Assembly: GCA_964384905.1 (NCBI GenBank)
Contig: CAYLND010000002.1
Span: 669-64,668 of the forward strand
DNA length: 64,000 bases
Direction: 5' to 3'
Origin: an uncultured Acidobacteriota bacterium
GTDB lineage: Bacteria > Acidobacteriota > Polarisedimenticolia > Gp22-AA2
The position numbers and the translations under genes were made by a program. Below the pieces are notes generated by a model. The model was given only the letters and a program-made list of their open reading frames with translations. It was not told the DNA's origin and did not search any database. This document shows positions 1 to 64,000 of this stretch, one piece after another (within the stretch, counting starts at the first letter, position 1; every line of letters begins with the position of its first letter).

Positions 1-396
1 GGCGTGAAGATGGAGACCTCCGTGGTCGATCGCGGCTTCGAGCAGGTGATGCGGTCGCTGCAGGCCCGCACGACCCCCTGCCTCGACGTCGTGGTCAATC
101 GATCGGGGTGGGTCGGCGACCACACGGAGGTCAGCTCATCCGATTACAACCCGACGCTGAAGCGGGTCGGCGACGGACGTGGGGAGTTCAGTCTGCAGGT
201 GGTCAATCGCCCGCGCGGTCTCGGCGCCAAGCCGCCGGCGGGCGGACTGTATGTGATGGCGGCCGACATCCGTCGCGCCGGCGCCGCCAGGACCGAGGTC
301 GTTCTCTACAGGCCTTCGATGGGGTACAAAGCAATCACGAAACAGTTCATGGCCTGGGCCGACGGCTCCTCCGAGGATTGCCCCAAGCTAAGATGA
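1..396 (+). CDS. hypothetical protein, C-terminal part (5' end lies outside the window)
   Basis: ORF 4..396 is in frame with position 1, so the true start is probably upstream. The residue composition looks protein-like and the other frames read as high-GC nonsense. I recognised no motif. Confidence 0.4.
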   Translation, partial: GVKMETSVVDRGFEQVMRSLQARTTPCLDVVVNRSGWVGDHTEVSSSDYNPTLKRVGDGRGEFSLQVVNRPRGLGAKPPAGGLYVMAADIRRAGAARTEVVLYRPSMGYKAITKQFMAWADGSSEDCPKLR

Positions 397-532
397 GAGG
401 GGAGAGCCGCGTCCTCGTCGGATGACAGACCGAAGCCGGCCTGCCTGAACGGTGCCTGGGCCATCACCCGCGGCCACTGCCTATCTGGTTGATCTGCAGC
501 GGGTTTTTACGGCCGCCTGCAAACCGAATGCA

Positions 533-548
533 TGGCATCACGTTTGCT
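533..548 (+). promoter_or_regulatory. candidate sigma-54 (RpoN) promoter, TGGCAT-N5-TTGCT
   Basis: TGGCAT at 533-538, a 5-nt spacer and TTGCT at 544-548 match the -24/-12 consensus TGGCAC-N5-TTGCW. It sits about 40 nt upstream of the ATG at 587. Confidence 0.45.
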
Positions 549-586
549 CCTCCAGGAGCCGTGTGCCTTCGTGAAAGGAGGTCACC

Positions 587-1276
587 ATGACTCGTCGTGG
601 CTCGCGATTCTTCGGACTCATCCTGGCGCTCGCCCTCTGCGCCGTCCCGCTCCCGGCGCGCGCCGGAGCGTCGTTCGACTTCCTGTTCAGCATGGACCAC
701 GTCAGCAACGATCGGCAGATGTTTCTGAACGTGGCGGTCAGCAACTACGGCTACGACCGGGTCGCCCTCGAGCCGGTCCTGCCCAGGCTTCAGTACGTCG
801 AGGCCGACCTTCCGGTGGTCCTGCTCCTGGCCCACGAATGCGGCCGCCCGCCGGCCTACATCGTGGATCTGCGCGCCGAAGGACTCTCCTGGTCGGTCGT
901 CTTCAGCAGGCTCGGGGTGCGCCCCGACATCCTGTTCGACGGGATCGATCGCGATCCCGGCCCGCCCTATGGACGCGCCTGGGGCTACTGGAGAAAGAAT
1001 CCTCGTGGGGTCCGGCTGAGCGACAGCGACATCGTCGGCCTCGCGCAGGTACAGATCGGCGCGCGCGCGGCGCGCCTGGCACCGTACGACATCGCCCGCG
1101 CCCGGGCGCGCGGCACGCCGATCGAAGTGACCGTCGCGGAGAAACGCGGCCGCCCCTATCGCTCCAGGCACGGGTGGAATGACGACCATAGTCGTGGGAG
1201 GTCGTGGAAGAACGGCCGTGATCAGGACCATCGTCACGACCACGACCACGATCATGACCACGGTCACGATCGCTGA
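587..1276 (+). CDS. secreted protein with a His/Asp-rich C-terminal tail, function unknown
   Basis: AGGAGG RBS (GAAAGGAGGTCACC-ATG). N-terminal signal peptide (RFFGLILALALCAVPLPARA). C-terminal HDHDHDHDHGHD repeat. Confidence 0.6.
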   Translation: MTRRGSRFFGLILALALCAVPLPARAGASFDFLFSMDHVSNDRQMFLNVAVSNYGYDRVALEPVLPRLQYVEADLPVVLLLAHECGRPPAYIVDLRAEGLSWSVVFSRLGVRPDILFDGIDRDPGPPYGRAWGYWRKNPRGVRLSDSDIVGLAQVQIGARAARLAPYDIARARARGTPIEVTVAEKRGRPYRSRHGWNDDHSRGRSWKNGRDQDHRHDHDHDHDHGHDR

Positions 1277-1372
1277 GACCGGTTGGCTTGCCGGGGGGCG
1301 GCCGAGAGCGAGGGCGGCCGCCTGACCGGCGCCGGCCGGTGACCGCGAGCCGCGAATCCCGCCGACCTCTCC

Positions 1373-1789
1373 CTAATCCGCGAACATCTGATGTTGCGGC
1401 AGACCGTCGTGGAGCTCCAGCCAGGGGACCCGGCTGCGGATGAAGATGTGGTACTCCGGCTTCAGATGGAGCGGCGTGTCGAGCGTTGCGGCCGCGACGT
1501 AGACGTTCTCGGGCTCGCTCGCCGTCGAGGCGGTCACCGACGAGCCGCACTGGCGGCAGAAATTGCGGCGGGTGCCCGCCTCGGTCGTGTGGCCGGCGAT
1601 CTCTTTCTCGCCCTTCAGGAAACTGAAGCGCGCCCCCGCAACCCCGATGTAGGTGGCGAACGCCGCGCCGTGCGTCTTGCGGCAGTCGGTGCAGTGGCAG
1701 TGGGTGAACGTGCCGTACGGTCCCTGCATCCGGTAGCGCACCCGCCCGCAACAGCACGAGCCCTCGTGGACCTCCTCCCTCGTTCCCAT
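1373..1789 (-). CDS. GFA (glutathione-dependent formaldehyde-activating enzyme) / CENP-V family protein
   Basis: The 138-aa product has the Cys-rich GFA pattern (GSCCCGRVRY...HCHCTDCRK...FCRQCGS). GGAGG RBS upstream of the ATG at 1789. The upstream part of the long ORF track entry is out-of-frame nonsense. Confidence 0.7.
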   Translation of the reverse strand: MGTREEVHEGSCCCGRVRYRMQGPYGTFTHCHCTDCRKTHGAAFATYIGVAGARFSFLKGEKEIAGHTTEAGTRRNFCRQCGSSVTASTASEPENVYVAAATLDTPLHLKPEYHIFIRSRVPWLELHDGLPQHQMFAD

Positions 1790-1861
1790 CGTCAGCCTCC
1801 GGTCGCGGCGACCGCCGCGTCGCCAGGCGACGATAGCACACCCTCGGCTTGACTGATTTGA

Positions 1862-2040
1862 CCCGCGTTCCGCATGGTGGCGGACGACGGCCGCGGCGTG
1901 CCGCGGGGGATCCTCGACGGCTCGGGCGGGGCCGACGCCGCGCCCGGCATCGGGATCCGCGGGATGCAGGAGCGCATGCGGCAGCTCGGCGGCCGCCTCG
2001 AGATCGACTCGGGCAGCCGCGGCACGCCGGTCCGCGCTCG
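1862..2040 (+). pseudogene. remnant of a sensor histidine kinase; only the C-terminal HATPase_c fragment is present
   Basis: The frame opens immediately after a stop codon and encodes only ...VADDGRGVPRGILDGSGGADAAPGIGIRGMQERMRQLGGRLEIDSGSRGTPVRA. That is the G2-box/C-terminus of a HisKA_3-type kinase. There is no HisKA or sensor region upstream. Confidence 0.35.
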
Positions 2041-2043
2041 CCG

Positions 2044-2619
2044 TCAGCGGTCGAGGAACGACTCGATCCGTCGATCCGGCACGAGCCAGATGAGCGCGAC
2101 GAGGGCGTACAGACCGATGGCGATCCAGGTGGCGACGAACGAAAGCGGGATCGCCGCGGCGTAGCCGGCGAGCGAGATCTTCCCTTTCACGTCGCTCCCC
2201 ACCGCGTCGCGCAGCTTCGAATGCGCGCCCTGGCGTGAGACGATGGCGCCCTGCAGAATCGTATAGGCGGTGCCGGCCATCAGGAGATTGACGCCGTAGA
2301 GCGCGGTCGGAAGCGGAGCGGCGTGGTTCTGCCCCATCCAGCCCGTGCCGAACGGGATCAGCGACAGCCAGAACAGCAGATGCAGGTTGGCCCACAGGAT
2401 GCCGCCGCTGACGCGCTCGACCATGTGCAGCATATGATGATGGTTGTTCCAGTAGATCCCGAGAAAGACGAAGCTCAGGACGTAGCTCAGGAACACCGGG
2501 ATCAAGGGGCGCAGCGCCTCCCACCCTGTTCCCTGCGGCACGTGCAGCTCGAGCACCATGATCGTGATCAGGATCGCGATCACCCCGTCGCTGAACGCCT
2601 CGAGCCGGTTCCGGTTCAT
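2044..2619 (-). CDS. TMEM175/DUF1211-family putative K+ channel
   Basis: RLEAFSDGVIAILITIMVLEL signature helix followed by multiple TM segments. The start is taken at MNRNR; alternative ATGs lie at 2643 and 2670. Confidence 0.65.
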   Translation of the reverse strand: MNRNRLEAFSDGVIAILITIMVLELHVPQGTGWEALRPLIPVFLSYVLSFVFLGIYWNNHHHMLHMVERVSGGILWANLHLLFWLSLIPFGTGWMGQNHAAPLPTALYGVNLLMAGTAYTILQGAIVSRQGAHSKLRDAVGSDVKGKISLAGYAAAIPLSFVATWIAIGLYALVALIWLVPDRRIESFLDR

Positions 2620-2752
2620 GCCGCCGCCATCTCCGGACGTCATATACGACGTGATCCCGCGCCGGGTCAATGGCGCGAGCGCGCGGGGACGCCGGTCGAC
2701 ATGTTCGACCGAGCGACCTGATGCTCCGGTGGGTCGAACGGGGCAGCCCCGC

Positions 2753-3634
2753 TCAGAAGTTGACGACGAGCGAGGCGGTAAAGATCGTGTCGAGCGTGTC
2801 CAGCTCGTCCAGCACGGTGCCGGTCTTCACGCCGGCCGGAGGCGGCGCGTCGAGGAGATCGATCTGCTTGAAGGCGGGCTGGTGGTCGTACAGCCACTGC
2901 AGGCTGACCTTGAGCGCCAGGCGCTTGCTCATCGACACCGCGACCGAGTTCACCATGTTGGCGCGCAGGTCCGTGGTTTCGTCCAGGTTCTCGTCGATGG
3001 CGAGGTCGTCCACGAAGGTCGTGTTGTCCCCGATCTTGCGCTCATACTTCGAGGACACCCGGAAACCGGCGAACTTGTCCTTGACGTTGGGCGCCTGGAC
3101 GAGATCGTCTTCCTTGGTGTACGACAGCGCGTAATCGGTCCTGAACTTCGTGCGGTCGGTGTCGATCCAGAGGTTGCCGAGACCGCCCGCCGTCTCGTAG
3201 CGGTTCTCGACGCCGGCGAACCGGTTGCGGCTCCACCCGGCGCCGGCGAACCAGAAGACGCGTCCGGAGATCGTGTGGTCGAAGCGCCCGCCCAGGAAAT
3301 AATTCTCGGCGCTCACGGCGGTGTCCTTCTCTTCGATCACGCTGAAGCTGCCCGGACTGGAGCCGACGGCGATGCGGGTCTTCGTCGTGGTCTCGGCGCG
3401 CACCCCGCCGGTCTTCAGCTCGAACGAGGACTTCGCCCACTTCCGCCCCAGCGTGTCCTTGAATCCCAGGGTCGTCGCTTCCGAGTTCCCGGCGGTCGCG
3501 ACATAGCTGAATTCGGCCGTGTCGGACCACACGTCGTCGGCGGGCTTGTCCTGCGCCCGCGCCGGAAGCGCCGCCGCGATCGGCAGGCCGATCAGAGCGA
3601 CGAACAGCACGCCGGCGCGCTGGGTGATGCTCAC
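2753..3634 (-). CDS. DUF481-family outer-membrane beta-barrel protein (YdiY-like)
   Basis: Signal peptide (SITQRAGVLFVALIGLPIAAALPARAQD), alternating beta-strand pattern and a C-terminal Phe (LVVNF). GTG start at 3634 with a G-rich RBS; the ATG at 3721 is an alternative. Confidence 0.65.
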   Translation of the reverse strand: MSITQRAGVLFVALIGLPIAAALPARAQDKPADDVWSDTAEFSYVATAGNSEATTLGFKDTLGRKWAKSSFELKTGGVRAETTTKTRIAVGSSPGSFSVIEEKDTAVSAENYFLGGRFDHTISGRVFWFAGAGWSRNRFAGVENRYETAGGLGNLWIDTDRTKFRTDYALSYTKEDDLVQAPNVKDKFAGFRVSSKYERKIGDNTTFVDDLAIDENLDETTDLRANMVNSVAVSMSKRLALKVSLQWLYDHQPAFKQIDLLDAPPPAGVKTGTVLDELDTLDTIFTASLVVNF

Positions 3635-3734
3635 GTGAACGCCCCCCTTGTCGAGTTGGCGCGCGAGTATACCGCACGCGAGCGCCGGGACGGCGGGTCG
3701 GGGCCGACAGGACGAGAGCACCCCGTGTGTCCGT

Positions 3735-5597
3735 TCAGGGTCGGGATTTGCTCAGACGATCGAGGTCGGCTTCGAGCTTGCCGAGAAGCGTGGTGATCTG
3801 GGCCCGCAGGTCCTGGTTGTGGACCTGCTTCACGAGAGCGTCCAGCAGGGCGATCGCCCCCTTGAGATCGCCCAGATTGGCGCGCGCGACCGCCTGGTTG
3901 TAAGCCTCGACCTGTTTGTTGTAATCGGCGACCGATTCAGAAGCGCCGCCCCCGCCGACTTGCGGCGGGGGGACGGGTGCGGGAAGGGGCGGTGGCTCGT
4001 CGGTCACGGGCTCGGTCATGTCAACGGCCTCCTGTCGCGCCGAGGCTTCCCGGGAGGCTTCCGACTTCAGAGCCTCGCGATAGTCCTGCTGGGCCCGGAT
4101 CGCGCTTCGGGCCTGCTCCAGCGCCTCGCGGTCGTTCATGCGCGCCAGAACGTTGTCGACGAGATCGAGCGCGGCGTCGATGTCGCCCTTGCGCGCGTGC
4201 AGGATCGCCAGGTTCGCCACGATATCGGTTCGGGAGCGCAGGAGAGGGCGGGCGACCTCGAGCAGGTGGATTGCGGAGCCGGGCTCGCCTCCCTGCTTCA
4301 TCAGGAGCCTTGCGTACTCGACATACGCTTCGGCGAAATCCGGTCGCAGCTGGATCGCCTTCCCGAACATGTCCCCGGCCCGGTCCAGATCGGCGCCCGC
4401 GACGCTGCCTGAGCCCGACGACGTATCGGACGTCGTGCGCCGCGCCAGGCATTGACCGAAGTGGAGGCAGGCGATCGGATGGCCCGGGTCGAGCGCGATC
4501 GCCTTCTCGAACAGCGCCGTCGCTTCGTCGTACCGTCCGGTCAGACACTCCACGTTCGCGAGACCCGCCGAGGCCACGGGGTCCTCGGGGGCCAGCCGCA
4601 GCGCCTCCCTGTAGTACGCTTCGGCTTCGGCGGCGCGGTCGAGATGCACCAGCAGGTCCCCCAGGCGTGCGAGGATCGTCTCCCGTTTCATCGGTGCGAC
4701 CCGAATCGTCTCGTCGATCGCGAGATCCGACAGCTTCAGGACCGTGTAGACGAAACGCCCCTGGCGCACATAGTTCTGCAGCTCGTTCTCGATCACCTGA
4801 TACGAGGTCTCGAAACTCATGGGAAAGGCCGTGTCGGGATCTTCGCCATGGTCGAGGCGCGCGAGGAACCGGACGAACTGGGGCCGGCGCTCGGGCTTGT
4901 CCCAGAGCAGGTAGTGCATCAACGCCCAGGACTCGGCGTAGAACACGCCGCGGCGCTCCCCTTCGTTGTACTCCTCGGAGTCTTTCGTCACGGCAAACAG
5001 GTCGCGTAGCGGCATCAGGTCGTGCTGCCGCAGAAGGCGGACGTGGTCTTCCTGCGCCAGGCCGATCGAGGCGGTCGTGTCGTCCGCCCGGAACTTGCCG
5101 TAGCACTCGGCGAGCCCTTCGCCGAACCAGGTGGGGATGTCGTGCAGGTTGTTGCCCAGGAAATGATGGGTGTACTCGTGATAGACGATCTCGAGCGGGT
5201 CTCCCTGGCGCTCGCCGTTCAGGACGATGTCATAACCGTCCGGCTGGCCGATGAACAGGCCGGCCATCTCGATCGGGCGGCCGTTGAAGCGCGCCTTGTA
5301 GGGAGTCATCGAGGCGTCGTCCTTGAAGACGTAAATCGAGGTGGTGACGGGCGGGTCGACCTTGAACTTCGTGTTGAAGCGCGAGAGCGCGCCGCGGAAC
5401 CGCTCGAGTCTGCGCCCGAGGTCGAGCGATCGTCGTTGCGACGCGTTGCTGTAGATGAGAAAGTGCGCCGTCTGGATCTCGGTCCACTTGTCCGTCTCGG
5501 GCGGGAGATTGACCTCGCCCCAGGCGCTCCCGTGCAGGAGGGCGAGCAGGACGATCACCGATGCCGCGGACAGCGCCCGTCCCGTCCGCCGGCTCAC
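3735..5597 (-). CDS. DUF1570/peptidase-MA-like zinc metallopeptidase-like protein with C-terminal TPR repeats
   Basis: HExxH motif (VYHEYTHHF), signal peptide, TPR-like A/L-rich repeats. GTG start at 5597 overlaps the stop of the upstream ABC gene by GTGA. The alternative ATG at 5657 would overlap the ABC gene by 64 nt. Confidence 0.6.
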   Translation of the reverse strand: MSRRTGRALSAASVIVLLALLHGSAWGEVNLPPETDKWTEIQTAHFLIYSNASQRRSLDLGRRLERFRGALSRFNTKFKVDPPVTTSIYVFKDDASMTPYKARFNGRPIEMAGLFIGQPDGYDIVLNGERQGDPLEIVYHEYTHHFLGNNLHDIPTWFGEGLAECYGKFRADDTTASIGLAQEDHVRLLRQHDLMPLRDLFAVTKDSEEYNEGERRGVFYAESWALMHYLLWDKPERRPQFVRFLARLDHGEDPDTAFPMSFETSYQVIENELQNYVRQGRFVYTVLKLSDLAIDETIRVAPMKRETILARLGDLLVHLDRAAEAEAYYREALRLAPEDPVASAGLANVECLTGRYDEATALFEKAIALDPGHPIACLHFGQCLARRTTSDTSSGSGSVAGADLDRAGDMFGKAIQLRPDFAEAYVEYARLLMKQGGEPGSAIHLLEVARPLLRSRTDIVANLAILHARKGDIDAALDLVDNVLARMNDREALEQARSAIRAQQDYREALKSEASREASARQEAVDMTEPVTDEPPPLPAPVPPPQVGGGGASESVADYNKQVEAYNQAVARANLGDLKGAIALLDALVKQVHNQDLRAQITTLLGKLEADLDRLSKSRP

Positions 5598-7429
5598 GAA
5601 GACCTCGCGTGCTGCGACGACACCTCTTCGATCCGCTCCTGCTGCTGCAGACGCCACATGCGGGCGTAGTGCCGTCCGGCGGCCAGCAGCTGCTCGTGCG
5701 AGCCGCGCTCGACGATGCGGCCCTCATCCATGACCAGGATCTGGTCGGCGCCCATCACGGTCGACAGCCGGTGGGCGATCACCAGGGTCGTGCGGCCGAT
5801 CTGGATGCGGTCGAGCTCCGCCTGGATCGCCTTCTCCGATTCCGAGTCGAGCGCCGAGGTGGCCTCGTCGAAGATGAGGATCGCCGGATTTTTCAGGAGG
5901 GCCCTGGCGATCGCGACGCGCTGCTTCTCCCCGCCCGAGAGCTTCAGGCCCCGCTCGCCGACCTGAGTCTCGTAGCCGTCCGGAAGCCGCGTGATGAAAT
6001 CGTGGATGTGCGCGGCGCGCGCCACCGCCTCGACCTCCTCGCGGGTCGCCTCGGGACGGCCGTACCGGATGTTGTAGAAAATCGTGTCGTTGAACAGGAC
6101 CGTGTCCTGCGGAACGATGCCGATGGCGGCGCGCAGCGATTTCTGCTCGAGATCGCGAAGATCCACTCCGTCGATGCCGATCCGTCCGCCGTCGACGTCG
6201 TAGAAGCGGTACAGGAGGCGCGCCAGGGTCGACTTCCCCGAACCGGAGTGGCCGACGACGGCGACCGTGCCGCCCGGCGGAACCTCGAAATCGACGCCGT
6301 GCAGGATCTCGCGGCGGGGGTCGTAGCCGAACCGGACGCCCTCGAAGCTCACGCGCGGACGGTGCGCCACCAGCGGCACGGCGTCGGGGCGGTCGCGCAC
6401 GTCCGGACGCTGATCGAGCAGCGCGAACAGCCGCTCGAGGTTGGTGAGCGCCTGCTTGACCTCGCGGTACATCATGCCGAGGAAGAACAGCGGCGACGAC
6501 AGCTGGAGCAGGTAGGCGTTGACCAGCACCAGGTCCCCGACGGTCAGACGGCCGGCGACGACGCCGGCGGCGGCGCGCCACATCATCGCGGTGACGCCGA
6601 TCGCCACGATCACGGTCTGGCCGAGGTTGAGCAGGGCCAGCGTCTTCTGCGCCAGGACGTTGGCGTCCTCCAGCCGGCACAGGCTCTCGTCGTACCGCGC
6701 CGTCTCGTGCGTCTCGTTGTTGAAGTACTTGACCGTCTCGTAGTTGAGCAGCGAGTCGACCGCCCGCTCGTTGGCGCGCGTGTCGGCCTCGACCGCGGCG
6801 CGGTAGTAGCGCGTCCGCCACTCGGTCACGAGGAAGCTCCACGCCGCGTAGGCCGCCAGCGTGACCATGATGATCCCGGCGAAGCCGACGTCGTACTTCC
6901 ACAGCAGGAGGAGCGTGACCAGCAGCACCTCCACGGCGGTCGGCACGATGGTGTACAGCGTCCAATCGAGCAGATCGGACACCGCCGTGCTGCCGCGCTC
7001 GACGTCGCGGGCGACGCCGCCGGTGCGCCGGTCGAGATGGAACTTCAGGCTCAGAGCGTGCAGGTGGCGGAAGACCTGCACCGTGATCCGCCGCGAGGTC
7101 CTCGCCATCACCCGGGCGAACACCACCTGGCGCAGCTCGGTGAACAGGGTGACGCCGATGCGGGAGGCGCCGTACGCCAGAAGGAGCGCGACCGGCAGCA
7201 CCAGCAGGCTGCGCTCGATGTTGAGACGGTCGACGAGCTGCTTGAGCGCCAGCGGCACGAGCAGCGTCGCCACCTTCGAAGCCAGGATCAGGGCGAGGGA
7301 CAGGACGATGCGCCCGAGGTAAGGGCGCAGGTACGGGAGGAGCGTGGCGATCACCGAGAAATCGCCGTCGCCGCTCCGGCGTCCGGGCGCGTGGTCGCTC
7401 GCCGGATCCTGGGCAGCGGACGTCGTCAT
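5594..7429 (-). CDS. ABC transporter, fused permease/ATP-binding exporter (MsbA/type I exporter-like)
   Basis: Six-TM N-terminal domain, Walker A (GHSGSGKST), ABC signature (LSGGEKQRVAIARAL), Walker B (ILIFDEATSALD). Start at MTTSAAQ (ATG 7429). Confidence 0.85.
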   Translation of the reverse strand: MTTSAAQDPASDHAPGRRSGDGDFSVIATLLPYLRPYLGRIVLSLALILASKVATLLVPLALKQLVDRLNIERSLLVLPVALLLAYGASRIGVTLFTELRQVVFARVMARTSRRITVQVFRHLHALSLKFHLDRRTGGVARDVERGSTAVSDLLDWTLYTIVPTAVEVLLVTLLLLWKYDVGFAGIIMVTLAAYAAWSFLVTEWRTRYYRAAVEADTRANERAVDSLLNYETVKYFNNETHETARYDESLCRLEDANVLAQKTLALLNLGQTVIVAIGVTAMMWRAAAGVVAGRLTVGDLVLVNAYLLQLSSPLFFLGMMYREVKQALTNLERLFALLDQRPDVRDRPDAVPLVAHRPRVSFEGVRFGYDPRREILHGVDFEVPPGGTVAVVGHSGSGKSTLARLLYRFYDVDGGRIGIDGVDLRDLEQKSLRAAIGIVPQDTVLFNDTIFYNIRYGRPEATREEVEAVARAAHIHDFITRLPDGYETQVGERGLKLSGGEKQRVAIARALLKNPAILIFDEATSALDSESEKAIQAELDRIQIGRTTLVIAHRLSTVMGADQILVMDEGRIVERGSHEQLLAAGRHYARMWRLQQQERIEEVSSQHARSS

Positions 7430-7605
7430 GCGGTCCGGGTCGGCCGTTGCTGTAGGGTCATGACCCCTTATTCTCCGCCGACGCGTCCATCCACTACAAG
7501 CAGGGGGGCCGGGGCCCCGCACGCGGACCGTCCGGGCGGCGACGCCGCCGGCGCTCCGGCGCGCTACAATCGCACGGTCCGTTGCGCGTGCGGGAGGTGA
7601 CTCGG

Positions 7606-7986
7606 ATGACGCAGACCGACACGAGGCAGTACGAGGTGGGCGCCCGATCGACGGAGATGTTCGGTCGCGTGCTCTGCAGCGCCCGGAATCACCACTTCAT
7701 CGCCGACGGCCCGGTGCAGAACGGCTGCCCCGGCGAAGCGCTCACCCCGCCCGAGCTCTTTCTCGCGGGAATCGCCGCCTGCGGCGTCGAGCTCCTGCAG
7801 GTCCTCGCGCGCGATCAGAGCCTGCCTCTCCAGACCGTCAGCGTTCAGGTGACGGGCGTCATCGACCGGGCCAACCCGGTGCGCCGCGACCTGACGGTGT
7901 TCAACTCGGTGCGGCTGAAGTTCCGCCTGCGGGGGGTAGGCGAGCAGGAAGGAGCGCGGCTCGTCGAGGGCTTCAAGGGCCGGTGA
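7606..7986 (+). CDS. OsmC/Ohr-family peroxiredoxin-like protein
   Basis: GGGAGG RBS 8 nt before the ATG at 7606. The OsmC-type pattern is present (conserved Cys pair, ELFLAGIAACGVELL). Confidence 0.75.
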   Translation: MTQTDTRQYEVGARSTEMFGRVLCSARNHHFIADGPVQNGCPGEALTPPELFLAGIAACGVELLQVLARDQSLPLQTVSVQVTGVIDRANPVRRDLTVFNSVRLKFRLRGVGEQEGARLVEGFKGR

Positions 7987-8076
7987 CCCCTGTACGGCTC
8001 GGTCGCGGTCGCGACCCCGGACGTGCAGGTCGAATTCGTCGCCGAGGCCTAGCGGCTCGATCGACGGCCGCCGGTT

Positions 8077-8340
8077 CTACCTGCAGGTCCCGCTCGAGCA
8101 GACTCCATTGGACGTCAGGCACACCGTCGGCAACGTTCCGGTGGTGCACGTGTTCTTCGGCGTGCAGGTCCTGAAGCAGTGCGGATGGCTCGCGGCGTAG
8201 GCGTCGGCCGCCGTCAGGGCCGACAGAGCCGAGACGTAGGGACCGACGACCGGACCCGGGGCCGGCATGAGCGCCGGGGCCAGGCCGACGATGGCGATGA
8301 TCACGAAGCACCGGAGCGCGAGCTGGGCTGGTCTGCTCAT
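8077..8340 (-). CDS. small secreted cysteine-rich protein (87 aa), function unknown
   Basis: GAGGAGAGGA RBS and ATG at 8340. Signal peptide with probable cleavage after ADAYA. The mature ~37-aa part (SHPHCFRTCTPKNTCTTGTLPTVCLTSNGVCSSGTCR) carries 6 Cys. Confidence 0.45.
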   Translation of the reverse strand: MSRPAQLALRCFVIIAIVGLAPALMPAPGPVVGPYVSALSALTAADAYAASHPHCFRTCTPKNTCTTGTLPTVCLTSNGVCSSGTCR

Positions 8341-8539
8341 CGGAATCCTCTCCTCTGCCCGGCGGATGGGCAAGTTCTTCGGGCAGCCGGGCCTCGCCCG
8401 AAGTGCAAGGCGCCCCAGGGGGTGAAGAAAGAAATACGCGCATCTCTCGCCGCCGTCAAGCACGATCCGCGGCGTCGATCACCGATGGGTCGACCGGCAT
8501 CAGTCCGACGTATGATCCCGACCCCCTGAAGGAGGGAAC

Positions 8540-8809
8540 ATGAAGAAGACCGTGGTACCTGTCGTCGCGCTGCTTGTGCTGACCGGCGGTTTCCTCTTCG
8601 CCGCCAGACCGGCCCAGAACGTGGGCCCCGGCCGTCATCCGAATCTCGCCGCCGCGCAGAGGCTCGTGCGGGAGGCGTTCGAGAAAATCAGCGCCGCCCA
8701 GAAGGCGAACGAGTGGGACATGAGCGGACACGCACAGAAGGCCAAGGAGCTTCTCGACCAGGTCAACGCCGAGCTGAAGGAGGCGGCCGAAGCAGCCAAC
8801 CAGAAGTAG
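8540..8809 (+). CDS. small secreted alpha-helical protein (89 aa), function unknown
   Basis: GAAGGAGGG RBS. Signal peptide MKKTVVPVVALLVLTGGFLFAA, followed by a K/E/A-rich helical region. Confidence 0.5.
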   Translation: MKKTVVPVVALLVLTGGFLFAARPAQNVGPGRHPNLAAAQRLVREAFEKISAAQKANEWDMSGHAQKAKELLDQVNAELKEAAEAANQK

Positions 8810-9014
8810 ACGACGAGGGAATGGCCGGAACCGGGAAGAGGGTCAGGGGCGGGCCCTCAACAAAATCCCGCGGCGCTGGTCCGCCCCGGGTTCTCTCGAG
8901 AGCCCGCCCTTGGACTGCGTGCTGCGCTGCGGGCTTTCTGACGGGATAGTCAGCCCGAGCGCGCCTGCGCCGGGAGACGATCGCTCCCGAGCAGGCGACG
9001 GCGTCGGAAGAGAC

Positions 9015-9149
9015 CTACGCCGCGCGATACCTTCTCTGCAGCTTCTTGAAGGCAGAGACCAGCCGGGCGTGCCGCTTCCGAGCCTGCACGGCCTGCCGAA
9101 AAGCCTGCCTCATCTTCGCCTGCAGCTTCCTGCGTGTTCTCTTGGTCAT
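9015..9149 (-). CDS. very basic 44-aa protein (MTKRTRRKLQAKMRQAFRQAVQARKRHARLVSAFKKLQRRYRAA), function unknown
   Basis: AGGAGG RBS 6 nt before the second ATG. Highly K/R-rich helical peptide. Divergent from the histidine kinase gene. Whether it is a real gene is uncertain. Confidence 0.3.
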   Translation of the reverse strand: MTKRTRRKLQAKMRQAFRQAVQARKRHARLVSAFKKLQRRYRAA

Positions 9150-9356
9150 CATCCACCTCCTGCCCGGAACATAATTCCCTGTGCAACCGGAGTCCAGCAT
9201 CCGGGCACTCGACGCAGCCGGGTCGTGGTCATGGAGAGTTGCAAAGGGGTCAAGGAGCGGAAAAGAGTCAAATTTCCGACACGGCGGAGAACAGGCTGGC
9301 GCGGGATCACTCGAACCGGTGTCCGTGCTTGACCTCGAAGACGGGTCTCATCGATC

Positions 9357-11162
9357 ATGGGAATCATGCCCGACACGCGCGCCGACCACGACCTGAAGCA
9401 GCGCAACCTGGAGCTGGAGACGCTGCGCGAGCTGTCGGAGCGGATCCAGGACCGGCACGGCGAGGAGGAGATCCTCCAGGCGGCGCTCGATCTGGTGCTG
9501 GACAGGCTGAGGCTGCAGGCCGGATGGATCTTCTGGGGCGAGGCAAGCCGCGGCGCCATGGAGCTGGCGGCGAGCCGCGGACTGGCGGAGGGATTCCTCC
9601 GACAGGCCCGCGAGCGCGGCGTGGGAGACTGTCTCTGCAAGGACGTGTTCGCGACGGGACGGCTGCGGGTGGCGCGCAATACTCTCGAGTGCCCGCGGCT
9701 CCCGGATCTCGTCTGCGGGAGCGCCACGCAGACGCATGCCTGCATCCCGCTGAAGTTCGAGCGCGGCACGCTCGGCGTCCTGAACATCGCCAACCGGCCC
9801 GGCGAGCTGTTCACGCGGCAGGAGCTGCAGTTCCTGGAGACGGTCGGCTACCAGGTCTGCCTCGCGGTCGACAAGGCGCGCTCCAGTCGCATCGAGAACC
9901 GGCGCAACGCCGAGGCGCGCGCCCTGGTCGCCCTGACCCGCGCCATCGGGGGAAGCCTCGATCAGGAGCGCGTCCTCGCCGCCGTCGGCTCGTACGGCCA
10001 AGAGCTGCTCCAGGCGGATCGGTGCGCGATCTTCCTCGGGGACGGGATGACCCCTCCGCGTCTGGCCTACCTTTCGGGTCCGCCGATGGCAGGGCTCGAG
10101 GTCGGCGCCACGGTCGACTTCGCGGCCCTGGGATCCAAGGCGGTTCTCGGGGCGCTGACCTCGCGCCGGACGCTCGTGATCCAGGACGCCAGCAGCGACG
10201 AGCGCGTCAACGCCGACCTGGCGCGTCGCTGGGGGATCCGATCGGGCATCCTGGTCCCGCTCCTGGCGCACGGCCGGATGGAGGGGCTGCTCGCAGCCGA
10301 TCGGGGCCAGGCGTCGACCTGGAGCCGGGAGCAGATCGAGCTCGCGGACGCCCTGGCGGCGCACGCGGCGGTGGCGATCGAGAACGCACGTCTCTATCGC
10401 GAGGCCCGGGAAGCGCTCCTGCAGCTGCGGGCGGCGCAGCACGGGATGCTGCGGGCGGAGCGCCTGGCCGCGGTCGGCACGCTGGCCGCGAGCCTGGCGC
10501 ACGAAGTGCGCAATCCCCTCAACTCGATCGGCCTGCAGCTCGTGCTGTTGTCACGCCGCGTCGCGCGGCTGGGGAGCGCCGCCGATCCGGACATGATCTC
10601 CCTGATCGAGAGAGCGCGCCTGGAGATCGATCGGCTGGATGGTCTGGTCGGAGAGTTCCTCTCGCTCTCGACGATCGACAGGGTCCGACTGGCGGAGCAC
10701 GATGTCCGGACGATCGTGCACGAGATCCTCGGTCTCATGGTCCAGGTCGCCCAGCAGAAAGGAATCGAGCTCGAGGAGCGCGCCGCGCCCGCTCAGGCCC
10801 ACGTGATGGTCGACGAGGAGAAGATCAAGCAGGTCCTCATCAATCTGGTGCGCAACGCGATCGAAGCGACCCCGAAGGGCGGGTCCGTGGTGGTGTCGAC
10901 GCGGGTCTCGAGGGACGCCGTGGTGATCGAAGTCGCGGACACCGGCGTCGGGATCGGCCCTGATCTGGACGTGTTCGACTTCTTCACCACGACCAAACGA
11001 GGCGGCACCGGTCTCGGCCTGCCGATCGCGCGTCGGATCGTCGAGGCCCATGGGGGACGATTGACCTACGAGAGCCGGCCGGGGCAGGGCACGCGGTTCC
11101 ACGTCACGCTCGTGCCGCCCGACGAGGACGGCGCCGGCACCCGCACGGGGGAGCGGCGATGA
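9357..11162 (+). CDS. sensor histidine kinase with tandem GAF domains
   Basis: Two GAF-like regions, HisKA (LAHEVRNPLNSI) and HATPase_c (GTGLGL). Overlaps the response regulator gene by ATGA. Confidence 0.85.
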   Translation: MGIMPDTRADHDLKQRNLELETLRELSERIQDRHGEEEILQAALDLVLDRLRLQAGWIFWGEASRGAMELAASRGLAEGFLRQARERGVGDCLCKDVFATGRLRVARNTLECPRLPDLVCGSATQTHACIPLKFERGTLGVLNIANRPGELFTRQELQFLETVGYQVCLAVDKARSSRIENRRNAEARALVALTRAIGGSLDQERVLAAVGSYGQELLQADRCAIFLGDGMTPPRLAYLSGPPMAGLEVGATVDFAALGSKAVLGALTSRRTLVIQDASSDERVNADLARRWGIRSGILVPLLAHGRMEGLLAADRGQASTWSREQIELADALAAHAAVAIENARLYREAREALLQLRAAQHGMLRAERLAAVGTLAASLAHEVRNPLNSIGLQLVLLSRRVARLGSAADPDMISLIERARLEIDRLDGLVGEFLSLSTIDRVRLAEHDVRTIVHEILGLMVQVAQQKGIELEERAAPAQAHVMVDEEKIKQVLINLVRNAIEATPKGGSVVVSTRVSRDAVVIEVADTGVGIGPDLDVFDFFTTTKRGGTGLGLPIARRIVEAHGGRLTYESRPGQGTRFHVTLVPPDEDGAGTRTGERR

Positions 11163-12556
11163 CGCCGGGCAGAGGGCGCATCCTGATCGCGGACGACGAG
11201 GAGGCGGCGCGGACCACCCTGGGACAGATCCTCAGCGAGGACGGCTACGAAGTCTTCCAGGCCGTCGACGGCGAAGAGGCCCTCCGTCTCGTCGCCGAAC
11301 TGTCACCCGACGTGCTGCTGAGCGACCTCAAGATGCCCCGGCTCGACGGGCACGAGCTTCTCCAGCGCGTGCGCCAGGGTTATCCCGACGTCACGCTCGT
11401 GATCATGACGGCGCACGGAACGATCGACAGCGCCGTCCGGGCGGTCAAGCAGGGGGCCGAGGATTACCTGACCAAGCCGATCGACGTCGAGGAGCTCGAG
11501 CGGATTCTGGTGCGGGTGATGGACAAGCGGCGTCTGGTGGCGGAAACCCGCATCCTGCGCGAGCGCGTGGACGAGAAGTACCGCTTCGAGAACATCATCG
11601 GCCGCAGCCACGGGATGCTGGAGGTGTTCCGTCTGGTCGAGCAGGTCGCCCCGAGCCAGGCCTACATCCTGATCACCGGCGAGACCGGCACCGGCAAGGA
11701 GCTGATCGCGCAGGCGATTCACCAGCGCAGCGCTCGACGCGACGCGCCGTTCGTGAAGGTGGCCTGCGCGGCGCTGCCGGAGACGCTGCTGGAGAGCGAG
11801 CTGTTCGGGCACGAGCGCGGGGCGTTCACGGGGGCGCTGGCGCGGCGGTCCGGGCGGTTCGAGATGGCCGCAGGCGGAACGCTGTTCCTCGATGAGATCG
11901 GCGACATCACGCCCGGCGTGCAGGTCAAGCTGCTGCGCTTCCTGCAGGACCATCAGTTCGAGCGGGTCGGGGGCAACCAGACGCTGACGGTCGATGCGCG
12001 AGTCATCGCGGCGACCCATCGCAATCTCCAGACGCTCGTCCGCGAAGGCAAGTTCCGCGAGGATCTGTTCTACCGCCTCAACGTGATCGAGATCGCGCTG
12101 CCGCCGCTGCGCGCCCGCCCGCACGATCTCCCGCTCCTGGTCGAGTTCTTCCTGCGCCGCTTCGCCGCCGCCAACGGCAAGGAGCCCCTGTCCATCGCCG
12201 ACGACGCCCTCGCCGCTCTCGCCGGCTACGACTGGCCCGGGAACGTCCGAGAGCTCGAGCACGCCATCGAGCGCGCCGTCGTCCTGGCGCGCGGTCCCGC
12301 GATCGACCGGTCGCTGTTCCCCGCGCTCCCCGCGACCACACCGCCGCGCCCCGGCAACGGGCCGATCGTGCCGGGCTCCAGTCTCGAGGAGATCGAGCGC
12401 GACGCCATCCGCAAGACTCTCGAATCGGTCGGTGGCTCCACGTCGCGGGCGGCCGCCATCCTCAAGATCAGTCCGCGGACGATCCAATACAAATTGAAGG
12501 AGTACCGGCGGGGCGGTGCGGTCGACAGGCCGGCCACGACGCGGGGGAGGGAATGA
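11159..12556 (+). CDS. sigma-54-dependent response regulator, NtrC family (REC + AAA+ sigma-54 activator + Fis-type HTH)
   Basis: REC domain (ILIADDEE...D54 region), Walker [15 protein letters not shown] motif, C-terminal HTH. Confidence 0.9.
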
Positions 12557-12559
12557 GAA

Positions 12560-13717
12560 TCAGAGAGGTCGCTTGACGTCCGTGATCCAGGTCGTGACCG
12601 GCCCCTGGCGTGGATCGGACGCGTCGCGGTACGCGAGTCGGGCCGCGATCGCCCGGGCGCCCTGTGGCACGGACACCGTCAAGCGCTCCACGCGCGACTC
12701 ACCCGGGCGGATGCGGGTATCGGCTCCGACCGAAGCCGATTTCAGGAACATGTCGGAGACCAGCTCCAGCACGCTGCCTCGATCGTCTTTCAGCTCCCTG
12801 CGATAGATCCGCTCCTGGCGGAGCTCCAGCCGGCCGTCCGCGGTCTCGACGCCCACCTCTAGGATCAGGCTCTTGCTGGCCAGACCGCCCGGGATCGAGT
12901 GGCCGGCGGCCGCGTTGGTCACCGAGACGGTCACCGAGGCGGAACCGCTCCCTCGTGCGACCGAGTCGATCGTCAGGTCCAGCCCGCGCGCCAGCTGGCT
13001 CACGGCGCTGCCACCGACCAGCCGATGCAGATTGACGACCCGCAGCCCGCTCCGTGGCGGCGCTCCGGCCGCCCTGGTTCCCGGCACGAGCGCCATGTGA
13101 CAGTCCTGGCACGCGACGCCGCGGGCTGGATAGCCGCTGGCCTTCCACTCGCTGTAGTTCGAGAGTACGGCGACGCCTTGGGCGTTCCTGTACTCGTGGC
13201 AGGCGGCGCACAGGAGCGGGTTGTTGCGGTGCAGAGTCGAGTAGGCGGTCTCGTGCCCCTGCACCCGGCCGCCGGCGTAATCGAAGGGGCCTCGCTTCAC
13301 CGCCCCGGGCCGCGAGACGAACGGCGATCCCTGGGCATCCATCGTGACGTCCGCCACCGTGTGGCAGAAGTCGCAGGTCACTCCTTCGCGGGAGATCGGC
13401 TCCTCCATGCCGACGTCGGAGGTCAGGAGCGTCGTCGGCGCATGGCACCAGACGCACCCCTGGCGCGCGGTGGGGCCGGAGATCCGTGACAGAGATTCGC
13501 GGTAGGCGGCGCTCTCGGCCGAGCGCGCGTGGGCGGAGTCGGACCAGGCCTTGTAGATCACGTCGTGGCAAGCGCCGCACCTCTTCGCCGCAGTGTAAAG
13601 AGGCTCGGACGGTCGGGCGCTTTCGCTCGCGGCCGATCCGGACATGCGCGCGGACGTCAGGAACAGGAGCGTCAGGAGAACGGCGTGCCGGACATTCTCG
13701 CGGCGCATCAGCGGCAC
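12560..13717 (-). CDS. pentaheme c-type cytochrome, secreted
   Basis: Signal peptide plus five CxxCH motifs (CGACH, CVWCH, CDFCH, CAACH, CQDCH). Confidence 0.8.
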   Translation of the reverse strand: MPLMRRENVRHAVLLTLLFLTSARMSGSAASESARPSEPLYTAAKRCGACHDVIYKAWSDSAHARSAESAAYRESLSRISGPTARQGCVWCHAPTTLLTSDVGMEEPISREGVTCDFCHTVADVTMDAQGSPFVSRPGAVKRGPFDYAGGRVQGHETAYSTLHRNNPLLCAACHEYRNAQGVAVLSNYSEWKASGYPARGVACQDCHMALVPGTRAAGAPPRSGLRVVNLHRLVGGSAVSQLARGLDLTIDSVARGSGSASVTVSVTNAAAGHSIPGGLASKSLILEVGVETADGRLELRQERIYRRELKDDRGSVLELVSDMFLKSASVGADTRIRPGESRVERLTVSVPQGARAIAARLAYRDASDPRQGPVTTWITDVKRPL

Positions 13718-13724
13718 GAATCGT

Positions 13725-14258
13725 TCAATGGATCGTGGGCTCGGTGCGATGGGTCAGATCCATCGTCTCGAGACGTTCGAGATAGCCGCGCGCGATCGTT
13801 CCGGCATCCTCCCACTTGCCGTTCAGGACGAGGCGGTTGAGACTCGAGAGCATCACCAGACAACCGCCGAACTCCTGGAACACGCGGCAGAAAAGGCACC
13901 GGGTGCCGATCGATTCGGCGCGTGGATCGAACTTGAGCAGGCTCCGTTGGCGCGGCGCCTGTCCCTTGAGGACCGCGGCGCGAGTGACGTCCGCTTCGTC
14001 GCAGAACTCGTCCATGACGTTGGCGAGGCCGAGCACTCCAGGCTCGTCGCGCGCCTCGATGCGGCTCACGATCTCCCGCCAGCGCGCGATGACATCCGCT
14101 CGGGCCCTGTCCCAGGCGTTCTTACCGTCTTCGGTCACCTCGGGTCTCCTCGGAGGGCCCGGCCCGATCGCCGGGATCCCTTCCCTTTCCACTCCTTTGC
14201 GAAATCCATGCTCAGGGACGCTCTGTCCGGAGACGGCGGTTTCGAAGCCATCGGGCAT
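13725..14258 (-). CDS. hypothetical protein (177 aa) immediately upstream of the pentaheme cytochrome
   Basis: The C-terminal 177 aa of a long minus-strand ORF read as real protein (..CLFCRVFQEFGGC..LVLNGKWEDAGTIARGYLERLETMD). The stop lies 8 nt before the cytochrome start. No RBS recognised. The upstream part of the ORF is antisense to uspA and reads as nonsense. Confidence 0.4.
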   Translation of the reverse strand: MPDGFETAVSGQSVPEHGFRKGVEREGIPAIGPGPPRRPEVTEDGKNAWDRARADVIARWREIVSRIEARDEPGVLGLANVMDEFCDEADVTRAAVLKGQAPRQRSLLKFDPRAESIGTRCLFCRVFQEFGGCLVMLSSLNRLVLNGKWEDAGTIARGYLERLETMDLTHRTEPTIH

Positions 14259-14370
14259 GGGGTCCGGCGTCCGGCCGCAAAGATTTCCGCGCGTTCCCGC
14301 CGCCGGCGCAAGGGTTGCGTCCGCCCGCACGAGCGCGTCTCGATCCACCGGAGGACGGCCGAGTGAGTCA

Positions 14371-14386
14371 TGGCACCCGACTTGCT
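14371..14386 (+). promoter_or_regulatory. sigma-54 promoter, exact TGGCAC-N5-TTGCT consensus
   Basis: TGGCAC at 14371-14376, a 5-nt spacer, TTGCT at 14382-14386. It sits 57 nt upstream of the uspA-like ATG (14443), and the NtrC-type activator is encoded nearby. Confidence 0.55.
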
Positions 14387-14442
14387 TGAACGTCGGCGGG
14401 TCCCGGGAAGCGGGCGTGGCCGGCGCATCGTGGAGGCGGAAC

Positions 14443-14913
14443 ATGAAGCAAAAGCGTACGGGATCGGAACCTCGCTGGATTCTGGTCGGCATGGATTTCT
14501 CGCGGGCCGCCCGGCAGGCGCTGGTCGCGGCGCGCGGAGTGGCGCGGGAGCGCGATGCGACCCTCCTCGTCGTCCATGTGATCGACGGACAGGGTCTGGA
14601 GGAGGTGGCGCGTCTGGCGGAGGTCTCCGAGCGCGTTCTGCGCGAGCGGATCGGGCGCGAGCGGCGCCAGCGCCTGGCCGAAGCGCTGCGCGCGATGGAA
14701 GACGATGCAGACCCGGTTCCGACGGAGTCGATCATCGCCTGGGGTCGTCCGTTCGAGGCGCTCCTGAAGAAGGCGTCAGAGATCTCCGCCTTTCTCATCG
14801 TTCTGGGGACAGCGGGGCACTCGGCCGATCTCGAGAAGGCGCTGTTCGGCAGCACCGCGGAAAAGGTGCTGCGGTCGGCGTCCTGCCCGGTGCTGTGCGT
14901 GCCGGCGGAGTGA
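14443..14913 (+). CDS. universal stress protein (UspA family)
   Basis: GGAGG RBS. UspA-type pattern (LLVVHVID...GRP...LIVLGTAGHS...GSTAEKVLRSASCPVLCVP). Confidence 0.8.
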   Translation: MKQKRTGSEPRWILVGMDFSRAARQALVAARGVARERDATLLVVHVIDGQGLEEVARLAEVSERVLRERIGRERRQRLAEALRAMEDDADPVPTESIIAWGRPFEALLKKASEISAFLIVLGTAGHSADLEKALFGSTAEKVLRSASCPVLCVPAE

Positions 14914-14935
14914 GCGGGTCCGAGGCGATGCTTTC

Positions 14936-15380
14936 CAGGCTGGCCGTTCCGAGGGCTCTGCGATCCGGGCACCTGTGGCTGCGCCAGGGGCTGGCGGGTG
15001 CGATCGATCGGGGCGGGAAGACGGGGGTCGCCGCGCGCCGCGTCGTCGAGCTCCTCGAGCCGCACGTCGCCAGGGAAGAGGAGTTCGCGCTTCCGCCGCT
15101 CTCCCTGCTTCCCGTGCTCGCGCGGGGCGGGACGGTGTCCGACGAGGCGGGCGCCCTGGCGATGACCGACCGCCTCAGGGCCGAGATGAGCCGGATGATC
15201 GGCGAGCACGACGAGATCGCGGTCGCCCTGCACGCGCTCATCGTCGCGGCCCAATCGGAGGGGCACCCCGGGATCGCGGATCTGGCGAAGGAGCTCGTCC
15301 ATTATGCGGAGACGGAAGAAGAGGTCCTGTATCCCGCGGCCCTCCTTGTGGGCGAGCTCCTGAAGTCACGCAGGGCCTGA
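14936..15380 (+). CDS. hemerythrin HHE cation-binding domain protein
   Basis: 148-aa helical protein with a H...HxxxE...H...HxxxE-type arrangement (EPHVAREEE...IGEHDEI...LVHYAETEEE). Confidence 0.65.
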
Positions 15381-15435
15381 GTCGACGGAGGCGCCCGTTC
15401 CGGCCCGATCGCCCGGCCGGGCGCCGAGAGGCAGA

Positions 15436-16809
15436 ATGCGCGACCTGTTCGTTGCGCTGACGCGGAGCACGATCAGTCTCGCGGGCTCGGCGCTCACCAC
15501 GGCGAGCGCCTGCGTCTTCCTGGTGCTCCTGGGGATCGATCTCGCCGGCCGGCTCCACAGCCCCTATCTCGGCATCCTCGCCTATCTGCTGATCCCCGCT
15601 CTCTTCCTCCTGGGACTGGCCCTGATTCCGATCGGCATCGCCTGGGAGCGCCGGCGGGCCCGGGGCGGGCCGGTGTCGTCGCTTCCGATCCTCGATCTCA
15701 ACGTGGCGCGGACCAGGACGATCGTGCTCGGCTTCCTGATCCTGACCGCCGCCAACGTGGTGCTGATCGCCACGGCGACCTACAAGGGGGCCGTGATCAT
15801 GGACAGCACGCGGTTCTGCGGGACGACGTGCCACACGATCATGGCCCCCGAGTACGCCGGCCACGCACGCAGCGCGCACGCGTCGGTGCGCTGCGTCGCG
15901 TGCCACATCGGTCCGGGCGGGACCTGGTTCGTGAGAGCCAAGCTGTCGGGCACGCGGCAGGTGCTGGAAGCGGCGCTCCATCTCTATCCGCGCCCGATCC
16001 CCGCGCCGGTCCAGGTGCTCCGGTCGGCGCGCGAGACCTGCACGGAATGCCACCAGGCGGCCAGGGATCTCGGCGACCGGCGTCGCGCGATCGGCCATCG
16101 CTCCGACGACCGCGGCAGCACGCGGCAGGAAACCGTCCTGCTGATGCACCTCGGTGGGAGGCGAGGGGACCGCGCCGTCGGGATCCACTGGCACGCCGAC
16201 CCGACCATCCGGATCCGCTACCGCTCGGATCCGAAACGCGAGGCGATCGACACGGTCGAGCTGTCGGAGGCGGACGGCCGGGTCACCACCTTCGCCCCGA
16301 AAGGCCGCGAGGTCGAATCCGCGGGCGCCGGCGCGGCGGCAGGTGAATGGCGCGTGATGGATTGCGTCGACTGCCACAACCGCGTGGCACATCCCTCCCG
16401 CTCGCCCGAGCGCGAGGTCGACGAGGCGATGGATCGGGGGCTGATCGACGCCACGCTGCCGTTCATCCGCCGTGAGGCCGTCCGGCTGCTCGGGCAGGCC
16501 GGTGGCGCGCCGGACCAGGCGCGCAGGGATCTCGCCGCGGGCCTGCGGGCGTTCTACGGGACGAGCGATCCGGCGCTGGCGGCGGCACGCAAGGAGGCGA
16601 TCGAGGCGGCCGGCCGAGTCCTCGGAGATCTCTACGACCGGAACGTCTTCCCCGCCATGAAGGTGAGCTGGGGCATCTATCCCGATCATCTCGGTCACGT
16701 CGATTCGCCGGGCTGCTTCCGGTGCCATGACGACAGCCACGTCTCCGCCGACGGCAGGGTGATCTCGCAGGACTGCGACACCTGCCATCGCGAGGAGACT
16801 CCGTCGTGA
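15436..16809 (+). CDS. membrane-anchored hexaheme c-type cytochrome (NapC/NirT-related; CymA/ImcH-like quinol dehydrogenase candidate)
   Basis: N-terminal TM helices, then six CxxCH motifs (CGTTCH, CVACH, CTECH, CVDCH, CFRCH, CDTCH). GAGAGG RBS. Confidence 0.75.
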   Translation: MRDLFVALTRSTISLAGSALTTASACVFLVLLGIDLAGRLHSPYLGILAYLLIPALFLLGLALIPIGIAWERRRARGGPVSSLPILDLNVARTRTIVLGFLILTAANVVLIATATYKGAVIMDSTRFCGTTCHTIMAPEYAGHARSAHASVRCVACHIGPGGTWFVRAKLSGTRQVLEAALHLYPRPIPAPVQVLRSARETCTECHQAARDLGDRRRAIGHRSDDRGSTRQETVLLMHLGGRRGDRAVGIHWHADPTIRIRYRSDPKREAIDTVELSEADGRVTTFAPKGREVESAGAGAAAGEWRVMDCVDCHNRVAHPSRSPEREVDEAMDRGLIDATLPFIRREAVRLLGQAGGAPDQARRDLAAGLRAFYGTSDPALAAARKEAIEAAGRVLGDLYDRNVFPAMKVSWGIYPDHLGHVDSPGCFRCHDDSHVSADGRVISQDCDTCHREETPS

Positions 16810-17933
16810 CCATCGGACGCATCGACTACGAGCGCGCTCCCTTCCTGATCATCTGGGAGACCACCCAGGCGTGCGACCTGGCCTGCCGTCACTGTCGCGC
16901 CTCCGCGCGTCCCTGGCGCGACCCTGCCGAGCTCAGCACCGCGGAGGGGGAGGACCTGCTCGGCCAGGTCGCGGAGCTCGGCACGCCGATCGTCGTCCTG
17001 AGCGGCGGCGATCCCTTGAAGCGCGACGATCTGTTCCGCCTCGTCGAGGTCGGCGCGGCGCTGGGGATCCGGATGGCCGCGATCCCGGCCGCGACGGAGC
17101 GTCTCACCGAGCGGGTGATCGTCGAGTTCGTCCATGCGGGGCTCAGCCAGATGGCGCTGAGCCTCGATTTTCCGAGGGCGGCGCTGCACGATCGCTTCCG
17201 GGGGGCCCCGGGAGCCTTCGAGCGCACGATCCGGGCGGCGGCCTGGGCCCGCTCCCACGCTCTGCCCCTGCAGATCAACACGACGCTCCATGCGGCCTCG
17301 GCTCCGTTCATCGACGAGATGATTGACCTCGTCGGCCGCCTGGGGGCCGTCTTCTGGGAGGTGTTCTTCCTGGTGCCGATCGGTCGCGGCTCGGAGCTGC
17401 AGGGGCTGACGCCGGCGGGGTGCGAGGAGATTTTCGCCGTCCTCTACCGGGCCCAGAAACGCGTTCCGTTCCTGATCAAGGTCACCGAGGCGCCGCACTA
17501 CCGCCGCTTCGTCGCGCTCAAGGAGCGCTCCGGGCGGGGATCCGAGGCGGCGCGACGACCGGTCCGCCGGCTTCCGGCGCAGCTCATCCGGACCGAGGGG
17601 CCGGGCCACTCCATCGGCCTCGCGCCGCGCGGGGTCAACGCCGGGAACGGCTTCCTCTTCGTCTCGCACACGGGCGACATCTACCCGAGCGGGTTCATGC
17701 CGCTCACCGCCGGAAACGTCCGGACCGACCGACTGGCGCGTGTGTACCGCGACTCGGAGCTCTTCCGGCGGCTGCGCCAGCCGGAGCGATTGACCGGCGC
17801 CTGTGGTCTCTGCGCCTTCAACCCGATCTGCGGTGGCTCGCGCTCCCGCGCCCTGGCGCTGACGGGTGATTATCTGGCCAGCGATCCCTGGTGCGGCTTT
17901 CGGACGCGGGTGAACCGGCTCGCGGGCTCGTGA
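16806..17933 (+). CDS. radical SAM/SPASM-domain protein, AhbD/NirJ-like
   Basis: LIIWETTQACDLACRHC (CX3CX2C in the AhbD/NirJ sequence context) plus a C-terminal SPASM-type Cys cluster (CGLCAFNPICGG). GTG start overlaps the cytochrome stop (GTGA). Confidence 0.8.
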   Translation: MTIGRIDYERAPFLIIWETTQACDLACRHCRASARPWRDPAELSTAEGEDLLGQVAELGTPIVVLSGGDPLKRDDLFRLVEVGAALGIRMAAIPAATERLTERVIVEFVHAGLSQMALSLDFPRAALHDRFRGAPGAFERTIRAAAWARSHALPLQINTTLHAASAPFIDEMIDLVGRLGAVFWEVFFLVPIGRGSELQGLTPAGCEEIFAVLYRAQKRVPFLIKVTEAPHYRRFVALKERSGRGSEAARRPVRRLPAQLIRTEGPGHSIGLAPRGVNAGNGFLFVSHTGDIYPSGFMPLTAGNVRTDRLARVYRDSELFRRLRQPERLTGACGLCAFNPICGGSRSRALALTGDYLASDPWCGFRTRVNRLAGS

Positions 17934-18111
17934 TCGAGGTCGAATGTTTCGCGCGTCTCGACGCGCCGCGCATAAATTGCGCCGCGCTTGTGGTCCGGAT
18001 GGCGAAGGGAGCGACGGATTGAGGTCGTCACGCGCAGGGCATGAGGATTGCAGTGGCGAGCGATCGATGAGGGAGCGAATGGACAAGCCCCTATCCTCGA
18101 GAGACCACTCC

Positions 18112-19071
18112 ATGTCGAGAGCACCGATACGCATGATTCTCGGCTTCGCGGCGGTGTCCGTCATCGTGCCGGCAGGGTGCGCCGTCTCGATCGCGTCGGA
18201 GCAGGCGACGCAGCAGGTCACCGAGACGAAGACAAAGACGGCCGCCGGATCGGGGTACGCCGAGCCGGGCGCCTGCGCCGCCTGCCACGAGGCGGAGGCG
18301 GCGGCACTCGCGGCGACCAGGCACGGCAAGACCGGGAAGACCAACTGGGAGGGTGCGGCCGGCTGCGAGGCCTGTCACGGTCCCGGCGCGGCGCACGTGG
18401 AGGCGGGGGGCACGAAGGAGACGATCCGCAATCCGGCGACGCTTCCCGCCACCGAGCTCAGCGCCGTCTGCCTGAGCTGCCACGAGCGCGGCGATCAGTC
18501 GCACTGGAGCGGCAGCGCGCACGAGGGACGCGGTCTTGCGTGCACCTCCTGCCACAGCATCCATCACTCCGCCTCGCCGACGACCAAGCTTCTCCTCAAG
18601 AAGACCGAGTTCGAGACCTGCACGTCATGCCACCTGAAGCGGAAGGCGTCGCTCTATCGCTCCGCCCACATGCCGATGCGGGAGGGTCAGGTCACCTGCA
18701 CCTCCTGTCACAACCCGCACGGCAGCAACGGGCCGTCGATGCTGAAGCAGTTCTCGGTCAACGAGAACTGCTACGCCTGCCACGCGGAGAGACGGGCGCC
18801 GATGCTCTGGGAGCATCCACCGGTCAAGGAGAGCTGCACCAACTGCCACGATCCCCATGGGTCGCTGCACCCGCGACTGCTGATCGCCAAGGTCCCGCGT
18901 CTGTGCCAGCAGTGCCACGACGAGACGCGCCACCCGACGCAGCCGTACTCGGACGCCTCGGTGGCGCCCGAGTTCTTTCCGAACAGCCGGATGTTCGACC
19001 GCGGCTGCGTGAACTGCCACTCGATGATCCACGGCTCGAACCATCCTTCGGGGATGCGATTCCTGAGATAG
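18112..19071 (+). CDS. periplasmic decaheme c-type cytochrome, MtrA/DmsE/PioA family
   Basis: Signal peptide and ten CxxCH motifs in ~320 aa, matching the MtrA-family spacing. The start is ambiguous (ATG 18067, 18079 or 18112). 18112 gives a canonical signal peptide with GAGAG 9 nt upstream. Confidence 0.8.
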   Translation: MSRAPIRMILGFAAVSVIVPAGCAVSIASEQATQQVTETKTKTAAGSGYAEPGACAACHEAEAAALAATRHGKTGKTNWEGAAGCEACHGPGAAHVEAGGTKETIRNPATLPATELSAVCLSCHERGDQSHWSGSAHEGRGLACTSCHSIHHSASPTTKLLLKKTEFETCTSCHLKRKASLYRSAHMPMREGQVTCTSCHNPHGSNGPSMLKQFSVNENCYACHAERRAPMLWEHPPVKESCTNCHDPHGSLHPRLLIAKVPRLCQQCHDETRHPTQPYSDASVAPEFFPNSRMFDRGCVNCHSMIHGSNHPSGMRFLR

Positions 19072-19082
19072 GAGGGACGGTC

Positions 19083-21461
19083 ATGACGTGGCGCGGCATC
19101 GCCATCGGACTCGTGATCGGAGCGTGCTTCTGGCCGTCGGTCGCGTCCGCCGCCGACAAGGAGCAGAAGGGGAGCGTCACGGGCGAGGCGCTGGTCGGGG
19201 TCACCGGTCAGGATCAGGACCCGGTCGACTCCGCCAAGTTCCACGAGTTCCGGGACGTGCCGAGCGGCTTCACCGCCGACCGCCTGTTCCTGAGCTGGAC
19301 GCCCAGGGAAGACTTCTTCTTCGATCTGCGCGCGGCCGACGTGTCGCAGCGCGACCAGAGGATCGGGGTGACGTTCGGCAGGACTGATCTCTGGCAAGGA
19401 TCGATGACATGGACGGAAAACCCCCGCCTCTGGACCGATCACGCCCGTCAGCTGTATGCCCGGCAGGCGGGAGCCGTGTTCACTCTCGACGACTCCCTGC
19501 AGTCGGCCATCCAGGGCGGCGCGGCGAACGTCGACGCGGACAGCAACGGTCAATGGGACGCCGGGACCAAGGGGGCGATCCTGAAGAGCGCCATCAACAG
19601 CTCCGCGCAGGAGATCCCCGTCGGGTGGCGCCGCGAGACGGGCGGCCTGGGATTCAGGCTGACCCCCGGACGTCACTGGACCTTCACCGCTTCCGGGCAG
19701 CGCGAGCGCCGCGCCGGCGCGATTCCGCAGTCGCTCGGGATGTACTTCGCGCTGTCGCCGAGCGAGGTCGCCGCGCCGCTCGATTACCGCACCGACTGGG
19801 AGTCGGTCGGGGCGGAGTACACCCGGCGAGGCTTCAACGCCGGCGTGCAGCTCACCGCCTCGCAGTTCGCGACCGGCTACGATTCGGTCACCTGGGACGA
19901 TCAGCTCTTCCTCAACGACACGGCGGTGAACGCCACGACGGCCGACCCGGCGCGCGGGCGCCTGTCCTCCGCCACCGGCAACCGGATGGCGCAGGGCACC
20001 CTGTTCGGCGGAGTCAACCTGCCGGCGCACACGCGCATCGACGCGACGGTGTCGCGCTCGCAGACGACGCAGGACGATCCGTTCCTGCCGACCACGACGA
20101 ACACCTTGCTGTCGCCGGCCGCCCTGCCGGCGACGAGCTACGACGGAAAGTACGACGTCGACTTCGCCTCGTTGAGGGTGTCGTCTCGGCCGACGAAGCT
20201 TCTGCGCTGGTCGGCCTGGGCCCGCGACTGGAAATACGACAACAAGTCGCCCGATCCGACCTTCGCCGACTATGTCATGACCGACTACCAGATCCCTCTC
20301 TGCCAGAACGCCAACGAGTGCGGCGCGACCACGAACCACATCGCTCGCCGCAGCCTGCCGTACGGCTGGCACCGCACGAACTTCGGAGGGTCCGCCGGCA
20401 TCCACCCGGTGTCCTGGCTGGACGGATCGCTCTCTCTCGAACGCGAGGACATCCGGCGCGATTTCAGCGCGGTCACGCGGAGCCACGACGACACGCTGAA
20501 GGTGACGCTCGATTTCGACGTCGCGGAGTGGCTCAGCATCAAGACGACTGCGCGCCGGCAGGAGCGGCGGGCCGACGACTACGACGCCGAGTACAACCTG
20601 GCGTCGTTTCCGATCGGCGAGGCGTTCGTGGCCGCCTCCAACGAAGGAGAGCGGCGCTTCATCTGGACCGACCGCGACCGCGATCAGTACAGTCTCCTCC
20701 TCGATTTCAACGCGACGAAGACGATTTCGATCTATGCCGAGACCACCTACACGCGGGATCTGTATCTCGATCCGAACACCGGAAAGCACATCGGGGATTC
20801 GTTCACCGTCCAGGAGGATCGCAACTTCGATACGGTTCCCGAGACCATCGACCTGCTCCTGGCGGGCCGGACCGACGACAAATACCTGTCCTACACGCTC
20901 GGGTTCGGCATCGCGCCCGGTCCGCGCTTCAGTCTCTACGCCGACTACACCTGGGAGGACAGCACCTACGGTCTCGAGAGCCGCTTCCGCACGCCCGTGT
21001 CCGGCATCGGCTCCGACAATCCGCTGGACAACTGGGGCGCCGACACGGACGACAGGTACAAGACCGCCACGCTCGGCTTCTCGGCAGATCCGTCGGGGGA
21101 CGCACGCTGGAAGATCGACGTCGACGCCTCCCGCTCGGAAGGGACCGGCAGGATCGCCAACCATTTCGTGCCCGGCGGGAACGCTTCCTCGGACACCACT
21201 CTCCTCGAATTCCCTCTCCTGAAGACGACGCTGACGATCGCGCAGGTGGGTTTCACGCGGACAATCAACAAGAGCCTCGACTACTCCGTTCGCTACTGGT
21301 ATGAGTCGTGGCACGAGGACAACTTCGCGAGCGATTTTTCACAGCCTTACATGGGGGATCCTGGAAACGATCCGGGGTCGGGGACTTCGATCTTTCTGGG
21401 CCTGGATTTCGCGAACTACACGAACCATCTCCTGACCTTCTTCATGCACTATCGGTTCTAG
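19083..21461 (+). CDS. decaheme-associated outer-membrane beta-barrel porin, MtrB/PioB family
   Basis: GGAGGG RBS, signal peptide, ~790-aa beta-rich protein ending in aromatic residues (FMHYRF). Sits 12 nt downstream of the MtrA-like gene, as in mtrAB/pioAB/mtoAB loci. Confidence 0.8.
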   Translation: MTWRGIAIGLVIGACFWPSVASAADKEQKGSVTGEALVGVTGQDQDPVDSAKFHEFRDVPSGFTADRLFLSWTPREDFFFDLRAADVSQRDQRIGVTFGRTDLWQGSMTWTENPRLWTDHARQLYARQAGAVFTLDDSLQSAIQGGAANVDADSNGQWDAGTKGAILKSAINSSAQEIPVGWRRETGGLGFRLTPGRHWTFTASGQRERRAGAIPQSLGMYFALSPSEVAAPLDYRTDWESVGAEYTRRGFNAGVQLTASQFATGYDSVTWDDQLFLNDTAVNATTADPARGRLSSATGNRMAQGTLFGGVNLPAHTRIDATVSRSQTTQDDPFLPTTTNTLLSPAALPATSYDGKYDVDFASLRVSSRPTKLLRWSAWARDWKYDNKSPDPTFADYVMTDYQIPLCQNANECGATTNHIARRSLPYGWHRTNFGGSAGIHPVSWLDGSLSLEREDIRRDFSAVTRSHDDTLKVTLDFDVAEWLSIKTTARRQERRADDYDAEYNLASFPIGEAFVAASNEGERRFIWTDRDRDQYSLLLDFNATKTISIYAETTYTRDLYLDPNTGKHIGDSFTVQEDRNFDTVPETIDLLLAGRTDDKYLSYTLGFGIAPGPRFSLYADYTWEDSTYGLESRFRTPVSGIGSDNPLDNWGADTDDRYKTATLGFSADPSGDARWKIDVDASRSEGTGRIANHFVPGGNASSDTTLLEFPLLKTTLTIAQVGFTRTINKSLDYSVRYWYESWHEDNFASDFSQPYMGDPGNDPGSGTSIFLGLDFANYTNHLLTFFMHYRF

Positions 21462-21495
21462 GCGCATACCTGAAGCGCATGGAGGACGTCTGACC

Positions 21496-23811
21496 ATGCC
21501 CGAACAGGATCAGGCACACGCGGGGCTCTCTCCGTGGTGGCGGCACGCCGCCATCCTGGTGATGATCTTCGGGTTCACCGTCCTGACCATCGTCACGGTC
21601 AGGACCTATACCAACGCGCCGCCGATACCGGCGGTCGTCGTCGATCAATCCGGGGCCCCGCTGTTCGGGCGGGCGGACATCGAGCACGGCCAGGAGGTCT
21701 TTTTCAAGTACGGGTTGATGGAGCACGGGACCCTCTGGGGGCATGGCGCCTACCTGGGCCCCGACTACAGCGCCGAGTACCTGCATCGTCTTGCGGAGAT
21801 CACGCGCGACACGCTGGCGACCTCGCGGTACGGTGTCGCGTACGCCGATCTGCAGCCTGCCGCGGCCAGCGACGTGAACGAGGCGGCCCGGCGCGAGCTG
21901 AAGGAGAATCGCTACGACGACGGGAAGGACAGGCTGACCTTCTCGCCCGGAGAGTCGGCGGCTTTCGCCGTCCAGAAGACGGAGTGGCACGACTATTTCG
22001 CGGGTCGCACGCCGGCACCCGGCTTGCCGGCCAACTACATCGGGAACACGGACGAGCTGGCGGCGCTGACCGCTTATTTCGCCTGGGCCGCTTGGGCGGC
22101 GGTCGCGAACCGTCCCGGCAAGGACTATTCCTACACCAACAACTGGCCGTACGACCCGGCGGCGGGCAACACGCCGAGCGCCTCGACCTATCTCTGGAGC
22201 GGGCTGAGTCTCGTCACGCTGCTCTCCGGTCTCGGTCTCGTCCTGTTCGTGTTCGGCAAGTTCGACTATCTCGGGTGGCGCGGCGAGAAGGGCACGGACC
22301 ACACGCACGGCAGCAACCTTCTCGGCTGGCGGACGACCCCGAGCCAGCGGGTCACCGCTCTCTACTTCGTGGTCGTGGCCCTGCTCTTCCTGCTCCAGAC
22401 GCTCGCCGGCGGCGCCCTGGCGCACTATCGGGTCGAGTCGGGCGCGTTCTACGGGCTCGATCTGGCGCGTTTTCTGCCGTACAACCTGCTGCGCACCTGG
22501 CACCTGCAGCTGGCGATCTTCTGGATCGCAACCGCCTGGGTGGCGGGCGGGCTGTTCCTGGCGCCGATCGTCGGAGGCGGCGAGCCACGAGGCCAGAGGG
22601 CCGGTGTGGTGATCCTCCTCGGCGCCCTCGCGGTCGTCGTCTTCGGGAGTCTCGCCGGCGAATACCTCGGGATCAACGGCCGGCTCGGCGGGCTCTGGTT
22701 CTGGCTGGGGCATCAGGGCTCGGAATATCTCGACCTCGGCCGCTTCTGGCAGCTCCTTCTGGCGGTCGGCCTCGTCCTGTGGCTGGTGCTGATGTTCCGC
22801 GCCTTGCGCCCGGCGATGAAGCGAGGCGGTCGGGACTCGCTGGCGGCGCTTTTTCTCTACGCCGCGGTGGCCATCCCGGTCTTCTACCTGCCCGCGCTGT
22901 TCTACGGACCGCACACCAACTACGCGGTCATCGACAACTGGAGGTTCTGGATCATCCATCTCTGGGTGGAGGGGTTCTTCGAGCTGTTCGCCACGGTGCT
23001 GGTCGCCGTCATCTTCTTACAGATGGGGCTGGTGAGCGCGCGCACGGCGACGCGCCTGGTCTACCTCGACGCCATTCTCTATCTGGGCGCGGGCGTCATC
23101 GGCACCGGACACCACTGGTACTTCACCGGCCAGGGGACGCTCAACATGGGTCTGGCGGCCTGCTTCTCCGCCATGGAAGTGGTGCCGCTGACGCTCCTGA
23201 CGCTGGACGCGTGGGACTTCGTCCGGCTCAAGGATCGGCGCTGCGACGATTGCGGGAAGCCGTTCGCCGCGCGCCAGAAGTGGGCGATCTACTTCCTGAT
23301 GGCGGTCGGATTCTGGAACTTCGTCGGGGCGGGCGTGTTCGGCTTCCTGATCAACCTGCCGATCATCTCGTATTTCGAGATCGGAACGGTGCTGACCAGC
23401 AACCATGGGCACACCGCCATGTTCGGCGTGTTCGGCATGCTGGCGCTGGGCGTTCTGGTGTTCTGCCTGCGCGCCCTGACGGACGACGAACGGTGGGCCC
23501 GCAGCGAGCCGCTGGTGCGGGTCGGCTTCTGGGGGCTCAACGCGGGTCTGGCGCTGATGGTGCTCCTGGACCTTTTCCCCGCCGGGGTCGTTCAGCTCTG
23601 GGACTCGTTGGAGAACGGCTACTGGCACGCTCGGCGGCTCTCGTTCACCATGACCGGTATCTTCCACACCCTCGAATGGCTGCGAATGGGCGCCGACCTC
23701 TGTTTCCTGCTCGCGGGCGTCGTCCCGCTCGTCGCCGCGACCCTGCGCGCCGCAATCGGCGGCCGCATCGAATCGGGCGCCCTGCCTGCCTCGGCGACCC
23801 ATCCTCGCTGA
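21496..23811 (+). CDS. norZ: quinol-dependent nitric-oxide reductase large subunit (qNOR)
   Basis: 771 aa with an N-terminal extension carrying the qNOR-type ...VFFKYGLMEHGTLWGHGAYLGPD motif, 12+ TM helices, and heme-copper/NOR catalytic motifs HLWVEGFFE and GHHWYF. Confidence 0.85.
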   Translation: MPEQDQAHAGLSPWWRHAAILVMIFGFTVLTIVTVRTYTNAPPIPAVVVDQSGAPLFGRADIEHGQEVFFKYGLMEHGTLWGHGAYLGPDYSAEYLHRLAEITRDTLATSRYGVAYADLQPAAASDVNEAARRELKENRYDDGKDRLTFSPGESAAFAVQKTEWHDYFAGRTPAPGLPANYIGNTDELAALTAYFAWAAWAAVANRPGKDYSYTNNWPYDPAAGNTPSASTYLWSGLSLVTLLSGLGLVLFVFGKFDYLGWRGEKGTDHTHGSNLLGWRTTPSQRVTALYFVVVALLFLLQTLAGGALAHYRVESGAFYGLDLARFLPYNLLRTWHLQLAIFWIATAWVAGGLFLAPIVGGGEPRGQRAGVVILLGALAVVVFGSLAGEYLGINGRLGGLWFWLGHQGSEYLDLGRFWQLLLAVGLVLWLVLMFRALRPAMKRGGRDSLAALFLYAAVAIPVFYLPALFYGPHTNYAVIDNWRFWIIHLWVEGFFELFATVLVAVIFLQMGLVSARTATRLVYLDAILYLGAGVIGTGHHWYFTGQGTLNMGLAACFSAMEVVPLTLLTLDAWDFVRLKDRRCDDCGKPFAARQKWAIYFLMAVGFWNFVGAGVFGFLINLPIISYFEIGTVLTSNHGHTAMFGVFGMLALGVLVFCLRALTDDERWARSEPLVRVGFWGLNAGLALMVLLDLFPAGVVQLWDSLENGYWHARRLSFTMTGIFHTLEWLRMGADLCFLLAGVVPLVAATLRAAIGGRIESGALPASATHPR

Positions 23812-23875
23812 CGACCTGCGGCAGCCGTGATTCCGGCTCCCGACATTGCGCGGCCGCGACCCGGACCTATATTTG

Positions 23876-25651
<1,776 letters not shown>

Positions 25652-25750
25652 GAACCCGCCCGCTTGCTTTCCCTCGTGGTGGAGACCAGATTTCGCGCTG
25701 CGGACGGGACGAGTTCCGCCTGGAGGAGCTGAGCCATTCGTCGCCCACGC

Positions 25751-26929
25751 GTGCTTCTTCTGGTCGGCTCGGTGCTGGCAGCCGGGCTGACCGGATGGGC
25801 AGCCCAATCGGAATTCGTGATCGTGACGAACGAGGACAACGGGGAGATTGCGGTGTCCTCTTACGTGCTGCAGGAGGATGATTTTCTCAATCCGCGGCTT
25901 CGCCTCCTTAGAAGCCGCGAGAAGCTCGACGATGTGGTCGCTGCCGGCGCGACCCAGTTCGACAAGATCGTCCTCCTGCGGCGCTGGGTCAGGAGCCAGT
26001 GGCAATCGAGCGGTGACTTCTACTACCCTCCCTGGGACGCCCTCGAGATTCTGGATCTCGCGAGACAGCACGGAAACCGGGGGTTCTGCGCGCAGTACGC
26101 CGTCGTCTTCCTGCAGGCCTGCCAGTCGCTGGGCATCCACGGGCGCTATGTCGATCTGTCCGGGCATTTCATCGTGGCCGTCTGGTCGGACGATTTCGAC
26201 AAATGGGTGGTGATGGATCCGAGCCAGGACATTCATTATGAGAAGGACGGCGTTCCAGCCGGTGGCGCCACACTGTGCCGGGCGTACTGGGGGAAGGACG
26301 TCCGGGGGTTCGCGCAGTGCGACTCCTCCGGCCACCGGAACCCGGTCGCTCTGGGCGACTTGGCCAATTACCGGCTGTATTCGATCGACCTGACTGCGAA
26401 CCAGCTCTCGGTCCCGGTGCAGGTCCAGGTCAACGGCGTCTGGAAGGCGCTCGTGCATGCGAACAACTACCGCAGCTACCCGCGGATCGGCAGGGACGCC
26501 GTGATCATCGGTTCGAATTTTCTCGCCTGGCGCGTCCAGGAATCGGAGGCATGGTCGACCCCGCGCCCGGAGACCCGCGACCAGGACGAGTTCCGCTACG
26601 CGCTGAATCAGACCGTCATCCTGCTCGCCAACGAACGCGTCCGGGACAGGATCATGAAGGTCGTGCTGATGAGCAACAACAGCCCGACGTTCGAGAGGTT
26701 CCTGGTCCGATCCGACGGCGGCTCCGACTGGGTGCCGAGCCCGGCCGCCAAGATCCGGTGGCAGCTGCACGCCGGGATGAACGAGCTCGACGCGCGCGTC
26801 GAGACGCGCTTCGGATGGCGGGGGAATGACAGCTCGATCCGGGTCCTCTACAAGCCGCCGCTGTTCGGATTTCTCCCTGCTCTTCGAGGGAACGTCGTCC
26901 GGCTGACCTGGCATCGGCCGGCCGCCTGA
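25751..26929 (+). CDS. transglutaminase-like cysteine protease superfamily protein
   Basis: Cys-His-Asp arrangement (GNRGFCAQYAVVF...GHFIVAVW...VVMDPSQD). GTG start; an in-frame stop lies at 25730. Confidence 0.6.
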   Translation: MLLLVGSVLAAGLTGWAAQSEFVIVTNEDNGEIAVSSYVLQEDDFLNPRLRLLRSREKLDDVVAAGATQFDKIVLLRRWVRSQWQSSGDFYYPPWDALEILDLARQHGNRGFCAQYAVVFLQACQSLGIHGRYVDLSGHFIVAVWSDDFDKWVVMDPSQDIHYEKDGVPAGGATLCRAYWGKDVRGFAQCDSSGHRNPVALGDLANYRLYSIDLTANQLSVPVQVQVNGVWKALVHANNYRSYPRIGRDAVIIGSNFLAWRVQESEAWSTPRPETRDQDEFRYALNQTVILLANERVRDRIMKVVLMSNNSPTFERFLVRSDGGSDWVPSPAAKIRWQLHAGMNELDARVETRFGWRGNDSSIRVLYKPPLFGFLPALRGNVVRLTWHRPAA

Positions 26930-26954
26930 TCCCGCCGCAACCGCTGCGCGCTGC

Positions 26955-27911
26955 TCATCGCCTGCCAGCCGCCCGCGAGCGGTAGACGCGGGGGCTGACG
27001 CCGAACTCGGCGCGAAACGCGCGGTTGAAGTTCGACACGTCTCCGAAGCCGGAATCGAAGGCGATATCGAGGACGCGGGCCGAGTCGGCCGCGAGATGGA
27101 TCGCCGCTTCCCGCAGGCGCGACCGGAGAACGTACTGATGCGGCGTGGCGCCGGTCAGCCGCTGGAACGTGCGCAGGAAATGATACGGACTGAGACCGGC
27201 CTCCCGCGCCAGGCTCCCGAGCGCGAGCGACCCGTCCGGTCGCCGCTCGATCATCCGCACGCACCGCGTCACACGCGCCACGGCGCTGGGCGGAGCCGCG
27301 TCCGCGCCGGGCGCGACGCCTCCCAGGACGCGGAGCGCCCGCGCGGCGAGAAGGACGCCGATCTCCTCCCAGGGTGCGGGATTCGACCCGGCCAGACCGG
27401 CGCACGCCTGGGCGACGAGCGGCGACAGAGCAGGCAGAGGAGGCAGGCGGAGGATCCGGAATCGATTCCTTCCCCTCGACGCGCCCGCATCGCTCGCCAG
27501 CTCGTCGAAATAGTCCGGAGCATAATGGAATGACACGCAGCGGTCGCCCGCGCCGTGCTCGTGCCCGCACTCGAATCCCTGACCCGGTCTCCCGAGCAGG
27601 AGGGAGCCGGGCGTCATCAGGTCGCTTTCCCGGCCGGAGGCGTACTGGAAACTGCCCGAAACCACGATGGCGATCGCGACGTTCGAATGACGCTCCTCGA
27701 AACGGCGGTCCTGCGGTCCTGAGGTGCACACGACGTCGGCGGCGTACCAGCCGTCGCCGCTCGCGAGCGGGCGCGGCGTCGCCCGACCTGGGGAGCCGGT
27801 GAGCGCCCGATCGGCCAGAGCGCCCTCCACCTCGACCGCAAGTTTCGCCAAGATTCCGTCTCCCGTGGCGGCGTATAAGCGTCTCAGTATAGCGGAGCGG
27901 CCGGCGGCCAC
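26955..27911 (-). CDS. AraC-family transcriptional regulator with an N-terminal cupin-like domain
   Basis: C-terminal dual HTH of AraC type (HFLRTFQRLTGATPHQYV...DIAFDSGFGDVSNFNRAFRAEFGVSP). Confidence 0.8.
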   Translation of the reverse strand: MAAGRSAILRRLYAATGDGILAKLAVEVEGALADRALTGSPGRATPRPLASGDGWYAADVVCTSGPQDRRFEERHSNVAIAIVVSGSFQYASGRESDLMTPGSLLLGRPGQGFECGHEHGAGDRCVSFHYAPDYFDELASDAGASRGRNRFRILRLPPLPALSPLVAQACAGLAGSNPAPWEEIGVLLAARALRVLGGVAPGADAAPPSAVARVTRCVRMIERRPDGSLALGSLAREAGLSPYHFLRTFQRLTGATPHQYVLRSRLREAAIHLAADSARVLDIAFDSGFGDVSNFNRAFRAEFGVSPRVYRSRAAGRR

Positions 27912-27961
27912 CGAGCGGGTCGGCGGCCTCCGGATGCGCTCGTCAATCAGGGAGGATGAGG

Positions 27962-28339
27962 ATGTACGATCACGTGTCGCTGAAGGTCAAGGATGGCGCC
28001 AGGAGCAGGAAGTTCTTCGAGCGCGCGCTCGCGCCGCTGGGTTACAGGCTTCTGGACGAATCGGGAGGCGGCGCCGGGTTCGGAGCGGAGGACAAGTCGG
28101 CGCTCTGGATCGCGCCGGGTGCGGCGCACGCTCCGGCCGTTCATCTTGCTTTCGTGGCAACCGACCGCACCGGGGTGAACGCCTTCCACGAGGCGGCGCT
28201 TGCGGCGGGCGGCCGGGACAACGGAGGCCCGGGAATCCGCGAGAGCTACGGCCCGAACTACTACGCCGCCTTCGTTCTCGACCCGGACGGCAACAACATC
28301 GAAGCCGTCTGTCTGAAGCCGCAAACCTCCAGGAAGTGA
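27962..28339 (+). CDS. VOC/glyoxalase-family protein
   Basis: GGAGG RBS 6 nt before the ATG at 27962. Glyoxalase/bleomycin-resistance fold pattern (HVSLKVKD...FHEAAL...). Confidence 0.7.
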   Translation: MYDHVSLKVKDGARSRKFFERALAPLGYRLLDESGGGAGFGAEDKSALWIAPGAAHAPAVHLAFVATDRTGVNAFHEAALAAGGRDNGGPGIRESYGPNYYAAFVLDPDGNNIEAVCLKPQTSRK

Positions 28340-28484
28340 CCACGAGGGGGCCGCGCGCGGCGTCTGCCCGGGCCCTGCGCGGCCTCATCGTGCCCGCCGT
28401 CGAGTGAGGTGACAATCCGGCCCGCGCGAAAATGATAGAATTCCGCACTCGCCGCGTCGTTCGTGCGGTCGGAGAGCCGGTCCG

Positions 28485-29132
28485 GTGAAAACCTCATACC
28501 GCCTGTTGAGTGCAGGTCTCGTCGGGTTTGTCTGCCTGGCGGCGGCGCCGGCCGCCCCGGAGCAGGATCGGGACGCGGCGCCGGCGGAGAGCCCGCCCGA
28601 CGCGGGCAAGCAGGGGCCCGGCGTCGCCAAGCAGATCTTTCCCACGGAGATGCAGTATCGCATCGGCGTCGAGGATGTCCTGCTCGTCTCGGTCTGGAGG
28701 GACGCGGATCTGACCCGCGAGGTCCCGGTCCGGCCGGACGGCAAGATCTCGCTCCCCCTGATTCAGGACATCGTCGCTGCCGGGAAGACACCCGCGGACC
28801 TCGGGCAGGAGATTCAAGTCCGGCTCAAGGAGTACATGAGCAACCCGTCCGTGACCGTCATCGTCAGGGAGATCAACAGCATCAAGATCTATCTCCTCGG
28901 GGAGGTGGCTCGACCTGGGCCGGTCATGCCGAAGACGCAGATCCGTCTGCTCCAGGCGATCGCCATGGCCGGAGGGCTCACCCCGTTCGGAGGCAAGAAA
29001 AACATCGTCGTCTTTCGCAAGACCCCTTCGGGGGAGAAGGTCATCGAGGTGTCGTACCAGAACATCGTCTCCGGAAAGAAGCCGGACGACGACCTGATCC
29101 TCGAATCGGGCGACACGGTCGTGGTCCGCTGA
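28485..29132 (+). CDS. polysaccharide export outer-membrane protein (Wza/Poly_export + SLBB)
   Basis: Lipoprotein/secreted N-terminus, Poly_export motif region (IGVEDVLLVSVW...PVRPDGKISLPLI) and a C-terminal SLBB-like region (GDTVVV). Confidence 0.8.
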   Translation: MKTSYRLLSAGLVGFVCLAAAPAAPEQDRDAAPAESPPDAGKQGPGVAKQIFPTEMQYRIGVEDVLLVSVWRDADLTREVPVRPDGKISLPLIQDIVAAGKTPADLGQEIQVRLKEYMSNPSVTVIVREINSIKIYLLGEVARPGPVMPKTQIRLLQAIAMAGGLTPFGGKKNIVVFRKTPSGEKVIEVSYQNIVSGKKPDDDLILESGDTVVVR

Positions 29133-29144
29133 GTGAGCGCGCCG

Positions 29145-29176
29145 GGGAGCGGAGGCTCCCGAGGCCCGTGCCTTTT
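29145..29176 (+). terminator. possible Rho-independent terminator after the wza-like gene
   Basis: GGGAGC-ggag-GCTCCC hairpin followed by a CCTTTT tract about 12 nt later. The T-run is short and distant. Confidence 0.25.
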
Positions 29177-29282
29177 CTCCTGCATCGATCGCGTCTCTCC
29201 ACTCCCGTCCTCAGCGCGGCGACGCATGACCCTTTGAGCGCCGACCGGGGCATGCTCGGTCTTCGATAAGGGACTCGGGTCC

Positions 29283-31367
29283 GTGACGTACCGTCTTCGC
29301 GATCTCGGCTGGGACATTCGGAAGGCCATGTCCCTCTCGCCGGGCGAAGGCGTGCGCCGGCTCTCGGGGCGAGCGGTGCGCTACGCCCGGCGTGTCCGAT
29401 ATCGCAGCCGCGCGACCCACCTGAGCGATGCGGACCTGCTGCGTTCCCTGGCGTCCCCGGCCCCATCGGTCGAGGAGCTGGTCGCGCGGCGCCTGGAGGG
29501 CGCGCCCCTGGTGCCCGCGGCTCTGTGCGGCGCCGCCAGCGCTGACAGACTTCGAAGAACGGCACCCGCATCCTGCGAGGCGATCCTGGCGGCGGGGCGG
29601 GCCCTCATGAATGGAGACTTCGACCTTCTCGGATCCGGTCCGGTCCGCCTCGGTCCCGAACCCGACTGGCACTGTGACTTCAAATCCGGCAAGCGCTGGG
29701 ACCGCGGAGTGTATTCCCTCGACATCACCCAGACGCCGAATCGTGGGCACGATTGCAAGGTCCCCTGGGAAATCTCCCGGCTGCAGCATCTCCCGATCCT
29801 GGGCATGGCCTCGTGGCTCGGCGGCGACGTCGCGTTCCGGGAGCGGGCCGTGTCCCACGTCGCCTCGTTCGTCGCGGGCAACCCGGCCTATCGCGGCATC
29901 AACTGGAATTGCACCATGGATGTGGCCATACGCGCGGCGCAGATTCTGGCCTCCGAGGGGTTCCTGCGCGGGGCGGGCGACGATCGGTTCTGGGCCGCGC
30001 TTCTCAAATCCCTGCTCCTGCACGCCCGCTTCATCCGCGACAATCTGGAGAACGGTCCGGTCCGCGGGAATCACTATGTGTCCAACCTCGCCGGGCTGTT
30101 CCTCTGCGGTCTGGGCCTGACGGAGTTCCGGGAGGCCCCGAAGTGGAGGGAGTACGCCCGGGTCAGGCTCCTCGCCGAGATGCGGCGACAGGTCACTCCG
30201 GACGGGCTGGATTACGAGGCCTCGCTCTCCTATCACGCGTTCGTCACGGAAATGTTCCTGTTCCCCGCGCTTCTGGAGTCCGAGCGCGGCGGCTCGTTCG
30301 GCACGCCGTACCTCGAGGGGTTGAGGTCGATGATCGAGGCCGTGGCGATCCTCATGCGCCCCGACGGGACGCTGCCGCAGATCGGTGACAACGACGACGG
30401 TCGGTTCCTGATCTTCTCGCAATACCGTCGCACGCGTCGTGACTGGAGGCCGCTTCTGGTCCTCGGCGCGTATCTGTTCCGCCAGCCGAAGTGGCTCCCG
30501 CTCGCGGGCGACGCCTGGGTGGAGGGCGTGTGGGTCCTGGGCGAGCCGTTCGTCCGCTGGCGCGACTCGCTGCCGCCGGTCGATCCGCCCGCCGGCTTCT
30601 CGAGCCGCGCCTTTCCCGAGGGAGGCATCTACCAGCTGGGCGCCGGCAGCGTCCAGATGGTGGTGGACGCCGGGGGCGTCGGCCAGAGGAACAACGGCAG
30701 CCACGCCCACAACGACACTCTGGCGTTCGACCTGTATGCCTTTGGCCGCGAGATCCTTCCCGATCGGGGCACCGGCGCCTACACCTCGGACCTGACGATG
30801 CGCGACGGCTTTCGCTCCACGCGGGCGCACAATGCGCTGCAGGTCGACGGCCAGGAGATGAATCCGTTCGCGGAAGAGCCGTTCCGGCTGATCCCGGCCG
30901 ATCACCCCCGGGTGCTGCGCTGGCGTGCGGGAAGGCGGTACGTCTATCTGCGCGGCGAGCATTCGGGCTACCGGCGGCTGCCCGCGGCAGTCGTGCATCG
31001 CCGAAGCATCCTGCTGGATCGCCGGACCGGGACCTTCTGGATCGAGGATCGGCTGGAGGGGCGCGGCCGGCACCGATTCGTGGCCAGTTTTCATCTTGCG
31101 CCAGGCTGGACAGTCGAGTCCCGGCAGGACGGATGGACGGCTCGCGGCTCCGAAGGAGGGGTGATCCTCAGCGTCCTGTGGACAGCGCGTCCCGAGCTCT
31201 GCCGGACACGCGTGGAGGAGGATCTCCATTCGCCCTCCTATGGCGTCACCCAGAGTGCCCGAACGGTGCGTTTGGAATGGGAAGGCCCGGTGCCTTGCAG
31301 GCTGCGCTACAGGCTCACCGTGCTCGAGCAGAAGGACGTGCAAGGGGGAACGACCCCGGGCAGATGA
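29283..31367 (+). CDS. heparinase II/III-like (polysaccharide lyase-like) protein
   Basis: 694-aa protein with the layout typical of heparinase II/III-family proteins in EPS loci (alpha/alpha toroid region followed by a beta-sandwich; ...HAHNDTLAFDLYAFGREILPDRGTGAY...). Confidence 0.65.
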   Translation: MTYRLRDLGWDIRKAMSLSPGEGVRRLSGRAVRYARRVRYRSRATHLSDADLLRSLASPAPSVEELVARRLEGAPLVPAALCGAASADRLRRTAPASCEAILAAGRALMNGDFDLLGSGPVRLGPEPDWHCDFKSGKRWDRGVYSLDITQTPNRGHDCKVPWEISRLQHLPILGMASWLGGDVAFRERAVSHVASFVAGNPAYRGINWNCTMDVAIRAAQILASEGFLRGAGDDRFWAALLKSLLLHARFIRDNLENGPVRGNHYVSNLAGLFLCGLGLTEFREAPKWREYARVRLLAEMRRQVTPDGLDYEASLSYHAFVTEMFLFPALLESERGGSFGTPYLEGLRSMIEAVAILMRPDGTLPQIGDNDDGRFLIFSQYRRTRRDWRPLLVLGAYLFRQPKWLPLAGDAWVEGVWVLGEPFVRWRDSLPPVDPPAGFSSRAFPEGGIYQLGAGSVQMVVDAGGVGQRNNGSHAHNDTLAFDLYAFGREILPDRGTGAYTSDLTMRDGFRSTRAHNALQVDGQEMNPFAEEPFRLIPADHPRVLRWRAGRRYVYLRGEHSGYRRLPAAVVHRRSILLDRRTGTFWIEDRLEGRGRHRFVASFHLAPGWTVESRQDGWTARGSEGGVILSVLWTARPELCRTRVEEDLHSPSYGVTQSARTVRLEWEGPVPCRLRYRLTVLEQKDVQGGTTPGR

Positions 31368-31481
31368 GACGCAGGCGCGATCGCCGTTGTGCGATTTTTG
31401 CGCACCGTCCATCTGGTGCACACGCGCGTTACCATACTGTGAAAAGTGAGAGTTAACGGCTTCACGCCTTGAGATTTGCCC

Positions 31482-31509
31482 TTGACACCCCGCTGGATTC
31501 CAGTATATT
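31482..31509 (+). promoter_or_regulatory. candidate sigma-70 promoter TTGACA-N16-TATATT
   Basis: Exact -35 TTGACA (31482-31487) and near-consensus -10 TATATT (31504-31509) with a 16-nt spacer. Located in a low-GC 600-bp intergenic region. Confidence 0.4.
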
Positions 31510-31966
31510 CGACGCAATCTCGAAAGGTTCTCTGATCCCCTGCAAGGGGTTGGTGGGGGCGATCAAGTAGTAGGGTGGACTTTCGGAAAACCCTTCCGCG
31601 AGGTCAGTGCTTCCGAGATTAGTGAGAGGTCATACGCTTCGTGTCGCTTCCGGTCGGGATACAGGAATTGTCTATCAGAATTACGGATTCATTGATATCT
31701 CTAGTAACATTTTTGTGTCTGGTTCAAATAACTGCGGTCCGATTCAAGATGCTTGCGAAATCGCCAGTCCGAAAGCCCGAAGCACGGGGTCGCCGTGTCG
31801 ACACATTTCGATCCACGGCCGTCTCCGTCTGGCACGGCAGCTTCCGGGTTGTCGGGAACAGTGCCGAGCGAAACTCCCGGTGTCTCCGTAAGCGGAATTT
31901 GATCATCACAGGCGGGATCGAAGTATGGATCCCTCCCTTTGACCCGGGCGACACGGTTGTCCTACC
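31510..31966 (+). promoter_or_regulatory. long low-GC structured 5' leader; candidate cis-regulatory RNA or antiterminator loading site
   Basis: About 450 nt between the promoter and the next CDS, at roughly 45-50% GC against about 68% for the window. Several stem-loops are visible (CCCCTGCAAGGGG; CCGTG..N16..CACGG; GGCAC..N23..GTGCC). The ORFs within it show no RBS. Confidence 0.3.
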
Positions 31967-33169
31967 GTGACGTCAAGAAGACCGGTTGTTCCCGCCGCAG
32001 GACGGCGGGTCCTGATACTGCTCCTCGGGACCTGCTTCATTCCCACACTGCCGATCCGCGCCCAGGTCCCCGCCGTGACCGGGCCGACACGCGGCGAGCT
32101 CAAGCTCAGCCTGGGTCTCGGCGGCGGGTACACCAGCAATGCGGCTCTGCGCTCCGACGCAGCGGCCTCGGGCGATTCCATCGCGAATCTTCGCGCCGAT
32201 CTCTCCGAACGTAAGACCAGCGCGCGAACCGACTGGTCGGCCTCCTACGATTCCTTCTACACGAGTTACGGCACCAACAACCAGTTCGACAGCCTCAATC
32301 ACGCCGTCAACTTCGACGGACGCTACCTGGTCACGAGCCGGAGCCACCTCGCGCTCTTCGAGCACTTCTTCTACAGCCGCAATCCTCTTCAGATTGCGAG
32401 CACGACGCCGACCACCGAGACGGTCATTCTGACCCAGCAGACCCACCGCTGGCGGAGCGTCTCCGACGTGGGGTTCGACACCAGTCTGTCCCGGTCGTTG
32501 ACCCTGCTGGCCGGTGTGACGTCCCGGATCGAGCGGATCGATCTGCGCCCGTCCGTCGACACCGACACGTATTCCGGTCGCCTCGGGATCCAGAAGCAGA
32601 TCGGCAAGAAGGACAGCATCGCATCCAGCTACGCCTACTCGCGATTCGACTTTCACGACGCGACGATCCCGAACTCCGCAGCCAATGGAGTGGACGCGTC
32701 GTGGACGCACGGCGCGCCGGCCGGTCCGGCCTGCACGTTGTCCGCCGGCGTGTCGAAGGTCACGCGGGAGGGGGCCAGCCAGAATCTGGTGGTGGCCGCG
32801 GCGAGTCTGCACCATCCGTTTCGTCGGCTCGATTTCGTGTCGGATTACCGCCGAAGCCTGATGGCCGACATCGGAGTCGCGACCCTCACGGTGGCGCAGA
32901 ACGCCAGTGCCGGCATCTCCGGAACGGTCGGGCGCTCGTCCACGCTCGGCGTGTTCGCGGAGTACGGAACCCGCGAGTCGGTCCTGGACACGGGAGACCG
33001 ACAGGCGCTCCGGTACACCGGCGGCGCCGTGCGCGGCTCGATCGCGCTCAATCCATGGCTGAGCCTTTCAGGCGAGGCGCGGCGGCGCAAGCAGATCGGT
33101 CTCGAGGGCACGGTGGAGGATCTGACGGTCGACACGGTCTTCATGAATCTGGTCTTTCAGGTCTTCTGA
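31967..33169 (+). CDS. outer-membrane beta-barrel protein, function unknown (EPS-locus associated)
   Basis: Signal peptide (RRVLILLLGTCFIPTLPIRAQ), alternating amphipathic beta pattern and a C-terminal Phe (LVFQVF). GTG start. Confidence 0.55.
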   Translation: MTSRRPVVPAAGRRVLILLLGTCFIPTLPIRAQVPAVTGPTRGELKLSLGLGGGYTSNAALRSDAAASGDSIANLRADLSERKTSARTDWSASYDSFYTSYGTNNQFDSLNHAVNFDGRYLVTSRSHLALFEHFFYSRNPLQIASTTPTTETVILTQQTHRWRSVSDVGFDTSLSRSLTLLAGVTSRIERIDLRPSVDTDTYSGRLGIQKQIGKKDSIASSYAYSRFDFHDATIPNSAANGVDASWTHGAPAGPACTLSAGVSKVTREGASQNLVVAAASLHHPFRRLDFVSDYRRSLMADIGVATLTVAQNASAGISGTVGRSSTLGVFAEYGTRESVLDTGDRQALRYTGGAVRGSIALNPWLSLSGEARRRKQIGLEGTVEDLTVDTVFMNLVFQVF

Positions 33170-33203
33170 TTCGAAGCCGCCCGGGTCCCCTGGCGGGGAC
33201 CTG

Positions 33204-33728
33204 ATGAAAGGACAGTCGATGCTCTGGTACGCGATCCAGACGAAGCCGAACAAAGAGAGCGCGGTGCGCGCGACCCTGGACCAGGAGGGGATCGAGGTCT
33301 ATTGCCCGCGCATCCGGAGACCCCTCCGTGGCGTGCGGGGTGCGTGGAAGGAGGCGGCCCTTTTTCCCGGCTACCTGTTCGCCCGTTTCGACTTCGTCCG
33401 GGATTACGCGCGGCTGCGTTGGAAACCGGGGCTGGTCAGAGTGGTGATGAGCGGCGCAACGCCCCTGGTGGTCACGGAAGCGACCCTGGGGTCGGTCCGG
33501 CAGATGGAGAAAGAGGGAATCCGTGGACTGTTCCGGCCGGTCCAATGGAAACCGGGGACCCCGGTGCGTGTGACCGAAGGCCCTTTCAGTGGGTTCGAGG
33601 GACGGGTCGACATGACCCTCAGGGGTGGCGACAGAGTTCGCATCTTGCTCGAGCTTTTCCGGCGGCAGGCCGCTCTGGAGTGCGCTCCCGAGTCGATCCA
33701 GCCGCTGGCTTCTGCAGGCGGTCGATAG
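33204..33728 (+). CDS. NusG-paralog transcription antiterminator (RfaH/UpxY-like) with a KOW domain
   Basis: N-terminal NGN pattern (LWYAIQTKPNKESAVRATLDQEGIEVYCPRI...FPGYLFARF) and a C-terminal KOW-like region (GTPVRVTEGPFSGFEGRV). Confidence 0.75.
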   Translation: MKGQSMLWYAIQTKPNKESAVRATLDQEGIEVYCPRIRRPLRGVRGAWKEAALFPGYLFARFDFVRDYARLRWKPGLVRVVMSGATPLVVTEATLGSVRQMEKEGIRGLFRPVQWKPGTPVRVTEGPFSGFEGRVDMTLRGGDRVRILLELFRRQAALECAPESIQPLASAGGR

Positions 33729-33758
33729 AGGCAAGTCGTTTCGCCTCTATCAATTCGA

Positions 33759-34424
33759 ATGGGGAGCAAGAGGCTCTCGATGGCGGAGCTCCATCCGGTG
33801 ATGAACGGCACAGAGACGACGACCACGATGCCCGTGTCCATGACTGCGCCACCGAAGGCGGTTCCACAGATCGGCGGAGCTGGTCCCTTGTGGCGTAGCC
33901 TGCTTTTCCCGTGCAACGGCCAGCGGGCGGTTGAATTCGGCAGCAACGGCACCAGTCTGTTCGCTTCGCTGCGCCAGGCAGGAGTCCGGATCGAGCCGGG
34001 CCAGCCTGACGAGGGAAAGATCGCGGAGCTCACCTTCGACCTGGTCCTGGAAGATCGAACGAACGGCAACCGGCCCGTCCGAACCGAGCGGGCCCGGTCG
34101 CTCCTGGATCGTGGCGGTCGATGGGTCGTGGCCCTGGAGAGAAAACGCTGGATCGGTCTGGCGCGTCGGCGGGTCATGGGACGACTCCGTCGCGGCGGCT
34201 TCGAGGCGGTCGAGACCTTCTACGCCTACCCGTCGCTGCGGGCGCCGCGCATGCTGGTGCCGCTCGATCGGCCGGGGCCATTCCAATACTTCCTGGGTCT
34301 CGCGACCGGTGTGCGCGGGCCGCGCCAGCGCCTGCTGGCACTGAGCGCCCGCTGTCTGTGCGCCGTGCGTCTGCACCACCTGTTTCTGTCCAACCTGATC
34401 GTGGTGGCACGGAAGGCTCGATGA
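33759..34424 (+). CDS. hypothetical protein (221 aa), translationally coupled to the downstream kinase-like gene
   Basis: Only coherent frame in this interval. Stop overlaps the next ATG (ATGA). No motif recognised; the start is uncertain. Confidence 0.4.
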   Translation: MGSKRLSMAELHPVMNGTETTTTMPVSMTAPPKAVPQIGGAGPLWRSLLFPCNGQRAVEFGSNGTSLFASLRQAGVRIEPGQPDEGKIAELTFDLVLEDRTNGNRPVRTERARSLLDRGGRWVVALERKRWIGLARRRVMGRLRRGGFEAVETFYAYPSLRAPRMLVPLDRPGPFQYFLGLATGVRGPRQRLLALSARCLCAVRLHHLFLSNLIVVARKAR

Positions 34425-35440
34425 TCGACGCGCTGTCCGAGACCTACAAGGAGCTGGCGGCCGAGGCGATGGGGCTGCCACGCCACAAGATCTCGGTGTT
34501 GATGGTGCACCGCCCGCACGACGACAAGAACTACGCCGATCAGTCGGTGTACTTCTTCTTCCTCCCGCGCGAGCGGTTTCCTTCGGCGGTCGGGAAGGTG
34601 GGGTTCGATGCGGCCGGCGCCCACTACCTCGAAAGAGAGCACCGAGGCCTCCTGTCGCTGAGCCGGCACGGTCAGACGCTCCCCGCGGCATCGGTGCCGC
34701 GTCTTCTCCTCTACCGGGAAGTGGCCGGACGTCAGGTGCTGCTGCAGAGCGCGCTGCGTGGCGAAAAAGTCTCGACCTGGCTGACACCTGGCATGCGGCT
34801 CAATGGACGCCTCGAGCGCTTCCTCGCCTGGGCCGCGGACTGGAGCTCCGCGCTCGGGCGCGCCACCCGAATCGATGGACCGGCGCTGGTACCGGGCTGG
34901 ATCGAAGAGTTCTGCGTGAAGCTGGACCGGACGAATCGCTCTCAGGCGCTCCTGGACAAGGCGGCGAAAACGGTGTGGGACGGGTTCGGGCAGGCGTTCC
35001 CGACCGTCCTCGCCCACGGCGACTTCTGCGGCGAGAACATCCTGGGCGACGGCGAGCGTTACGGTGTGATCGATTGGGAGCTTTGCGACGAGGTGTCGGT
35101 CCCGACCTACGACATCCTGGATCTCTGCCTGTGGGTCGCGCTGCGGACCGAAGGGCACGTGGTGCCGGATCCCTTCACCGCGCTCGAGAGACTTCTGAAC
35201 GGACGCGACCCGCTGGCACGCGAGCTGCGTCGCACGCTGGGTCGATACACTGCGGCGATGGGCCTCGAGCGGAAACTCCTGCCGCCGCTCCTGACCATTG
35301 CCTGGGCCGGTCATTGCCTGAAGAAGTTCCGCCACCTGCAGAGGGACGAGACCGGACACTTCGCGCGCGCCCGGGTCGCGGTGCGCAAGATCCTCGATAC
35401 GCCCGCCGAGATCCTCTCGGGAGAACGCGAGGCGGGATGA
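34421..35440 (+). CDS. phosphotransferase enzyme family (APH/choline-kinase-like) protein
   Basis: Kinase-like fold motifs (HGDFCGENIL...IDWELC; Brenner motif and DxD). Confidence 0.7.
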   Translation: MIDALSETYKELAAEAMGLPRHKISVLMVHRPHDDKNYADQSVYFFFLPRERFPSAVGKVGFDAAGAHYLEREHRGLLSLSRHGQTLPAASVPRLLLYREVAGRQVLLQSALRGEKVSTWLTPGMRLNGRLERFLAWAADWSSALGRATRIDGPALVPGWIEEFCVKLDRTNRSQALLDKAAKTVWDGFGQAFPTVLAHGDFCGENILGDGERYGVIDWELCDEVSVPTYDILDLCLWVALRTEGHVVPDPFTALERLLNGRDPLARELRRTLGRYTAAMGLERKLLPPLLTIAWAGHCLKKFRHLQRDETGHFARARVAVRKILDTPAEILSGEREAG

Positions 35441-36945
35441 TCGTCTCCCGGGTGGCCCGGAACATCGGCTCAGGCTACGCCGGCGCGGCGGTCAACGGCG
35501 TCGTGCTGCTCCTGCTGACGCCGCTCGTCGTGCGACACCTCAGCCCGCGCGCCTACGGCATCTGGGTCCTGGCCACCGCCATCGGCAGCTATCTGGGGTT
35601 TCTCAACGCCGGCAGCGGCGCCGCCTGCGTCCGGGCGGTCGCGCGGAGCGCCGGGACCGGAAGGATCGAGGAAGCCAGCCGTGACGTCGGCTCGGTCTTC
35701 CGGATCTACCTGGCCGTCGGTTGTCTCGCGAGCGCGGCGCTGACCCTCGTCAGCTTCACGGCCCTGGGCCTGTTCCACGTCCCGGCGACGGAGCAGGCCG
35801 AGACCCGGGCTCTCCTGATCCTCATCGCGCTCAATTTCCTAGTCTCCTTTCCTCTCGGAGTGACGCGCAGCGTGCTGGCGGGGCTGCAGCGGTTTCAGCT
35901 GCTCAATGGGGTCGAGGTGTTCTGGGCTCTGTTCCGGCTGGGCGCCAGCGCGGCCTTCCTCCAGGCAGGCTACGGCCTCCTGTCGCTGGGCGGTGTTCAG
36001 CTGGGCGCCTCGATCGGAGGTCACCTGACTCGCTGGGTGGCGCTCCGGAAGGTCGCGCCTGCGATCCATCTGACCGGAGGGCCGGGGTGGCGCGGTCTTG
36101 CGGCGGACGTGTCGATCTTTTCGGCGCTCTCGTTCGGATACGAAAGTCTGCGCACGCTGTTCGACAGCGCCGATCTGCTCTTTCTCGGGGTCCTGGCCGG
36201 TCCCGCGGGCGTGGCGGTGTTCAGCGTGGGAGTCACCCTCCCCTCCCTGGTCTCGAAGGGACTGCAGCCGATTTCGGGCGTCCTCTTTCCCCTGGCCTCC
36301 GAGCTGGAGGCGCAAGGACATCGCTCGGGCTCGGCCCGGCTCCTCGAGGTCGGAACGAGAGTCAACCTGGCGCTCGCCCTTCCGCTCGTGACCGTCCTGC
36401 TGCTGGACGGTCCTTCCCTGCTGCGCCTCTGGGTGGGAGCGGGATTCGAGGAAAGCTCTCCCGTGCTGTTCGCGTTCGCCCTGGCGAACTTGATGATGGC
36501 GGCCTCTCTCGCCTCCTCGACTCTGCTGTTCGGGTCGGGCCGGATCGGGGTTCTCCTGCGCGCCGAAGCGTTCAAATACGTCCTGAACCTGATCCTGGCG
36601 TTCCTCCTCTACCGACGGCTCGGGATGACCGGAGTGGCGCTGGGCACACTGCTGTCGGTGCTGGTGGCGGACGCGGGCGTCGTGATCCTGCGCGCCTCAC
36701 GGTGGGCGGGTCTCGACACCTCCGGATTCCTGCTGCGCTCGCTGGCGGCCCCGATCCTGGCCACCCTTCCCTGGATGATCCTGCTGGCCGCCTGGAAGAG
36801 CGTGTCGCCGGCCCCTTCGCCGCCGCTGGTGGCGCTGCGGGTCGTCGTGTGCCTCGCGGGCTTCGCGCTCATCTACGCGGTCGCGGGCGCGTTCAGGGAA
36901 GAGCGGCGACTGGCGGGACAGGTCTGGGCGGAGGCCCTCCGATGA
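35437..36945 (+). CDS. polysaccharide/oligosaccharide flippase (Wzx/MOP superfamily)
   Basis: ~500 aa with 12-14 TM helices and a typical Wzx N-terminus (NIGSGYAGAAVNGVVLLLLTPLVVRHLSPRAYGIWVLA). ATGA overlap with the upstream gene. Confidence 0.8.
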   Translation: MIVSRVARNIGSGYAGAAVNGVVLLLLTPLVVRHLSPRAYGIWVLATAIGSYLGFLNAGSGAACVRAVARSAGTGRIEEASRDVGSVFRIYLAVGCLASAALTLVSFTALGLFHVPATEQAETRALLILIALNFLVSFPLGVTRSVLAGLQRFQLLNGVEVFWALFRLGASAAFLQAGYGLLSLGGVQLGASIGGHLTRWVALRKVAPAIHLTGGPGWRGLAADVSIFSALSFGYESLRTLFDSADLLFLGVLAGPAGVAVFSVGVTLPSLVSKGLQPISGVLFPLASELEAQGHRSGSARLLEVGTRVNLALALPLVTVLLLDGPSLLRLWVGAGFEESSPVLFAFALANLMMAASLASSTLLFGSGRIGVLLRAEAFKYVLNLILAFLLYRRLGMTGVALGTLLSVLVADAGVVILRASRWAGLDTSGFLLRSLAAPILATLPWMILLAAWKSVSPAPSPPLVALRVVVCLAGFALIYAVAGAFREERRLAGQVWAEALR

Positions 36946-38684
36946 TCGCGCCGGCCTTGGGGGCGTCCGCCGGCTTCGGCCGCGTGCGCCGGAAAGAATG
37001 GCTGTTTCCGCTCCTGCTGGCGGCGACGCTCCTCGCTCTGGCCTGGGCGCCGTATGGCGTGGCTTTCCGAAAGTCGTCCGCATCGGAGCAGTTCATGGGG
37101 GTGATCGGTCGCGAGGCCATCGACGACAACAACGTCTACCTGGCCCTGATGCGCCAGGCGGCCGACGGCAAGGTGCTGTTCACGAACAATTTCACGCCGG
37201 AGCCGAACCGCCCCGCCCTGTTCAATTTCATCTACCTCGTCCTGGGACGCATGGCCGGCGTGACCGGCTGGAGTCTCGATTGCGTCCACCGGATCTTCGG
37301 CGGAGTCTCGATCGTGCTCCTGGTCGTGGCCGTCTATGCGTTCATCGCCACCGCCATCCGCGGGGTCTGGTACCGGCGCATGGCGCTGACGCTCGCCTGC
37401 TTCGGGACCGGGCTCATCTGGCTGGCACGTCTGGTCTACCGATTGACCGGAATCGGCACGAAGACGATCGACTCCTGGCTGGTGGAGACGAGCGTCTTTC
37501 ACACGATGCTCGTCTATCCCCATTTCGTGTTCGCGGCGGCGCTGATGACCGGAGCCTTCGTCCTGCTCCTCACCGCGCTGCGGACGGGAAGGTCGGCCCT
37601 GGCCCTGTCCGGCGGGGTGTTCGCCGCCGTGCTGGCCGCCAGCCACACCTTCGAAGCGGTCGTTCTTCTGCCGACGGTCGTCGCCTTCTTCGTCCTGGAC
37701 TGGCTGGCCCGCGAGCGCCGACCCGCCGCCGGGGAGTGGCTTTCTCTGGCGCTGGTCCTCGGACTGCCGCTCCCGGTCCTGGTCTTCAATCGCTGGACCC
37801 TCGGCAGGGAGCCGATGTGGGGGAACGTGGTCGCCCGTCTCGATTTCTACACACCCGATCCATTTCACCTGGCGCTCGGTCTGGGAGCGAGCTTCTTCAT
37901 CGCCCTCCTGACCTTCGACGGGCTCCTCCGGCCCCATCGCAGCTCTGGAGAGCGCCTGGCGAAGGCCTGGCTGCTGGTCGCCCTGGCGCTCGCGTACTTC
38001 CCGAAATTCAACTGGCGCTATCACCTCCTCAACGGGATCCAGATCCCGCTCGCCATTCTGGCGACCCAGGGGCTGCGCCGCACCGCTTTCCGGGCCATGC
38101 TCCGGCACCGCCGGCGCGGGCCATGGCCCAGGTGGCCCGTGATCCTGCAGGGGAGGGCGGCGGTCGCGCTCGTCTCGTGCCTGGTGATCACGCTCTCGTG
38201 CCTCAGCAGCGCCAACCTCACTCTGTCCTACCTCTACGAGGCCGGACAGGTGACCGAGCCGACGTACCTTCCGAAAGACGAGGTCGCCGCCATGGAGTGG
38301 ATGGGAAGGGAGCTGCCGCACGGCACGCTGGTCCTGGCCGCCTACCCCACCGGCAATTACATCCCGAGGCTCTCGGGGCAGCGCGTTTTCATCGGCGAGG
38401 ACAAGCTGACGGAAGACCTGCGGGGACGCGAGGCGGACGTGGAGGGCTTCTTCAGGACCGCGTGGAGCGACGCGGAGCGTCTCGACCTCCTGCGCCGTTT
38501 CGAAGTGGACTACGTCTTCTACGGTCCGGAAGAGCGCAAGCTCGGCTCCTACGACGTCCCGCGGGCGCCTTTCCTCCGGTCGGTCCGCCAGGGGGCGGAC
38601 GTGCAGATCTTCCGGGTGGTCGACCCGGCCCGCAGGGACGAGCGGGCCGCCGCCCTCGCTCGTTCCGAGGGAGCGCTCCCGTGA
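36942..38684 (+). CDS. large polytopic membrane protein, putative GT-C-type glycosyltransferase
   Basis: 580 aa, more than 10 TM helices, a periplasmic loop and a C-terminal soluble domain. ATGA overlap. The family assignment is not certain. Confidence 0.5.
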   Translation: MIAPALGASAGFGRVRRKEWLFPLLLAATLLALAWAPYGVAFRKSSASEQFMGVIGREAIDDNNVYLALMRQAADGKVLFTNNFTPEPNRPALFNFIYLVLGRMAGVTGWSLDCVHRIFGGVSIVLLVVAVYAFIATAIRGVWYRRMALTLACFGTGLIWLARLVYRLTGIGTKTIDSWLVETSVFHTMLVYPHFVFAAALMTGAFVLLLTALRTGRSALALSGGVFAAVLAASHTFEAVVLLPTVVAFFVLDWLARERRPAAGEWLSLALVLGLPLPVLVFNRWTLGREPMWGNVVARLDFYTPDPFHLALGLGASFFIALLTFDGLLRPHRSSGERLAKAWLLVALALAYFPKFNWRYHLLNGIQIPLAILATQGLRRTAFRAMLRHRRRGPWPRWPVILQGRAAVALVSCLVITLSCLSSANLTLSYLYEAGQVTEPTYLPKDEVAAMEWMGRELPHGTLVLAAYPTGNYIPRLSGQRVFIGEDKLTEDLRGREADVEGFFRTAWSDAERLDLLRRFEVDYVFYGPEERKLGSYDVPRAPFLRSVRQGADVQIFRVVDPARRDERAAALARSEGALP

Positions 38685-39568
38685 CCACCGCCTCGGCGCG
38701 TCTGGACCGGTGGCGGCAGGCCCTTCTCCTGCCGGGCGAAACCGATCTGATCGCGTCCGCGATGAGCGAGCTGTCCGACTACTTCGGCATCAGCCGCGGC
38801 GAAGCGGAGAGCCGCGCCCGGGACGCCGTCCGCCGGACGCGGGACGTCTGGAACGCGGCCCCCCGTGGCACCCTTCAGGAAATCGAGGAGTTCTACAACA
38901 CCTCCGACGACTACATCTTCGAGCTGGTCCACTGGCACGCGACGCTCTCCGAGGCGGAGACGCTGGCGAACGTGGCGGCTCTCGAGGTCGCCGAGCGGAT
39001 GGGGGTGCGGCGGTCTCTCGATTTCGGCGGCGGCGTGGGGGCCAATCTGCTGCTGTTCGCGACCGCCGGAATCGAGGTCACCGACGCCGACATCTCGGAT
39101 CCGCTCCTGGCGTTCTCGCGCTGGCGTCTGGGTCGGCGCGGCGTGCCCGCGTCCTTCATCGATCTCAAGACCGACGTGCTCCCGGGCGGACGGTTCGACA
39201 TGCTGACCGTGATGGATGTCCTGGAGCACGTCCCGGACCCCGTGGCCACCCTCGGCTCCGCCCTGCAGGCGCTCGCGCCGGAGGGTCTGGCGGTCGTCGC
39301 GCTCGGGTTCGGCTGCGACCCCGATCATCCGATGCATGTCGTGCACTCGCCGCGGCGGTTTCTCTCCGGGGTGCGCGCCCTCGGGCTGGAGCGGGACGAT
39401 CCTCCCGAGCTGCGAGAGTTCTCCTTCATCCGGACGTATCGGCGGGTCGACCGCAGGCCTGCGGTCAACCGCCTGGTGCTGGCCCAGGACACGATCCGGG
39501 AGGGAGCGCGCGGCATGATGCGCTTCGCGGCGACGGTGCGCCGCCGGATCTCGGGAGGAGTCGCGTGA
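38681..39568 (+). CDS. class I SAM-dependent methyltransferase
   Basis: Motif I-like LDFGGGVGANLL and motif post-I/II (DVLEHV). GTGA overlap with the upstream gene. Confidence 0.7.
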   Translation: MTTASARLDRWRQALLLPGETDLIASAMSELSDYFGISRGEAESRARDAVRRTRDVWNAAPRGTLQEIEEFYNTSDDYIFELVHWHATLSEAETLANVAALEVAERMGVRRSLDFGGGVGANLLLFATAGIEVTDADISDPLLAFSRWRLGRRGVPASFIDLKTDVLPGGRFDMLTVMDVLEHVPDPVATLGSALQALAPEGLAVVALGFGCDPDHPMHVVHSPRRFLSGVRALGLERDDPPELREFSFIRTYRRVDRRPAVNRLVLAQDTIREGARGMMRFAATVRRRISGGVA

Positions 39569-40521
39569 GCTTCGGGAGGGAATCCCGGACGCCCTGGATC
39601 TCGGCGGTGGTCTGCACACGCAACCGCCCCGGCCTGCTCGATGCCTGTCTCGCCGGCTTCGCGCGACTCGACCCGCCGGCGCGGGAGCTGATCGTCGTCG
39701 ATCAGAGCGACGGCGAGGACACGGCACGCGTCGTCGAGCGCTATCAGGGACGCATTCCGCGCCTGCGCCACCTGAAGACCCTTTCGAGAGGATTGAGCCG
39801 GGCCCGGAACGAAGCGATTCGGGCGGCCGAGTGCGATCTCGTCGCCTTCACCGATGACGACTGCGTCGTGCGTCGCGATTGGATCGGGGCCCTGGCTTCG
39901 GCCTACCAGGAAGAGCCCGCCCTGGCGGCGGTGACGGGCGGATCCCTGCCCGCGCGCGTCGAGATTCTGGAGCCCCGGCGCGTCGCGGTCACCACCTGGC
40001 ATTCCGGGCACCGGCGTGATTTCCGCCGTCCGGTCGACCCGGCCGTGGTGGGAGGCGGGTTCAATCTCTCGGTGCGGCGGACGTGGGCCGAACGTGTGGG
40101 TCTGTTCGATCCGGATCTCGGTCCGGGCGCGCGATTCCGTGGCGCGGACGACACCGATTTCATTCACCGCATTCTCAGCGCCGGCGGGGTGATCCGGTAT
40201 GACCCCGAGGTCGTCGTCGCCCACCTTCCGTGGCGCGACGGCGCGGCCCAATCCGAAGTGGAAGCCGAATACGGCCACGGCATCGCGGTCTGGGCGCTGA
40301 AGCGTCTGGCGCAAGCCGATCTCTTCCCTGTCCGGGTGGCCGTCGGGGTCCTGCTGGGGCAGGGGCGGCGCGCCGTCAGCGGTCTTCTCCGGCGGGACCG
40401 GGAGGCGGTCCGGACCGGGCGGGCGTATCTCTTCGGTCTGGCCCGCGGAAGCGCGCACTTTGTCCACGACCGGGTCTTCCCGCATAGGGCGATTGCGCAG
40501 AGGGTGGCGCCCCGTGCCTGA
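39565..40521 (+). CDS. glycosyltransferase family 2
   Basis: ISAVVCTRNR...VVDQSDG...FTDDDCVV (DXD) pattern of GT-A fold GT2. GGAGGAG RBS and GTGA overlap. Confidence 0.8.
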   Translation: MSFGRESRTPWISAVVCTRNRPGLLDACLAGFARLDPPARELIVVDQSDGEDTARVVERYQGRIPRLRHLKTLSRGLSRARNEAIRAAECDLVAFTDDDCVVRRDWIGALASAYQEEPALAAVTGGSLPARVEILEPRRVAVTTWHSGHRRDFRRPVDPAVVGGGFNLSVRRTWAERVGLFDPDLGPGARFRGADDTDFIHRILSAGGVIRYDPEVVVAHLPWRDGAAQSEVEAEYGHGIAVWALKRLAQADLFPVRVAVGVLLGQGRRAVSGLLRRDREAVRTGRAYLFGLARGSAHFVHDRVFPHRAIAQRVAPRA

Positions 40522-41308
40522 GACCGCCGGGGTGAAGGTGCTGGCGTATCACCGGATCGACCACGATCCGGGACGGAGGCTGCGCGCCTGGAGTCTCGCG
40601 CCGGGGACCTTCGCGGCGCAGATGAGCGCGCTCGCGCGCGGCGGATACGAGGTCCTGACCCTCGCAGACGTGATGCCGATCGTGCGCGGCGAGCGTCTTC
40701 CGGCGCCGAAGAGCGTGGCGCTGACCTTCGACGACGGCTACCGCGACGTCATCGATCACGTCCTGCCGGTCCTCGAGCGCTTCGGCTTCCGGGCGACCTT
40801 TTTCCTGGTGAGCGATCGGGTGGGCGGGTTCAACGCATGGGACGCGCGCCACGGCGATCCCCCGCGGCCGCTGATGGGATGGGACGATGCAGTCGCGCTG
40901 GCCGCCCGCGGGATGGAGATCGGCTCCCACAGCCGGACCCATCCGTTCCTGACGAGCCTGTCGGAATCCGAGATGGAGCGGGAGATCCGCGGGTCCAAGG
41001 AGACGATCGAGGATCGCCTCGGCAGGACGGTCCGGTTCTTCTCGTATCCTCACGGGCTGCACGATGCGCGCTGCCGTCGTCTGGTCGTCCAGGCGGGCTA
41101 CGCCGGAGCGTGTACCACCCGGTTCGGTGTCAACGGCGTCCGCACCGATCCGTTCCGGTTGAACCGGAGCGAGATCACCCATGACGACAGTGTCTGGTCG
41201 TTCTCGTTCAAGGTCCGGACCGGCTTCGGCGTCAGGGCCTGGGCGCGCGAGGCGCTCGGGGAGATCCTGCCCCGGTCCCTGACGGATGCAGGCGGAGCGG
41301 CCTCGTGA
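40514..41308 (+). CDS. polysaccharide deacetylase (NodB-homology, CE4)
   Basis: LTFDDGYRD and SHSRTHP motifs. Confidence 0.8.
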   Translation: MPETAGVKVLAYHRIDHDPGRRLRAWSLAPGTFAAQMSALARGGYEVLTLADVMPIVRGERLPAPKSVALTFDDGYRDVIDHVLPVLERFGFRATFFLVSDRVGGFNAWDARHGDPPRPLMGWDDAVALAARGMEIGSHSRTHPFLTSLSESEMEREIRGSKETIEDRLGRTVRFFSYPHGLHDARCRRLVVQAGYAGACTTRFGVNGVRTDPFRLNRSEITHDDSVWSFSFKVRTGFGVRAWAREALGEILPRSLTDAGGAAS

Positions 41309-42306
41309 GCGCTCCGGTGCTGTCGATCGTGGTGCCGACCCGCAACCGTCGGACGATTCTGAGCCGGACGCTGCCCCCGCTCCTGGCGCAGAGAGGAATC
41401 GAGGGCGATTACGAGGTGATCGTCGTCGACGACGGCTCCAGCGACGGAACGTCGTCGATGCTGCAGCGTCCGGATTGGGGGTCGCGGTTGCGCGTCGTCT
41501 CCCAGCCTCATCGGGGACTGGCGGCGGCCCGGAACCGCGGCGCGATGGAAGCGCAGGGCGCCATCGTCCTGTTCCTGGACGACGACATGATCGCCGGCCC
41601 CGAGCTGGCGGCGATTCACCTCGACGAGCACGGCGCCGCCACGCCGAAGGTGGTGCTGGGGGCCCTGGATCTGGCCGAAGAGGTCCGGCGGTCGTTTCTG
41701 AAAGAGGGGGTGGCCGCCTGGAGCCGCGACATGAACCGACGGCTGTCGGAGCCGGGCTACCGGCTGCGCTTCGACGACTGGTCGTTCGGGCACGCCTCGG
41801 TCGACCGCGCCCTGTTCCGGGACGCCGGAGGATTCGACGAAGCGTTCGTGTCCTACGGTAACGAGGATTACGACCTGGGCTGGAGGCTGATCCAGCGAGG
41901 GGTCGAGGTCCGGTTCACCCCGCGCGCGGTGGCCCGGCAGATCTACGACAAGAACTTGGCCGCTTGGCTGCGGGACATCCATCACGTCGGGCGGGCCGAC
42001 GTCGTGCTGGCAGCGAAATACCCGGCGATCGCCGCGGAGCTGCGTCTTTCCCGCACGGAGACGCATCCGCTCAAGCGCCTGGCGCGCTTCTGCGGTCTGG
42101 CCTCGCCCGATCCGCTCGCCCCCGCCTGGACGGCGCTGGGCGGCGCCCTGATGGCGGCCGAGCGGCTGGCCCTGCGTGGCTCGTTCCTGAGCCACGCGCA
42201 GTCGCTTCTCGGCGAACGCTTCTACTGGCGCGGCGTGCGTGACGCGCGGCGTCCGGCTGTTCCCGCCCTCGCGCGGACGGTGAATCGGCCGGGGAGCGTG
42301 GCATGA
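41305..42306 (+). CDS. glycosyltransferase family 2
   Basis: LSIVVPTRNR...VVDDGSSDGT...FLDDDM pattern. GTGA overlap. Confidence 0.8.
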   Translation: MSAPVLSIVVPTRNRRTILSRTLPPLLAQRGIEGDYEVIVVDDGSSDGTSSMLQRPDWGSRLRVVSQPHRGLAAARNRGAMEAQGAIVLFLDDDMIAGPELAAIHLDEHGAATPKVVLGALDLAEEVRRSFLKEGVAAWSRDMNRRLSEPGYRLRFDDWSFGHASVDRALFRDAGGFDEAFVSYGNEDYDLGWRLIQRGVEVRFTPRAVARQIYDKNLAAWLRDIHHVGRADVVLAAKYPAIAAELRLSRTETHPLKRLARFCGLASPDPLAPAWTALGGALMAAERLALRGSFLSHAQSLLGERFYWRGVRDARRPAVPALARTVNRPGSVA

Positions 42307-43220
42307 AGACCCCCCGGATTTCCGTCCTGATCGCCACCGCCGATCGCCCGGCTCTTCTGGCCGGATGCCTCGAGAGCCTGTCGGCCACCGGTTTCGCCGA
42401 CGCCGAGGTCCTCGTGCTCGATCAGAGCGCGAGCGAGCCGGAATGCCGCGCGAGGAACACGCCGGGTCCGTCGGTCCGCACCATCCGCTGTCCGCGCCGC
42501 GGCAAGAGCGCCGCTCTCAATCTCGGCGTGCAGGAAGCCCGCGCCCCCTGGCTGGCGTTCACCGACGATGACTGTCGCGTGGCGACCGACTGGCTGCAGG
42601 TGATCGACCGGTCGGCGGGGGAGTCGGGCTCCGGATGCGCCCTCACCGGGAGGGTCGTGCCGGGACGACCGGAAGAATCGGCGGTCACGGCTCCCTCGCT
42701 GCGGGAGAGCGAGCGGGAGCGAACCTACCGGTCGCCGGGCTTCCGGGATGTCCTGTTCGGCAACAACATGGCGATCCCCACCGAGCTGCTGCGGCGCGTG
42801 GGTCGTTTCGACGAGGCTCTCGGCCCGGGCACCGCGTCGCCGGCCGCCGAGGACAACGATCTCGGGTACCGGCTGCTGCGGGCGGGCGTTCCGGTCCGCT
42901 ATCAGCCGGAGATGGTCGTGACCCACCGCTCGTGGCGAAGCGGCCTGGCCCAGGTGAGACTGTTCCACGCCTACGGGGTCGGGCAGGGGGCCTTCTACGC
43001 CAAGCATGTCCGTCGGGGCGACCTCCACATGGCGGCACGGATGGCGAGGAACATCTGGGACACGGGTCGGGACCTGGGGGGCGCGATCCTGCTGCGCCGC
43101 CCTCAGGACGTGCAGGCGACGCGGGCGTTCGCCGGCGGGTTGGTCAGTGGATTCCTGCGCACGATCTGGTCCGGGAACGGCGGTCCGGCCGGGGCCGCCA
43201 CCCTGACGGGGGAGATATGA
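42303..43220 (+). CDS. glycosyltransferase family 2
   Basis: ISVLIATADR...VLDQS...FTDDDCRV pattern. ATGA overlap. Confidence 0.8.
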   Translation: MKTPRISVLIATADRPALLAGCLESLSATGFADAEVLVLDQSASEPECRARNTPGPSVRTIRCPRRGKSAALNLGVQEARAPWLAFTDDDCRVATDWLQVIDRSAGESGSGCALTGRVVPGRPEESAVTAPSLRESERERTYRSPGFRDVLFGNNMAIPTELLRRVGRFDEALGPGTASPAAEDNDLGYRLLRAGVPVRYQPEMVVTHRSWRSGLAQVRLFHAYGVGQGAFYAKHVRRGDLHMAARMARNIWDTGRDLGGAILLRRPQDVQATRAFAGGLVSGFLRTIWSGNGGPAGAATLTGEI

Positions 43221-44011
43221 GCGCGCCGGCCGGACCGGGAGCGGAGTCGCGGGAGGCGGCGCGGGTCGCCCGAAGGATCTCGAGCCCCCGCCTCTGGCAG
43301 CACGACTATCTCATGCTGCAGGAGATCGCGCAGGGTCTCGCCCGCCAGGCAGCCGCCCTCAACGGACGGGTCGGCATCGACGTGCTCGACGTCGGGTGCA
43401 AGTACCAGCCGTATCGGAGCCTGTTCGAGGGCAGGGCGTCCCGCTACGTCGGGCTGGACCTGAACCGGTACTGGGGCGTGGAGGTCCGTTCGGACGCGTC
43501 GAGGCTTCCGTTCAAGAGCGACTGCTTCGATCTGGTGCTGTGCACGCAGGCCTTCTACCTTCTGGACGATTTTCGCAGGGCGCTGGCCGAGTTCGTCAGG
43601 GTCACGCGCCGCGGCGGTCGCATCCTGATGACCACGATCGGCATCTGGCCCTACCCGCCGAGCGTCCGGCTGCATCGCTGGAGCCGTCGCGAGCTGGAGG
43701 AGACCCTGGGCGAGTACGGCGAAGTCCGCGTGGAGGAGAACGGCGGATATCTCCGGCTCGTTCCGCAGCTGGCGAACTCGGTGATGGCGATGGGGGTGGA
43801 GGACTACCTGATCCGCCGGTACGGCCGGGCCGGCCGCGTCGCCGCCCTGCCGCTCAAGGGCCTCTACCTCGGTCTCAATCTGCTCGCCCTGTCCGGTGAG
43901 CGGCTGATCGGAACGGCGGCCCGGTCGGGACTCGGCGTGGCGCGCGCGCTCCAGAACCTGGACAGCCATCTCGCCATCAATTACCTGGCGGTCGTGACCC
44001 CGCGGAAATGA
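43217..44011 (+). CDS. class I SAM-dependent methyltransferase
   Basis: VLDVGCKYQP (motif I) ...FDLVLC... ATGA overlap. Confidence 0.7.
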   Translation: MSAPAGPGAESREAARVARRISSPRLWQHDYLMLQEIAQGLARQAAALNGRVGIDVLDVGCKYQPYRSLFEGRASRYVGLDLNRYWGVEVRSDASRLPFKSDCFDLVLCTQAFYLLDDFRRALAEFVRVTRRGGRILMTTIGIWPYPPSVRLHRWSRRELEETLGEYGEVRVEENGGYLRLVPQLANSVMAMGVEDYLIRRYGRAGRVAALPLKGLYLGLNLLALSGERLIGTAARSGLGVARALQNLDSHLAINYLAVVTPRK

Positions 44012-44020
44012 GACGTGAAC

Positions 44021-45124
44021 ATGTCGTATGACCTGGCCGCGCGACTCAAGGGGCTGCTCCTGAAGAGCGGGCCGGCGTTCATGCCGGATCGGTGGTCGGC
44101 GCCACGCGTGCTGACCTTCATGATGACCTATCGCTGCAACCTGCGCTGCAGCATGTGCTGGCAGTGGGGCGAGCAGGGCCTGTTCCACGAGCTGAGCCGG
44201 GATCACGAGATCCAGCAGCTCGACCTGGACACTCTGCGCTCGGTCATCGACGACGTCGCGGCGGAGGGCACCGGCGTCTTTCTCTGGGGCGGCGAGCCGT
44301 TCCTGCACCGGAGCCTGATGCGCTTCGTCGAGCACGTGAAATCGAAGGGCCTGTACTGCAGCATCAACACCAACGGCACCCATCTCCCGCTGGAGGCCGC
44401 ACGGCTCGTCGCTCTCGGAGTCGACGCCGTGATGGTGTCGGTCGACGGTCCCCGGGAGATCCACGACCGGATCCGCGGGATGGACGGCTCGTTCCAGCGC
44501 ATCGCGGACGGCGTGCGGGCCTTGCGCGAGGCCCGCAACGGCTCCGGCCGCAAGCCCGAGATCATCGTGAACACGACCATCTCGCCCGGGAACCAGCGCG
44601 CGCTCCTCGCCACCTACGAGACGGTGGAGTCGATGGGAGCCGACCGGATGATCCTGTCGCAGCTCTGGTTCACCACGGAGCAGATCGGTCGAGCCAACGA
44701 AGCCTACTTCCGTGAGAAGTTCAACGCCCACGCCGGCTCGTGGCGCGGTTTCGTGATGGACGTCTCGGTCCTGGACACCGAGCTGATCGCGCGGCAGATG
44801 CGCGACATGTCGCAGCGCCGGAGCGGGATGGAGCTGCGGTTCCTGCCCGATCTCGACGCGGGTCAGGTGGGCGACTACTACGCCCGCCCGCAGGAGGCCT
44901 TCGGCAAGACGCGCTGCCTCGTGCCCTGGCTGGAGGCGGAGATTCTCCCGAACGGCGACGTCACCCCCTGCTCCGACCGGCCCGATCTGATCGTCGGGAA
45001 CGTGCGCCGGGAGCCCTTCAAGGCGATCTGGAACAACGACGCCTATCAGTCCTTCCGTCGCGCCATGCGGGAGGACGGGTTGTTCCCCTACTGCTCCCGA
45101 TGCTGCGGTCTCTGGTCGCATTGA
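44021..45124 (+). CDS. radical SAM protein with a C-terminal SPASM-type domain
   Basis: CNLRCSMC (CX3CX2C) near the N-terminus and a C-terminal Cys cluster (CLVPW...CSDRPD...CSRCCG). An alternative GTG start lies at 44015. Confidence 0.8.
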   Translation: MSYDLAARLKGLLLKSGPAFMPDRWSAPRVLTFMMTYRCNLRCSMCWQWGEQGLFHELSRDHEIQQLDLDTLRSVIDDVAAEGTGVFLWGGEPFLHRSLMRFVEHVKSKGLYCSINTNGTHLPLEAARLVALGVDAVMVSVDGPREIHDRIRGMDGSFQRIADGVRALREARNGSGRKPEIIVNTTISPGNQRALLATYETVESMGADRMILSQLWFTTEQIGRANEAYFREKFNAHAGSWRGFVMDVSVLDTELIARQMRDMSQRRSGMELRFLPDLDAGQVGDYYARPQEAFGKTRCLVPWLEAEILPNGDVTPCSDRPDLIVGNVRREPFKAIWNNDAYQSFRRAMREDGLFPYCSRCCGLWSH

Positions 45125-45131
45125 GGAGGAG

Positions 45132-46064
45132 ATGACGGATCGATTGGACGTCTCGGTTCTCATCTGCACGCGCGACCGGAGCACCCTGCTCGAGGGGTGT
45201 CTGGACGCCGTGCTCGCCTGCTCGCCCGCCCCGGCGGAGGTGATCGTCGTGGATCAGAGCGCCGACGACGCCACCCGGCTCGTGGTCGCCGGCCGCCAGG
45301 GTTCGGCCGTGCCGGTCCGCTACGTGCGCGGCATCGGCACCGGGCTTTCGCGGGCCAAGAACCAGGGGATCGCCGCCTGCGGCGCCGCCACCATCGCCTT
45401 CACCGACGACGACTGCCTGGCCGGCGGCGCATGGCTCGGGGCGCTGGTCGGGCCGATCCTCTCCGGCCGGGCCGACGCCGCGGCGGGGCGGACGCTGCCG
45501 GTGACGGGCGGAGAGGCGTCGGAGGAGACGTCGTCGTTCTATGCGCCAGCGGGATCCCCGGTCTACACCAGGCGGACCCACCCCTGGCGTGTCGGGGGCG
45601 GAGGCAACTTCGCCGCCAGCCGCGCCGCCGTCCGGCGGGCGGGCCCGTTCGACGAGCGCTTCGGCCCGGGGGCGGCGCTCGAGAGCGCCGAGGACATGGA
45701 TATGGTGCACCGGCTGCTGCGATCGGGCGAGAGGATCGTCTATGTCCCGCACGCCGTCGTCCGCCACCGATCGTGGCGCTCGGCGGCGCAGAATCGCCGC
45801 CTGTCCCGCGCCTACGGCATCGGCGCCGGCGGCTGCTTCGCGAAGCACTTCCTGGCCGGGGACTGGATCAGCGGCTGGCGATTCGCCGCCCGGCTGGGGA
45901 TCCGGAGCGCGCATCTCGCGCGCGCCGTCCTCACCGGGAACCGGCGAGGCATGTCCGAGCAGTCCCGGTACCTCGTCGGGATGTTCCAGGGAGCCGGCCG
46001 GATCCTGGTGAAGGGCCGCCCGGCCGCCGGGCGGGTCGAGGACCTCAAGCGGGGCGTGGCATGA
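45132..46064 (+). CDS. glycosyltransferase family 2
   Basis: AGGAGGAG RBS. VSVLICTRDR...VVDQSADD...FTDDDC pattern. Confidence 0.8.
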   Translation: MTDRLDVSVLICTRDRSTLLEGCLDAVLACSPAPAEVIVVDQSADDATRLVVAGRQGSAVPVRYVRGIGTGLSRAKNQGIAACGAATIAFTDDDCLAGGAWLGALVGPILSGRADAAAGRTLPVTGGEASEETSSFYAPAGSPVYTRRTHPWRVGGGGNFAASRAAVRRAGPFDERFGPGAALESAEDMDMVHRLLRSGERIVYVPHAVVRHRSWRSAAQNRRLSRAYGIGAGGCFAKHFLAGDWISGWRFAARLGIRSAHLARAVLTGNRRGMSEQSRYLVGMFQGAGRILVKGRPAAGRVEDLKRGVA

Positions 46065-47689
46065 GGATCGCGATCCCGGGCCTGCGGCGCACGGCGGGGC
46101 AGGAGATCGTGATCCTGCTGCTGGCGCTGGCGGCGTTCGTCGCGGCGCTCGCCCCGGCCCTGCGTGAGACCGGAACGCCGCCGGGATGGGATCAATCGAT
46201 CCACCTCCGGGACAGCCTCGTCTACGAGCGCATCCTGCGGCATCCGTCGGCGCTGGCGGGCGGCGTGCTCGGCGACATCCTGCACGGCTCCGAGGAGTTC
46301 CCGCTGCTGACGCCATCGGGGTATTACCCGCCGCTCGTCCCGGGGATCACCGCGCTCCTCTATCGCGTCGCCGGCCGCTCGTACGAGACCGCGATGGCGA
46401 CGCAGATTCTGTTCCTGGTCCTGCTGGTCTTCGGCACCTGGGCGCTCGGGAATCGGCTTCTCGGCTCGCCGATCGGTCTCGCGGCCGGACTGCTCCTGAT
46501 GGCGGCCCCGGGAATCCGGCTGAGCGCCGGGGAGTACATGCTCGATCTTCCCCTGGCGGCGATGGTGGTCGTGTCGGCGTGGGCCCTCCTGGAGACCGGC
46601 GGCTTCGTCCGGCGCGATCGCAGCGTGCTGTTCGGTCTTCTGGCGGGCGCGGGCATGCTGACCAAGTGGACCTTCTTCCTTTTCCTCGCGGTGCCGGTGA
46701 TCCTGGCGCTCGCCCGGGAGCCCGCATCGGTCTCCCGGGCCCCGGTCCCGCGGAGCCGACGGTGGGGCCATGCCGCGCTGGCGCTGGTCGCCGCCACGCT
46801 CGTCGCGGCTCCGTATTACGTGCCGATTCTCCCCATCCTCGTCCGCAAGACGGTCGTCCATGCCGGTGGCGCCGCGGACGGGAGCCCGTCTCCTTTTTCT
46901 TTGGAGTCGGTCCTGTATCACCTCGAGGCGCTGCCCCGGAAGACGCTCGGATGGCCTCTCACGATCTCGGCGGCGGCCGGAATCCTGGTCTTCCTCCGGC
47001 GCGGAGCGGAGACGCGCGGAGCCCGGACGCTCCTCGCGACCTGGGCGTCGTCTCTCTATCTCTTCTTCACCTTCGTCGTGGCGAACAAGCAGTCGCGCTA
47101 TCTCCTCCCGTGGATCCCGATCCTGCTGCTGATGGCGGCGGGCGGGCTCGCGGCGCTGTGGCGTCGCGCGGCGGCCGGCAGGGAGCAGGTCGCTATCGGC
47201 CTGCTGATGCTTCTTCCCGCCGCCGGTCTCGCCGGGGGATGGCGCTCGGAAAACGCCGGAGACTGGCACATCCGGCCGCTCGTCGCGGGTCTGGAGCAGG
47301 AGCTGGCCCGGCGCTCCGACCGGGCGCACCGGGTCCCGACCCTGGGGGTGATCCCCGACATGCGGGAGGTGAACGGCCCCACCATCGCCTACTACGCGGC
47401 GCGTCAGGAGCTCCCCGTGACCGTCGTGCAGCTGGTGAACCGGATGAAGCGGCACGTCGCGGTCGATGTGGGGCTGGATCCGTTCGGCCGGGACGATTTC
47501 TACCAGGCCTTCGAGCGCTACGATTTCCTGGCCACCAAGGACGGCGACAATGCGGTTGTGCCGTGGGAGGACGTGGTCCCCAGGATGCAGGCCTATTTCG
47601 AGAAGAGACGGACGGAGTTCGACCTGCTGGCGTCGTTCCGCGAGCCGGACGGATCGACCCTGGCGTTGTACGGAAGGAAGCGCGGATGA
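46061..47689 (+). CDS. GT-C-fold membrane glycosyltransferase (GT39/GT83, PMT/ArnT-like)
   Basis: 542 aa, ~11 TM helices with a periplasmic loop after TM1 and a C-terminal soluble domain. ATGA overlap. Confidence 0.6.
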   Translation: MRIAIPGLRRTAGQEIVILLLALAAFVAALAPALRETGTPPGWDQSIHLRDSLVYERILRHPSALAGGVLGDILHGSEEFPLLTPSGYYPPLVPGITALLYRVAGRSYETAMATQILFLVLLVFGTWALGNRLLGSPIGLAAGLLLMAAPGIRLSAGEYMLDLPLAAMVVVSAWALLETGGFVRRDRSVLFGLLAGAGMLTKWTFFLFLAVPVILALAREPASVSRAPVPRSRRWGHAALALVAATLVAAPYYVPILPILVRKTVVHAGGAADGSPSPFSLESVLYHLEALPRKTLGWPLTISAAAGILVFLRRGAETRGARTLLATWASSLYLFFTFVVANKQSRYLLPWIPILLLMAAGGLAALWRRAAAGREQVAIGLLMLLPAAGLAGGWRSENAGDWHIRPLVAGLEQELARRSDRAHRVPTLGVIPDMREVNGPTIAYYAARQELPVTVVQLVNRMKRHVAVDVGLDPFGRDDFYQAFERYDFLATKDGDNAVVPWEDVVPRMQAYFEKRRTEFDLLASFREPDGSTLALYGRKRG

Positions 47690-49689
47690 GCCAGGTCAGT
47701 CGCTCGCTGAACCACGCCCGCCTTCCCGTCGCCCGGGCCGGACCCGCGCTCCTGGGCGGTCAGGTCCTGGCCGGGGCGCTGGCCGCCTGCGCCGCGGCGT
47801 CGGGGCTCGTCGCGTGGAACATCCATTCGATCCTCGGGCGTTTCGACACGCTCGCCTACCTGCTCCAGGAAGCGCATGCGGTTCAGATCGCGCGGCTGCG
47901 CGCCGCGCTGCTCGTCGCCGCCCTCTCGTCCGCCGTCGTCGCCGTCGTGGCGCTCGTCGCCTGGCGCAGGGCGCTCACCCTGGCGGGCGCCGGGCTCGCC
48001 GCGGCCGGCCTTCTCGCCGGCCCCCTGGCGCGCGCCTATCTGGCGCCGCAAGGCGGGCTGGAGGAGAGCCTGATCTACCGGTTGCGCGGGTTCTCGGCGA
48101 TCGGGATCATCGGCGGTCTGTATCTGATCGTCCTGTCGCTGCTCCCTTCGATCCTCGAGCGACCGGCGGGCGCCTGGGAAAGAGGGGTGACGTCCGTGGT
48201 CCGCCGTGGCATCGATGCCCTGCAGCGTACCCGCCTCTGGCGCCTGCGGATCGCCATCGGCGTGTTCGCGTTCCTGGCGGCGAGCGCGGTCGGGCTTCTC
48301 GTCCTCCAGGATTTCCCCAATTCCTCGGACGAGAACTCCTATCTCACGCAGGCGCGCATCTTCGCGGGCGGCAGGCTCTGGGTCGAGGCTCCGCCCCATC
48401 CGGAATTCTTCCTGGCGCGCAGCTTCATCATGGACGAGGCGAAGGGCCGCTTCTTCGCGAAGGCCTTTCCCGGCTGGGCCGCCATCCTGTCGCTCGGCGT
48501 CCGGGCGGGGGCGCCCTGGGCGATGAACCCGCTGCTGTCGGCGGCGACTTTGATCCTGGCCGGCTGGGCCGGAGGGCGCCTCCTGGGCCGGCACGGCGAG
48601 CTGGCGGTCGTCGCCATCATCCTGGGGAGCCCGTTCTTCCTGCTGAACGCCGCCTCCTACTTCAACCATCCGGCGACGGCGCTGCTGATCACGCTGTTCC
48701 TGGCGGCGGTGATTCGGGCGTCGGAGGGTGGCGGAATCTCCTGGGGGATCGTGGCGGGGCTTTCGACCGGCGCGGCTCTCTGGATCCGTCCGGCCGCGGC
48801 GGTCATTCTCACGGCGCCCCTGACGATCTGGATCGCTTCGCGGTGGGTGCGGGAGGGCCGGTGGGGACGCCTGGCGGCGGCCGCCGCGCCCGTGCTCGCC
48901 GCGGCCGCCGGGGTCGCCTTCTACAACCGACGGATGTTCGGATCGATCGGGCGGACGGGATACGGAGCGTACGACCCCAACGACATCCGCCCCGGCCTGG
49001 GTGCGGACCACCTGATGGTGACCGGGTGGTGGCTGCTCAAGCTGTGCTTCTGGCTCGCTCCCGGCGTGGTCGCGGGGCTGTGGCTCCTTGTCAGCCGGCG
49101 CCGCTGGTCCGAGTGGTACCGGCGCGAGCCGGTCCAGGTGCTGATGCTGGCGTCGCTGGCCGGCCTGCTGCTCGCATGCCTGGTGTTCCAGAACAAAGGA
49201 GGCAACGAGTACGGTCCGCGCTATTACTACGACGGCATCACCTATCTGGCGATCCTCGTTTCAGCCGGCTGGATGCGCGCGCCGGAGGCTCTCGACCGCG
49301 CCGCCGCGCCGTGGAGAGTGCGGCGGGGTGCCGCCCTGGCGCTCGGGTGCGGCGCCTTCCTGACGCTCGCCGGGTCGGTGCCCTTCCTGATGTTCCACTA
49401 CCACGACAAGGTCGGCCACAACCGGGATCTGTTCACGTCGGTCGAGCGGGCGGGTGTCCCGTCGGCGCTCGTGTTCCTCGCGACCGGCAGCGGCCGGATG
49501 CCGCCCGGGGACCTGGTACGGAATCCTCTCGATTTTCGCAGCGGCGTGGTCTACGCGAGGGACCTCGGTCGCGAGGCCGATCGAGAGCTGGCCGCGCGGT
49601 TTCCGGACCGTCCGGCGCTGGTCTACGCCTACGATCCTCAGGTCCGCCGTTCCACGCTCCGGCCGCTCGACGTCGGGGTCCCGAAGTGA
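47686..49689 (+). CDS. GT-C-like polytopic membrane protein (putative polyprenol-phosphate-sugar-dependent glycosyltransferase)
   Basis: 667 aa, many TM helices, a DE-containing first periplasmic loop (FPNSSDENSYLTQ) as in PMT/ArnT enzymes. ATGA overlap. Confidence 0.5.
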   Translation: MSQVSRSLNHARLPVARAGPALLGGQVLAGALAACAAASGLVAWNIHSILGRFDTLAYLLQEAHAVQIARLRAALLVAALSSAVVAVVALVAWRRALTLAGAGLAAAGLLAGPLARAYLAPQGGLEESLIYRLRGFSAIGIIGGLYLIVLSLLPSILERPAGAWERGVTSVVRRGIDALQRTRLWRLRIAIGVFAFLAASAVGLLVLQDFPNSSDENSYLTQARIFAGGRLWVEAPPHPEFFLARSFIMDEAKGRFFAKAFPGWAAILSLGVRAGAPWAMNPLLSAATLILAGWAGGRLLGRHGELAVVAIILGSPFFLLNAASYFNHPATALLITLFLAAVIRASEGGGISWGIVAGLSTGAALWIRPAAAVILTAPLTIWIASRWVREGRWGRLAAAAAPVLAAAAGVAFYNRRMFGSIGRTGYGAYDPNDIRPGLGADHLMVTGWWLLKLCFWLAPGVVAGLWLLVSRRRWSEWYRREPVQVLMLASLAGLLLACLVFQNKGGNEYGPRYYYDGITYLAILVSAGWMRAPEALDRAAAPWRVRRGAALALGCGAFLTLAGSVPFLMFHYHDKVGHNRDLFTSVERAGVPSALVFLATGSGRMPPGDLVRNPLDFRSGVVYARDLGREADRELAARFPDRPALVYAYDPQVRRSTLRPLDVGVPK

Positions 49690-50639
49690 CCCCATCTCTG
49701 ACCGTGCTCGTCTGCACGCACAACCGCGCCGACCTGCTGCGGGGCGCTCTCGCAAGCCTGGAGCGCCAGACGCTCGATCGGAGCCGGTTCGAGGTCCTCG
49801 TGGTGGACAACGCGTCCACCGACGCGACCGCCGCCGTGGTCGCGGAGTGCGCGGCGCGCGGCGCCATCGACCTCCGCTCCGTCCGCGAGGACGAGCTGGG
49901 GCTCGACGCGGCCCGGAACCGGGGCATCCGGGAATCGGCGGGAGAGATCGTCGCCTTCCTCGATGATGACGCGCGCCCCCGGGACGACTGGGCGGCCGAG
50001 GTCCTGGCGGGATTCGCACGTCACGAGGCACCGATCCTGGGCGGCCGTGTCGACCTGATCTGGGAGGCGCCCCGGCCGGCGTGGCTCAGCGACGCGCTGC
50101 TGCGCTACCTGATCCATTGCGACTACGGGCCGGCGGTCGTGGCGGTGACCGCCCCGCCCTGGCTGTACGGCACCAACGTGGCGTTCCGGAGGAGCGTGTT
50201 CCAGGAGCTCGGGCTGTTCCGCCTCGACCTCGATCGGAAGGGTGAATCTCTGATGGGCGGCGGCGACACCGAGTTCTTCGAGCGGGCGCACGCGCGCGGC
50301 CACCGGCTGCTCTACCTCCCGAGCCTCGTGGTCCGGCACCTGGTGCCCGCCTCGCGACTGACGCGCGCGTTCTTCCGGGAGAGGCTCCTGTACTCCGGCT
50401 ACACGCGCGCCGCCATCGGCACGGAGGGGACCGGAGCGATCGCGATGCACTGTCTGCTGTTCACCCTTGGCGGTCCTGTGTGCGCGCTGGCCGCGGCGGT
50501 TCTGCGGCTGGCCGGCCGTCCCGACCTCAGCTTCGCCCAGGAGCGCCGCGCGCTGCTGGGAGCGGGCTACCTTTATTACTGGTTCCTGCGAGCCGTCGGG
50601 AAGGTTCCGCCCCCCCAGCTGGAGGCCTGGACCTCGTGA
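49686..50639 (+). CDS. glycosyltransferase family 2
   Basis: LTVLVCTHNR...VVDNASTD...FLDDDA pattern. GTGA overlap. Confidence 0.8.
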   Translation: MTPSLTVLVCTHNRADLLRGALASLERQTLDRSRFEVLVVDNASTDATAAVVAECAARGAIDLRSVREDELGLDAARNRGIRESAGEIVAFLDDDARPRDDWAAEVLAGFARHEAPILGGRVDLIWEAPRPAWLSDALLRYLIHCDYGPAVVAVTAPPWLYGTNVAFRRSVFQELGLFRLDLDRKGESLMGGGDTEFFERAHARGHRLLYLPSLVVRHLVPASRLTRAFFRERLLYSGYTRAAIGTEGTGAIAMHCLLFTLGGPVCALAAAVLRLAGRPDLSFAQERRALLGAGYLYYWFLRAVGKVPPPQLEAWTS

Positions 50640-52132
50640 CACCCGCCCGAATCAAGAAAGTGCTTCTCCTCAACGGACCGGACGACCGGGTCGACTCGGT
50701 GATGATCCGCAGCGGCGACCGCTGGCCCCACCGGCTGCCGCGCAAGATCACCAAGCAGGTCCCACACGCCTATCCGTTCTGGTTCGCGCAGTGCGGGGCG
50801 TTGCTGAAGCGGCGGGGCTATCAGGTGGTCTACGTCGATTCGATCGGAGAGGGGCTGGGGATCGACGGGACCGTGGAGCGCTTCGCCGAGGAGCGTGCCG
50901 ATATGGTGGTGGTCGCCACGTCGACACCCACGATCCACACCGATCTCCTCATGGCCCGGCTGGCGAAGGAGACGACGCGCGCCGTGACGGTGCTGGTCGA
51001 CACGCACGTGACGGTGTTCCACCGCGAGCTGGTGGCCGAGACGTTCGTCGACGCCGCCGTGCGCGGCGAGTTCGAGGTGGCGGTGCCCGATCTGGCGGAC
51101 GCCCTCAACGCCGGCGACGATCTGTCGCCGGTGGAGGGGGTGACCTGGAAGCGGGCCGGAGAGGTCGTGGTCAATCCCGACAGGCCGCTGATCAGGGATC
51201 TGGACGATCTGCCCTGGCCCGACCGCGACCTGGTGCCCGGGGACCAGTACATCGTCGGCCTGCGCACCCAGGATCCCTGCTTCATGGTGATGGCCAGCAG
51301 GGGCTGCCCGTTCCGCTGCACCTTCTGTCTCTGGGTGCCGGTCCTGTTCAACAACAAGGTCCGCTTCCGCGACGTCGAGCAGGTCGTGGACGAGATCGTC
51401 CACCTGCAGGAGAAGTACGGCGCGCGGGAGGTGTTCTTCCACGATGACACCGTCAACGTCACCGTCCGGCGGGTCGAGGAGATCTGCAACGCGATCCTGC
51501 GCCGTGGAGTGACGATCGGCTGGATCGCGAACTTTCGCGGCGACCAGACGACCCCCGAGATGTTCCGGCTGATGAAGAAGGCCGGCTGCACCAAGATCCT
51601 GCTGGGCGTCGAGAGCGGCTCGCAGAGGCTCCTGGACGAGACCATCGACAAGGAGATCACTCTGAAAGAGGTGGAGGACACGATCCGCTGGGCCAAGGAG
51701 GCGGGGATCCGGGTGCACTGCACCTACTCGCTGGGCGCGCCGGGCGAGACCCGGGAGACGCTCAAGGAGACTCTCGAGTTCATCAAGAAGACCGAGCCGG
51801 ACGACATCCAGGTCAGCCTGATGACCCCGATCCCGGGGACGCCCTTTTACGAGAAGGTGAAGGACCAGGTGGCCGACTGGCACGACTTCGACGGCGTGTC
51901 CGGACGCTCCTGGTGCGATCTCTCCACCGCCGAGCTGAAGAACGCCATGAACCGGATCTACATCGAGCACTACCTGACGCCGCGGCGCGTCCTGAAGCGC
52001 GTCTTCAGCATCCGTAACGTCTACGACATCAAGGAGAACTGGCGGCAGTTCAAGGCGTTCCTCAGCCGCTACGCCGCGACCGGTCTGCCGCGGCCGATCG
52101 GAACGCGGTTCGAGGGGCAGGAGAAAGCGTGA
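50636..52132 (+). CDS. cobalamin (B12)-binding radical SAM protein
   Basis: N-terminal B12-binding-like Rossmann region (KKVLLLNGPDD...VVVATSTPT), a radical SAM core with CPFRCTFC, and an elongator/class-B-like C-terminus. GTGA overlap. Confidence 0.8.
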   Translation: MTPARIKKVLLLNGPDDRVDSVMIRSGDRWPHRLPRKITKQVPHAYPFWFAQCGALLKRRGYQVVYVDSIGEGLGIDGTVERFAEERADMVVVATSTPTIHTDLLMARLAKETTRAVTVLVDTHVTVFHRELVAETFVDAAVRGEFEVAVPDLADALNAGDDLSPVEGVTWKRAGEVVVNPDRPLIRDLDDLPWPDRDLVPGDQYIVGLRTQDPCFMVMASRGCPFRCTFCLWVPVLFNNKVRFRDVEQVVDEIVHLQEKYGAREVFFHDDTVNVTVRRVEEICNAILRRGVTIGWIANFRGDQTTPEMFRLMKKAGCTKILLGVESGSQRLLDETIDKEITLKEVEDTIRWAKEAGIRVHCTYSLGAPGETRETLKETLEFIKKTEPDDIQVSLMTPIPGTPFYEKVKDQVADWHDFDGVSGRSWCDLSTAELKNAMNRIYIEHYLTPRRVLKRVFSIRNVYDIKENWRQFKAFLSRYAATGLPRPIGTRFEGQEKA

Positions 52133-53349
52133 AGATCACGGTCCTCTGCGGGCGGTATCCCTATTCCGGGGCCGGCGTCATCGCGCGCGAGTCGGCCGAG
52201 GAGCTGGCGCGCCGGCACGAGGTGACCTTCGTCCACGGTGGGGACGCGGACTTCGATCGTCGCGAGGGAGCGCTGCGGGTGATCTCCCTGGCGCTGCCTC
52301 CCGCGGAGGAGCAAGGGATCTCCCACCTGTACTGGAGCCCCGCGATCCTGCGCCGGCTCCGCCAGACGCTCCGCGAGGTCAATTCCGATCTGATCCACTT
52401 CCATATCATCCAGCGCCGCAGCTTCTCGCTGGCGTCGCTTCTCCTGTCGCGGAGCCGGCGGGCCTTCTGGACGATCCACGATCAATGGCCGCTGTGCGTC
52501 CGCTCGGTCCCGGAGCCGCCGGGCTGCGAGGGGATGAAGCGGTTCTGCCTGTTCTGCACCGCCTGGCCGGGGTTCTCCGTCGCCAACAAGGTGATCAAGG
52601 AAGCGGTCTTCGCGGCCTCCCGGGTGGAGGTGGTGGTGCCGTCTCGCTGGCTCGGCGACCTGCTCCGCCGCTCGTTCCTCGGGCGCAAGCGGGTGCACCT
52701 GGTCTACAACGGAATCGACCTGAATCTCTTCCGCCCGGGCGCGGGAGCGATCGACGGCGGGGAGAAACGACCGCCGACGGTTCTCTACGTGGCGGGTCCG
52801 AACGATCCCACCAAAGGGATCGCCGACCTCCTGCCCGCCTTCCTGGCGCTCCGGGAGAGGTATCGAGGGCTCCGCCTGCGGGTGGTCGGTGATCCGCCCG
52901 GCGGGCTCGCCGGCGCGGAAGGCGTCGAGCTCGCCGGTCGTGTGCCGCGGGAGGAGATGCCGGACGAGTACCGGCGCTGCGATCTCTTCGTGCTCCCCAC
53001 GCTCTCCGACAACACGCCGGTCACCCTGATGGAGGCGATGGCGTCCGGCCTGCCGGCCGTGGCGACGGCGGTGGGCGGCATTCCGGAGCTGGTGACTCCC
53101 GGAGTCACCGGCCGTCTGGTCCCGCCGGGCGATCGTCCGGCGCTGGCGGCGGCGATGGAGGGCCTCCTGGCGGACCACGGCGCGCGGCGGCGGATGGGCG
53201 CGGCGGGCAGGAAGGTCGCGGAGGCGCGATTCGCGCGACAACGCATGGTTTCGGAGCTGGAGGACATTTACGGCGTGGCTCGCGGGCGGTCGCGCGATGC
53301 GGAGCGCGTGCCCGGCATGCCGGCACCTGCTTGTGGAGGTCAACGATGA
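52129..53349 (+). CDS. glycosyltransferase family 4 (GT-B, group 1)
   Basis: GT4 C-terminal pattern (CDLFVLPTLSDNTPVTLMEAMASGLPAVATAVGGIPE). GTGA overlap. Confidence 0.8.
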   Translation: MKITVLCGRYPYSGAGVIARESAEELARRHEVTFVHGGDADFDRREGALRVISLALPPAEEQGISHLYWSPAILRRLRQTLREVNSDLIHFHIIQRRSFSLASLLLSRSRRAFWTIHDQWPLCVRSVPEPPGCEGMKRFCLFCTAWPGFSVANKVIKEAVFAASRVEVVVPSRWLGDLLRRSFLGRKRVHLVYNGIDLNLFRPGAGAIDGGEKRPPTVLYVAGPNDPTKGIADLLPAFLALRERYRGLRLRVVGDPPGGLAGAEGVELAGRVPREEMPDEYRRCDLFVLPTLSDNTPVTLMEAMASGLPAVATAVGGIPELVTPGVTGRLVPPGDRPALAAAMEGLLADHGARRRMGAAGRKVAEARFARQRMVSELEDIYGVARGRSRDAERVPGMPAPACGGQR

Positions 53350-55082
53350 AAGCGGTGATTCTCGCCGGCGGCCGGGACACACATCTGGTGCCGCTGGTGC
53401 GGACGATGCCCAAGCCGCTCCTGCCGGTGGCCAATCGCCCGATGGTGGAGTACCTTCTGGATCTCCTGAAGGACAACGGCATCCGTGAGGTCGCCCTCAC
53501 CATCAACGAGGACGCCGATCGGTACGAGGAGGTTCTCGGTGACGGCCGCCGGCTCGGGATGCGGCTGCATTACTCGCGCGAGACCGTCCCGAGCGGCACG
53601 GCGGGATGCCTGCTCCCCCTGGCCGATTTCCTCGGGCGCAAGCCGTTCCTCGTCATCCACGGGAGTCTGTTCCTGAACGCCGATCTGAAGGGGCTGATCG
53701 ACTCCCACCGGCTCCGCAGGGCGGTCGCCACCCTGGGCGTCCGCAGGACGTCCGGCGGCTCGCGTGACTGGCATCAGCTGGAATTGCGACTCGGGGAAGG
53801 GGACCGCGTCGAGGGGATCAAGGTTCACGATCTCTCCGATCGCGGGCGGCATGCCCCCGTGCCGGCGGGCGTGTACATGTTCGATCCGGCGGTCCTGGGC
53901 TCGATCGAGCCGGGGATCTACTACGACATCAAGGAGCAGCTGCTGCCCCGGCTGCGTCAGGAAGGGAAGCCGGTGTTCGCCTGCGAGATCCAGGGCTACT
54001 GCCGGAACGTTCTGGAGATGAACGACTACCTGAAAGTCAATCGGTCCGTTCTGCGTGCGGAGGTGAACGGATACCGCTTCGAGGGCCAGATCGCCGACGG
54101 CATCTGGGTTGGACGGGGAAGCGACGTCTCGCCGCAGGCGACCCTCCTCGGACCGGTGATGATCGGACGGGACTGCGTCATCGGGCCCGGCGTCCAGATC
54201 ATCGGCCCCACCTGCATCGGAGACGGTTGTCTGGTGGAGGAGGGGGCCCTGTTGAGGGAGAGCCTGCTGCATCCCGGAGCCCGGGTGGAGCAGAATTCCA
54301 GGGTCGAGGGGTGCGTCCTGACCGCGGACACCGTGGTTACCTCGGGCCAGGCCTTGCGGGAGGTGGTGACGATCCCGGAAGGGCTGGACGTGGGCGAGCT
54401 CGACCTGGCCGACGCCGAGCTGCTGATCCAGGGAGTGGCGGCGTCCGCCGGCCGGTACGCGCAGAGTCATCTGCGCTACCTGCTCTATCGCACGTGCAAG
54501 CGCGGGCTCGATCTGGCGGCGGCGCTGGCCGGTCTGGTCGTGCTATCGCCCTTGTTCGTCGCGGTGGCTCTCGCCATCAGGATGACGAGCCCCGGTCCGG
54601 TCTTCTTCCGGCAAAGGCGGTGCGGTCGCCACGGGCGCGAGTTCATGATGGTCAAGTTCCGCACCATGGTGAAGGACGCCGAGAACATGCAGGCGCAGCT
54701 CCGACCGCTCAACGAAGTGGACGGGCCCGTCTTCAAGATGGAGAACGATCCGCGCTCCACGACCCTCGGGCGTTTCATGCGCAAGTACAGCATCGACGAG
54801 ATGCCGCAGCTCTGGAACGTCCTGAAAGGTGAGATGAGCCTGGTCGGCCCCCGGCCCCTGGCCGCCAAGGAGATGCGGTTCTGCTCCGCCTGGCGCGACG
54901 TGCGGCTGAAGGTCCGTCCGGGAATCACCGGTCTGTGGCAGATCAGCGGCCGAAGCAAGAGCTCGTTCCACGATTGGATCCGCCTGGACATCGAATATGT
55001 CCAGGAGCGATCCCTGTTCCGGGATCTGCAGATACTCTTCAAGACTCTCAGCGTCGTCATCCGGGCGCTGGGGTCTTTCTGA
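53346..55082 (+). CDS. bifunctional fusion of a sugar-1-phosphate nucleotidylyltransferase (with LbH domain) and a polyprenyl-phosphate glycosylphosphotransferase (bacterial sugar transferase domain)
   Basis: The N-terminus reads MKAVILAGGRDTHLVPLVRTMPKPLLPVANRPMVEY (NTP_transferase G-x-G-T-R-L-like), followed by hexapeptide repeats. The C-terminal ~200 aa have one TM helix and the WbaP/WcaJ-type sugar transferase pattern (KRGLDLAAALAGLVVLSPLF...KFRTM...DE.PQLWNVLKGEMSLVGPRP). ATGA overlap. Confidence 0.75.
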   Translation: MKAVILAGGRDTHLVPLVRTMPKPLLPVANRPMVEYLLDLLKDNGIREVALTINEDADRYEEVLGDGRRLGMRLHYSRETVPSGTAGCLLPLADFLGRKPFLVIHGSLFLNADLKGLIDSHRLRRAVATLGVRRTSGGSRDWHQLELRLGEGDRVEGIKVHDLSDRGRHAPVPAGVYMFDPAVLGSIEPGIYYDIKEQLLPRLRQEGKPVFACEIQGYCRNVLEMNDYLKVNRSVLRAEVNGYRFEGQIADGIWVGRGSDVSPQATLLGPVMIGRDCVIGPGVQIIGPTCIGDGCLVEEGALLRESLLHPGARVEQNSRVEGCVLTADTVVTSGQALREVVTIPEGLDVGELDLADAELLIQGVAASAGRYAQSHLRYLLYRTCKRGLDLAAALAGLVVLSPLFVAVALAIRMTSPGPVFFRQRRCGRHGREFMMVKFRTMVKDAENMQAQLRPLNEVDGPVFKMENDPRSTTLGRFMRKYSIDEMPQLWNVLKGEMSLVGPRPLAAKEMRFCSAWRDVRLKVRPGITGLWQISGRSKSSFHDWIRLDIEYVQERSLFRDLQILFKTLSVVIRALGSF

Positions 55083-55118
55083 GCCGGCGTCATCGGGCCG
55101 GCTGCGCGAAAGGATTGA

Positions 55119-57311
55119 ATGGCTGACGCGGTCCACCAGGAAACACCGTTCGACCTGCAGCGCTATCTCCACCTTCTGTGGAGACGGAAGTGGCTCATCG
55201 CGGGCTTCGCCGCGGTCCTGACGGTGGCGGTGGGAGTCGGCACCTATTTCCAGCCGAAGCTGTACGAGGCCAAGGTGACCCTCCTCGCCGGTCGGGACAG
55301 CCCGCGTCTCTTGACCTCCGATCCGATCCCCGGCGAGCGGATCGGTCAGCGGGACTATCTGAAGACTCAGGCCGCGATCCTGACCAGCCGCAGCCTCCTC
55401 CAGGGGGCGATCAAGGACCTGATGAAGGAAGGCTTCTACGGTCAGGTGGACCCCGCGAAGATCGAGGAGAAATCCCTGGCCGCCGCCGCCGAGCTGCAGC
55501 GCCGGGTGCGGGTCGTGACCACGGAGGACACGCAGGTGATCTCCGTCATCGTGGAAGGAGGGCTGCCGGACCGGGTCGCCCGCATCGCCAACGCCATCGC
55601 CGACGAGTTCGTCAACAGCAACGAGGAATCCAGAGTGTCGATGGCGAACCAGGCGGTCGCCTGGCTCACCACCAAGCTGGCCGAGCAGCGCGTCAAGCTG
55701 ACCGCCGCGGAGGACGACCTGAGGGCGTACAAGGAGAAGGAGAAAATCGTCGCCCCGGATGACGCCGATCCCTTCTCGACGTTGAACCTGAGCCGGCTCA
55801 ACGACGACTACCTGACCACCCGGTTCCAGCTGATGGAGAAGCAGGCGCGGCTCGCCGCGATGAAGAAGAGCCGCGAATCCCATTCCGCGAAGGGCCGGGC
55901 CTCCGCGGCCGCGTCCCTGGACCTGGAGATTCAGCGCAAGCTCCGGGAGAGCCTGGAGGCCGAATACGTCCAGGCCCAGGTCGATCTCCGGAATCTGTCG
56001 CAGCGCTATGGTCCGGAGCATCCCGACATCATCACGCTCAAGGAGAAGGTGGCGAAGATTGCCAAGGAGCTGGAGAACGTCGGCGACACCCCCGCCCGCC
56101 CTGAAGAGGCGCCCGTGGTCACGCAGGCCCAGATCGCCGATCTCCAGGCCGAGGTGACTGCTCTGACCCAGAAGGAATCGGCCCTGGCGAGCACTCTCGA
56201 AGCGTACAAGGCGCAGGCCCGCAGCCAGTCGAAGACCGCGATCGGCTATTCGCTGCGCAAGCAGGCGGTCGACCTGAACCGCCAGACGTACAACGATCTC
56301 CTGGCGCGTCTCAACGACGCGCAGCTCTCCGGCCAGATCAAGGTCAACACGGTCAAGGTCCTGGACCGGGCCGAGCCGCCCAAGGGGCCGGTGGAGCCCC
56401 AGCCGGCGCGCAACCTGATGGTGGCGGTCCTTCTGGGACTGGTGCTCGGAGTCGGTCTCGCCATTCTCGCGGAGAACCTCGACCGTGGCATCAAGAATCC
56501 CGAAGAGGCGGTGCGCTACCTGCGTCTGCCGCTCCTCACCGTCATTCCAGGATTCGGTCTCGGCCGGGGCGTCGGGAAGGAGGAGGGGAAGGCCAAGCTC
56601 GTCACGATCGACGAGCCGCGCTCGCACGCCGCCGAGTGCTATCGGAACCTGAGGACCTCCATCCTGTTCTCGACCGGGCATCCCGTGCCCAAGACGATCC
56701 TGATCACCAGCGCGGTGGGCGGCGAGGGCAAATCGACCACCGCCGCCAACCTGGCGGTGGTGATGAGCCAGAACGGCCGGAAGGTCCTGCTGATCGACGG
56801 CGATCTCCGGAGACCGGCCCTGCATCGTTACTTCACGCGGCAGAAGGGCGGCGGCATCGTCCGCCTCCTGAAGGAGACCTGCCGGCCGGAGGAGGCGGTG
56901 CAACGCTCCTTCGTCGAGAATCTCGATCTTCTCCTGTGTCACGAGGCTCCGAGCAATCCCTCCGAGCTTCTCGGGTCGAGCCGGATGCTCAGCATGATCG
57001 CGCACTTCCGTGAGCGCTACGACGTCGTGGTGATCGACTCCCCCGTGGTCGTCTCGGTCGCGGACTCTCTCATCCTGGCGTCGAGGGCCGAGGCGATCGT
57101 CATGGTGCACCGCCCCGGCGCGGCGAGCCGGGAGATGGTGCGGCACGCGCGCGAGAGCCTCGACCAGGTGAAGGCCAACATCCTCGGTCTGGTCCTGAAC
57201 AACGTCGACCTCGAGGCGCAGCCGTACGCCTATTCGCACCATCGCTACTACGGCTACGGCATGGAGGACGAGCCGAAGCCACGGAACGACCGGGTGGGGA
57301 AGAAGGCGTGA
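55119..57311 (+). CDS. polysaccharide co-polymerase / BY-family tyrosine autokinase (Wzc-like)
   Basis: N-terminal TM plus Wzz-like periplasmic coiled-coil region, a second TM, and a C-terminal P-loop kinase domain (TSAVGGEGKSTTAANLAV, DGDLRRP, VVIDSPVV). Confidence 0.85.
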   Translation: MADAVHQETPFDLQRYLHLLWRRKWLIAGFAAVLTVAVGVGTYFQPKLYEAKVTLLAGRDSPRLLTSDPIPGERIGQRDYLKTQAAILTSRSLLQGAIKDLMKEGFYGQVDPAKIEEKSLAAAAELQRRVRVVTTEDTQVISVIVEGGLPDRVARIANAIADEFVNSNEESRVSMANQAVAWLTTKLAEQRVKLTAAEDDLRAYKEKEKIVAPDDADPFSTLNLSRLNDDYLTTRFQLMEKQARLAAMKKSRESHSAKGRASAAASLDLEIQRKLRESLEAEYVQAQVDLRNLSQRYGPEHPDIITLKEKVAKIAKELENVGDTPARPEEAPVVTQAQIADLQAEVTALTQKESALASTLEAYKAQARSQSKTAIGYSLRKQAVDLNRQTYNDLLARLNDAQLSGQIKVNTVKVLDRAEPPKGPVEPQPARNLMVAVLLGLVLGVGLAILAENLDRGIKNPEEAVRYLRLPLLTVIPGFGLGRGVGKEEGKAKLVTIDEPRSHAAECYRNLRTSILFSTGHPVPKTILITSAVGGEGKSTTAANLAVVMSQNGRKVLLIDGDLRRPALHRYFTRQKGGGIVRLLKETCRPEEAVQRSFVENLDLLLCHEAPSNPSELLGSSRMLSMIAHFRERYDVVVIDSPVVVSVADSLILASRAEAIVMVHRPGAASREMVRHARESLDQVKANILGLVLNNVDLEAQPYAYSHHRYYGYGMEDEPKPRNDRVGKKA

Positions 57312-58330
57312 AGCTCGTCATCCAGATCCCCTGCCTGAACGAGGAGGCGACGCTGCCCATCACGCTGACCGGCCTGCCGCGCGCCCTGCCTGGCGTGGAC
57401 TCCATCGAGGTCCTGGTGATCGACGACGGCAGCACGGACGGAACGGTGGAGGTCGCGCGGCGGATGGGGGTCGACCATGTGGTGAGGCTGCCCCGACATC
57501 AGGGGCTGGCCGCCGCGTTTCGCGTCGGGCTGGAGGCGAGCCTGAAGCTGGGAGCCGACATCATCGTGAACACCGACGCCGACAACCAGTACGAGCCCCG
57601 CGATATCGGGCGTCTGGTGCAGCCGATCCTCGACGGTCGTGCCGACATGGTCGTCGGCGACCGCCAGGTTCAGGAAATCCGGCACTTCTCGGCGATCAAA
57701 AAGCTGCTGCACCGGGTCGGGGACTGGGTGATGGTGCGGCTCTCCGGAATCGAGCTTCTCGATTCCACCAGCGGATTCCGGGCGTACAGCCGGGAAGCGG
57801 CGCTGCGGCTCAACGTCTTCTCGAAGTTCACGTACACGCTGGAGACGCTGATCCAGGCCGGCAAGAAGCATCTGACCGTGGCGCACGTGCCGGTGCGGGT
57901 CAACGAGAAGCTGAGAGAATCCCGTCTCTTCCCGGGCCTCTGGTTCTACCTGAAACGATCGGCCAGCACCATGGTCCGGATCTACTCGATGTACGAGCCC
58001 CTGAAGATCTTCTCGTATCTGGGTGCCCTCGTCGGTGGCGCCGGAGTGCTGCTGCTGGTGCGCTTTCTCTATTACACCCTGGTCTCCGCGGGACCGGTCG
58101 GCAAGATCCAGTCCCTCCTGGCCGGCGTCGCGCTGATCGCGATGGGGCTGCTGCTCGGTCTGATCGGGGTCGTGAGCGACCTGATCGCCGCCAACCGCAC
58201 GCTGGTGGAAGACATCCAGTATCGGGTGCGCCGGATGGAGCTGCAGGCTCCCGGTCACGAGGCCGAAACATCCGGGACGGCGCGCCTGGAAGCCCTCCCT
58301 CCGAAGGCGCTCGCGGGGAGAGACCGATGA
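57308..58330 (+). CDS. GT2 polyprenol-phosphate sugar synthase-like glycosyltransferase (DPM-synthase/ArnC/GtrB-like) with C-terminal TM helices
   Basis: IQIPCLNEE...VIDDGSTDGT...NTDADNQYEP (DXD) catalytic domain followed by two C-terminal TM helices. GTGA overlap. Confidence 0.8.
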   Translation: MKLVIQIPCLNEEATLPITLTGLPRALPGVDSIEVLVIDDGSTDGTVEVARRMGVDHVVRLPRHQGLAAAFRVGLEASLKLGADIIVNTDADNQYEPRDIGRLVQPILDGRADMVVGDRQVQEIRHFSAIKKLLHRVGDWVMVRLSGIELLDSTSGFRAYSREAALRLNVFSKFTYTLETLIQAGKKHLTVAHVPVRVNEKLRESRLFPGLWFYLKRSASTMVRIYSMYEPLKIFSYLGALVGGAGVLLLVRFLYYTLVSAGPVGKIQSLLAGVALIAMGLLLGLIGVVSDLIAANRTLVEDIQYRVRRMELQAPGHEAETSGTARLEALPPKALAGRDR

Positions 58331-59460
58331 CCCGCCGGACGATCCTGGTGACCGGCGGCGCCGGATTCATCGGCACGCACCTGACATCGGCCCTGATCGA
58401 GAAAGGCCATCGGGTGCGGGTGCTCGACGTCCTGGATCCGCAGGTCCACGGCTCCGGCCCCGGCCGGCCGAGCGCTGAAGACATCGAGATGATCCGGGGG
58501 GATCTGCTGGACCCCGACGCGCTGAGTCGCGCCCTGGCCGGCGCGGAGGTCGTGTTCCACCTGGCGGCCGCCGTGGGGGTGGGGCAGTCGATGTACGAAG
58601 CGGCGCGCTATACCCGCGTCAACAGCGTCGGGACCGCGATGCTGATGGAACGAATCACCGCGCCGGGGTCGCGGGTGGAGAAGGTGATCGTTGCCTCCTC
58701 GATGTCGATCTACGGCGAGGGTCGGTATCGCTGCGCCGCGTGCGGTCCCGTGGCGCCCGAGCTTCGCAGCCGGGAGCAGCTCCTCGATGGACGATGGGAG
58801 CCGCCCTGTCCCGGCTGCGGGGAGCGCCTCGAGGCCGTGCCCACCGACGAGTCCAAGCCGCTGAATCCGACCTCGGTCTACGGGGTGACCAAGCGCAGCC
58901 AGGAGGAGACCGTCCTGGTGATGGGCCGGTCGTACGGAATCCCGGCGGTCGCGCTCCGCTATTTCAACGTCTACGGCCCCGGCCAGGCCCTCTCCAATCC
59001 GTACACCGGCGCGGCGGCGATCTTCGCGAGCCGTCTCCTCCACCAGCAGCCCCCCTGCCTGTTCGAGGACGGGGAGCAGGGACGCGATTTCACGCACGTG
59101 AGCGACATCGTCCAGGCGAATCTTCTGGCCATGGAGAGGAGCGAGGCCGACGAGCAGGCGCTCAACGTCGGGACCGGGGTCCTGACCTCGATCCTGGATC
59201 TCGCGCGCGGTCTGACCCGGAAGCTGGCTCCGGACGACGGAGTGGCGCCCAGAATCCTGGGAACGTTCCGGGAGGGCGACATCCGGCACTGCTACGCCGA
59301 CATCGCGCGGATCCGGACGCTGCTGGGGTACGAGCCCAGGGTGAGGATCGAACAAGGGTTCGACGGCCTCGCCGCGTGGGCCCGCACGCAGGAGTCGGTG
59401 GACCGGTTCGATCGGGCGGCCGCCGAGCTGGTTTCGCGCGGCCTGGTGATTGGAAGATGA
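58327..59460 (+). CDS. NAD-dependent epimerase/dehydratase (SDR, UDP-sugar 4-epimerase-like)
   Basis: TGGAGFIG Rossmann motif and YxxxK (YGVTK). ATGA overlap. Confidence 0.85.
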   Translation: MTRRTILVTGGAGFIGTHLTSALIEKGHRVRVLDVLDPQVHGSGPGRPSAEDIEMIRGDLLDPDALSRALAGAEVVFHLAAAVGVGQSMYEAARYTRVNSVGTAMLMERITAPGSRVEKVIVASSMSIYGEGRYRCAACGPVAPELRSREQLLDGRWEPPCPGCGERLEAVPTDESKPLNPTSVYGVTKRSQEETVLVMGRSYGIPAVALRYFNVYGPGQALSNPYTGAAAIFASRLLHQQPPCLFEDGEQGRDFTHVSDIVQANLLAMERSEADEQALNVGTGVLTSILDLARGLTRKLAPDDGVAPRILGTFREGDIRHCYADIARIRTLLGYEPRVRIEQGFDGLAAWARTQESVDRFDRAAAELVSRGLVIGR

Positions 59461-59477
59461 AAGGAGACAACGGGACG

Positions 59478-60968
59478 ATGTTCAGAGCGCTGGTGACCAA
59501 CCCGCCCTGGCCGGGAGACGGCTTCGGGGCGCGATCCTCGGTCAGGTGGCCGCACAAGCGGAAGGACAAGAAGCTCGAGTACCCGATTTTCCTCTCGTAC
59601 GCCGTCGCCCTGACCCGGGCGGCCGGCGTCGAGACCTCCTTCCTGGACGGCGTGTGCGATGAGCTGGGGACCGAGGCGTACGCGGCCGAGGTCGATCGAC
59701 TCGCGCCCGATTTCATCGCCATGGAGTGCTCCACCCCCTCCATCGACCACGACCTCGCGTCGGTGCGCCGCATCAAGGAGCGCCGGCCCCGCGTCTTCAT
59801 CGCCCTGATGGGATCGCACGCGACCTATTTCCACCAGCAGCTCCTCCAGGAGAACCCGGAGGTGGACGCCATCATCCGCGGCGAGTTCGAGATCACCATC
59901 CGTGAGATCGCCCTCGCCCTGAAGAACGGGGCGCCGCTTTCGGGAGTCGCCGGTCTGACGTTCCGTGAGGGTCCATCGATCCGGGTCAATCCGGAGCGGC
60001 CGTTCGACATCGACCTCGACACCTGGCCCTACCCGGCCCGGGACATCGTGCCGATCGGGAAGTACCAGACCGCCCAGTACCAGGGGCGCAACGGCACCTT
60101 CATGCTCTCCAGCCGTGGCTGCCCCTACCGGTGCACCTTCTGCCTGTGGCCCGGCACGATGGTCGGACGGGACTTCCGCGCCCGCCGGCCGGAGTCGGTG
60201 GTCGACGAGATGGAGCACCTGGTGAACCACTACGGAGTGGACGACATCTATTTCGACGACGACACCATGACCATCGATCGCGAGCGTCTTCTGGAAATCT
60301 GCCGGCTGATCCAGAAGCGCGACCTCAAGGTCCACTGGATCGCCATGGGCCGGGTCGACACGGTGGACGAGGAGCTTCTGAGCGAGATGCGCAAGGCCGG
60401 GTGCGACAACATCTATCTCGGGGTGGAGTCGGGCTCGCCGGAGATCCTGAAGCGTCTCAAGAAGGGCGTCCAGCTGCCCCAGGTCGAGCGCGCCTTCCGG
60501 ATCGCCCGGAAGGTCGGCGTCAAGACCCAGGCCTTTTTCATGCTGGGTGGGCCTGGAGAAACCCAGGAGACGCTGAAGGAGACGATCGAGTTCGCCGTCC
60601 GTCTGGACCCCGACAACGCCCAGTTCGCCGCGGCGGTCCCGTACCCGGGGACGGAGATGTACGAGGAGTCCCTGCGCAAGGGATACCTGAAGGCCAGCAG
60701 CTGGGAGGACTACGCCGCCCGGGACATCGTGCTGGAGACCGAGACGCTGTCCCGTCTCGACCTGGAGAAGGCCCGTCTGGAGGCATACCGCCGCTTCTAC
60801 CTCAGGCCCCGCTTCATCCTGCGCACGGCGCTGCGTCTGACGAGCCTGCGCGAGGTCCGTCGGGTCTTCCGGGGAACGCTGTCGATCGTCAGCCGGCTGA
60901 TCTACTTCTCCAAGAACGTGAAGAGGAAGGCACGGGGGACGCCGCCCGGCGCCTTGGAGCATGCCTGA
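59478..60968 (+). CDS. cobalamin (B12)-binding radical SAM protein (second copy)
   Basis: AAAGGAGA RBS 10 nt before the ATG at 59478; an alternative ATG at 59457 overlaps the epimerase stop. B12-binding-like N-terminus and a radical SAM core CPYRCTFC. Confidence 0.8.
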   Translation: MFRALVTNPPWPGDGFGARSSVRWPHKRKDKKLEYPIFLSYAVALTRAAGVETSFLDGVCDELGTEAYAAEVDRLAPDFIAMECSTPSIDHDLASVRRIKERRPRVFIALMGSHATYFHQQLLQENPEVDAIIRGEFEITIREIALALKNGAPLSGVAGLTFREGPSIRVNPERPFDIDLDTWPYPARDIVPIGKYQTAQYQGRNGTFMLSSRGCPYRCTFCLWPGTMVGRDFRARRPESVVDEMEHLVNHYGVDDIYFDDDTMTIDRERLLEICRLIQKRDLKVHWIAMGRVDTVDEELLSEMRKAGCDNIYLGVESGSPEILKRLKKGVQLPQVERAFRIARKVGVKTQAFFMLGGPGETQETLKETIEFAVRLDPDNAQFAAAVPYPGTEMYEESLRKGYLKASSWEDYAARDIVLETETLSRLDLEKARLEAYRRFYLRPRFILRTALRLTSLREVRRVFRGTLSIVSRLIYFSKNVKRKARGTPPGALEHA

Positions 60969-60970
60969 GG

Positions 60971-62122
60971 ATGACCGTCTGCTATTGGGGAACCTACGAC
61001 AGCGAGTATCCGCGCAATCGGATTCTCATGGCGGGTCTCAGGGCCAGCGGCGTCGAGGTGCGCGAATGTCACTTCCCGCTCTGGAAGGACACCGCGCAGA
61101 AAGTGCGGCAGGCGCGCTCGGGATGGGCGCGGCCCGGACTGATCCTCCGGTGGGCGCGGGCCTACGTCACCCTCTCGGCGCGCTTCCTGGTCTCGCCACG
61201 CCCGGACTTCTTGTTCGTCGGCTACTCGGGTCACTTCGATGTGTTCCCGGCCTGGCTGCTCTGCCGCGTGCGGCGCGTCCCGCTGATCTTCGACGCCTTC
61301 CTGAGCCTCTACGACTCGATCGTGCTCGATCGAGGCGCCCTGGCGCGGCGCGGATTCAAGGCGAGGCTCCTGGCCTGGGTGGATCGCAACGCCTGCCGTC
61401 TCGCCGATCGTGTCCTCCTGGACACGCGCTCGCACGCCGAGTTCTTCCGCGAGACCTTCGGCCTGCCCGCCGAGAAATTCTGGGTGCTCCCGATCGGCGC
61501 GGATGACCGCGTCTTCCGTCCCGATCGAGGCGCGTCGCGGAATGGCCGCCCCTACACCGTGCTCCACTTCGGACGCTATATTCCCCTGCACGGCCTGGAG
61601 ACGGTGGTCCGGGCGGCCAGGCTGCTGGAGGACAGGGGCGCCGCATGCCGGTTCCTGATGGTGGGCGATGGCGAGGAGAGAGCGCGCATCGAGATCCTGG
61701 CCCGGCAGCTCCGGTTGCGCAGCGTGGAGTTCCGCGCCCCCGAGACTCCGGAGCGCCTGGCCAGGACGATGCGCGAGGCCGATCTCTGCCTGGGGATCTT
61801 CGGGGAGACCGGCAAGGCCTCCCGGGTGATTCCGAACAAGGTGTACGAGGCGATGGCGGCCGGGAAGCCGGTCATCACCGGCGACTCTCCCGCCGCCCGG
61901 GAGCTGCTGACGAACGAGGCGGACTGCCTGCTCTGCAGCCGAGGGGATCCCGGGGCGCTGGCGGACGCGATCCTGCGGCTCCGGAACGACGCCGCCCTGG
62001 CGGAGCGTCTCGCGCTCGCGGGCCGGAAGCGGTTCCAGGAGAAGGCCGCTCCCGACGTGATCGGCCGGCTGCTCGTCGAGCGGCTCGAGGGATGGAAAGG
62101 GCATCATGACCGCGCGGCTTGA
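60971..62122 (+). CDS. glycosyltransferase family 4 (GT-B)
   Basis: C-terminal GT1/GT4 pattern (ADLCLGIF...IPNKVYEAMAAGKPVITGD). Confidence 0.75.
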   Translation: MTVCYWGTYDSEYPRNRILMAGLRASGVEVRECHFPLWKDTAQKVRQARSGWARPGLILRWARAYVTLSARFLVSPRPDFLFVGYSGHFDVFPAWLLCRVRRVPLIFDAFLSLYDSIVLDRGALARRGFKARLLAWVDRNACRLADRVLLDTRSHAEFFRETFGLPAEKFWVLPIGADDRVFRPDRGASRNGRPYTVLHFGRYIPLHGLETVVRAARLLEDRGAACRFLMVGDGEERARIEILARQLRLRSVEFRAPETPERLARTMREADLCLGIFGETGKASRVIPNKVYEAMAAGKPVITGDSPAARELLTNEADCLLCSRGDPGALADAILRLRNDAALAERLALAGRKRFQEKAAPDVIGRLLVERLEGWKGHHDRAA

Positions 62123-63551
62123 ACGAAGCACGCGATCGGAATGGACCTGGGTGATCCTGCTCCTGGGGCTGGCGCTCGCGTTGCGCGTCGGGTTCGTGTT
62201 TTTCGAGCAGCCCGGTTTCTATTTCGAGGACTCGCTCGACTACGACCACGCCGCGCGGGCGTTCCTCGAGACCGGGCACTTCTACGCCAAGTATTACCGG
62301 TTCCCGCTCTACCCGCTCGTCATGGCGGCCAGCTACAGGATGTTCGGGACGGGCCTGACCCCTTTCCGGATCATCCAGGCCCTGTTCGGGACCGCGACCT
62401 GCTTGTGTGTCTGGGTCCTCGGCCGCCGGCTCTTCGGCGTCCGCGCCGGGCTCCTGGCGCTCCTCGGTATGGCCGTCTTTCCGGTTCAGGTGGTCCTGGC
62501 TGGAATCGAGTATCCCGTGCTCCTCGGAACGTTCCTGATCTGGGGAGTCCTGACGCTGCTCGCTGGCGACCCGGCGGAGGCCGTCCATCGCACCGCCCGC
62601 CTGATCCTGATCGGAGCGGGAGTCGCCATCTCCGCCATGCTGTTCGAAGGGGGATGGGTGCTCGCTCTCTTCATCTGCCTGTGGAGCTATTTCCGGCCGC
62701 CTGCGGGACGTGTCGGCCGGCGCTCGGTGGGCATCGTCGCGCTCTCGTTCGTCGTGGTCATGTCGCCCTGGCTTTACGTCATGAGCGAGAGCGGCGACTA
62801 CAGGCAGCTGATTCTGCGCCCCGGTCTTCACCTGCCCTCGGCCCCCGGGGTGGAGCCACCCCTCTGGGAAGGGAGCGGCGAGAACCTGCTCGTGTCCAAG
62901 CTGTCGGGCCTGGCGCGAAATCCGTGGTGGACGGTGCGGTATGCCTGGGGCGAGTTCATCCACTTCTGGAATCCTTATCCCGACCGGCTCACCTCGGCCG
63001 ACGAGGCCTTTCGGGAGAAACTCCATGAGAGCGACGCGCGCATGACCGTCGACAATTCTCTGGTCAGCGATCGTTCTCGATGGCTCTACGCGGCGGGATT
63101 CGGGGCGCTGCTCGTCGCCGCGCTCATCGGGGGACTGGTGGCACTGCGAGCCGTTCCGGGCTCCGGCCTGGTGACCGCGTGGCCGGTCATGCTGGCGGCC
63201 TGCTACGCTCCGTTCTTCACGCAGATGCGCTACCGCATCCCCGCGGACCCCGCGTTCATTCTCCTGGGAGCCTTCGCAGCGGACCTGACCCTGAAGACGT
63301 CGCTGTGGCGCGAGCTTCTCGCGTCGCTGAAGGCCCTCTGGGAAGGATGGAAGCGGATCGCGGAGAAGATCGCGGCGGTGCAGACGCTGATTCTGCTGTT
63401 TCTCCTGTTCGTCGCGGGGATGGGTCCGATCTCCCTGTTGATGAGATGCTTCCGCAGGGACCCGATGCAGTCTCCGAAGGCTCCCGGATCGTTCTGGGCC
63501 GTGCGGGAGCGCACCCGCGAAAGGATGGAAGAGTGTCTGAAACAATTCTGA
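62106..63551 (+). CDS. GT-C-fold membrane glycosyltransferase (PMT/ArnT-like)
   Basis: ~11 TM helices with a first periplasmic loop containing FYFEDSLDYDHAARAF (acidic loop typical of GT39/GT83). Overlaps the upstream gene by 17 nt. Confidence 0.6.
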   Translation: MTARLERSTRSEWTWVILLLGLALALRVGFVFFEQPGFYFEDSLDYDHAARAFLETGHFYAKYYRFPLYPLVMAASYRMFGTGLTPFRIIQALFGTATCLCVWVLGRRLFGVRAGLLALLGMAVFPVQVVLAGIEYPVLLGTFLIWGVLTLLAGDPAEAVHRTARLILIGAGVAISAMLFEGGWVLALFICLWSYFRPPAGRVGRRSVGIVALSFVVVMSPWLYVMSESGDYRQLILRPGLHLPSAPGVEPPLWEGSGENLLVSKLSGLARNPWWTVRYAWGEFIHFWNPYPDRLTSADEAFREKLHESDARMTVDNSLVSDRSRWLYAAGFGALLVAALIGGLVALRAVPGSGLVTAWPVMLAACYAPFFTQMRYRIPADPAFILLGAFAADLTLKTSLWRELLASLKALWEGWKRIAEKIAAVQTLILLFLLFVAGMGPISLLMRCFRRDPMQSPKAPGSFWAVRERTRERMEECLKQF

Positions 63552-63564
63552 GCGAGAGGCGAGC

Positions 63565-64000
63565 GTGAACATCCTGGGAATCTCCTGTTTCTATCACGAC
63601 TCCGCCGCGTGTCTCATCCAGGACGGCCGACTGGTCGCAGCGGCTTCCGAGGAGCGCTTCACCCGCAAGAAGCACGACGAGGGCTTCCCTCATCAGGCCA
63701 TTCGGTACTGCCTGAAGGCGGGAAGGATCTCCGAGAAAGATCTCGACTACGTGGGGTTCTACGACAAGCCTTTCCTGAAGTTCGAGCGGCTCCTCTCCAC
63801 GTATCTTTCGACGTTCCCGCGGGGATTCCGCTCCTTCTCCAAGGCGATGCCGGTCTGGCTGAAAGAGAAGCTCTGGATTCCCCAGATGATCAGGAAAGAG
63901 CTCAAGTACGAGGGGAAAATCCTGTTCACCGAGCATCATCTGTCACATGCCGCCAGCGCCTTCCTGGTGAGCCCCTTCAGGGAAGCGGCGATCCTCACGG
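63565..64000 (+). CDS. carbamoyltransferase (NodU/CmcH family), N-terminal part; continues past the window end
   Basis: GTG start with a GAGAGG RBS. The N-terminus VNILGISCFYHDSAACLIQDGRLVAAASEERFTRKKHD is the hallmark of NodU/CmcH O-carbamoyltransferases. There is no stop within the window. Confidence 0.8.
   Translation, partial: MNILGISCFYHDSAACLIQDGRLVAAASEERFTRKKHDEGFPHQAIRYCLKAGRISEKDLDYVGFYDKPFLKFERLLSTYLSTFPRGFRSFSKAMPVWLKEKLWIPQMIRKELKYEGKILFTEHHLSHAASAFLVSPFREAAILT

Follow-up and report, generated by a model that had tools for sequence, protein, structure and literature searches.

The window analysed here is a stretch of 64,000 nucleotides from an uncultured acidobacterium, in which a long exopolysaccharide (EPS) locus begins downstream of a heparinase-like gene. 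An intact Wza-type polysaccharide export gene of the Poly_export/SLBB type (28485-29132, forward strand) scores 143.7 bits against the TIGR03027 pepcterm_export model (cut-off 180) and 133 bits against EpsY. In this clade it precedes the heparinase II/III-like gene (29283-31367, forward strand; Pfam Hepar_II_III_N, E = 6e-24; Hepar_II_III_C, E = 3e-40) that closes the upstream unit, and the Poly_export-heparinase order also recurs in loci L021-L024. Just past the heparinase stop, a consensus scan detects a weak terminator-like hairpin with a T-run (31375-31392, forward strand), which is not significant alone (2 such sites found vs 2.2 expected) and is not conserved in the orthologue alignment. 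The 599 nt between the stop at 31367 and the next large coding sequence at 31967 form the gap of about 600 bp singled out in the initial annotation, and they are indeed low in GC (0.49-0.55, whereas 300-nt windows across the whole stretch average 0.681 with an sd of 0.035). This region, 31368-31966, is the deepest of only three GC troughs below 0.58 in the window; the initial annotation took it for the only extended non-coding stretch, but a crude gene map leaves other gaps, e.g. at about 8810-9356. In a genome of 68% GC, its low value is attributed to the absence of the coding constraint (GC3 about 0.85) in the gap. Relatives come from metagenome-assembled genomes labelled as Acidobacteria gp22, Polarisedimenticolia, Binatia and Dormibacteraeota, which points to an Acidobacteriota-like affiliation.

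The first intact gene of the predicted operon encodes a 400-aa outer-membrane (OM) protein (31967-33169, forward strand) that has a signal peptide and ends in ...VFQVF. It matches TIGR03016, the PEP-CTERM-associated OM protein, over its N-terminal 70 residues only (31.7 bits, cut-off 90.85), and 0 of its 37 homologues carry a Pfam domain. The next gene encodes a specialised NusG paralogue with an NGN and a probable KOW domain (33204-33728, forward strand) and probably starts at the second ATG, at 33219; this gives 169 aa, the length of the database copy. The antiterminator had been placed two genes downstream of the leader, but it directly follows the OM gene, as in nearly all related loci, with a HTH_17 gene in between in L030 and L033. 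In all related loci it is followed by the same three genes, for an unknown protein, an APH-like protein and a flippase. The rest of the EPS gene set (33759-63551, forward strand; Pfam/NCBIfam, with many 4-nt overlaps in the gene map) codes for a conserved 221-aa unknown, an APH-like kinase, a Wzx-type flippase, methyltransferases, GT2/GT4 glycosyltransferases, a deacetylase, radical-SAM enzymes, a priming sugar transferase, a Wzc-like chain-length/tyrosine kinase and an epimerase. The long polysaccharide locus is real, with forward-strand EPS genes from 31967 to at least 63551, and the predicted operon is roughly 30 kb long.

Within the gap, a sigma-70-type promoter occupies 31482-31509 on the forward strand, with the -35 hexamer TTGACA at 31482-31487, a 16-nt spacer and the -10 hexamer TATATT at 31504-31509. 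Its assignment follows from the definition used here, namely TTGACA and TATAAT hexamers with a spacer of 16-18 nt, and 11 of the 12 consensus positions are matched. The near-perfect promoter reported earlier lies at exactly these positions; elsewhere in the 64 kb nothing comes within one mismatch of TTGACA-N16/17-TATAAT, 0.01 such sites being expected in all. Hexamers and spacing are kept in 14 distinct orthologous loci as TTGAC(A/T)-N16-(G)TATA(T/C)T, and the loci of group 2, a more distant clade than group 1, show a recognisable counterpart, CTTGACC..GTATATAA. From the promoter position, transcription is predicted to start near A31516, a sigma-70 transcript being expected to begin 6-8 nt past the -10 hexamer. 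The imperfect, operator-like palindrome TTACCATACTGTGAAAA (31429-31445) is centred about 79 nt upstream of this point; its position is conserved in all group-1 loci, and it is perfect in L023 (GATATCCACAGTGTGGATATC) and L015 (TTTCCACAGGTGTGGAAA). Between the palindrome and the -35 hexamer, an alignment of 10-14 loci reveals a further conserved block (31446-31481, forward strand; AGTTAA ... CACGCCTTGAGATTTGCCC), and the -100 to -10 segment as a whole is 62-85% identical to the window across loci. Candidate sigma-54 promoters at TGGCACGGCAGCTTCC (about 31830) and TGGTTCAAATAACTGC (about 31721) were rejected by eye, the spacing or the -12 element being wrong.

The initial annotation described about 450 nt of hairpin-rich leader after this promoter. 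A long 5' leader does follow a real promoter, but its last 222 nt are a conserved ORF, a relic of wza. Judged from the alignment of orthologous loci, the leader is composite, with a conserved 5' block, an AT-rich spacer and the relic ORF. The 5' block of about 150 nt (31514-31660, forward strand) starts with a nearly invariant AATCTCGAA and holds GAGGTCAGTGCTT(A/C)CGAGAT around 31602-31621. Its identity to the window is 59-88%, similar to that of the OM coding sequence (71-84%), while the 90 nt after it and the relic ORF show 47-69%, near background. These values support purifying selection on part of the leader. A small protein encoded in 31514-31660 was considered and discarded, the reading frames not being conserved between loci. 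The poorly conserved 3' spacer of the untranslated leader (31661-31748, forward strand) carries a conserved CATTTT run; no conserved hairpin was found in it, the per-locus folds ranging from 0 to -11.6 kcal/mol with no consensus structure. A k-mer search of the group-1, group-2 and L030 leaders recovered no motif of 31514-31660 that is convincingly common to them, the sole recurring string being a start-proximal AATCTCGA-like one, which recurs weakly. A profile of the group-1 leader, run with nhmmer, matched nothing but the promoter in group 2 and found no second copy in the window.

A structured riboregulator in the leader, i.e. a riboswitch for c-di-GMP or another ligand, a JUMPstart-like element or an attenuator, would sense a signal and gate read-through into the EPS genes. 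The long 5' UTR with its conserved first 150 nt is compatible with this proposal, as are a conserved U-run at about +195 and the small local hairpins that can be drawn, in one of which a pair alternates between GU, CG and UA (columns 26-35). However, neither Rfam, nor the folding energy, nor RNAalifold favours such an element. Over the 64 kb, no family of Rfam 15 reached its gathering score, and in 31000-34200 a search relaxed to E<=10 gave only chance-level sX5, PyrR206 and Virus-PTE at 17-18 bits; the suggested GEMM, JUMPstart or other riboregulator accordingly finds no family match. Nor does the leader deserve to be called hairpin-rich: the stretch 31516-31990 has an MFE z-score of -0.82, and its folding is at least equalled by 20 of 100 shuffled sequences. 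For 14 leaders over 253 columns, RNAalifold gave a consensus of -12 kcal/mol with an unfavourable covariation term of +0.77, and any double change in only 3 of 26 pairs, the 14 sequences offering limited power. Four hand-picked hairpins pair in 81% of cells vs 78% after shuffling, and their helices show both-side changes in 5 pairs vs 4.0 in the shuffled set; the third of them does not form in the window's own sequence. The comparison of orthologous gaps proposed in the initial annotation bears out conservation of the 5' part of the leader at the sequence level, but covariation is negligible. The U-run lacks a conserved hairpin before it, and the forward strand of 31510-31966 holds no terminator-like site by consensus scan. 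An attenuator hairpin before the CATTTT run was also tried and dropped, being good in L002 only and without a consensus. On this evidence a structured riboregulator is very unlikely.

The 3' part of the leader is a 73-codon ORF, ATG to TGA (31749-31970, forward strand), recognised as a relic of a Wza-type export gene from its open frame and its Wza homology. An alignment with the complete Wza of L003 reaches E 1e-10 for the L015 relic; VSVW and a C-terminal DPGDTVVL survive in the window relic, and where the relic sits, group-2 loci carry an intact Poly_export gene. As no relic peptide matches Pfam (Poly_export, PF02563, included) and the Wza homology shows only in pairwise comparison, we file 31749-31970 as a relic of Wza and not as a member of the family. 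Of the six frames, this one alone is free of stops, and it is so in all 14 loci. By shuffling, the chance of an open frame is 0.06-0.16 per locus, and in a neutral simulation at d=0.2 it is 0.25-0.45 per lineage, in a model without indels and tree structure and for loci that are not independent; common descent may account for part of the openness of the frame. Differences are evenly spread over codon positions 1, 2 and 3 (14, 18 and 13 between the window and L005; 17, 15 and 20 between L002 and L010), whereas the OM gene in the same pairs shows a two- to threefold third-position excess (24, 19 and 47; 24, 25 and 55). The relic ORF is in these comparisons free of amino-acid constraint. Compared with the remaining loci, the window and L005 have the ATG of the ORF slightly shifted, and the ORF has no Shine-Dalgarno (SD) element of its own.

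This pattern also bears on the alternative that the ORF encodes a functional small protein and is not decaying at all. The frame open in 14 of 14 loci, the stop that overlaps the next gene, the ATG at a conserved distance from the -10 hexamer (about 233-240 nt) and the 79-aa product annotated by one gene caller in L024 would all fit a maintained gene. Yet the equal differences at the three codon positions are unlike those of the OM gene, the ORF spans anything between 43 and 93 codons, large stretches being deleted inside it and the frame being shifted locally (as in L004 vs L001), and the peptide lacks a Pfam match and has an identity near background. We therefore hold a functional small protein to be very unlikely, and prefer to see in the ORF a wza relic.

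In every locus the upstream stop overlaps the OM start as GTGA or ATGA; in the window the relic's stop overlaps the GTG of the OM gene. The OM start has no SD element in group 1, the anti-SD duplex there being about -3 kcal/mol, while several group-2 loci reach -10 to -12 kcal/mol at this start; the SD is missing only where the relic overlaps. From the stop-start overlap we infer translational coupling between relic and OM gene.

The gene at 33204-33728 was correctly recognised as encoding a NusG paralogue: its NGN domain scores 55.3 bits against PF02357 (gathering 22.2) and its probable KOW domain 20.2 bits against PF00467, just below gathering (22.3), several homologues having a precomputed KOW match. 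It falls below the cut-offs of the RfaH, UpxY and LoaP models, the NCBIfam scores (cut-offs in parentheses) being 72.9 for UpxY NF033644 (100), 72.4 for RfaH TIGR01955 (144.5), 53.5 for NusG (135.7) and 42.5 for LoaP NF033641 (125). With a profile of the paralogue family, RfaH scores highest among solved relatives (93.5 bits, vs 74 for NusG). The AF2 model (mean pLDDT 78) shows a five-stranded C-terminal beta domain, i.e. a beta-barrel KOW, and does not indicate RfaH-style autoinhibition; at a pLDDT of 57-79 for this domain, the prediction cannot settle a metamorphic fold.

As a recruitment site for this protein, the initial annotation had offered an ops-like GGCGGGATCGAA at about 31910. It does precede the OM gene and has GGCGG in common with the ops of E. 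coli, but it has four mismatches to the ops 12-mer and sits inside the relic ORF. Matches to ops with at most three mismatches are at background level in this GC-rich window (140 vs 125 +/- 10 expected), and within the gap 31368-31966 the 12-mer GGCGGTAGCGTG has none. Furthermore, GGCGGGATCGAA is kept only in L005, the closest relative, is altered in L010 and falls in a deletion of at least 33 nt in most other loci; the probability that it serves as the ops-like site is close to nil. A consensus elemental pause (G-10, Y-1, G+1) common to all 14 loci was likewise not found, and the window has none. Pause sites within the leader are where RfaH and UpxY are loaded (PMC7819879; PMC11685472), and by analogy with RfaH/ops and UpxY/opsX it is plausible that the paralogue loads within the conserved leader block.

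The conserved block near the start might instead bind something else, be it a repressor or activator whose operator acts jointly with the upstream palindrome, or a small RNA, a CsrA-like protein or an RNase acting on the RNA. Conservation at the sequence level without covariation would suit such a ligand, as would the direct repeat GAGGTCA...GAGGTC inside the block and the obvious operator-like palindrome upstream; the block also has no motif in common with the group-2 leaders, although their paralogues are 50-70% identical. Against this, no regulator gene is consistently linked, the HTH_17 gene being confined to L030 and L033, leaders of UpxY operons also vary from one cognate pair to another (PMC11685472), and binding of another factor is compatible with paralogue loading in the same block. 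We consider another binder possible, though short of probable.

Taken together, these observations lead us to interpret the region as the promoter and composite 5' leader of a long Wzx/Wzy-type, PEP-CTERM-like exopolysaccharide operon, a reading to which we give a probability of about 0.6. The operator-like palindrome and the conserved upstream block precede a near-consensus sigma-70 promoter predicted to fire near 31516, and the first 150 nt or so of the predicted transcript are conserved in primary sequence with no convincingly conserved fold. This block would carry the signal, a pause and/or an element in the non-template DNA or the RNA, for loading of the NusG paralogue onto RNA polymerase, and the loaded paralogue may then sustain processive transcription over the following 30 kb or so. 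As the factor is encoded inside the operon, we propose that it forms a positive-feedback loop. A short, AT-rich and unconstrained spacer comes next, and then the 73-codon remnant of wza, an intact copy of which now lies upstream of the heparinase gene. In the remnant the amino acids are free to change while the frame stays open and its stop overlaps the GTG of the SD-less OM gene. The remnant could be retained as a translated ramp, passing ribosomes on to the OM gene through termination-reinitiation and maintaining ribosome cover on the leader. More tentatively, 31514-31660 might be the loading signal of an undescribed, operon-embedded NusG clade of Acidobacteriota-like bacteria with a recognition unlike that of ops, and the paralogue might, as RfaH does, recruit ribosomes to the SD-less relic ORF. 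If so, a dead wza has been re-used as a translated ramp, linking OM-protein synthesis to transcription and translation where the EPS operon begins.

The arrangement itself is fairly ordinary, and is neither a new riboswitch nor a new kind of system. NusG-like processivity factors of polysaccharide operons are well described in Enterobacteria and Bacteroides; to our knowledge, operons under such control have hardly been described in the Acidobacteriota of soils, where the exopolysaccharides of these bacteria are important for aggregation. The locus offers a cleanly delimited conserved promoter and 150-nt leader block in which to study loading of the paralogue, and a tidy case of a decayed gene with its reading frame preserved, and its sequence not, in front of an SD-less gene. 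With translationally coupled ATGA/GTGA genes and translated leader ORFs it shares an upstream stop that overlaps the start of an SD-less gene, and an ORF maintained though its peptide sequence is unconstrained. It differs from dedicated leader peptides in that the relic ORF demonstrably goes back to a wza gene that was once full-length.

In its gene content the operon resembles the XrtA/PEP-CTERM-type EPS loci (TIGR03007, TIGR03013, TIGR03016, TIGR03027, TIGR03088), reportedly described by Haft and co-workers in 2006. Shared features are the Wza-like exporter, the TIGR03016-like OM protein, and a chain-length/kinase protein, priming transferase and stp-type glycosyltransferases that match PEP-CTERM models best or near-best. 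The operon differs in that all scores are below the equivalog cut-offs and in that among about 30 window proteins scanned (about 20 with NCBIfam) there was no exosortase (XrtA/EpsH), EpsI or PrsK/PrsR. We know of no description of a NusG paralogue as a component of XrtA/PEP-CTERM loci.

In its presumed control, the operon can be compared with the capsular polysaccharide operons of Bacteroides, whose control by UpxY/opsX is said to go back to Chatzidaki-Livanis in 2009. As in the UpxY/opsX operons (Saba et al. 2024, PMC11685472), a NusG paralogue is encoded inside the operon that it presumably controls, a promoter is followed by a leader, leader sequences differ between clades, and UpxY gives the best NCBIfam score. 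In contrast, UpxY is the first gene of its operon, while the paralogue here follows the OM gene (and the wza gene or its relic). UpxY is succeeded by upxZ, whereas the next gene here (33759-34424, 221 aa) has no Pfam or NCBIfam match, family profiles alone having been compared. Further differences are that no invertible promoter is evident here, that the phylum is Acidobacteriota-like, that the score is below the UpxY cut-off, and that searches here yielded neither a pause site nor a pause or non-template hairpin.

The RfaH/ops (JUMPstart) system of enterobacterial LPS, capsule, haemolysin and F-pilus operons differs in that the leader here has neither the ops 12-mer nor a JUMPstart match in Rfam. 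RfaH is encoded elsewhere, whereas the paralogue lies inside the operon, and the KOW domain of free RfaH is an alpha-hairpin, whereas that of the paralogue is modelled, with moderate confidence, as a beta-barrel. The two systems are alike in that the target is a long surface-polysaccharide operon and in that its first genes lack SD elements, as RfaH targets do (PMC7819879), and among solved relatives RfaH comes closest to the paralogue family.

The low-GC gap at 31368-31966 holds the sharply bounded promoter and leader of an acidobacterial EPS operon in which a specialised NusG paralogue is encoded. The heparinase II/III-like gene (Pfam E 3e-40 and 6e-24) ends at 31367, and the next large CDS starts with a GTG at 31967. 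As the initial annotation had noted, the intervening gap is much lower in GC than its surroundings, with 0.49-0.55 in 200-nt windows against a mean of 0.681 for the window (sd 0.035, 300-nt windows). The minimum of 0.487, within 31301-32000, is the deepest of just three troughs below 0.58 in the 64 kb (300-nt windows). The two shallower troughs lie at 21151-21550, the junction of an MtrB-like gene with the next ORF, and at 63651-63950 (minima 0.557 and 0.563), and a ~550-nt gap in the crude GC3-based gene map (8810-9356) carries no low-GC signature.

The gene that follows the gap, the OM gene (31967-33169, forward strand), encodes a 400-aa outer-membrane protein with a signal peptide and a C-terminal VFQVF, whose N-terminus weakly matches TIGR03016, a PEP-CTERM-associated outer-membrane protein (31.7 bits, below cut-off). 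The NusG paralogue proposed at 33204-33728 was recovered with Pfam NGN (55 bits) and KOW (20 bits) matches and NCBIfam scores of 72.9 bits for UpxY, 72.4 for RfaH, 53.5 for NusG and 42.5 for LoaP, each below cut-off; its database copy has 169 aa and starts at the second ATG (33219). The best solved relative found with a profile of the paralogue family is RfaH, at 93.5 bits versus 74 for the best NusG, and the AlphaFold2 model, an NGN domain with a β-barrel KOW (pLDDT 78), resembles PDB structures of NusG and of activated RfaH. UpxY has a partner protein, UpxZ. Directly 3' of the paralogue in every related locus is a 212-221-aa protein (33759-34424) with no Pfam or NCBIfam match, which might play the corresponding part for the paralogue; an APH-like kinase (34421-35440) follows it each time. 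The EPS gene set downstream of the paralogue continues on the same strand, often with 4-nt overlaps, to at least 63551, and includes the conserved 221-aa unknown, the APH-like kinase, a Wzx-type flippase, methyltransferases, GT2 and GT4 glycosyltransferases, a deacetylase, radical-SAM enzymes, a priming sugar transferase, a Wzc-like chain-length determinant/tyrosine kinase and an epimerase. The longest ORF at 53331-55082 combines sugar-1-phosphate nucleotidyltransferase (residues 6-350) and polyprenyl glycosylphosphotransferase (385-581) domains, and is either a fusion or two neighbouring genes merged by the ORF call. An intact Wza-type exporter gene (28485-29132) precedes the heparinase gene, and further upstream of the EPS region are an MtrB/PioB-family decahaem-associated outer-membrane protein homologue (18048-21461; its 172 bits fall short of the cut-off) and a Ser/Thr protein kinase (23846-25651).

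For comparison, 20 loci were fetched from genome and metagenome collections using an alignment of OM-protein homologues, and 14 further loci came from exact-protein look-ups. These derive from MAGs labelled Acidobacteria gp22, Polarisedimenticolia, Binatia or Dormibacteraeota, or from soil metagenome contigs, and show two architectures. Group 1, comprising the window and 13 distinct sequences (L001, L002, L004, L005, L009, L010, L015, L016, L018, L021, L023, L024 and L029), has the order Poly_export, heparinase, gap, OM gene, NusG paralogue, unknown, APH, flippase. Group 2 (L003, L012, L013, L025-L028 and L032) and the more distant L030 and L033, which resemble it, lack the heparinase gene; in them the non-coding region is followed immediately by an intact Poly_export gene (197-252 aa), and this in turn by the OM gene. 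In L030 (6274-6498) and L033 (3715-3975) a small HTH_17 (excisionase/MerR-like) gene separates the OM gene from the NusG paralogue. L031 (768-2767) is a variant locus in which two minus-strand genes (DUF2304 and GT2) are inserted 3' of the heparinase gene. The promoter of this locus, TTGACA-N17-TATGTT, is its own, its leader of ~700 nt has no sequence kinship to that of the window, and just 5' of the OM gene is a short ORF whose N-terminus resembles a signal peptide.

The promoter claimed earlier, TTGACA-N16-TATATT, lies exactly at 31482-31509, and is the single match in 64 kb to TTGACA-N16-TATAAT when no more than one mismatch is allowed (shuffles predict 0.01); the 17-nt-spacer equivalent has no match in the 64 kb at the same tolerance. 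All 14 group-1 sequences keep a -35 of TTGAC(A/T), the 16-nt spacer and a (G)TATA(T/C)T, and ~60 nt 5' of the promoter are likewise conserved in 14/14. This upstream stretch contains an imperfect palindrome, TTACCATACTGTGAAAA (31429-31445), which is perfect in L023 (GATATCCACAGTGTGGATATC, about 4557-4577) and L015 (about 5400-5420); it forms an operator-like inverted repeat ~79 nt 5' of the predicted start site. In group 2 a counterpart, CTTGACC-N-GTATATAA, occupies the corresponding place 5' of wza, and L030, L031 and L033 have TTGACA-type promoters followed by 600-700-nt leaders. Given its uniqueness and its conservation in related loci, the predicted promoter is real by every transcript-free criterion.

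Conservation extends into the leader, whose first 150 transcribed nt are 59-88% identical to the window in related loci, compared with 62-85% for the promoter (-100 to -10), 54-69% for the next ~90 nt, 47-65% for the small ORF at 31749-31970 and 71-84% for the OM coding sequence. The leader had been described as hairpin-rich; the fold of 31516-31990 (-169.3 kcal/mol) is no better than that of shuffled sequences (-164.2 ± 6.2, z = -0.82), and this property is therefore not above chance. Covariation was likewise slight: RNAalifold on the 14 leaders (alignment A2) gave just -12 kcal/mol with an unfavourable covariation term of +0.77, and only 3/26 consensus pairs show a double change of any sort. 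Four hairpins picked by eye have 81% of cells paired versus 78% in shuffles and 5 double-change pairs versus 4.0 expected, and the window sequence itself fails to form one of the four. No conserved hairpin precedes the conserved CATTTT run, no consensus pause signal is common to all loci, and no motif of the 5' block (31514-31660) recurs convincingly in the group-2 or L030 leaders. The segment identities, together with the lack of a conserved reading frame in this block among the loci, of any Rfam family match in the leader and of fold support, indicate that the 5' block is constrained as primary sequence. Group-2 leaders (L003 about 2755-2790; equivalents in L012, L013, L025, L027 and L028) share, by eye, a hairpin GAGAC(A/T)TCAGAG - TATCA - CTCTG..GTCTC in which the changes look compensatory (A-T in L003, T-A in L027).

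In group 1 the small ORF starts at an ATG that lies 233-240 nt 3' of the -10 element (31749 in the window). Its frame is open in every locus, over 43-93 codons, the other five frames being interrupted by stops, and throughout the group its TGA stop shares bases with the OM start codon in a GTGA or ATGA. An open frame would arise by chance with a probability of 0.06-0.16 per locus (shuffling) or 0.25-0.45 per lineage (simple neutral simulation, 0.2 substitutions per site); over about eight lineages these figures argue for selection on openness, with the caveat that the loci are not independent. Substitutions at codon positions 1, 2 and 3 number 14, 18 and 13 in the small ORF and 24, 19 and 47 in the OM gene between the window and L005, and 17, 15 and 20 against 24, 25 and 55 between L002 and L010; the even spread in the small ORF indicates that the peptide itself is unconstrained. 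None of the small-ORF peptides reaches the Pfam threshold. For the L015 peptide, the alignment to intact group-2 Wza (E 1e-10) covers the N-terminal Poly_export region and the extreme C-terminus, and the peptide of the window retains VSVW and the C-terminal DPGDTVVL in unchanged order. The ORF is thus a decaying remnant, shortened by in-frame deletion, of the wza gene that group 2 has at this position. Between this relic and the intact OM gene, L009 (5430-6010), L021 (4640-5000), L014, L016 and L029 carry an OM-gene N-terminal fragment (signal peptide and first strands) with 300-560 nt of degenerate sequence, which suggests a partial duplication or insertion. In group 1 neither the OM start (about -3 kcal/mol) nor the relic ORF itself has an SD; in several group-2 loci, where the genes do not overlap, the OM start has one (-10 to -12). 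We infer that the relic may be kept translatable because ribosomes terminating at the GTGA would initiate the OM gene. RfaH-type factors are reported to aid translation of SD-less genes (PMC7819879), and we speculate that such support could apply to the SD-less genes here.

Neither the specific recruitment site nor the riboswitch proposed in the initial annotation is supported. The suggested ops-like site, GGCGGGATCGAA (about 31910), differs by four mismatches from ops, the RfaH recruitment element of E. coli, lies inside the relic ORF, and is kept in L005 only and deleted in most loci. Strings with at most three mismatches to ops occur at background frequency in the GC-rich window and not at all in the gap. 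The Rfam scan of the leader likewise offered no support for a c-di-GMP riboswitch or a JUMPstart element.

Two features are unusual to a modest degree, namely the ~150-nt leader block, conserved in sequence yet apparently unstructured, and the relic wza frame preserved ahead of an SD-less gene. By analogy, the architecture is consistent with a scheme in which a NusG paralogue linked to a long polysaccharide operon would act on the leader in front of it, and such a scheme fits the known behaviour of RfaH and UpxY. The arrangement of a polysaccharide operon with a leader and its own NusG paralogue is already known in kind.

Follow-up and report, generated by a model that had tools for sequence, protein, structure and literature searches.

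Gene, start site and genomic context

The window analysed here, a stretch of 64,000 nucleotides, carries a gene encoding a pyrophosphorylase-like domain, a left-handed beta-helix (LbH) and a monotopic phosphoglycosyltransferase (PGT) in a single protein (Table 1). One continuous open reading frame on the forward strand (53331/53346..55082) covers both halves. The initial annotation was right about the single frame at 53346-55082 but not about its length: a protein of 583 aa needs the TTG at 53331, and the ATG at 53346 gives 578 aa. Judging from the sequence, this ATG is the real start of the gene because it is preceded by GGAGG, shares an ATGA with the stop codon of the upstream GT4 gene (TGA, 53347-53349) and opens the MKAVILAGG that forms the N-terminus of all homologues. 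The strings KFRTM and PQLWNVLKGEMSLVGPRP, quoted initially, both occur in the frame. Pfam matches the protein to NTP_transferase (PF00483, aa 2-136, E 8e-22), to Hexapeptide/LbH repeats (aa 255-357) and to Bac_transf (PF02397, aa 385-572, E 1e-67, profile positions 1-178 of 179), both PF00483 and PF02397 above cutoff, which agrees with the architecture first proposed.

Table 1. Features of the fusion gene and its immediate neighbours (window coordinates)
Feature	Position	Strand	Residues and remarks	Basis
GT4 glycosyltransferase, upstream	52129..53349	+	translationally coupled	Pfam Glyco_trans_1_4, Glyco_transf_4
Shine-Dalgarno-like GGAGG	53335..53339	+	6 nt 5' of ATG 53346	direct reading of sequence
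Whole gene	53346..55082	+	578 aa + stop; pseudo-pyrophosphorylase, LbH, linker, monotopic PGT	ORF, Pfam
NDP-sugar-pyrophosphorylase-like (GT-A/Rossmann-like) core	53346..54080	+	aa 1-245; catalytically degenerate	
Degenerate signature loop GGRDTHLVPL	53367..53396	+	aa 8-17; replaces GGxGTRLxPL	alignment to 8x7s, 7whr, VTC1
Base-binding loop P-S-G-T-A-G	53589..53606	+	aa 82-87; retained	
H105-G106-S107	53658..53666	+	N/C-S/G-Asp in active enzymes, first metal-binding Asp (VTC1 D111)	
Invariant motif D194-I-K-E-Q-L-L-P201	53925..53948	+	loop carrying catalytic E195-K196 in VTC1	
C219-R-N221-V	54000..54011	+	replaces W-x-Asp-x, second metal-binding Asp (VTC1 D219)	
Left-handed beta-helix	54081..54380	+	aa 246-345	Pfam Hexapep, LbH_EIF2B
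Linker	54381..54485	+	aa 346-380; weakly conserved, partly low confidence	
Re-entrant membrane helix	54486..54590	+	aa 381-415; K385-R386 (54498-54503), S401-P402 (54546-54551)	
PGT globular catalytic domain	54591..55079	+	aa 416-578; D484-E485 dyad (54795-54800), G501-P-R-P504	
Wzz/GNVR chain-length determinant fused to BY-kinase, downstream	55119..57311	+		Pfam, NCBIfam

The neighbours in the window are six GT2 and two GT4 glycosyltransferases, Wza, the Wzz-BY-kinase (166 bits against NCBIfam TIGR01007, cutoff 108), a deacetylase and methyltransferases. Half of the loci that we surveyed (40 of 80) have a Wzz/GNVR-BY-kinase homologue close to the fusion gene, and distant homologues adjoin Poly_export, GNVR/Wzz, Wzy_C and Wzx. 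By its gene content the locus is a Wzx/Wzy-type exopolysaccharide cluster, related to PEP-CTERM-type loci. In a search by crude regular expression the window showed neither exosortase nor PEP-CTERM tails, and phmmer found no second nucleotidyltransferase (NTase) or PGT among all six-frame ORFs of the 64 kb.

One may ask if a sequencing or assembly error near 54480, the domain junction, simply joined two adjacent genes. In one related locus (L027) a single stop codon parts the two halves and in three others the halves are separate adjacent genes, as this explanation would have it. Yet three independent contigs yield the same 578-aa protein, residue for residue, both halves lie in one ORF in 68 of the 80 genome loci, from many phyla, and this length and architecture recur in more than 100 protein clusters (90% identity). 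GC3 is uniform throughout the junction (0.84-0.90), and the reading frame continues through the linker, which holds a conserved G-x-x-N/D-L stretch. The probability of such an artefact is negligible: the independent contigs, GC3 and the 80-locus survey rule out a frameshift or misassembly at this point. The fusion gene is genuine and conserved.

The PGT half

The C-terminal domain has the PF02397 profile (227.6 bits, cutoff 27), the re-entrant helix, the DE dyad and the PRP motif of the monotopic PGT superfamily, and is closer to WbaP structures (E 4e-44) than to PglC (E 5e-29), in line with its annotation as a WbaP-related sugar transferase. K385, D389 and P402 are invariant in the alignment of the fusions, as are D484-E485, the Asp-Glu dyad of monotopic PGTs (PMC10942596), and P502-R503-P504 in 41 fusion sequences; the globular domain has about 50 invariant columns. 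At the level of sequence, every hallmark of an active priming enzyme is present. The "one TM helix" of the initial annotation is indeed a membrane helix, but its motifs and its model point to a re-entrant helix rather than a transmembrane span. The distance of 17 residues between K385-R386 and S401-P402 equals that of K7/P24 in PglC, where both motifs, Lys-Arg and Ser-Pro, were defined (PMC6133551), and AlphaFold2 places a helix at 368-399, a break at 400 and a second helix at 401-414. Both termini should be cytoplasmic because the PGT is anchored by the re-entrant helix.

The C-terminal 200 or so residues would thus be expected to load undecaprenyl phosphate with a sugar-1-phosphate, probably hexose-1-phosphate taken from a UDP-hexose. 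This would be the initiating step, and the proposed role as repeat-unit initiator fits both the active-site hallmarks and the position in a polysaccharide cluster. The protein belongs to neither of the usual size classes. Its 380 extra N-terminal residues set it apart from small PGTs of the PglC type, which consist of the core only, and Pfam finds no match in it to PF13727 or the four-helix TM bundle of large WbaP-type PGTs. NCBIfam scores fall under the family cutoffs because the match is confined to the C-terminal third. The linker separating the PGT from the LbH has a mean pairwise identity of 0.18, and AlphaFold2 pLDDT below 50 at aa 357-366.

The N-terminal half

The N-terminal core matches PF00483 with 78.4 bits (cutoff 21.2) over profile positions 1-141 of 245 only, whereas active relatives reach 185-195 bits over the full profile. 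Among solved structures it comes closest to 8x7s, GMPPB and VTC1; the N-terminal half matches CugP/GMPP-type structures with E 2e-35 (9e-58 with a family profile), and Foldseek aligns it to 8x7s with a TM-score of 0.75. The AlphaFold2 model is of good overall confidence (pLDDT 86, pTM 0.86), and its pLDDT drops under 50 in two stretches, aa 138-142 and aa 163-166, of the variable loops around the former sugar site. In the LbH, pLDDT rises to 94-97, the short strands come in triplets, and the best match is to LbHs of a non-catalytic kind, those of GMPPB and eIF2B. Alignments of 41 and of 19 sequences hold no invariant or near-invariant His in aa 246-345, so we rejected an acyltransferase role of the GlmU C-terminal or PglD type, for which a conserved catalytic His and a trimeric acetyl-CoA site would be needed.

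In VTC1 the catalytically critical residues are D111, D219 and E195-K196, with R13 and K23 serving pyrophosphate; G9, T12 and R13 belong to the signature loop that binds the NTP phosphates, and the backbone of Gly85 touches the base (PMC9168903). We compared 41 representative fusions with the nearest unfused relatives, 46 NTase-LbH-phosphomannomutase proteins from the same search. Both metal-binding aspartates are missing: the D111 column holds Asp in none of the 41 fusions (N in 27, S in 9) and the D219 column in none either, against 45 of 46 unfused relatives in each case, and our protein has S107 and N221 in these places. The G-x-G-T-R signature of nucleotidylyltransferases has given way to GGRDTHL, with D11 for Gly11 and H13 for the pyrophosphate-binding Arg13; Gly persists at the former position in 13 fusions (45/46 unfused) and Arg at the latter in 7 (44/46). 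Among 51 further fusions, taken as 50% clusters, D111 is Asp in five and R13 is Arg in six. The lysine K23 (VTC1 numbering) is kept in our protein and in 20 of the 41, against 44 of the 46 relatives. We discarded the "EKP" lysine (VTC1 K163) as a marker, its column being poorly aligned even in active relatives.

Other parts of the pocket have been preserved. G85 and A87 of the base-binding loop are invariant in all 41 fusions, and 36 keep an acidic residue at VTC1 position 80. The loop that carries the catalytic pair in VTC1 has become a motif of its own, D(I/L)KEQLxP, with D and E in 41/41, Q in 40 and K in 39. The sugar-contacting residues of VTC1 (N173, G146, E162, W217) are not conserved, and any bound ligand may therefore be a nucleotide rather than a nucleotide-sugar. 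Relative to one orthologue of 83% identity, dN/dS is 0.14 in the core, 0.18 in the LbH and 0.12 in the PGT, and hence the N-terminal core is under purifying selection. With its catalytic residues lost, the N-terminal half is most likely a pseudoenzyme. The initial suggestions that it would activate a sugar and channel the product to the priming step run against these substitutions, at positions that unfused relatives keep in 44-45 of 46 cases.

Distribution of the module

Using the D(I/L)KEQLxP motif as a pattern, we scanned 185,579 species genomes and confirmed 133 loci, so that the fusion has orthologues and is, as first supposed, uncommon. All carriers are uncultured MAGs, of about 130 species, Nitrospira among them. 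The PGT-fused module occurs in Acidobacteriota, Nitrospirota, Desulfobacterota and KSB1. The degenerate module of Planctomycetota sits next to the PGT as its own gene or is fused to an exosortase; it lies directly 5' of the PGT as a separate gene in L079, L084 and L087, and four Planctomycetota species have the exosortase fusion (L078, L080, L085, L086). Both versions carry the D(I/L)KEQLxP motif. The module is thus portable. Two candidates were set aside along the way. P0162 might have been an intact NTase-PGT fusion, but its Pfam match covers no more of Bac_transf than the C-terminal half and the case is ambiguous, with no clear true bifunctional protein. Of two seemingly stand-alone relatives at 60% identity, P0060 and P0061, the former is a truncated copy that ends just past a degenerate re-entrant helix, in unrelated surroundings.

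In the literature we found no name for this exact protein, the fusion catalogue of the 2021 PNAS network paper lying outside the sources covered; that paper reportedly catalogues PGT fusions. Nothing relevant came up on PF02397 with PF00483, on tlr0611/CugP or on exosortases with nucleotidyltransferases.

Enzyme, partner or regulator

What does such a module do? The N-terminal half resembles GMPP/CugP enzymes in fold and domain order and still has K23 and its GTAG loop, and PGTs fused to pathway enzymes form a recognised class (PMC11626204), all of which would suit a truly bifunctional protein whose N domain makes an NDP-sugar from NTP and sugar-1-phosphate and hands it to the fused PGT. We consider this very unlikely. 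The metal-binding Asp pair is absent from every representative fusion, R13 and G11 are mostly gone although the unfused relatives keep them, and the Pfam match breaks off at profile position 141. Moreover, the same module is borne by an exosortase, for which an NDP-sugar serves no purpose. PGTs of this type use UDP-sugars, which normally come from the general pool. The former catalytic loop nevertheless bears a strictly invariant new polar motif, selection on the domain is as strong as on the PGT, and NTP_transferase is a member of the GT-A clan. With K23 kept and D194/K196/E197 invariant, the domain could perform some unconventional catalysis, maybe a new reaction. A GT-A-like fold that uses D194/K196/E197/Q198 for another reaction altogether is nonetheless improbable in our view, and so are its conceivable forms, such as transfer of a second glycosyl or phosphoryl group on the Und-PP-sugar or the hydrolytic cleavage of a nucleotide product. 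There is neither a DxD nor another recognisable catalytic signature, the loops of the former sugar site are variable and poorly modelled, and the cluster already has eight separate glycosyltransferases.

A dead module might also serve as a recruitment scaffold, using its LbH to pair with an active pyrophosphorylase that is encoded elsewhere as a free protein, and so tying donor synthesis to the membrane PGT, with channelling in trans. There is precedent in GMPPA-GMPPB and KONJAC-VTC1, where inactive and active paralogues pair through the LbH (PMC9168903); PDB 7d72 and 8yre are among the structural matches, and purifying selection on the module agrees with such a role. But in none of the 80 loci is there a second NTase or active pyrophosphorylase gene within 6 kb, nor does the 64 kb window hold one, the data indicate no specific partner and the exosortase fusion is left unexplained. 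We regard recruitment as unlikely. The loss of catalytic residues therefore makes a regulatory or assembly module the most likely role, rather than a two-step channelling enzyme. In our reading, the protein is probably the initiating monotopic PGT of a Wzx/Wzy-type locus with a pseudo-pyrophosphorylase accessory module.

A probable pseudo-pyrophosphorylase accessory to a PGT

The N-terminal 345 residues would descend from a CugP/GMPP-type NDP-sugar pyrophosphorylase with an LbH that lost NDP-sugar synthesis but kept, under purifying selection, the fold, the nucleobase-binding loop and its new motif. Active enzymes of this type (tlr0611, 8x7s; VTC1, 7x8k; GMPPB, 7d72; Leishmania GMPP, 7whr) are the best matches in sequence and fold and have the same LbH. 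They carry GxGTR, K23, D111 and D219, in contrast to the D11, H13, S107 and N221 of our protein. From analogy and conservation, we suggest that the LbH may dimerise the PGT and that the degenerate pocket may bind a nucleotide or nucleotide-sugar and tune its activity in one direction or the other.

Inactive pyrophosphorylase paralogues offer the closest parallel. GMPPA, KONJAC1/2, eIF2B gamma/epsilon and the large subunit of plant AGPase have the same core and LbH, and searches with the N-terminal half by sequence and by structure match, among others, 7d72_A, 8yre_A and eIF2B chains. Like them, the module combines a nucleotidyltransferase core and an LbH with lost catalytic residues and a retained nucleotide loop. 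GMPPA and KONJAC have a regulatory or scaffolding role, dimerisation via the LbH has a precedent as well (PMC9168903), and another study likewise gives such paralogues a regulatory or scaffolding role (PMC11228364). The targets of these proteins are a soluble paralogous enzyme or eIF2. The present module, which is bacterial and marked by a D(I/L)KEQLxP signature of its own, is instead covalently linked to a membrane PGT or an exosortase, or encoded next to one. It would parallel GMPPA, the inactive regulator of GMPPB.

Among PGTs, the large monotopic enzymes (WbaP, EpsZ, WcaJ; PDB 8t53) have the nearest catalytic core and share the re-entrant helix, the DE dyad, the initiating role in Wzx/Wzy loci and a cytoplasmic N-terminal accessory domain. 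Our protein differs in lacking the 4-TM bundle and PF13727, its accessory part being of an unrelated fold. The WbaP DUF serves dimerisation and nucleotide sensing (PMC10942596), and EpsZ is activated through promoted dimerisation (PMC12802240). The pyrophosphorylase-like module might stand in for the 4-TM bundle and the nucleotide-sensing DUF. Bi-PGTs, in which a PGT is fused to acetyltransferase or glycosyltransferase domains (PMC10942596, PMC11626204), also join a PGT core to a soluble domain from nucleotide-sugar metabolism. Here, however, the second, enzyme-derived domain lacks its catalytic residues and appears non-catalytic by sequence, and the protein would hence be bifunctional in architecture only.

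Priming enzymes of about 130 uncultured species thus seem to carry a dead pyrophosphorylase in place of the usual accessory domains. Examples of control are known among PGTs: the WbaP DUF senses UMP, EpsW activates EpsZ and CapM is phosphorylated. The module would be a third, independent answer to the problem of control, and a clean bacterial case of the conversion of an enzyme into a regulator. More tentatively, and with somewhat less than even confidence, the D(I/L)KEQLxP module and its LbH might form an undescribed, portable cytoplasmic sensor of nucleotides or nucleotide-sugars that acts as a gate on membrane steps in exopolysaccharide and PEP-CTERM systems. If so, it would be a bacterial counterpart of GMPPA that couples precursor supply to the commitment of undecaprenyl phosphate. 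For annotation, automatically assigned labels such as "NDP-sugar pyrophosphorylase", "GlmU" or "bifunctional" should be corrected, as they imply a sugar activation that these genomes may lack. The exosortase-fused copies tie the module to protein sorting in PEP-CTERM systems.

Gene structure and distribution of the fusion

The open frame on the forward strand runs from TTG 53331 or ATG 53346 to a stop at 55080-55082. ATG 53346 is the true start codon: a GGAGG stands before it at 53335-53339, it shares an ATGA overlap with the stop codon of the GT4 gene upstream, and it agrees with the N-termini of the homologues, every one of which begins with MKAVILAGG. The single frame of the initial annotation is thus retained, but its 583 residues were counted from TTG 53331 and the protein has 578. 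Pfam parsing confirmed the sugar transferase domain proposed for the C-terminus (see table). Among NCBIfam models, EPS_sugtrans, EpsZ, WbaP and WcaJ matched only the C-terminal third, and those of the mannose-1-phosphate guanylyltransferase type matched the N-terminal 340 residues, all under cutoff. In the linker between the halves, which is otherwise variable, one short part of the family alignment is conserved (consensus L-x-x-G-x-x-N/D-L) and AlphaFold2 places a helix at residues 349-355; this part could serve in interactions or as a membrane-proximal element.

Could the fusion be an artefact? We give this practically no credence. GC3 remains at 0.84-0.90 in each 100-codon window across the junction, and three independent contigs carry an identical called protein. 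Over 100 protein clusters of this Pfam architecture, with lengths of about 578 residues, were retrieved from 5.8 billion proteins, at identities between 84% and about 40%; among the sources named are Ca. Polarisedimenticolia, Deltaproteobacteria, Planctomycetes and KSB1. We also scanned 185,579 species genomes with the family peptide [YF]xD[IL]KEQL[LIV]P. This gave 133 confirmed loci, all in MAGs, from Acidobacteriota, Nitrospirota (including Nitrospira), Thermodesulfobacteriota/Deltaproteobacteria, Planctomycetota, KSB1, Schekmanbacteria and Nitrospinae. The orthologous fusions that the initial annotation proposed to look for are therefore there: of the best 80 of these 133 loci, 68 have a single ORF that spans the two halves. 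The MAG 'Acidobacteria bacterium gp22 AA3' (QHXY01) has two paralogous fusion genes, L012 and L016, with N-terminal modules 82% and 38% identical to that of the window, and hence single organisms can have two such priming enzymes at different loci.

Features of the window and of related loci (L, related genome loci; aa, residues of the fusion protein)
Feature	Position	Strand	Remarks
NTP_transferase	aa 2-136	+	Pfam
Hexapeptide/left-handed beta-helix models	aa 255-357	+	Pfam
Linker	54381-54485, aa 346-380	+	variable overall
Bac_transf (PF02397)	aa 385-572	+	Pfam, E 1e-67, full profile
Multihaem cytochrome	15364-16809		electron-transfer-like module
MtrB/PioB-type outer-membrane porin	18045-21461		E 1e-65
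NorB-like haem-copper oxidase	21436-23811		electron-transfer-like module
Wza-like exporter gene	28413-29132		upstream of NusG paralogue
Heparinase II/III-like gene	29238-31367		upstream of NusG paralogue
UpxY/RfaH-like NusG paralogue	33147-33728		near cluster head; under NCBIfam cutoffs
Radical-SAM/SPASM enzyme	44015-45124		in cluster
B12-binding radical-SAM enzymes (two)	50480-52132, 58740-60968		in cluster; best match HpnJ, under cutoff
Separate-gene form	L079:5917-8794, L084:1693-4114, L087:5674-8737		module of 340-375 aa directly upstream of PGT of 500-590 aa
Split form	L027:5905-7725		one stop codon between the two halves
Exosortase-fused form	L078:5875-7869, L080:1830-3806, L085:5875-7833, L086:3195-5219		Planctomycetota (Phycisphaerae); module N-terminal

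An apparently intact phosphoglycosyl transferase

The C-terminal phosphoglycosyl transferase (PGT) half matches the solved structures of WbaP (E 4e-44) and PglC (E 5e-29). About 50 columns are invariant besides the D484-E485 dyad and P502-R503-P504, and this half looks fully functional as judged from its sequence. AlphaFold2, run on a 41-sequence alignment (mean pLDDT 86.3, pTM 0.86), predicts a helix at 368-399, a break and a helix at 401-414. The helix previously read as transmembrane is thus present, but it is re-entrant rather than membrane-spanning. Such a helix puts both termini in the cytoplasm, so that the topology accommodates a soluble N-terminal domain. A UDP-hexose is the probable donor, as the best-matching EpsZ, WbaP and WcaJ models weakly suggest. 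The fusion gene is the sole PGT gene of the window.

By every feature open to test, the protein classifies as a member of the monotopic PGT superfamily. Unlike large PGTs it has neither the four-helix transmembrane (4-TM) bundle nor PF13727, and it does not belong to the small PGTs either. Only its architecture agrees with the Bi-PGT class, its second domain being without catalytic residues. In the literature searched, the fusion and its D(I/L)KEQLxP module are undescribed; the bare domain architecture has possibly been listed before, in a 2021 PNAS catalogue of PGT fusions.

A pyrophosphorylase fold without its catalytic residues

The best solved relatives of the N-terminal module are tlr0611 (8x7s, deposited as a UTP-glucose-1-phosphate uridylyltransferase), Leishmania GMPP, VTC1 and GMPPB. 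Single-sequence searches gave E-values from 2e-35 down to 8e-24, the family profile reached 9e-58 with 8x7s and about 1e-40 with the remaining structures, and the Foldseek TM-score to 8x7s is 0.75. In VTC1, Asp111, Asp219 and Glu195-Lys196 are catalytically critical, and Gly9, Thr12, Arg13 and Lys23 form the pyrophosphate site (PMC9168903). We aligned the window protein to VTC1, 7whr and 8x7s. Where active enzymes have GGFGTRLRPLT, VLNSD and GFWMDIG, it has GGRDTHLVPLV, VIHGS and GYCRNVL. Among 41 family-spanning representatives (VTC1 numbering), neither position 111 (Asn in 27, Ser in nine) nor position 219 is ever Asp; R13 is Arg in seven, G11 is Gly in 13 and K23 is Lys in 20. The 'EKP' lysine column was dropped as a marker, as it aligned poorly even among active relatives. 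Pfam NTP_transferase covers the window protein over profile positions 1-141 only, with 78 bits, whereas active relatives match at full length with 185-195 bits.

As a control, we searched exhaustively with the N-module alone using HMMER and classified the 150 nearest representatives at 50% identity. The 51 that carry a PGT are degenerate (D111 is Asp in five, R13 is Arg in six, D219 is essentially never Asp). In contrast, the 46 fusions of nucleotidyltransferase, beta-helix and phosphomannomutase, of about 830 residues, keep G11 in 45, R13 and K23 in 44 each, and D111 and D219 in 45 each. The loss is thus specific to the PGT-linked clade and not an alignment artefact. In this search P0162 (542 residues) was the sole PGT-linked relative with intact GxGxR, K23, D111 and D219; it matches PF00483 at full length (186 bits) and only the C-terminal half of Bac_transf. 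It may be chimeric or fragmentary, or stem from a different lineage.

The module is nevertheless maintained. Relative to the 83%-identical orthologue L008, dN/dS is 0.14 in the nucleotidyltransferase core, 0.18 in the beta-helix and 0.12 in the PGT. The nucleobase-binding loop is retained (G85 and A87 in 41/41; position 80 is acidic in 36/41); the positions contacting the sugar in VTC1 (N173, G146, E162, W217) are not kept in the family. The loop bearing E195-K196 in VTC1 has instead a family-specific motif, D-(I/L)-K-E-Q-L-x-P, with D and E in all 41 representatives, Q in 40 and K in 39.

The module also occurs in other contexts (see table). It is fused to the PGT in some lineages and lies beside it in others, a Rosetta-stone pattern that speaks for physical partnership of the two. 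Its attachment to an exosortase (PF09721, E 1e-55; TIGR02602, 155 bits with the cutoff at 105) argues that its role is not sugar activation. In these genomes the exosortase fusion is followed by a PGT gene about 3 kb downstream; we found no description of this architecture. In all of the separate, split and exosortase-fused versions the catalytic residues are missing, and PxGTAG and D(I/L)KEQL are retained. P0060 (L006:5001-6287), a 428-residue copy with 60% identity to the window protein, has no PGT domain: it ends just past a degenerate re-entrant helix without Ser-Pro. Its gene has an unrelated context, beside PBP1A, and is probably a decaying or repurposed paralogue.

Possible roles of the module

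The fusion is a real and conserved feature, and sequence comparisons do not support the channelling of an NDP-sugar, made by an N-terminal domain that would activate it, to the priming step. This proposal of the initial annotation conflicts with the loss of the catalytic residues and with the exosortase-fused versions: on the three defining features tested, the protein does not appear to be a functional sugar-1-phosphate nucleotidylyltransferase. What the comparisons indicate is an intact priming PGT joined to a catalytically degenerate module that is conserved, is under selection and has kept its base-binding loop; the protein resembles the pseudo-pyrophosphorylases GMPPA, KONJAC and eIF2B gamma/epsilon. 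By analogy, we infer that this module stands in for two parts of WbaP-type enzymes, the 4-TM bundle and the DUF, which serve in dimerisation and nucleotide (UMP) sensing (PMC10942596). The beta-helix is the dimerisation element of the pyrophosphorylase family, whose inactive members GMPPA and KONJAC are regulators (PMC9168903), and the related PGT EpsZ is activated by promoted dimerisation (PMC12802240). Following these precedents, the beta-helix would drive dimerisation of the fusion protein, the degenerate pocket would bind a nucleotide or nucleotide-sugar, and both together might tune the commitment of undecaprenyl phosphate.

Among the rivals to this regulatory role, which we ranked by probability, recruitment of a free, active pyrophosphorylase by beta-helix pairing comes first and is still unlikely; no second pyrophosphorylase-like ORF was found within 6 kb of the gene at any of the best 80 loci, or anywhere in the window. 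A new catalytic function of the module is less probable again. The family alignments contain no conserved His in the beta-helix, which makes acetyltransferase chemistry unlikely. A truly bifunctional enzyme is slightly more doubtful still, and an artefactual fusion comes last.

Genomic context

The fusion gene lies in a forward-strand cluster that begins near 28.4 kb and continues to the end of the window, with a Wza-like Poly_export gene, the NusG paralogue (probably an operon-specific antiterminator), six GT2 and two GT4 glycosyltransferases, methyltransferases, a polysaccharide deacetylase, three radical-SAM enzymes and an epimerase/dehydratase. Directly 3' of the fusion gene is a Wzz-BY-kinase gene. 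For several neighbours the best matches are XrtA/PEP-CTERM exopolysaccharide families, with scores under cutoff. Distant fusion genes adjoin Poly_export, GNVR/Wzz, Wzy_C, Wzx, GT2 and MBOAT genes; among the best 80 loci, Poly_export homologues occur at 46 and Wzz/BY-kinase homologues at 40. A B12 radical-SAM homologue lies near the fusion gene at 10 of these 80 (e.g. L001:9768-11828, L004:8235-9590), and this recurrence suggests unusual C-methylation or rearrangement of the polymer.

Upstream of the cluster, an extracellular-electron-transfer-like module (15364-23811) also contains a radical-SAM gene and is followed by a Ser/Thr kinase gene (23831-25651). The long ORFs 31943-33169, 35721-38684, 46186-49689 and 62106-63551 have marginal or no family matches. 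For two of them there is overlap with another long ORF in a different frame (35721-38684 with 36998-39568, and 46186-49689 with 47466-50639).
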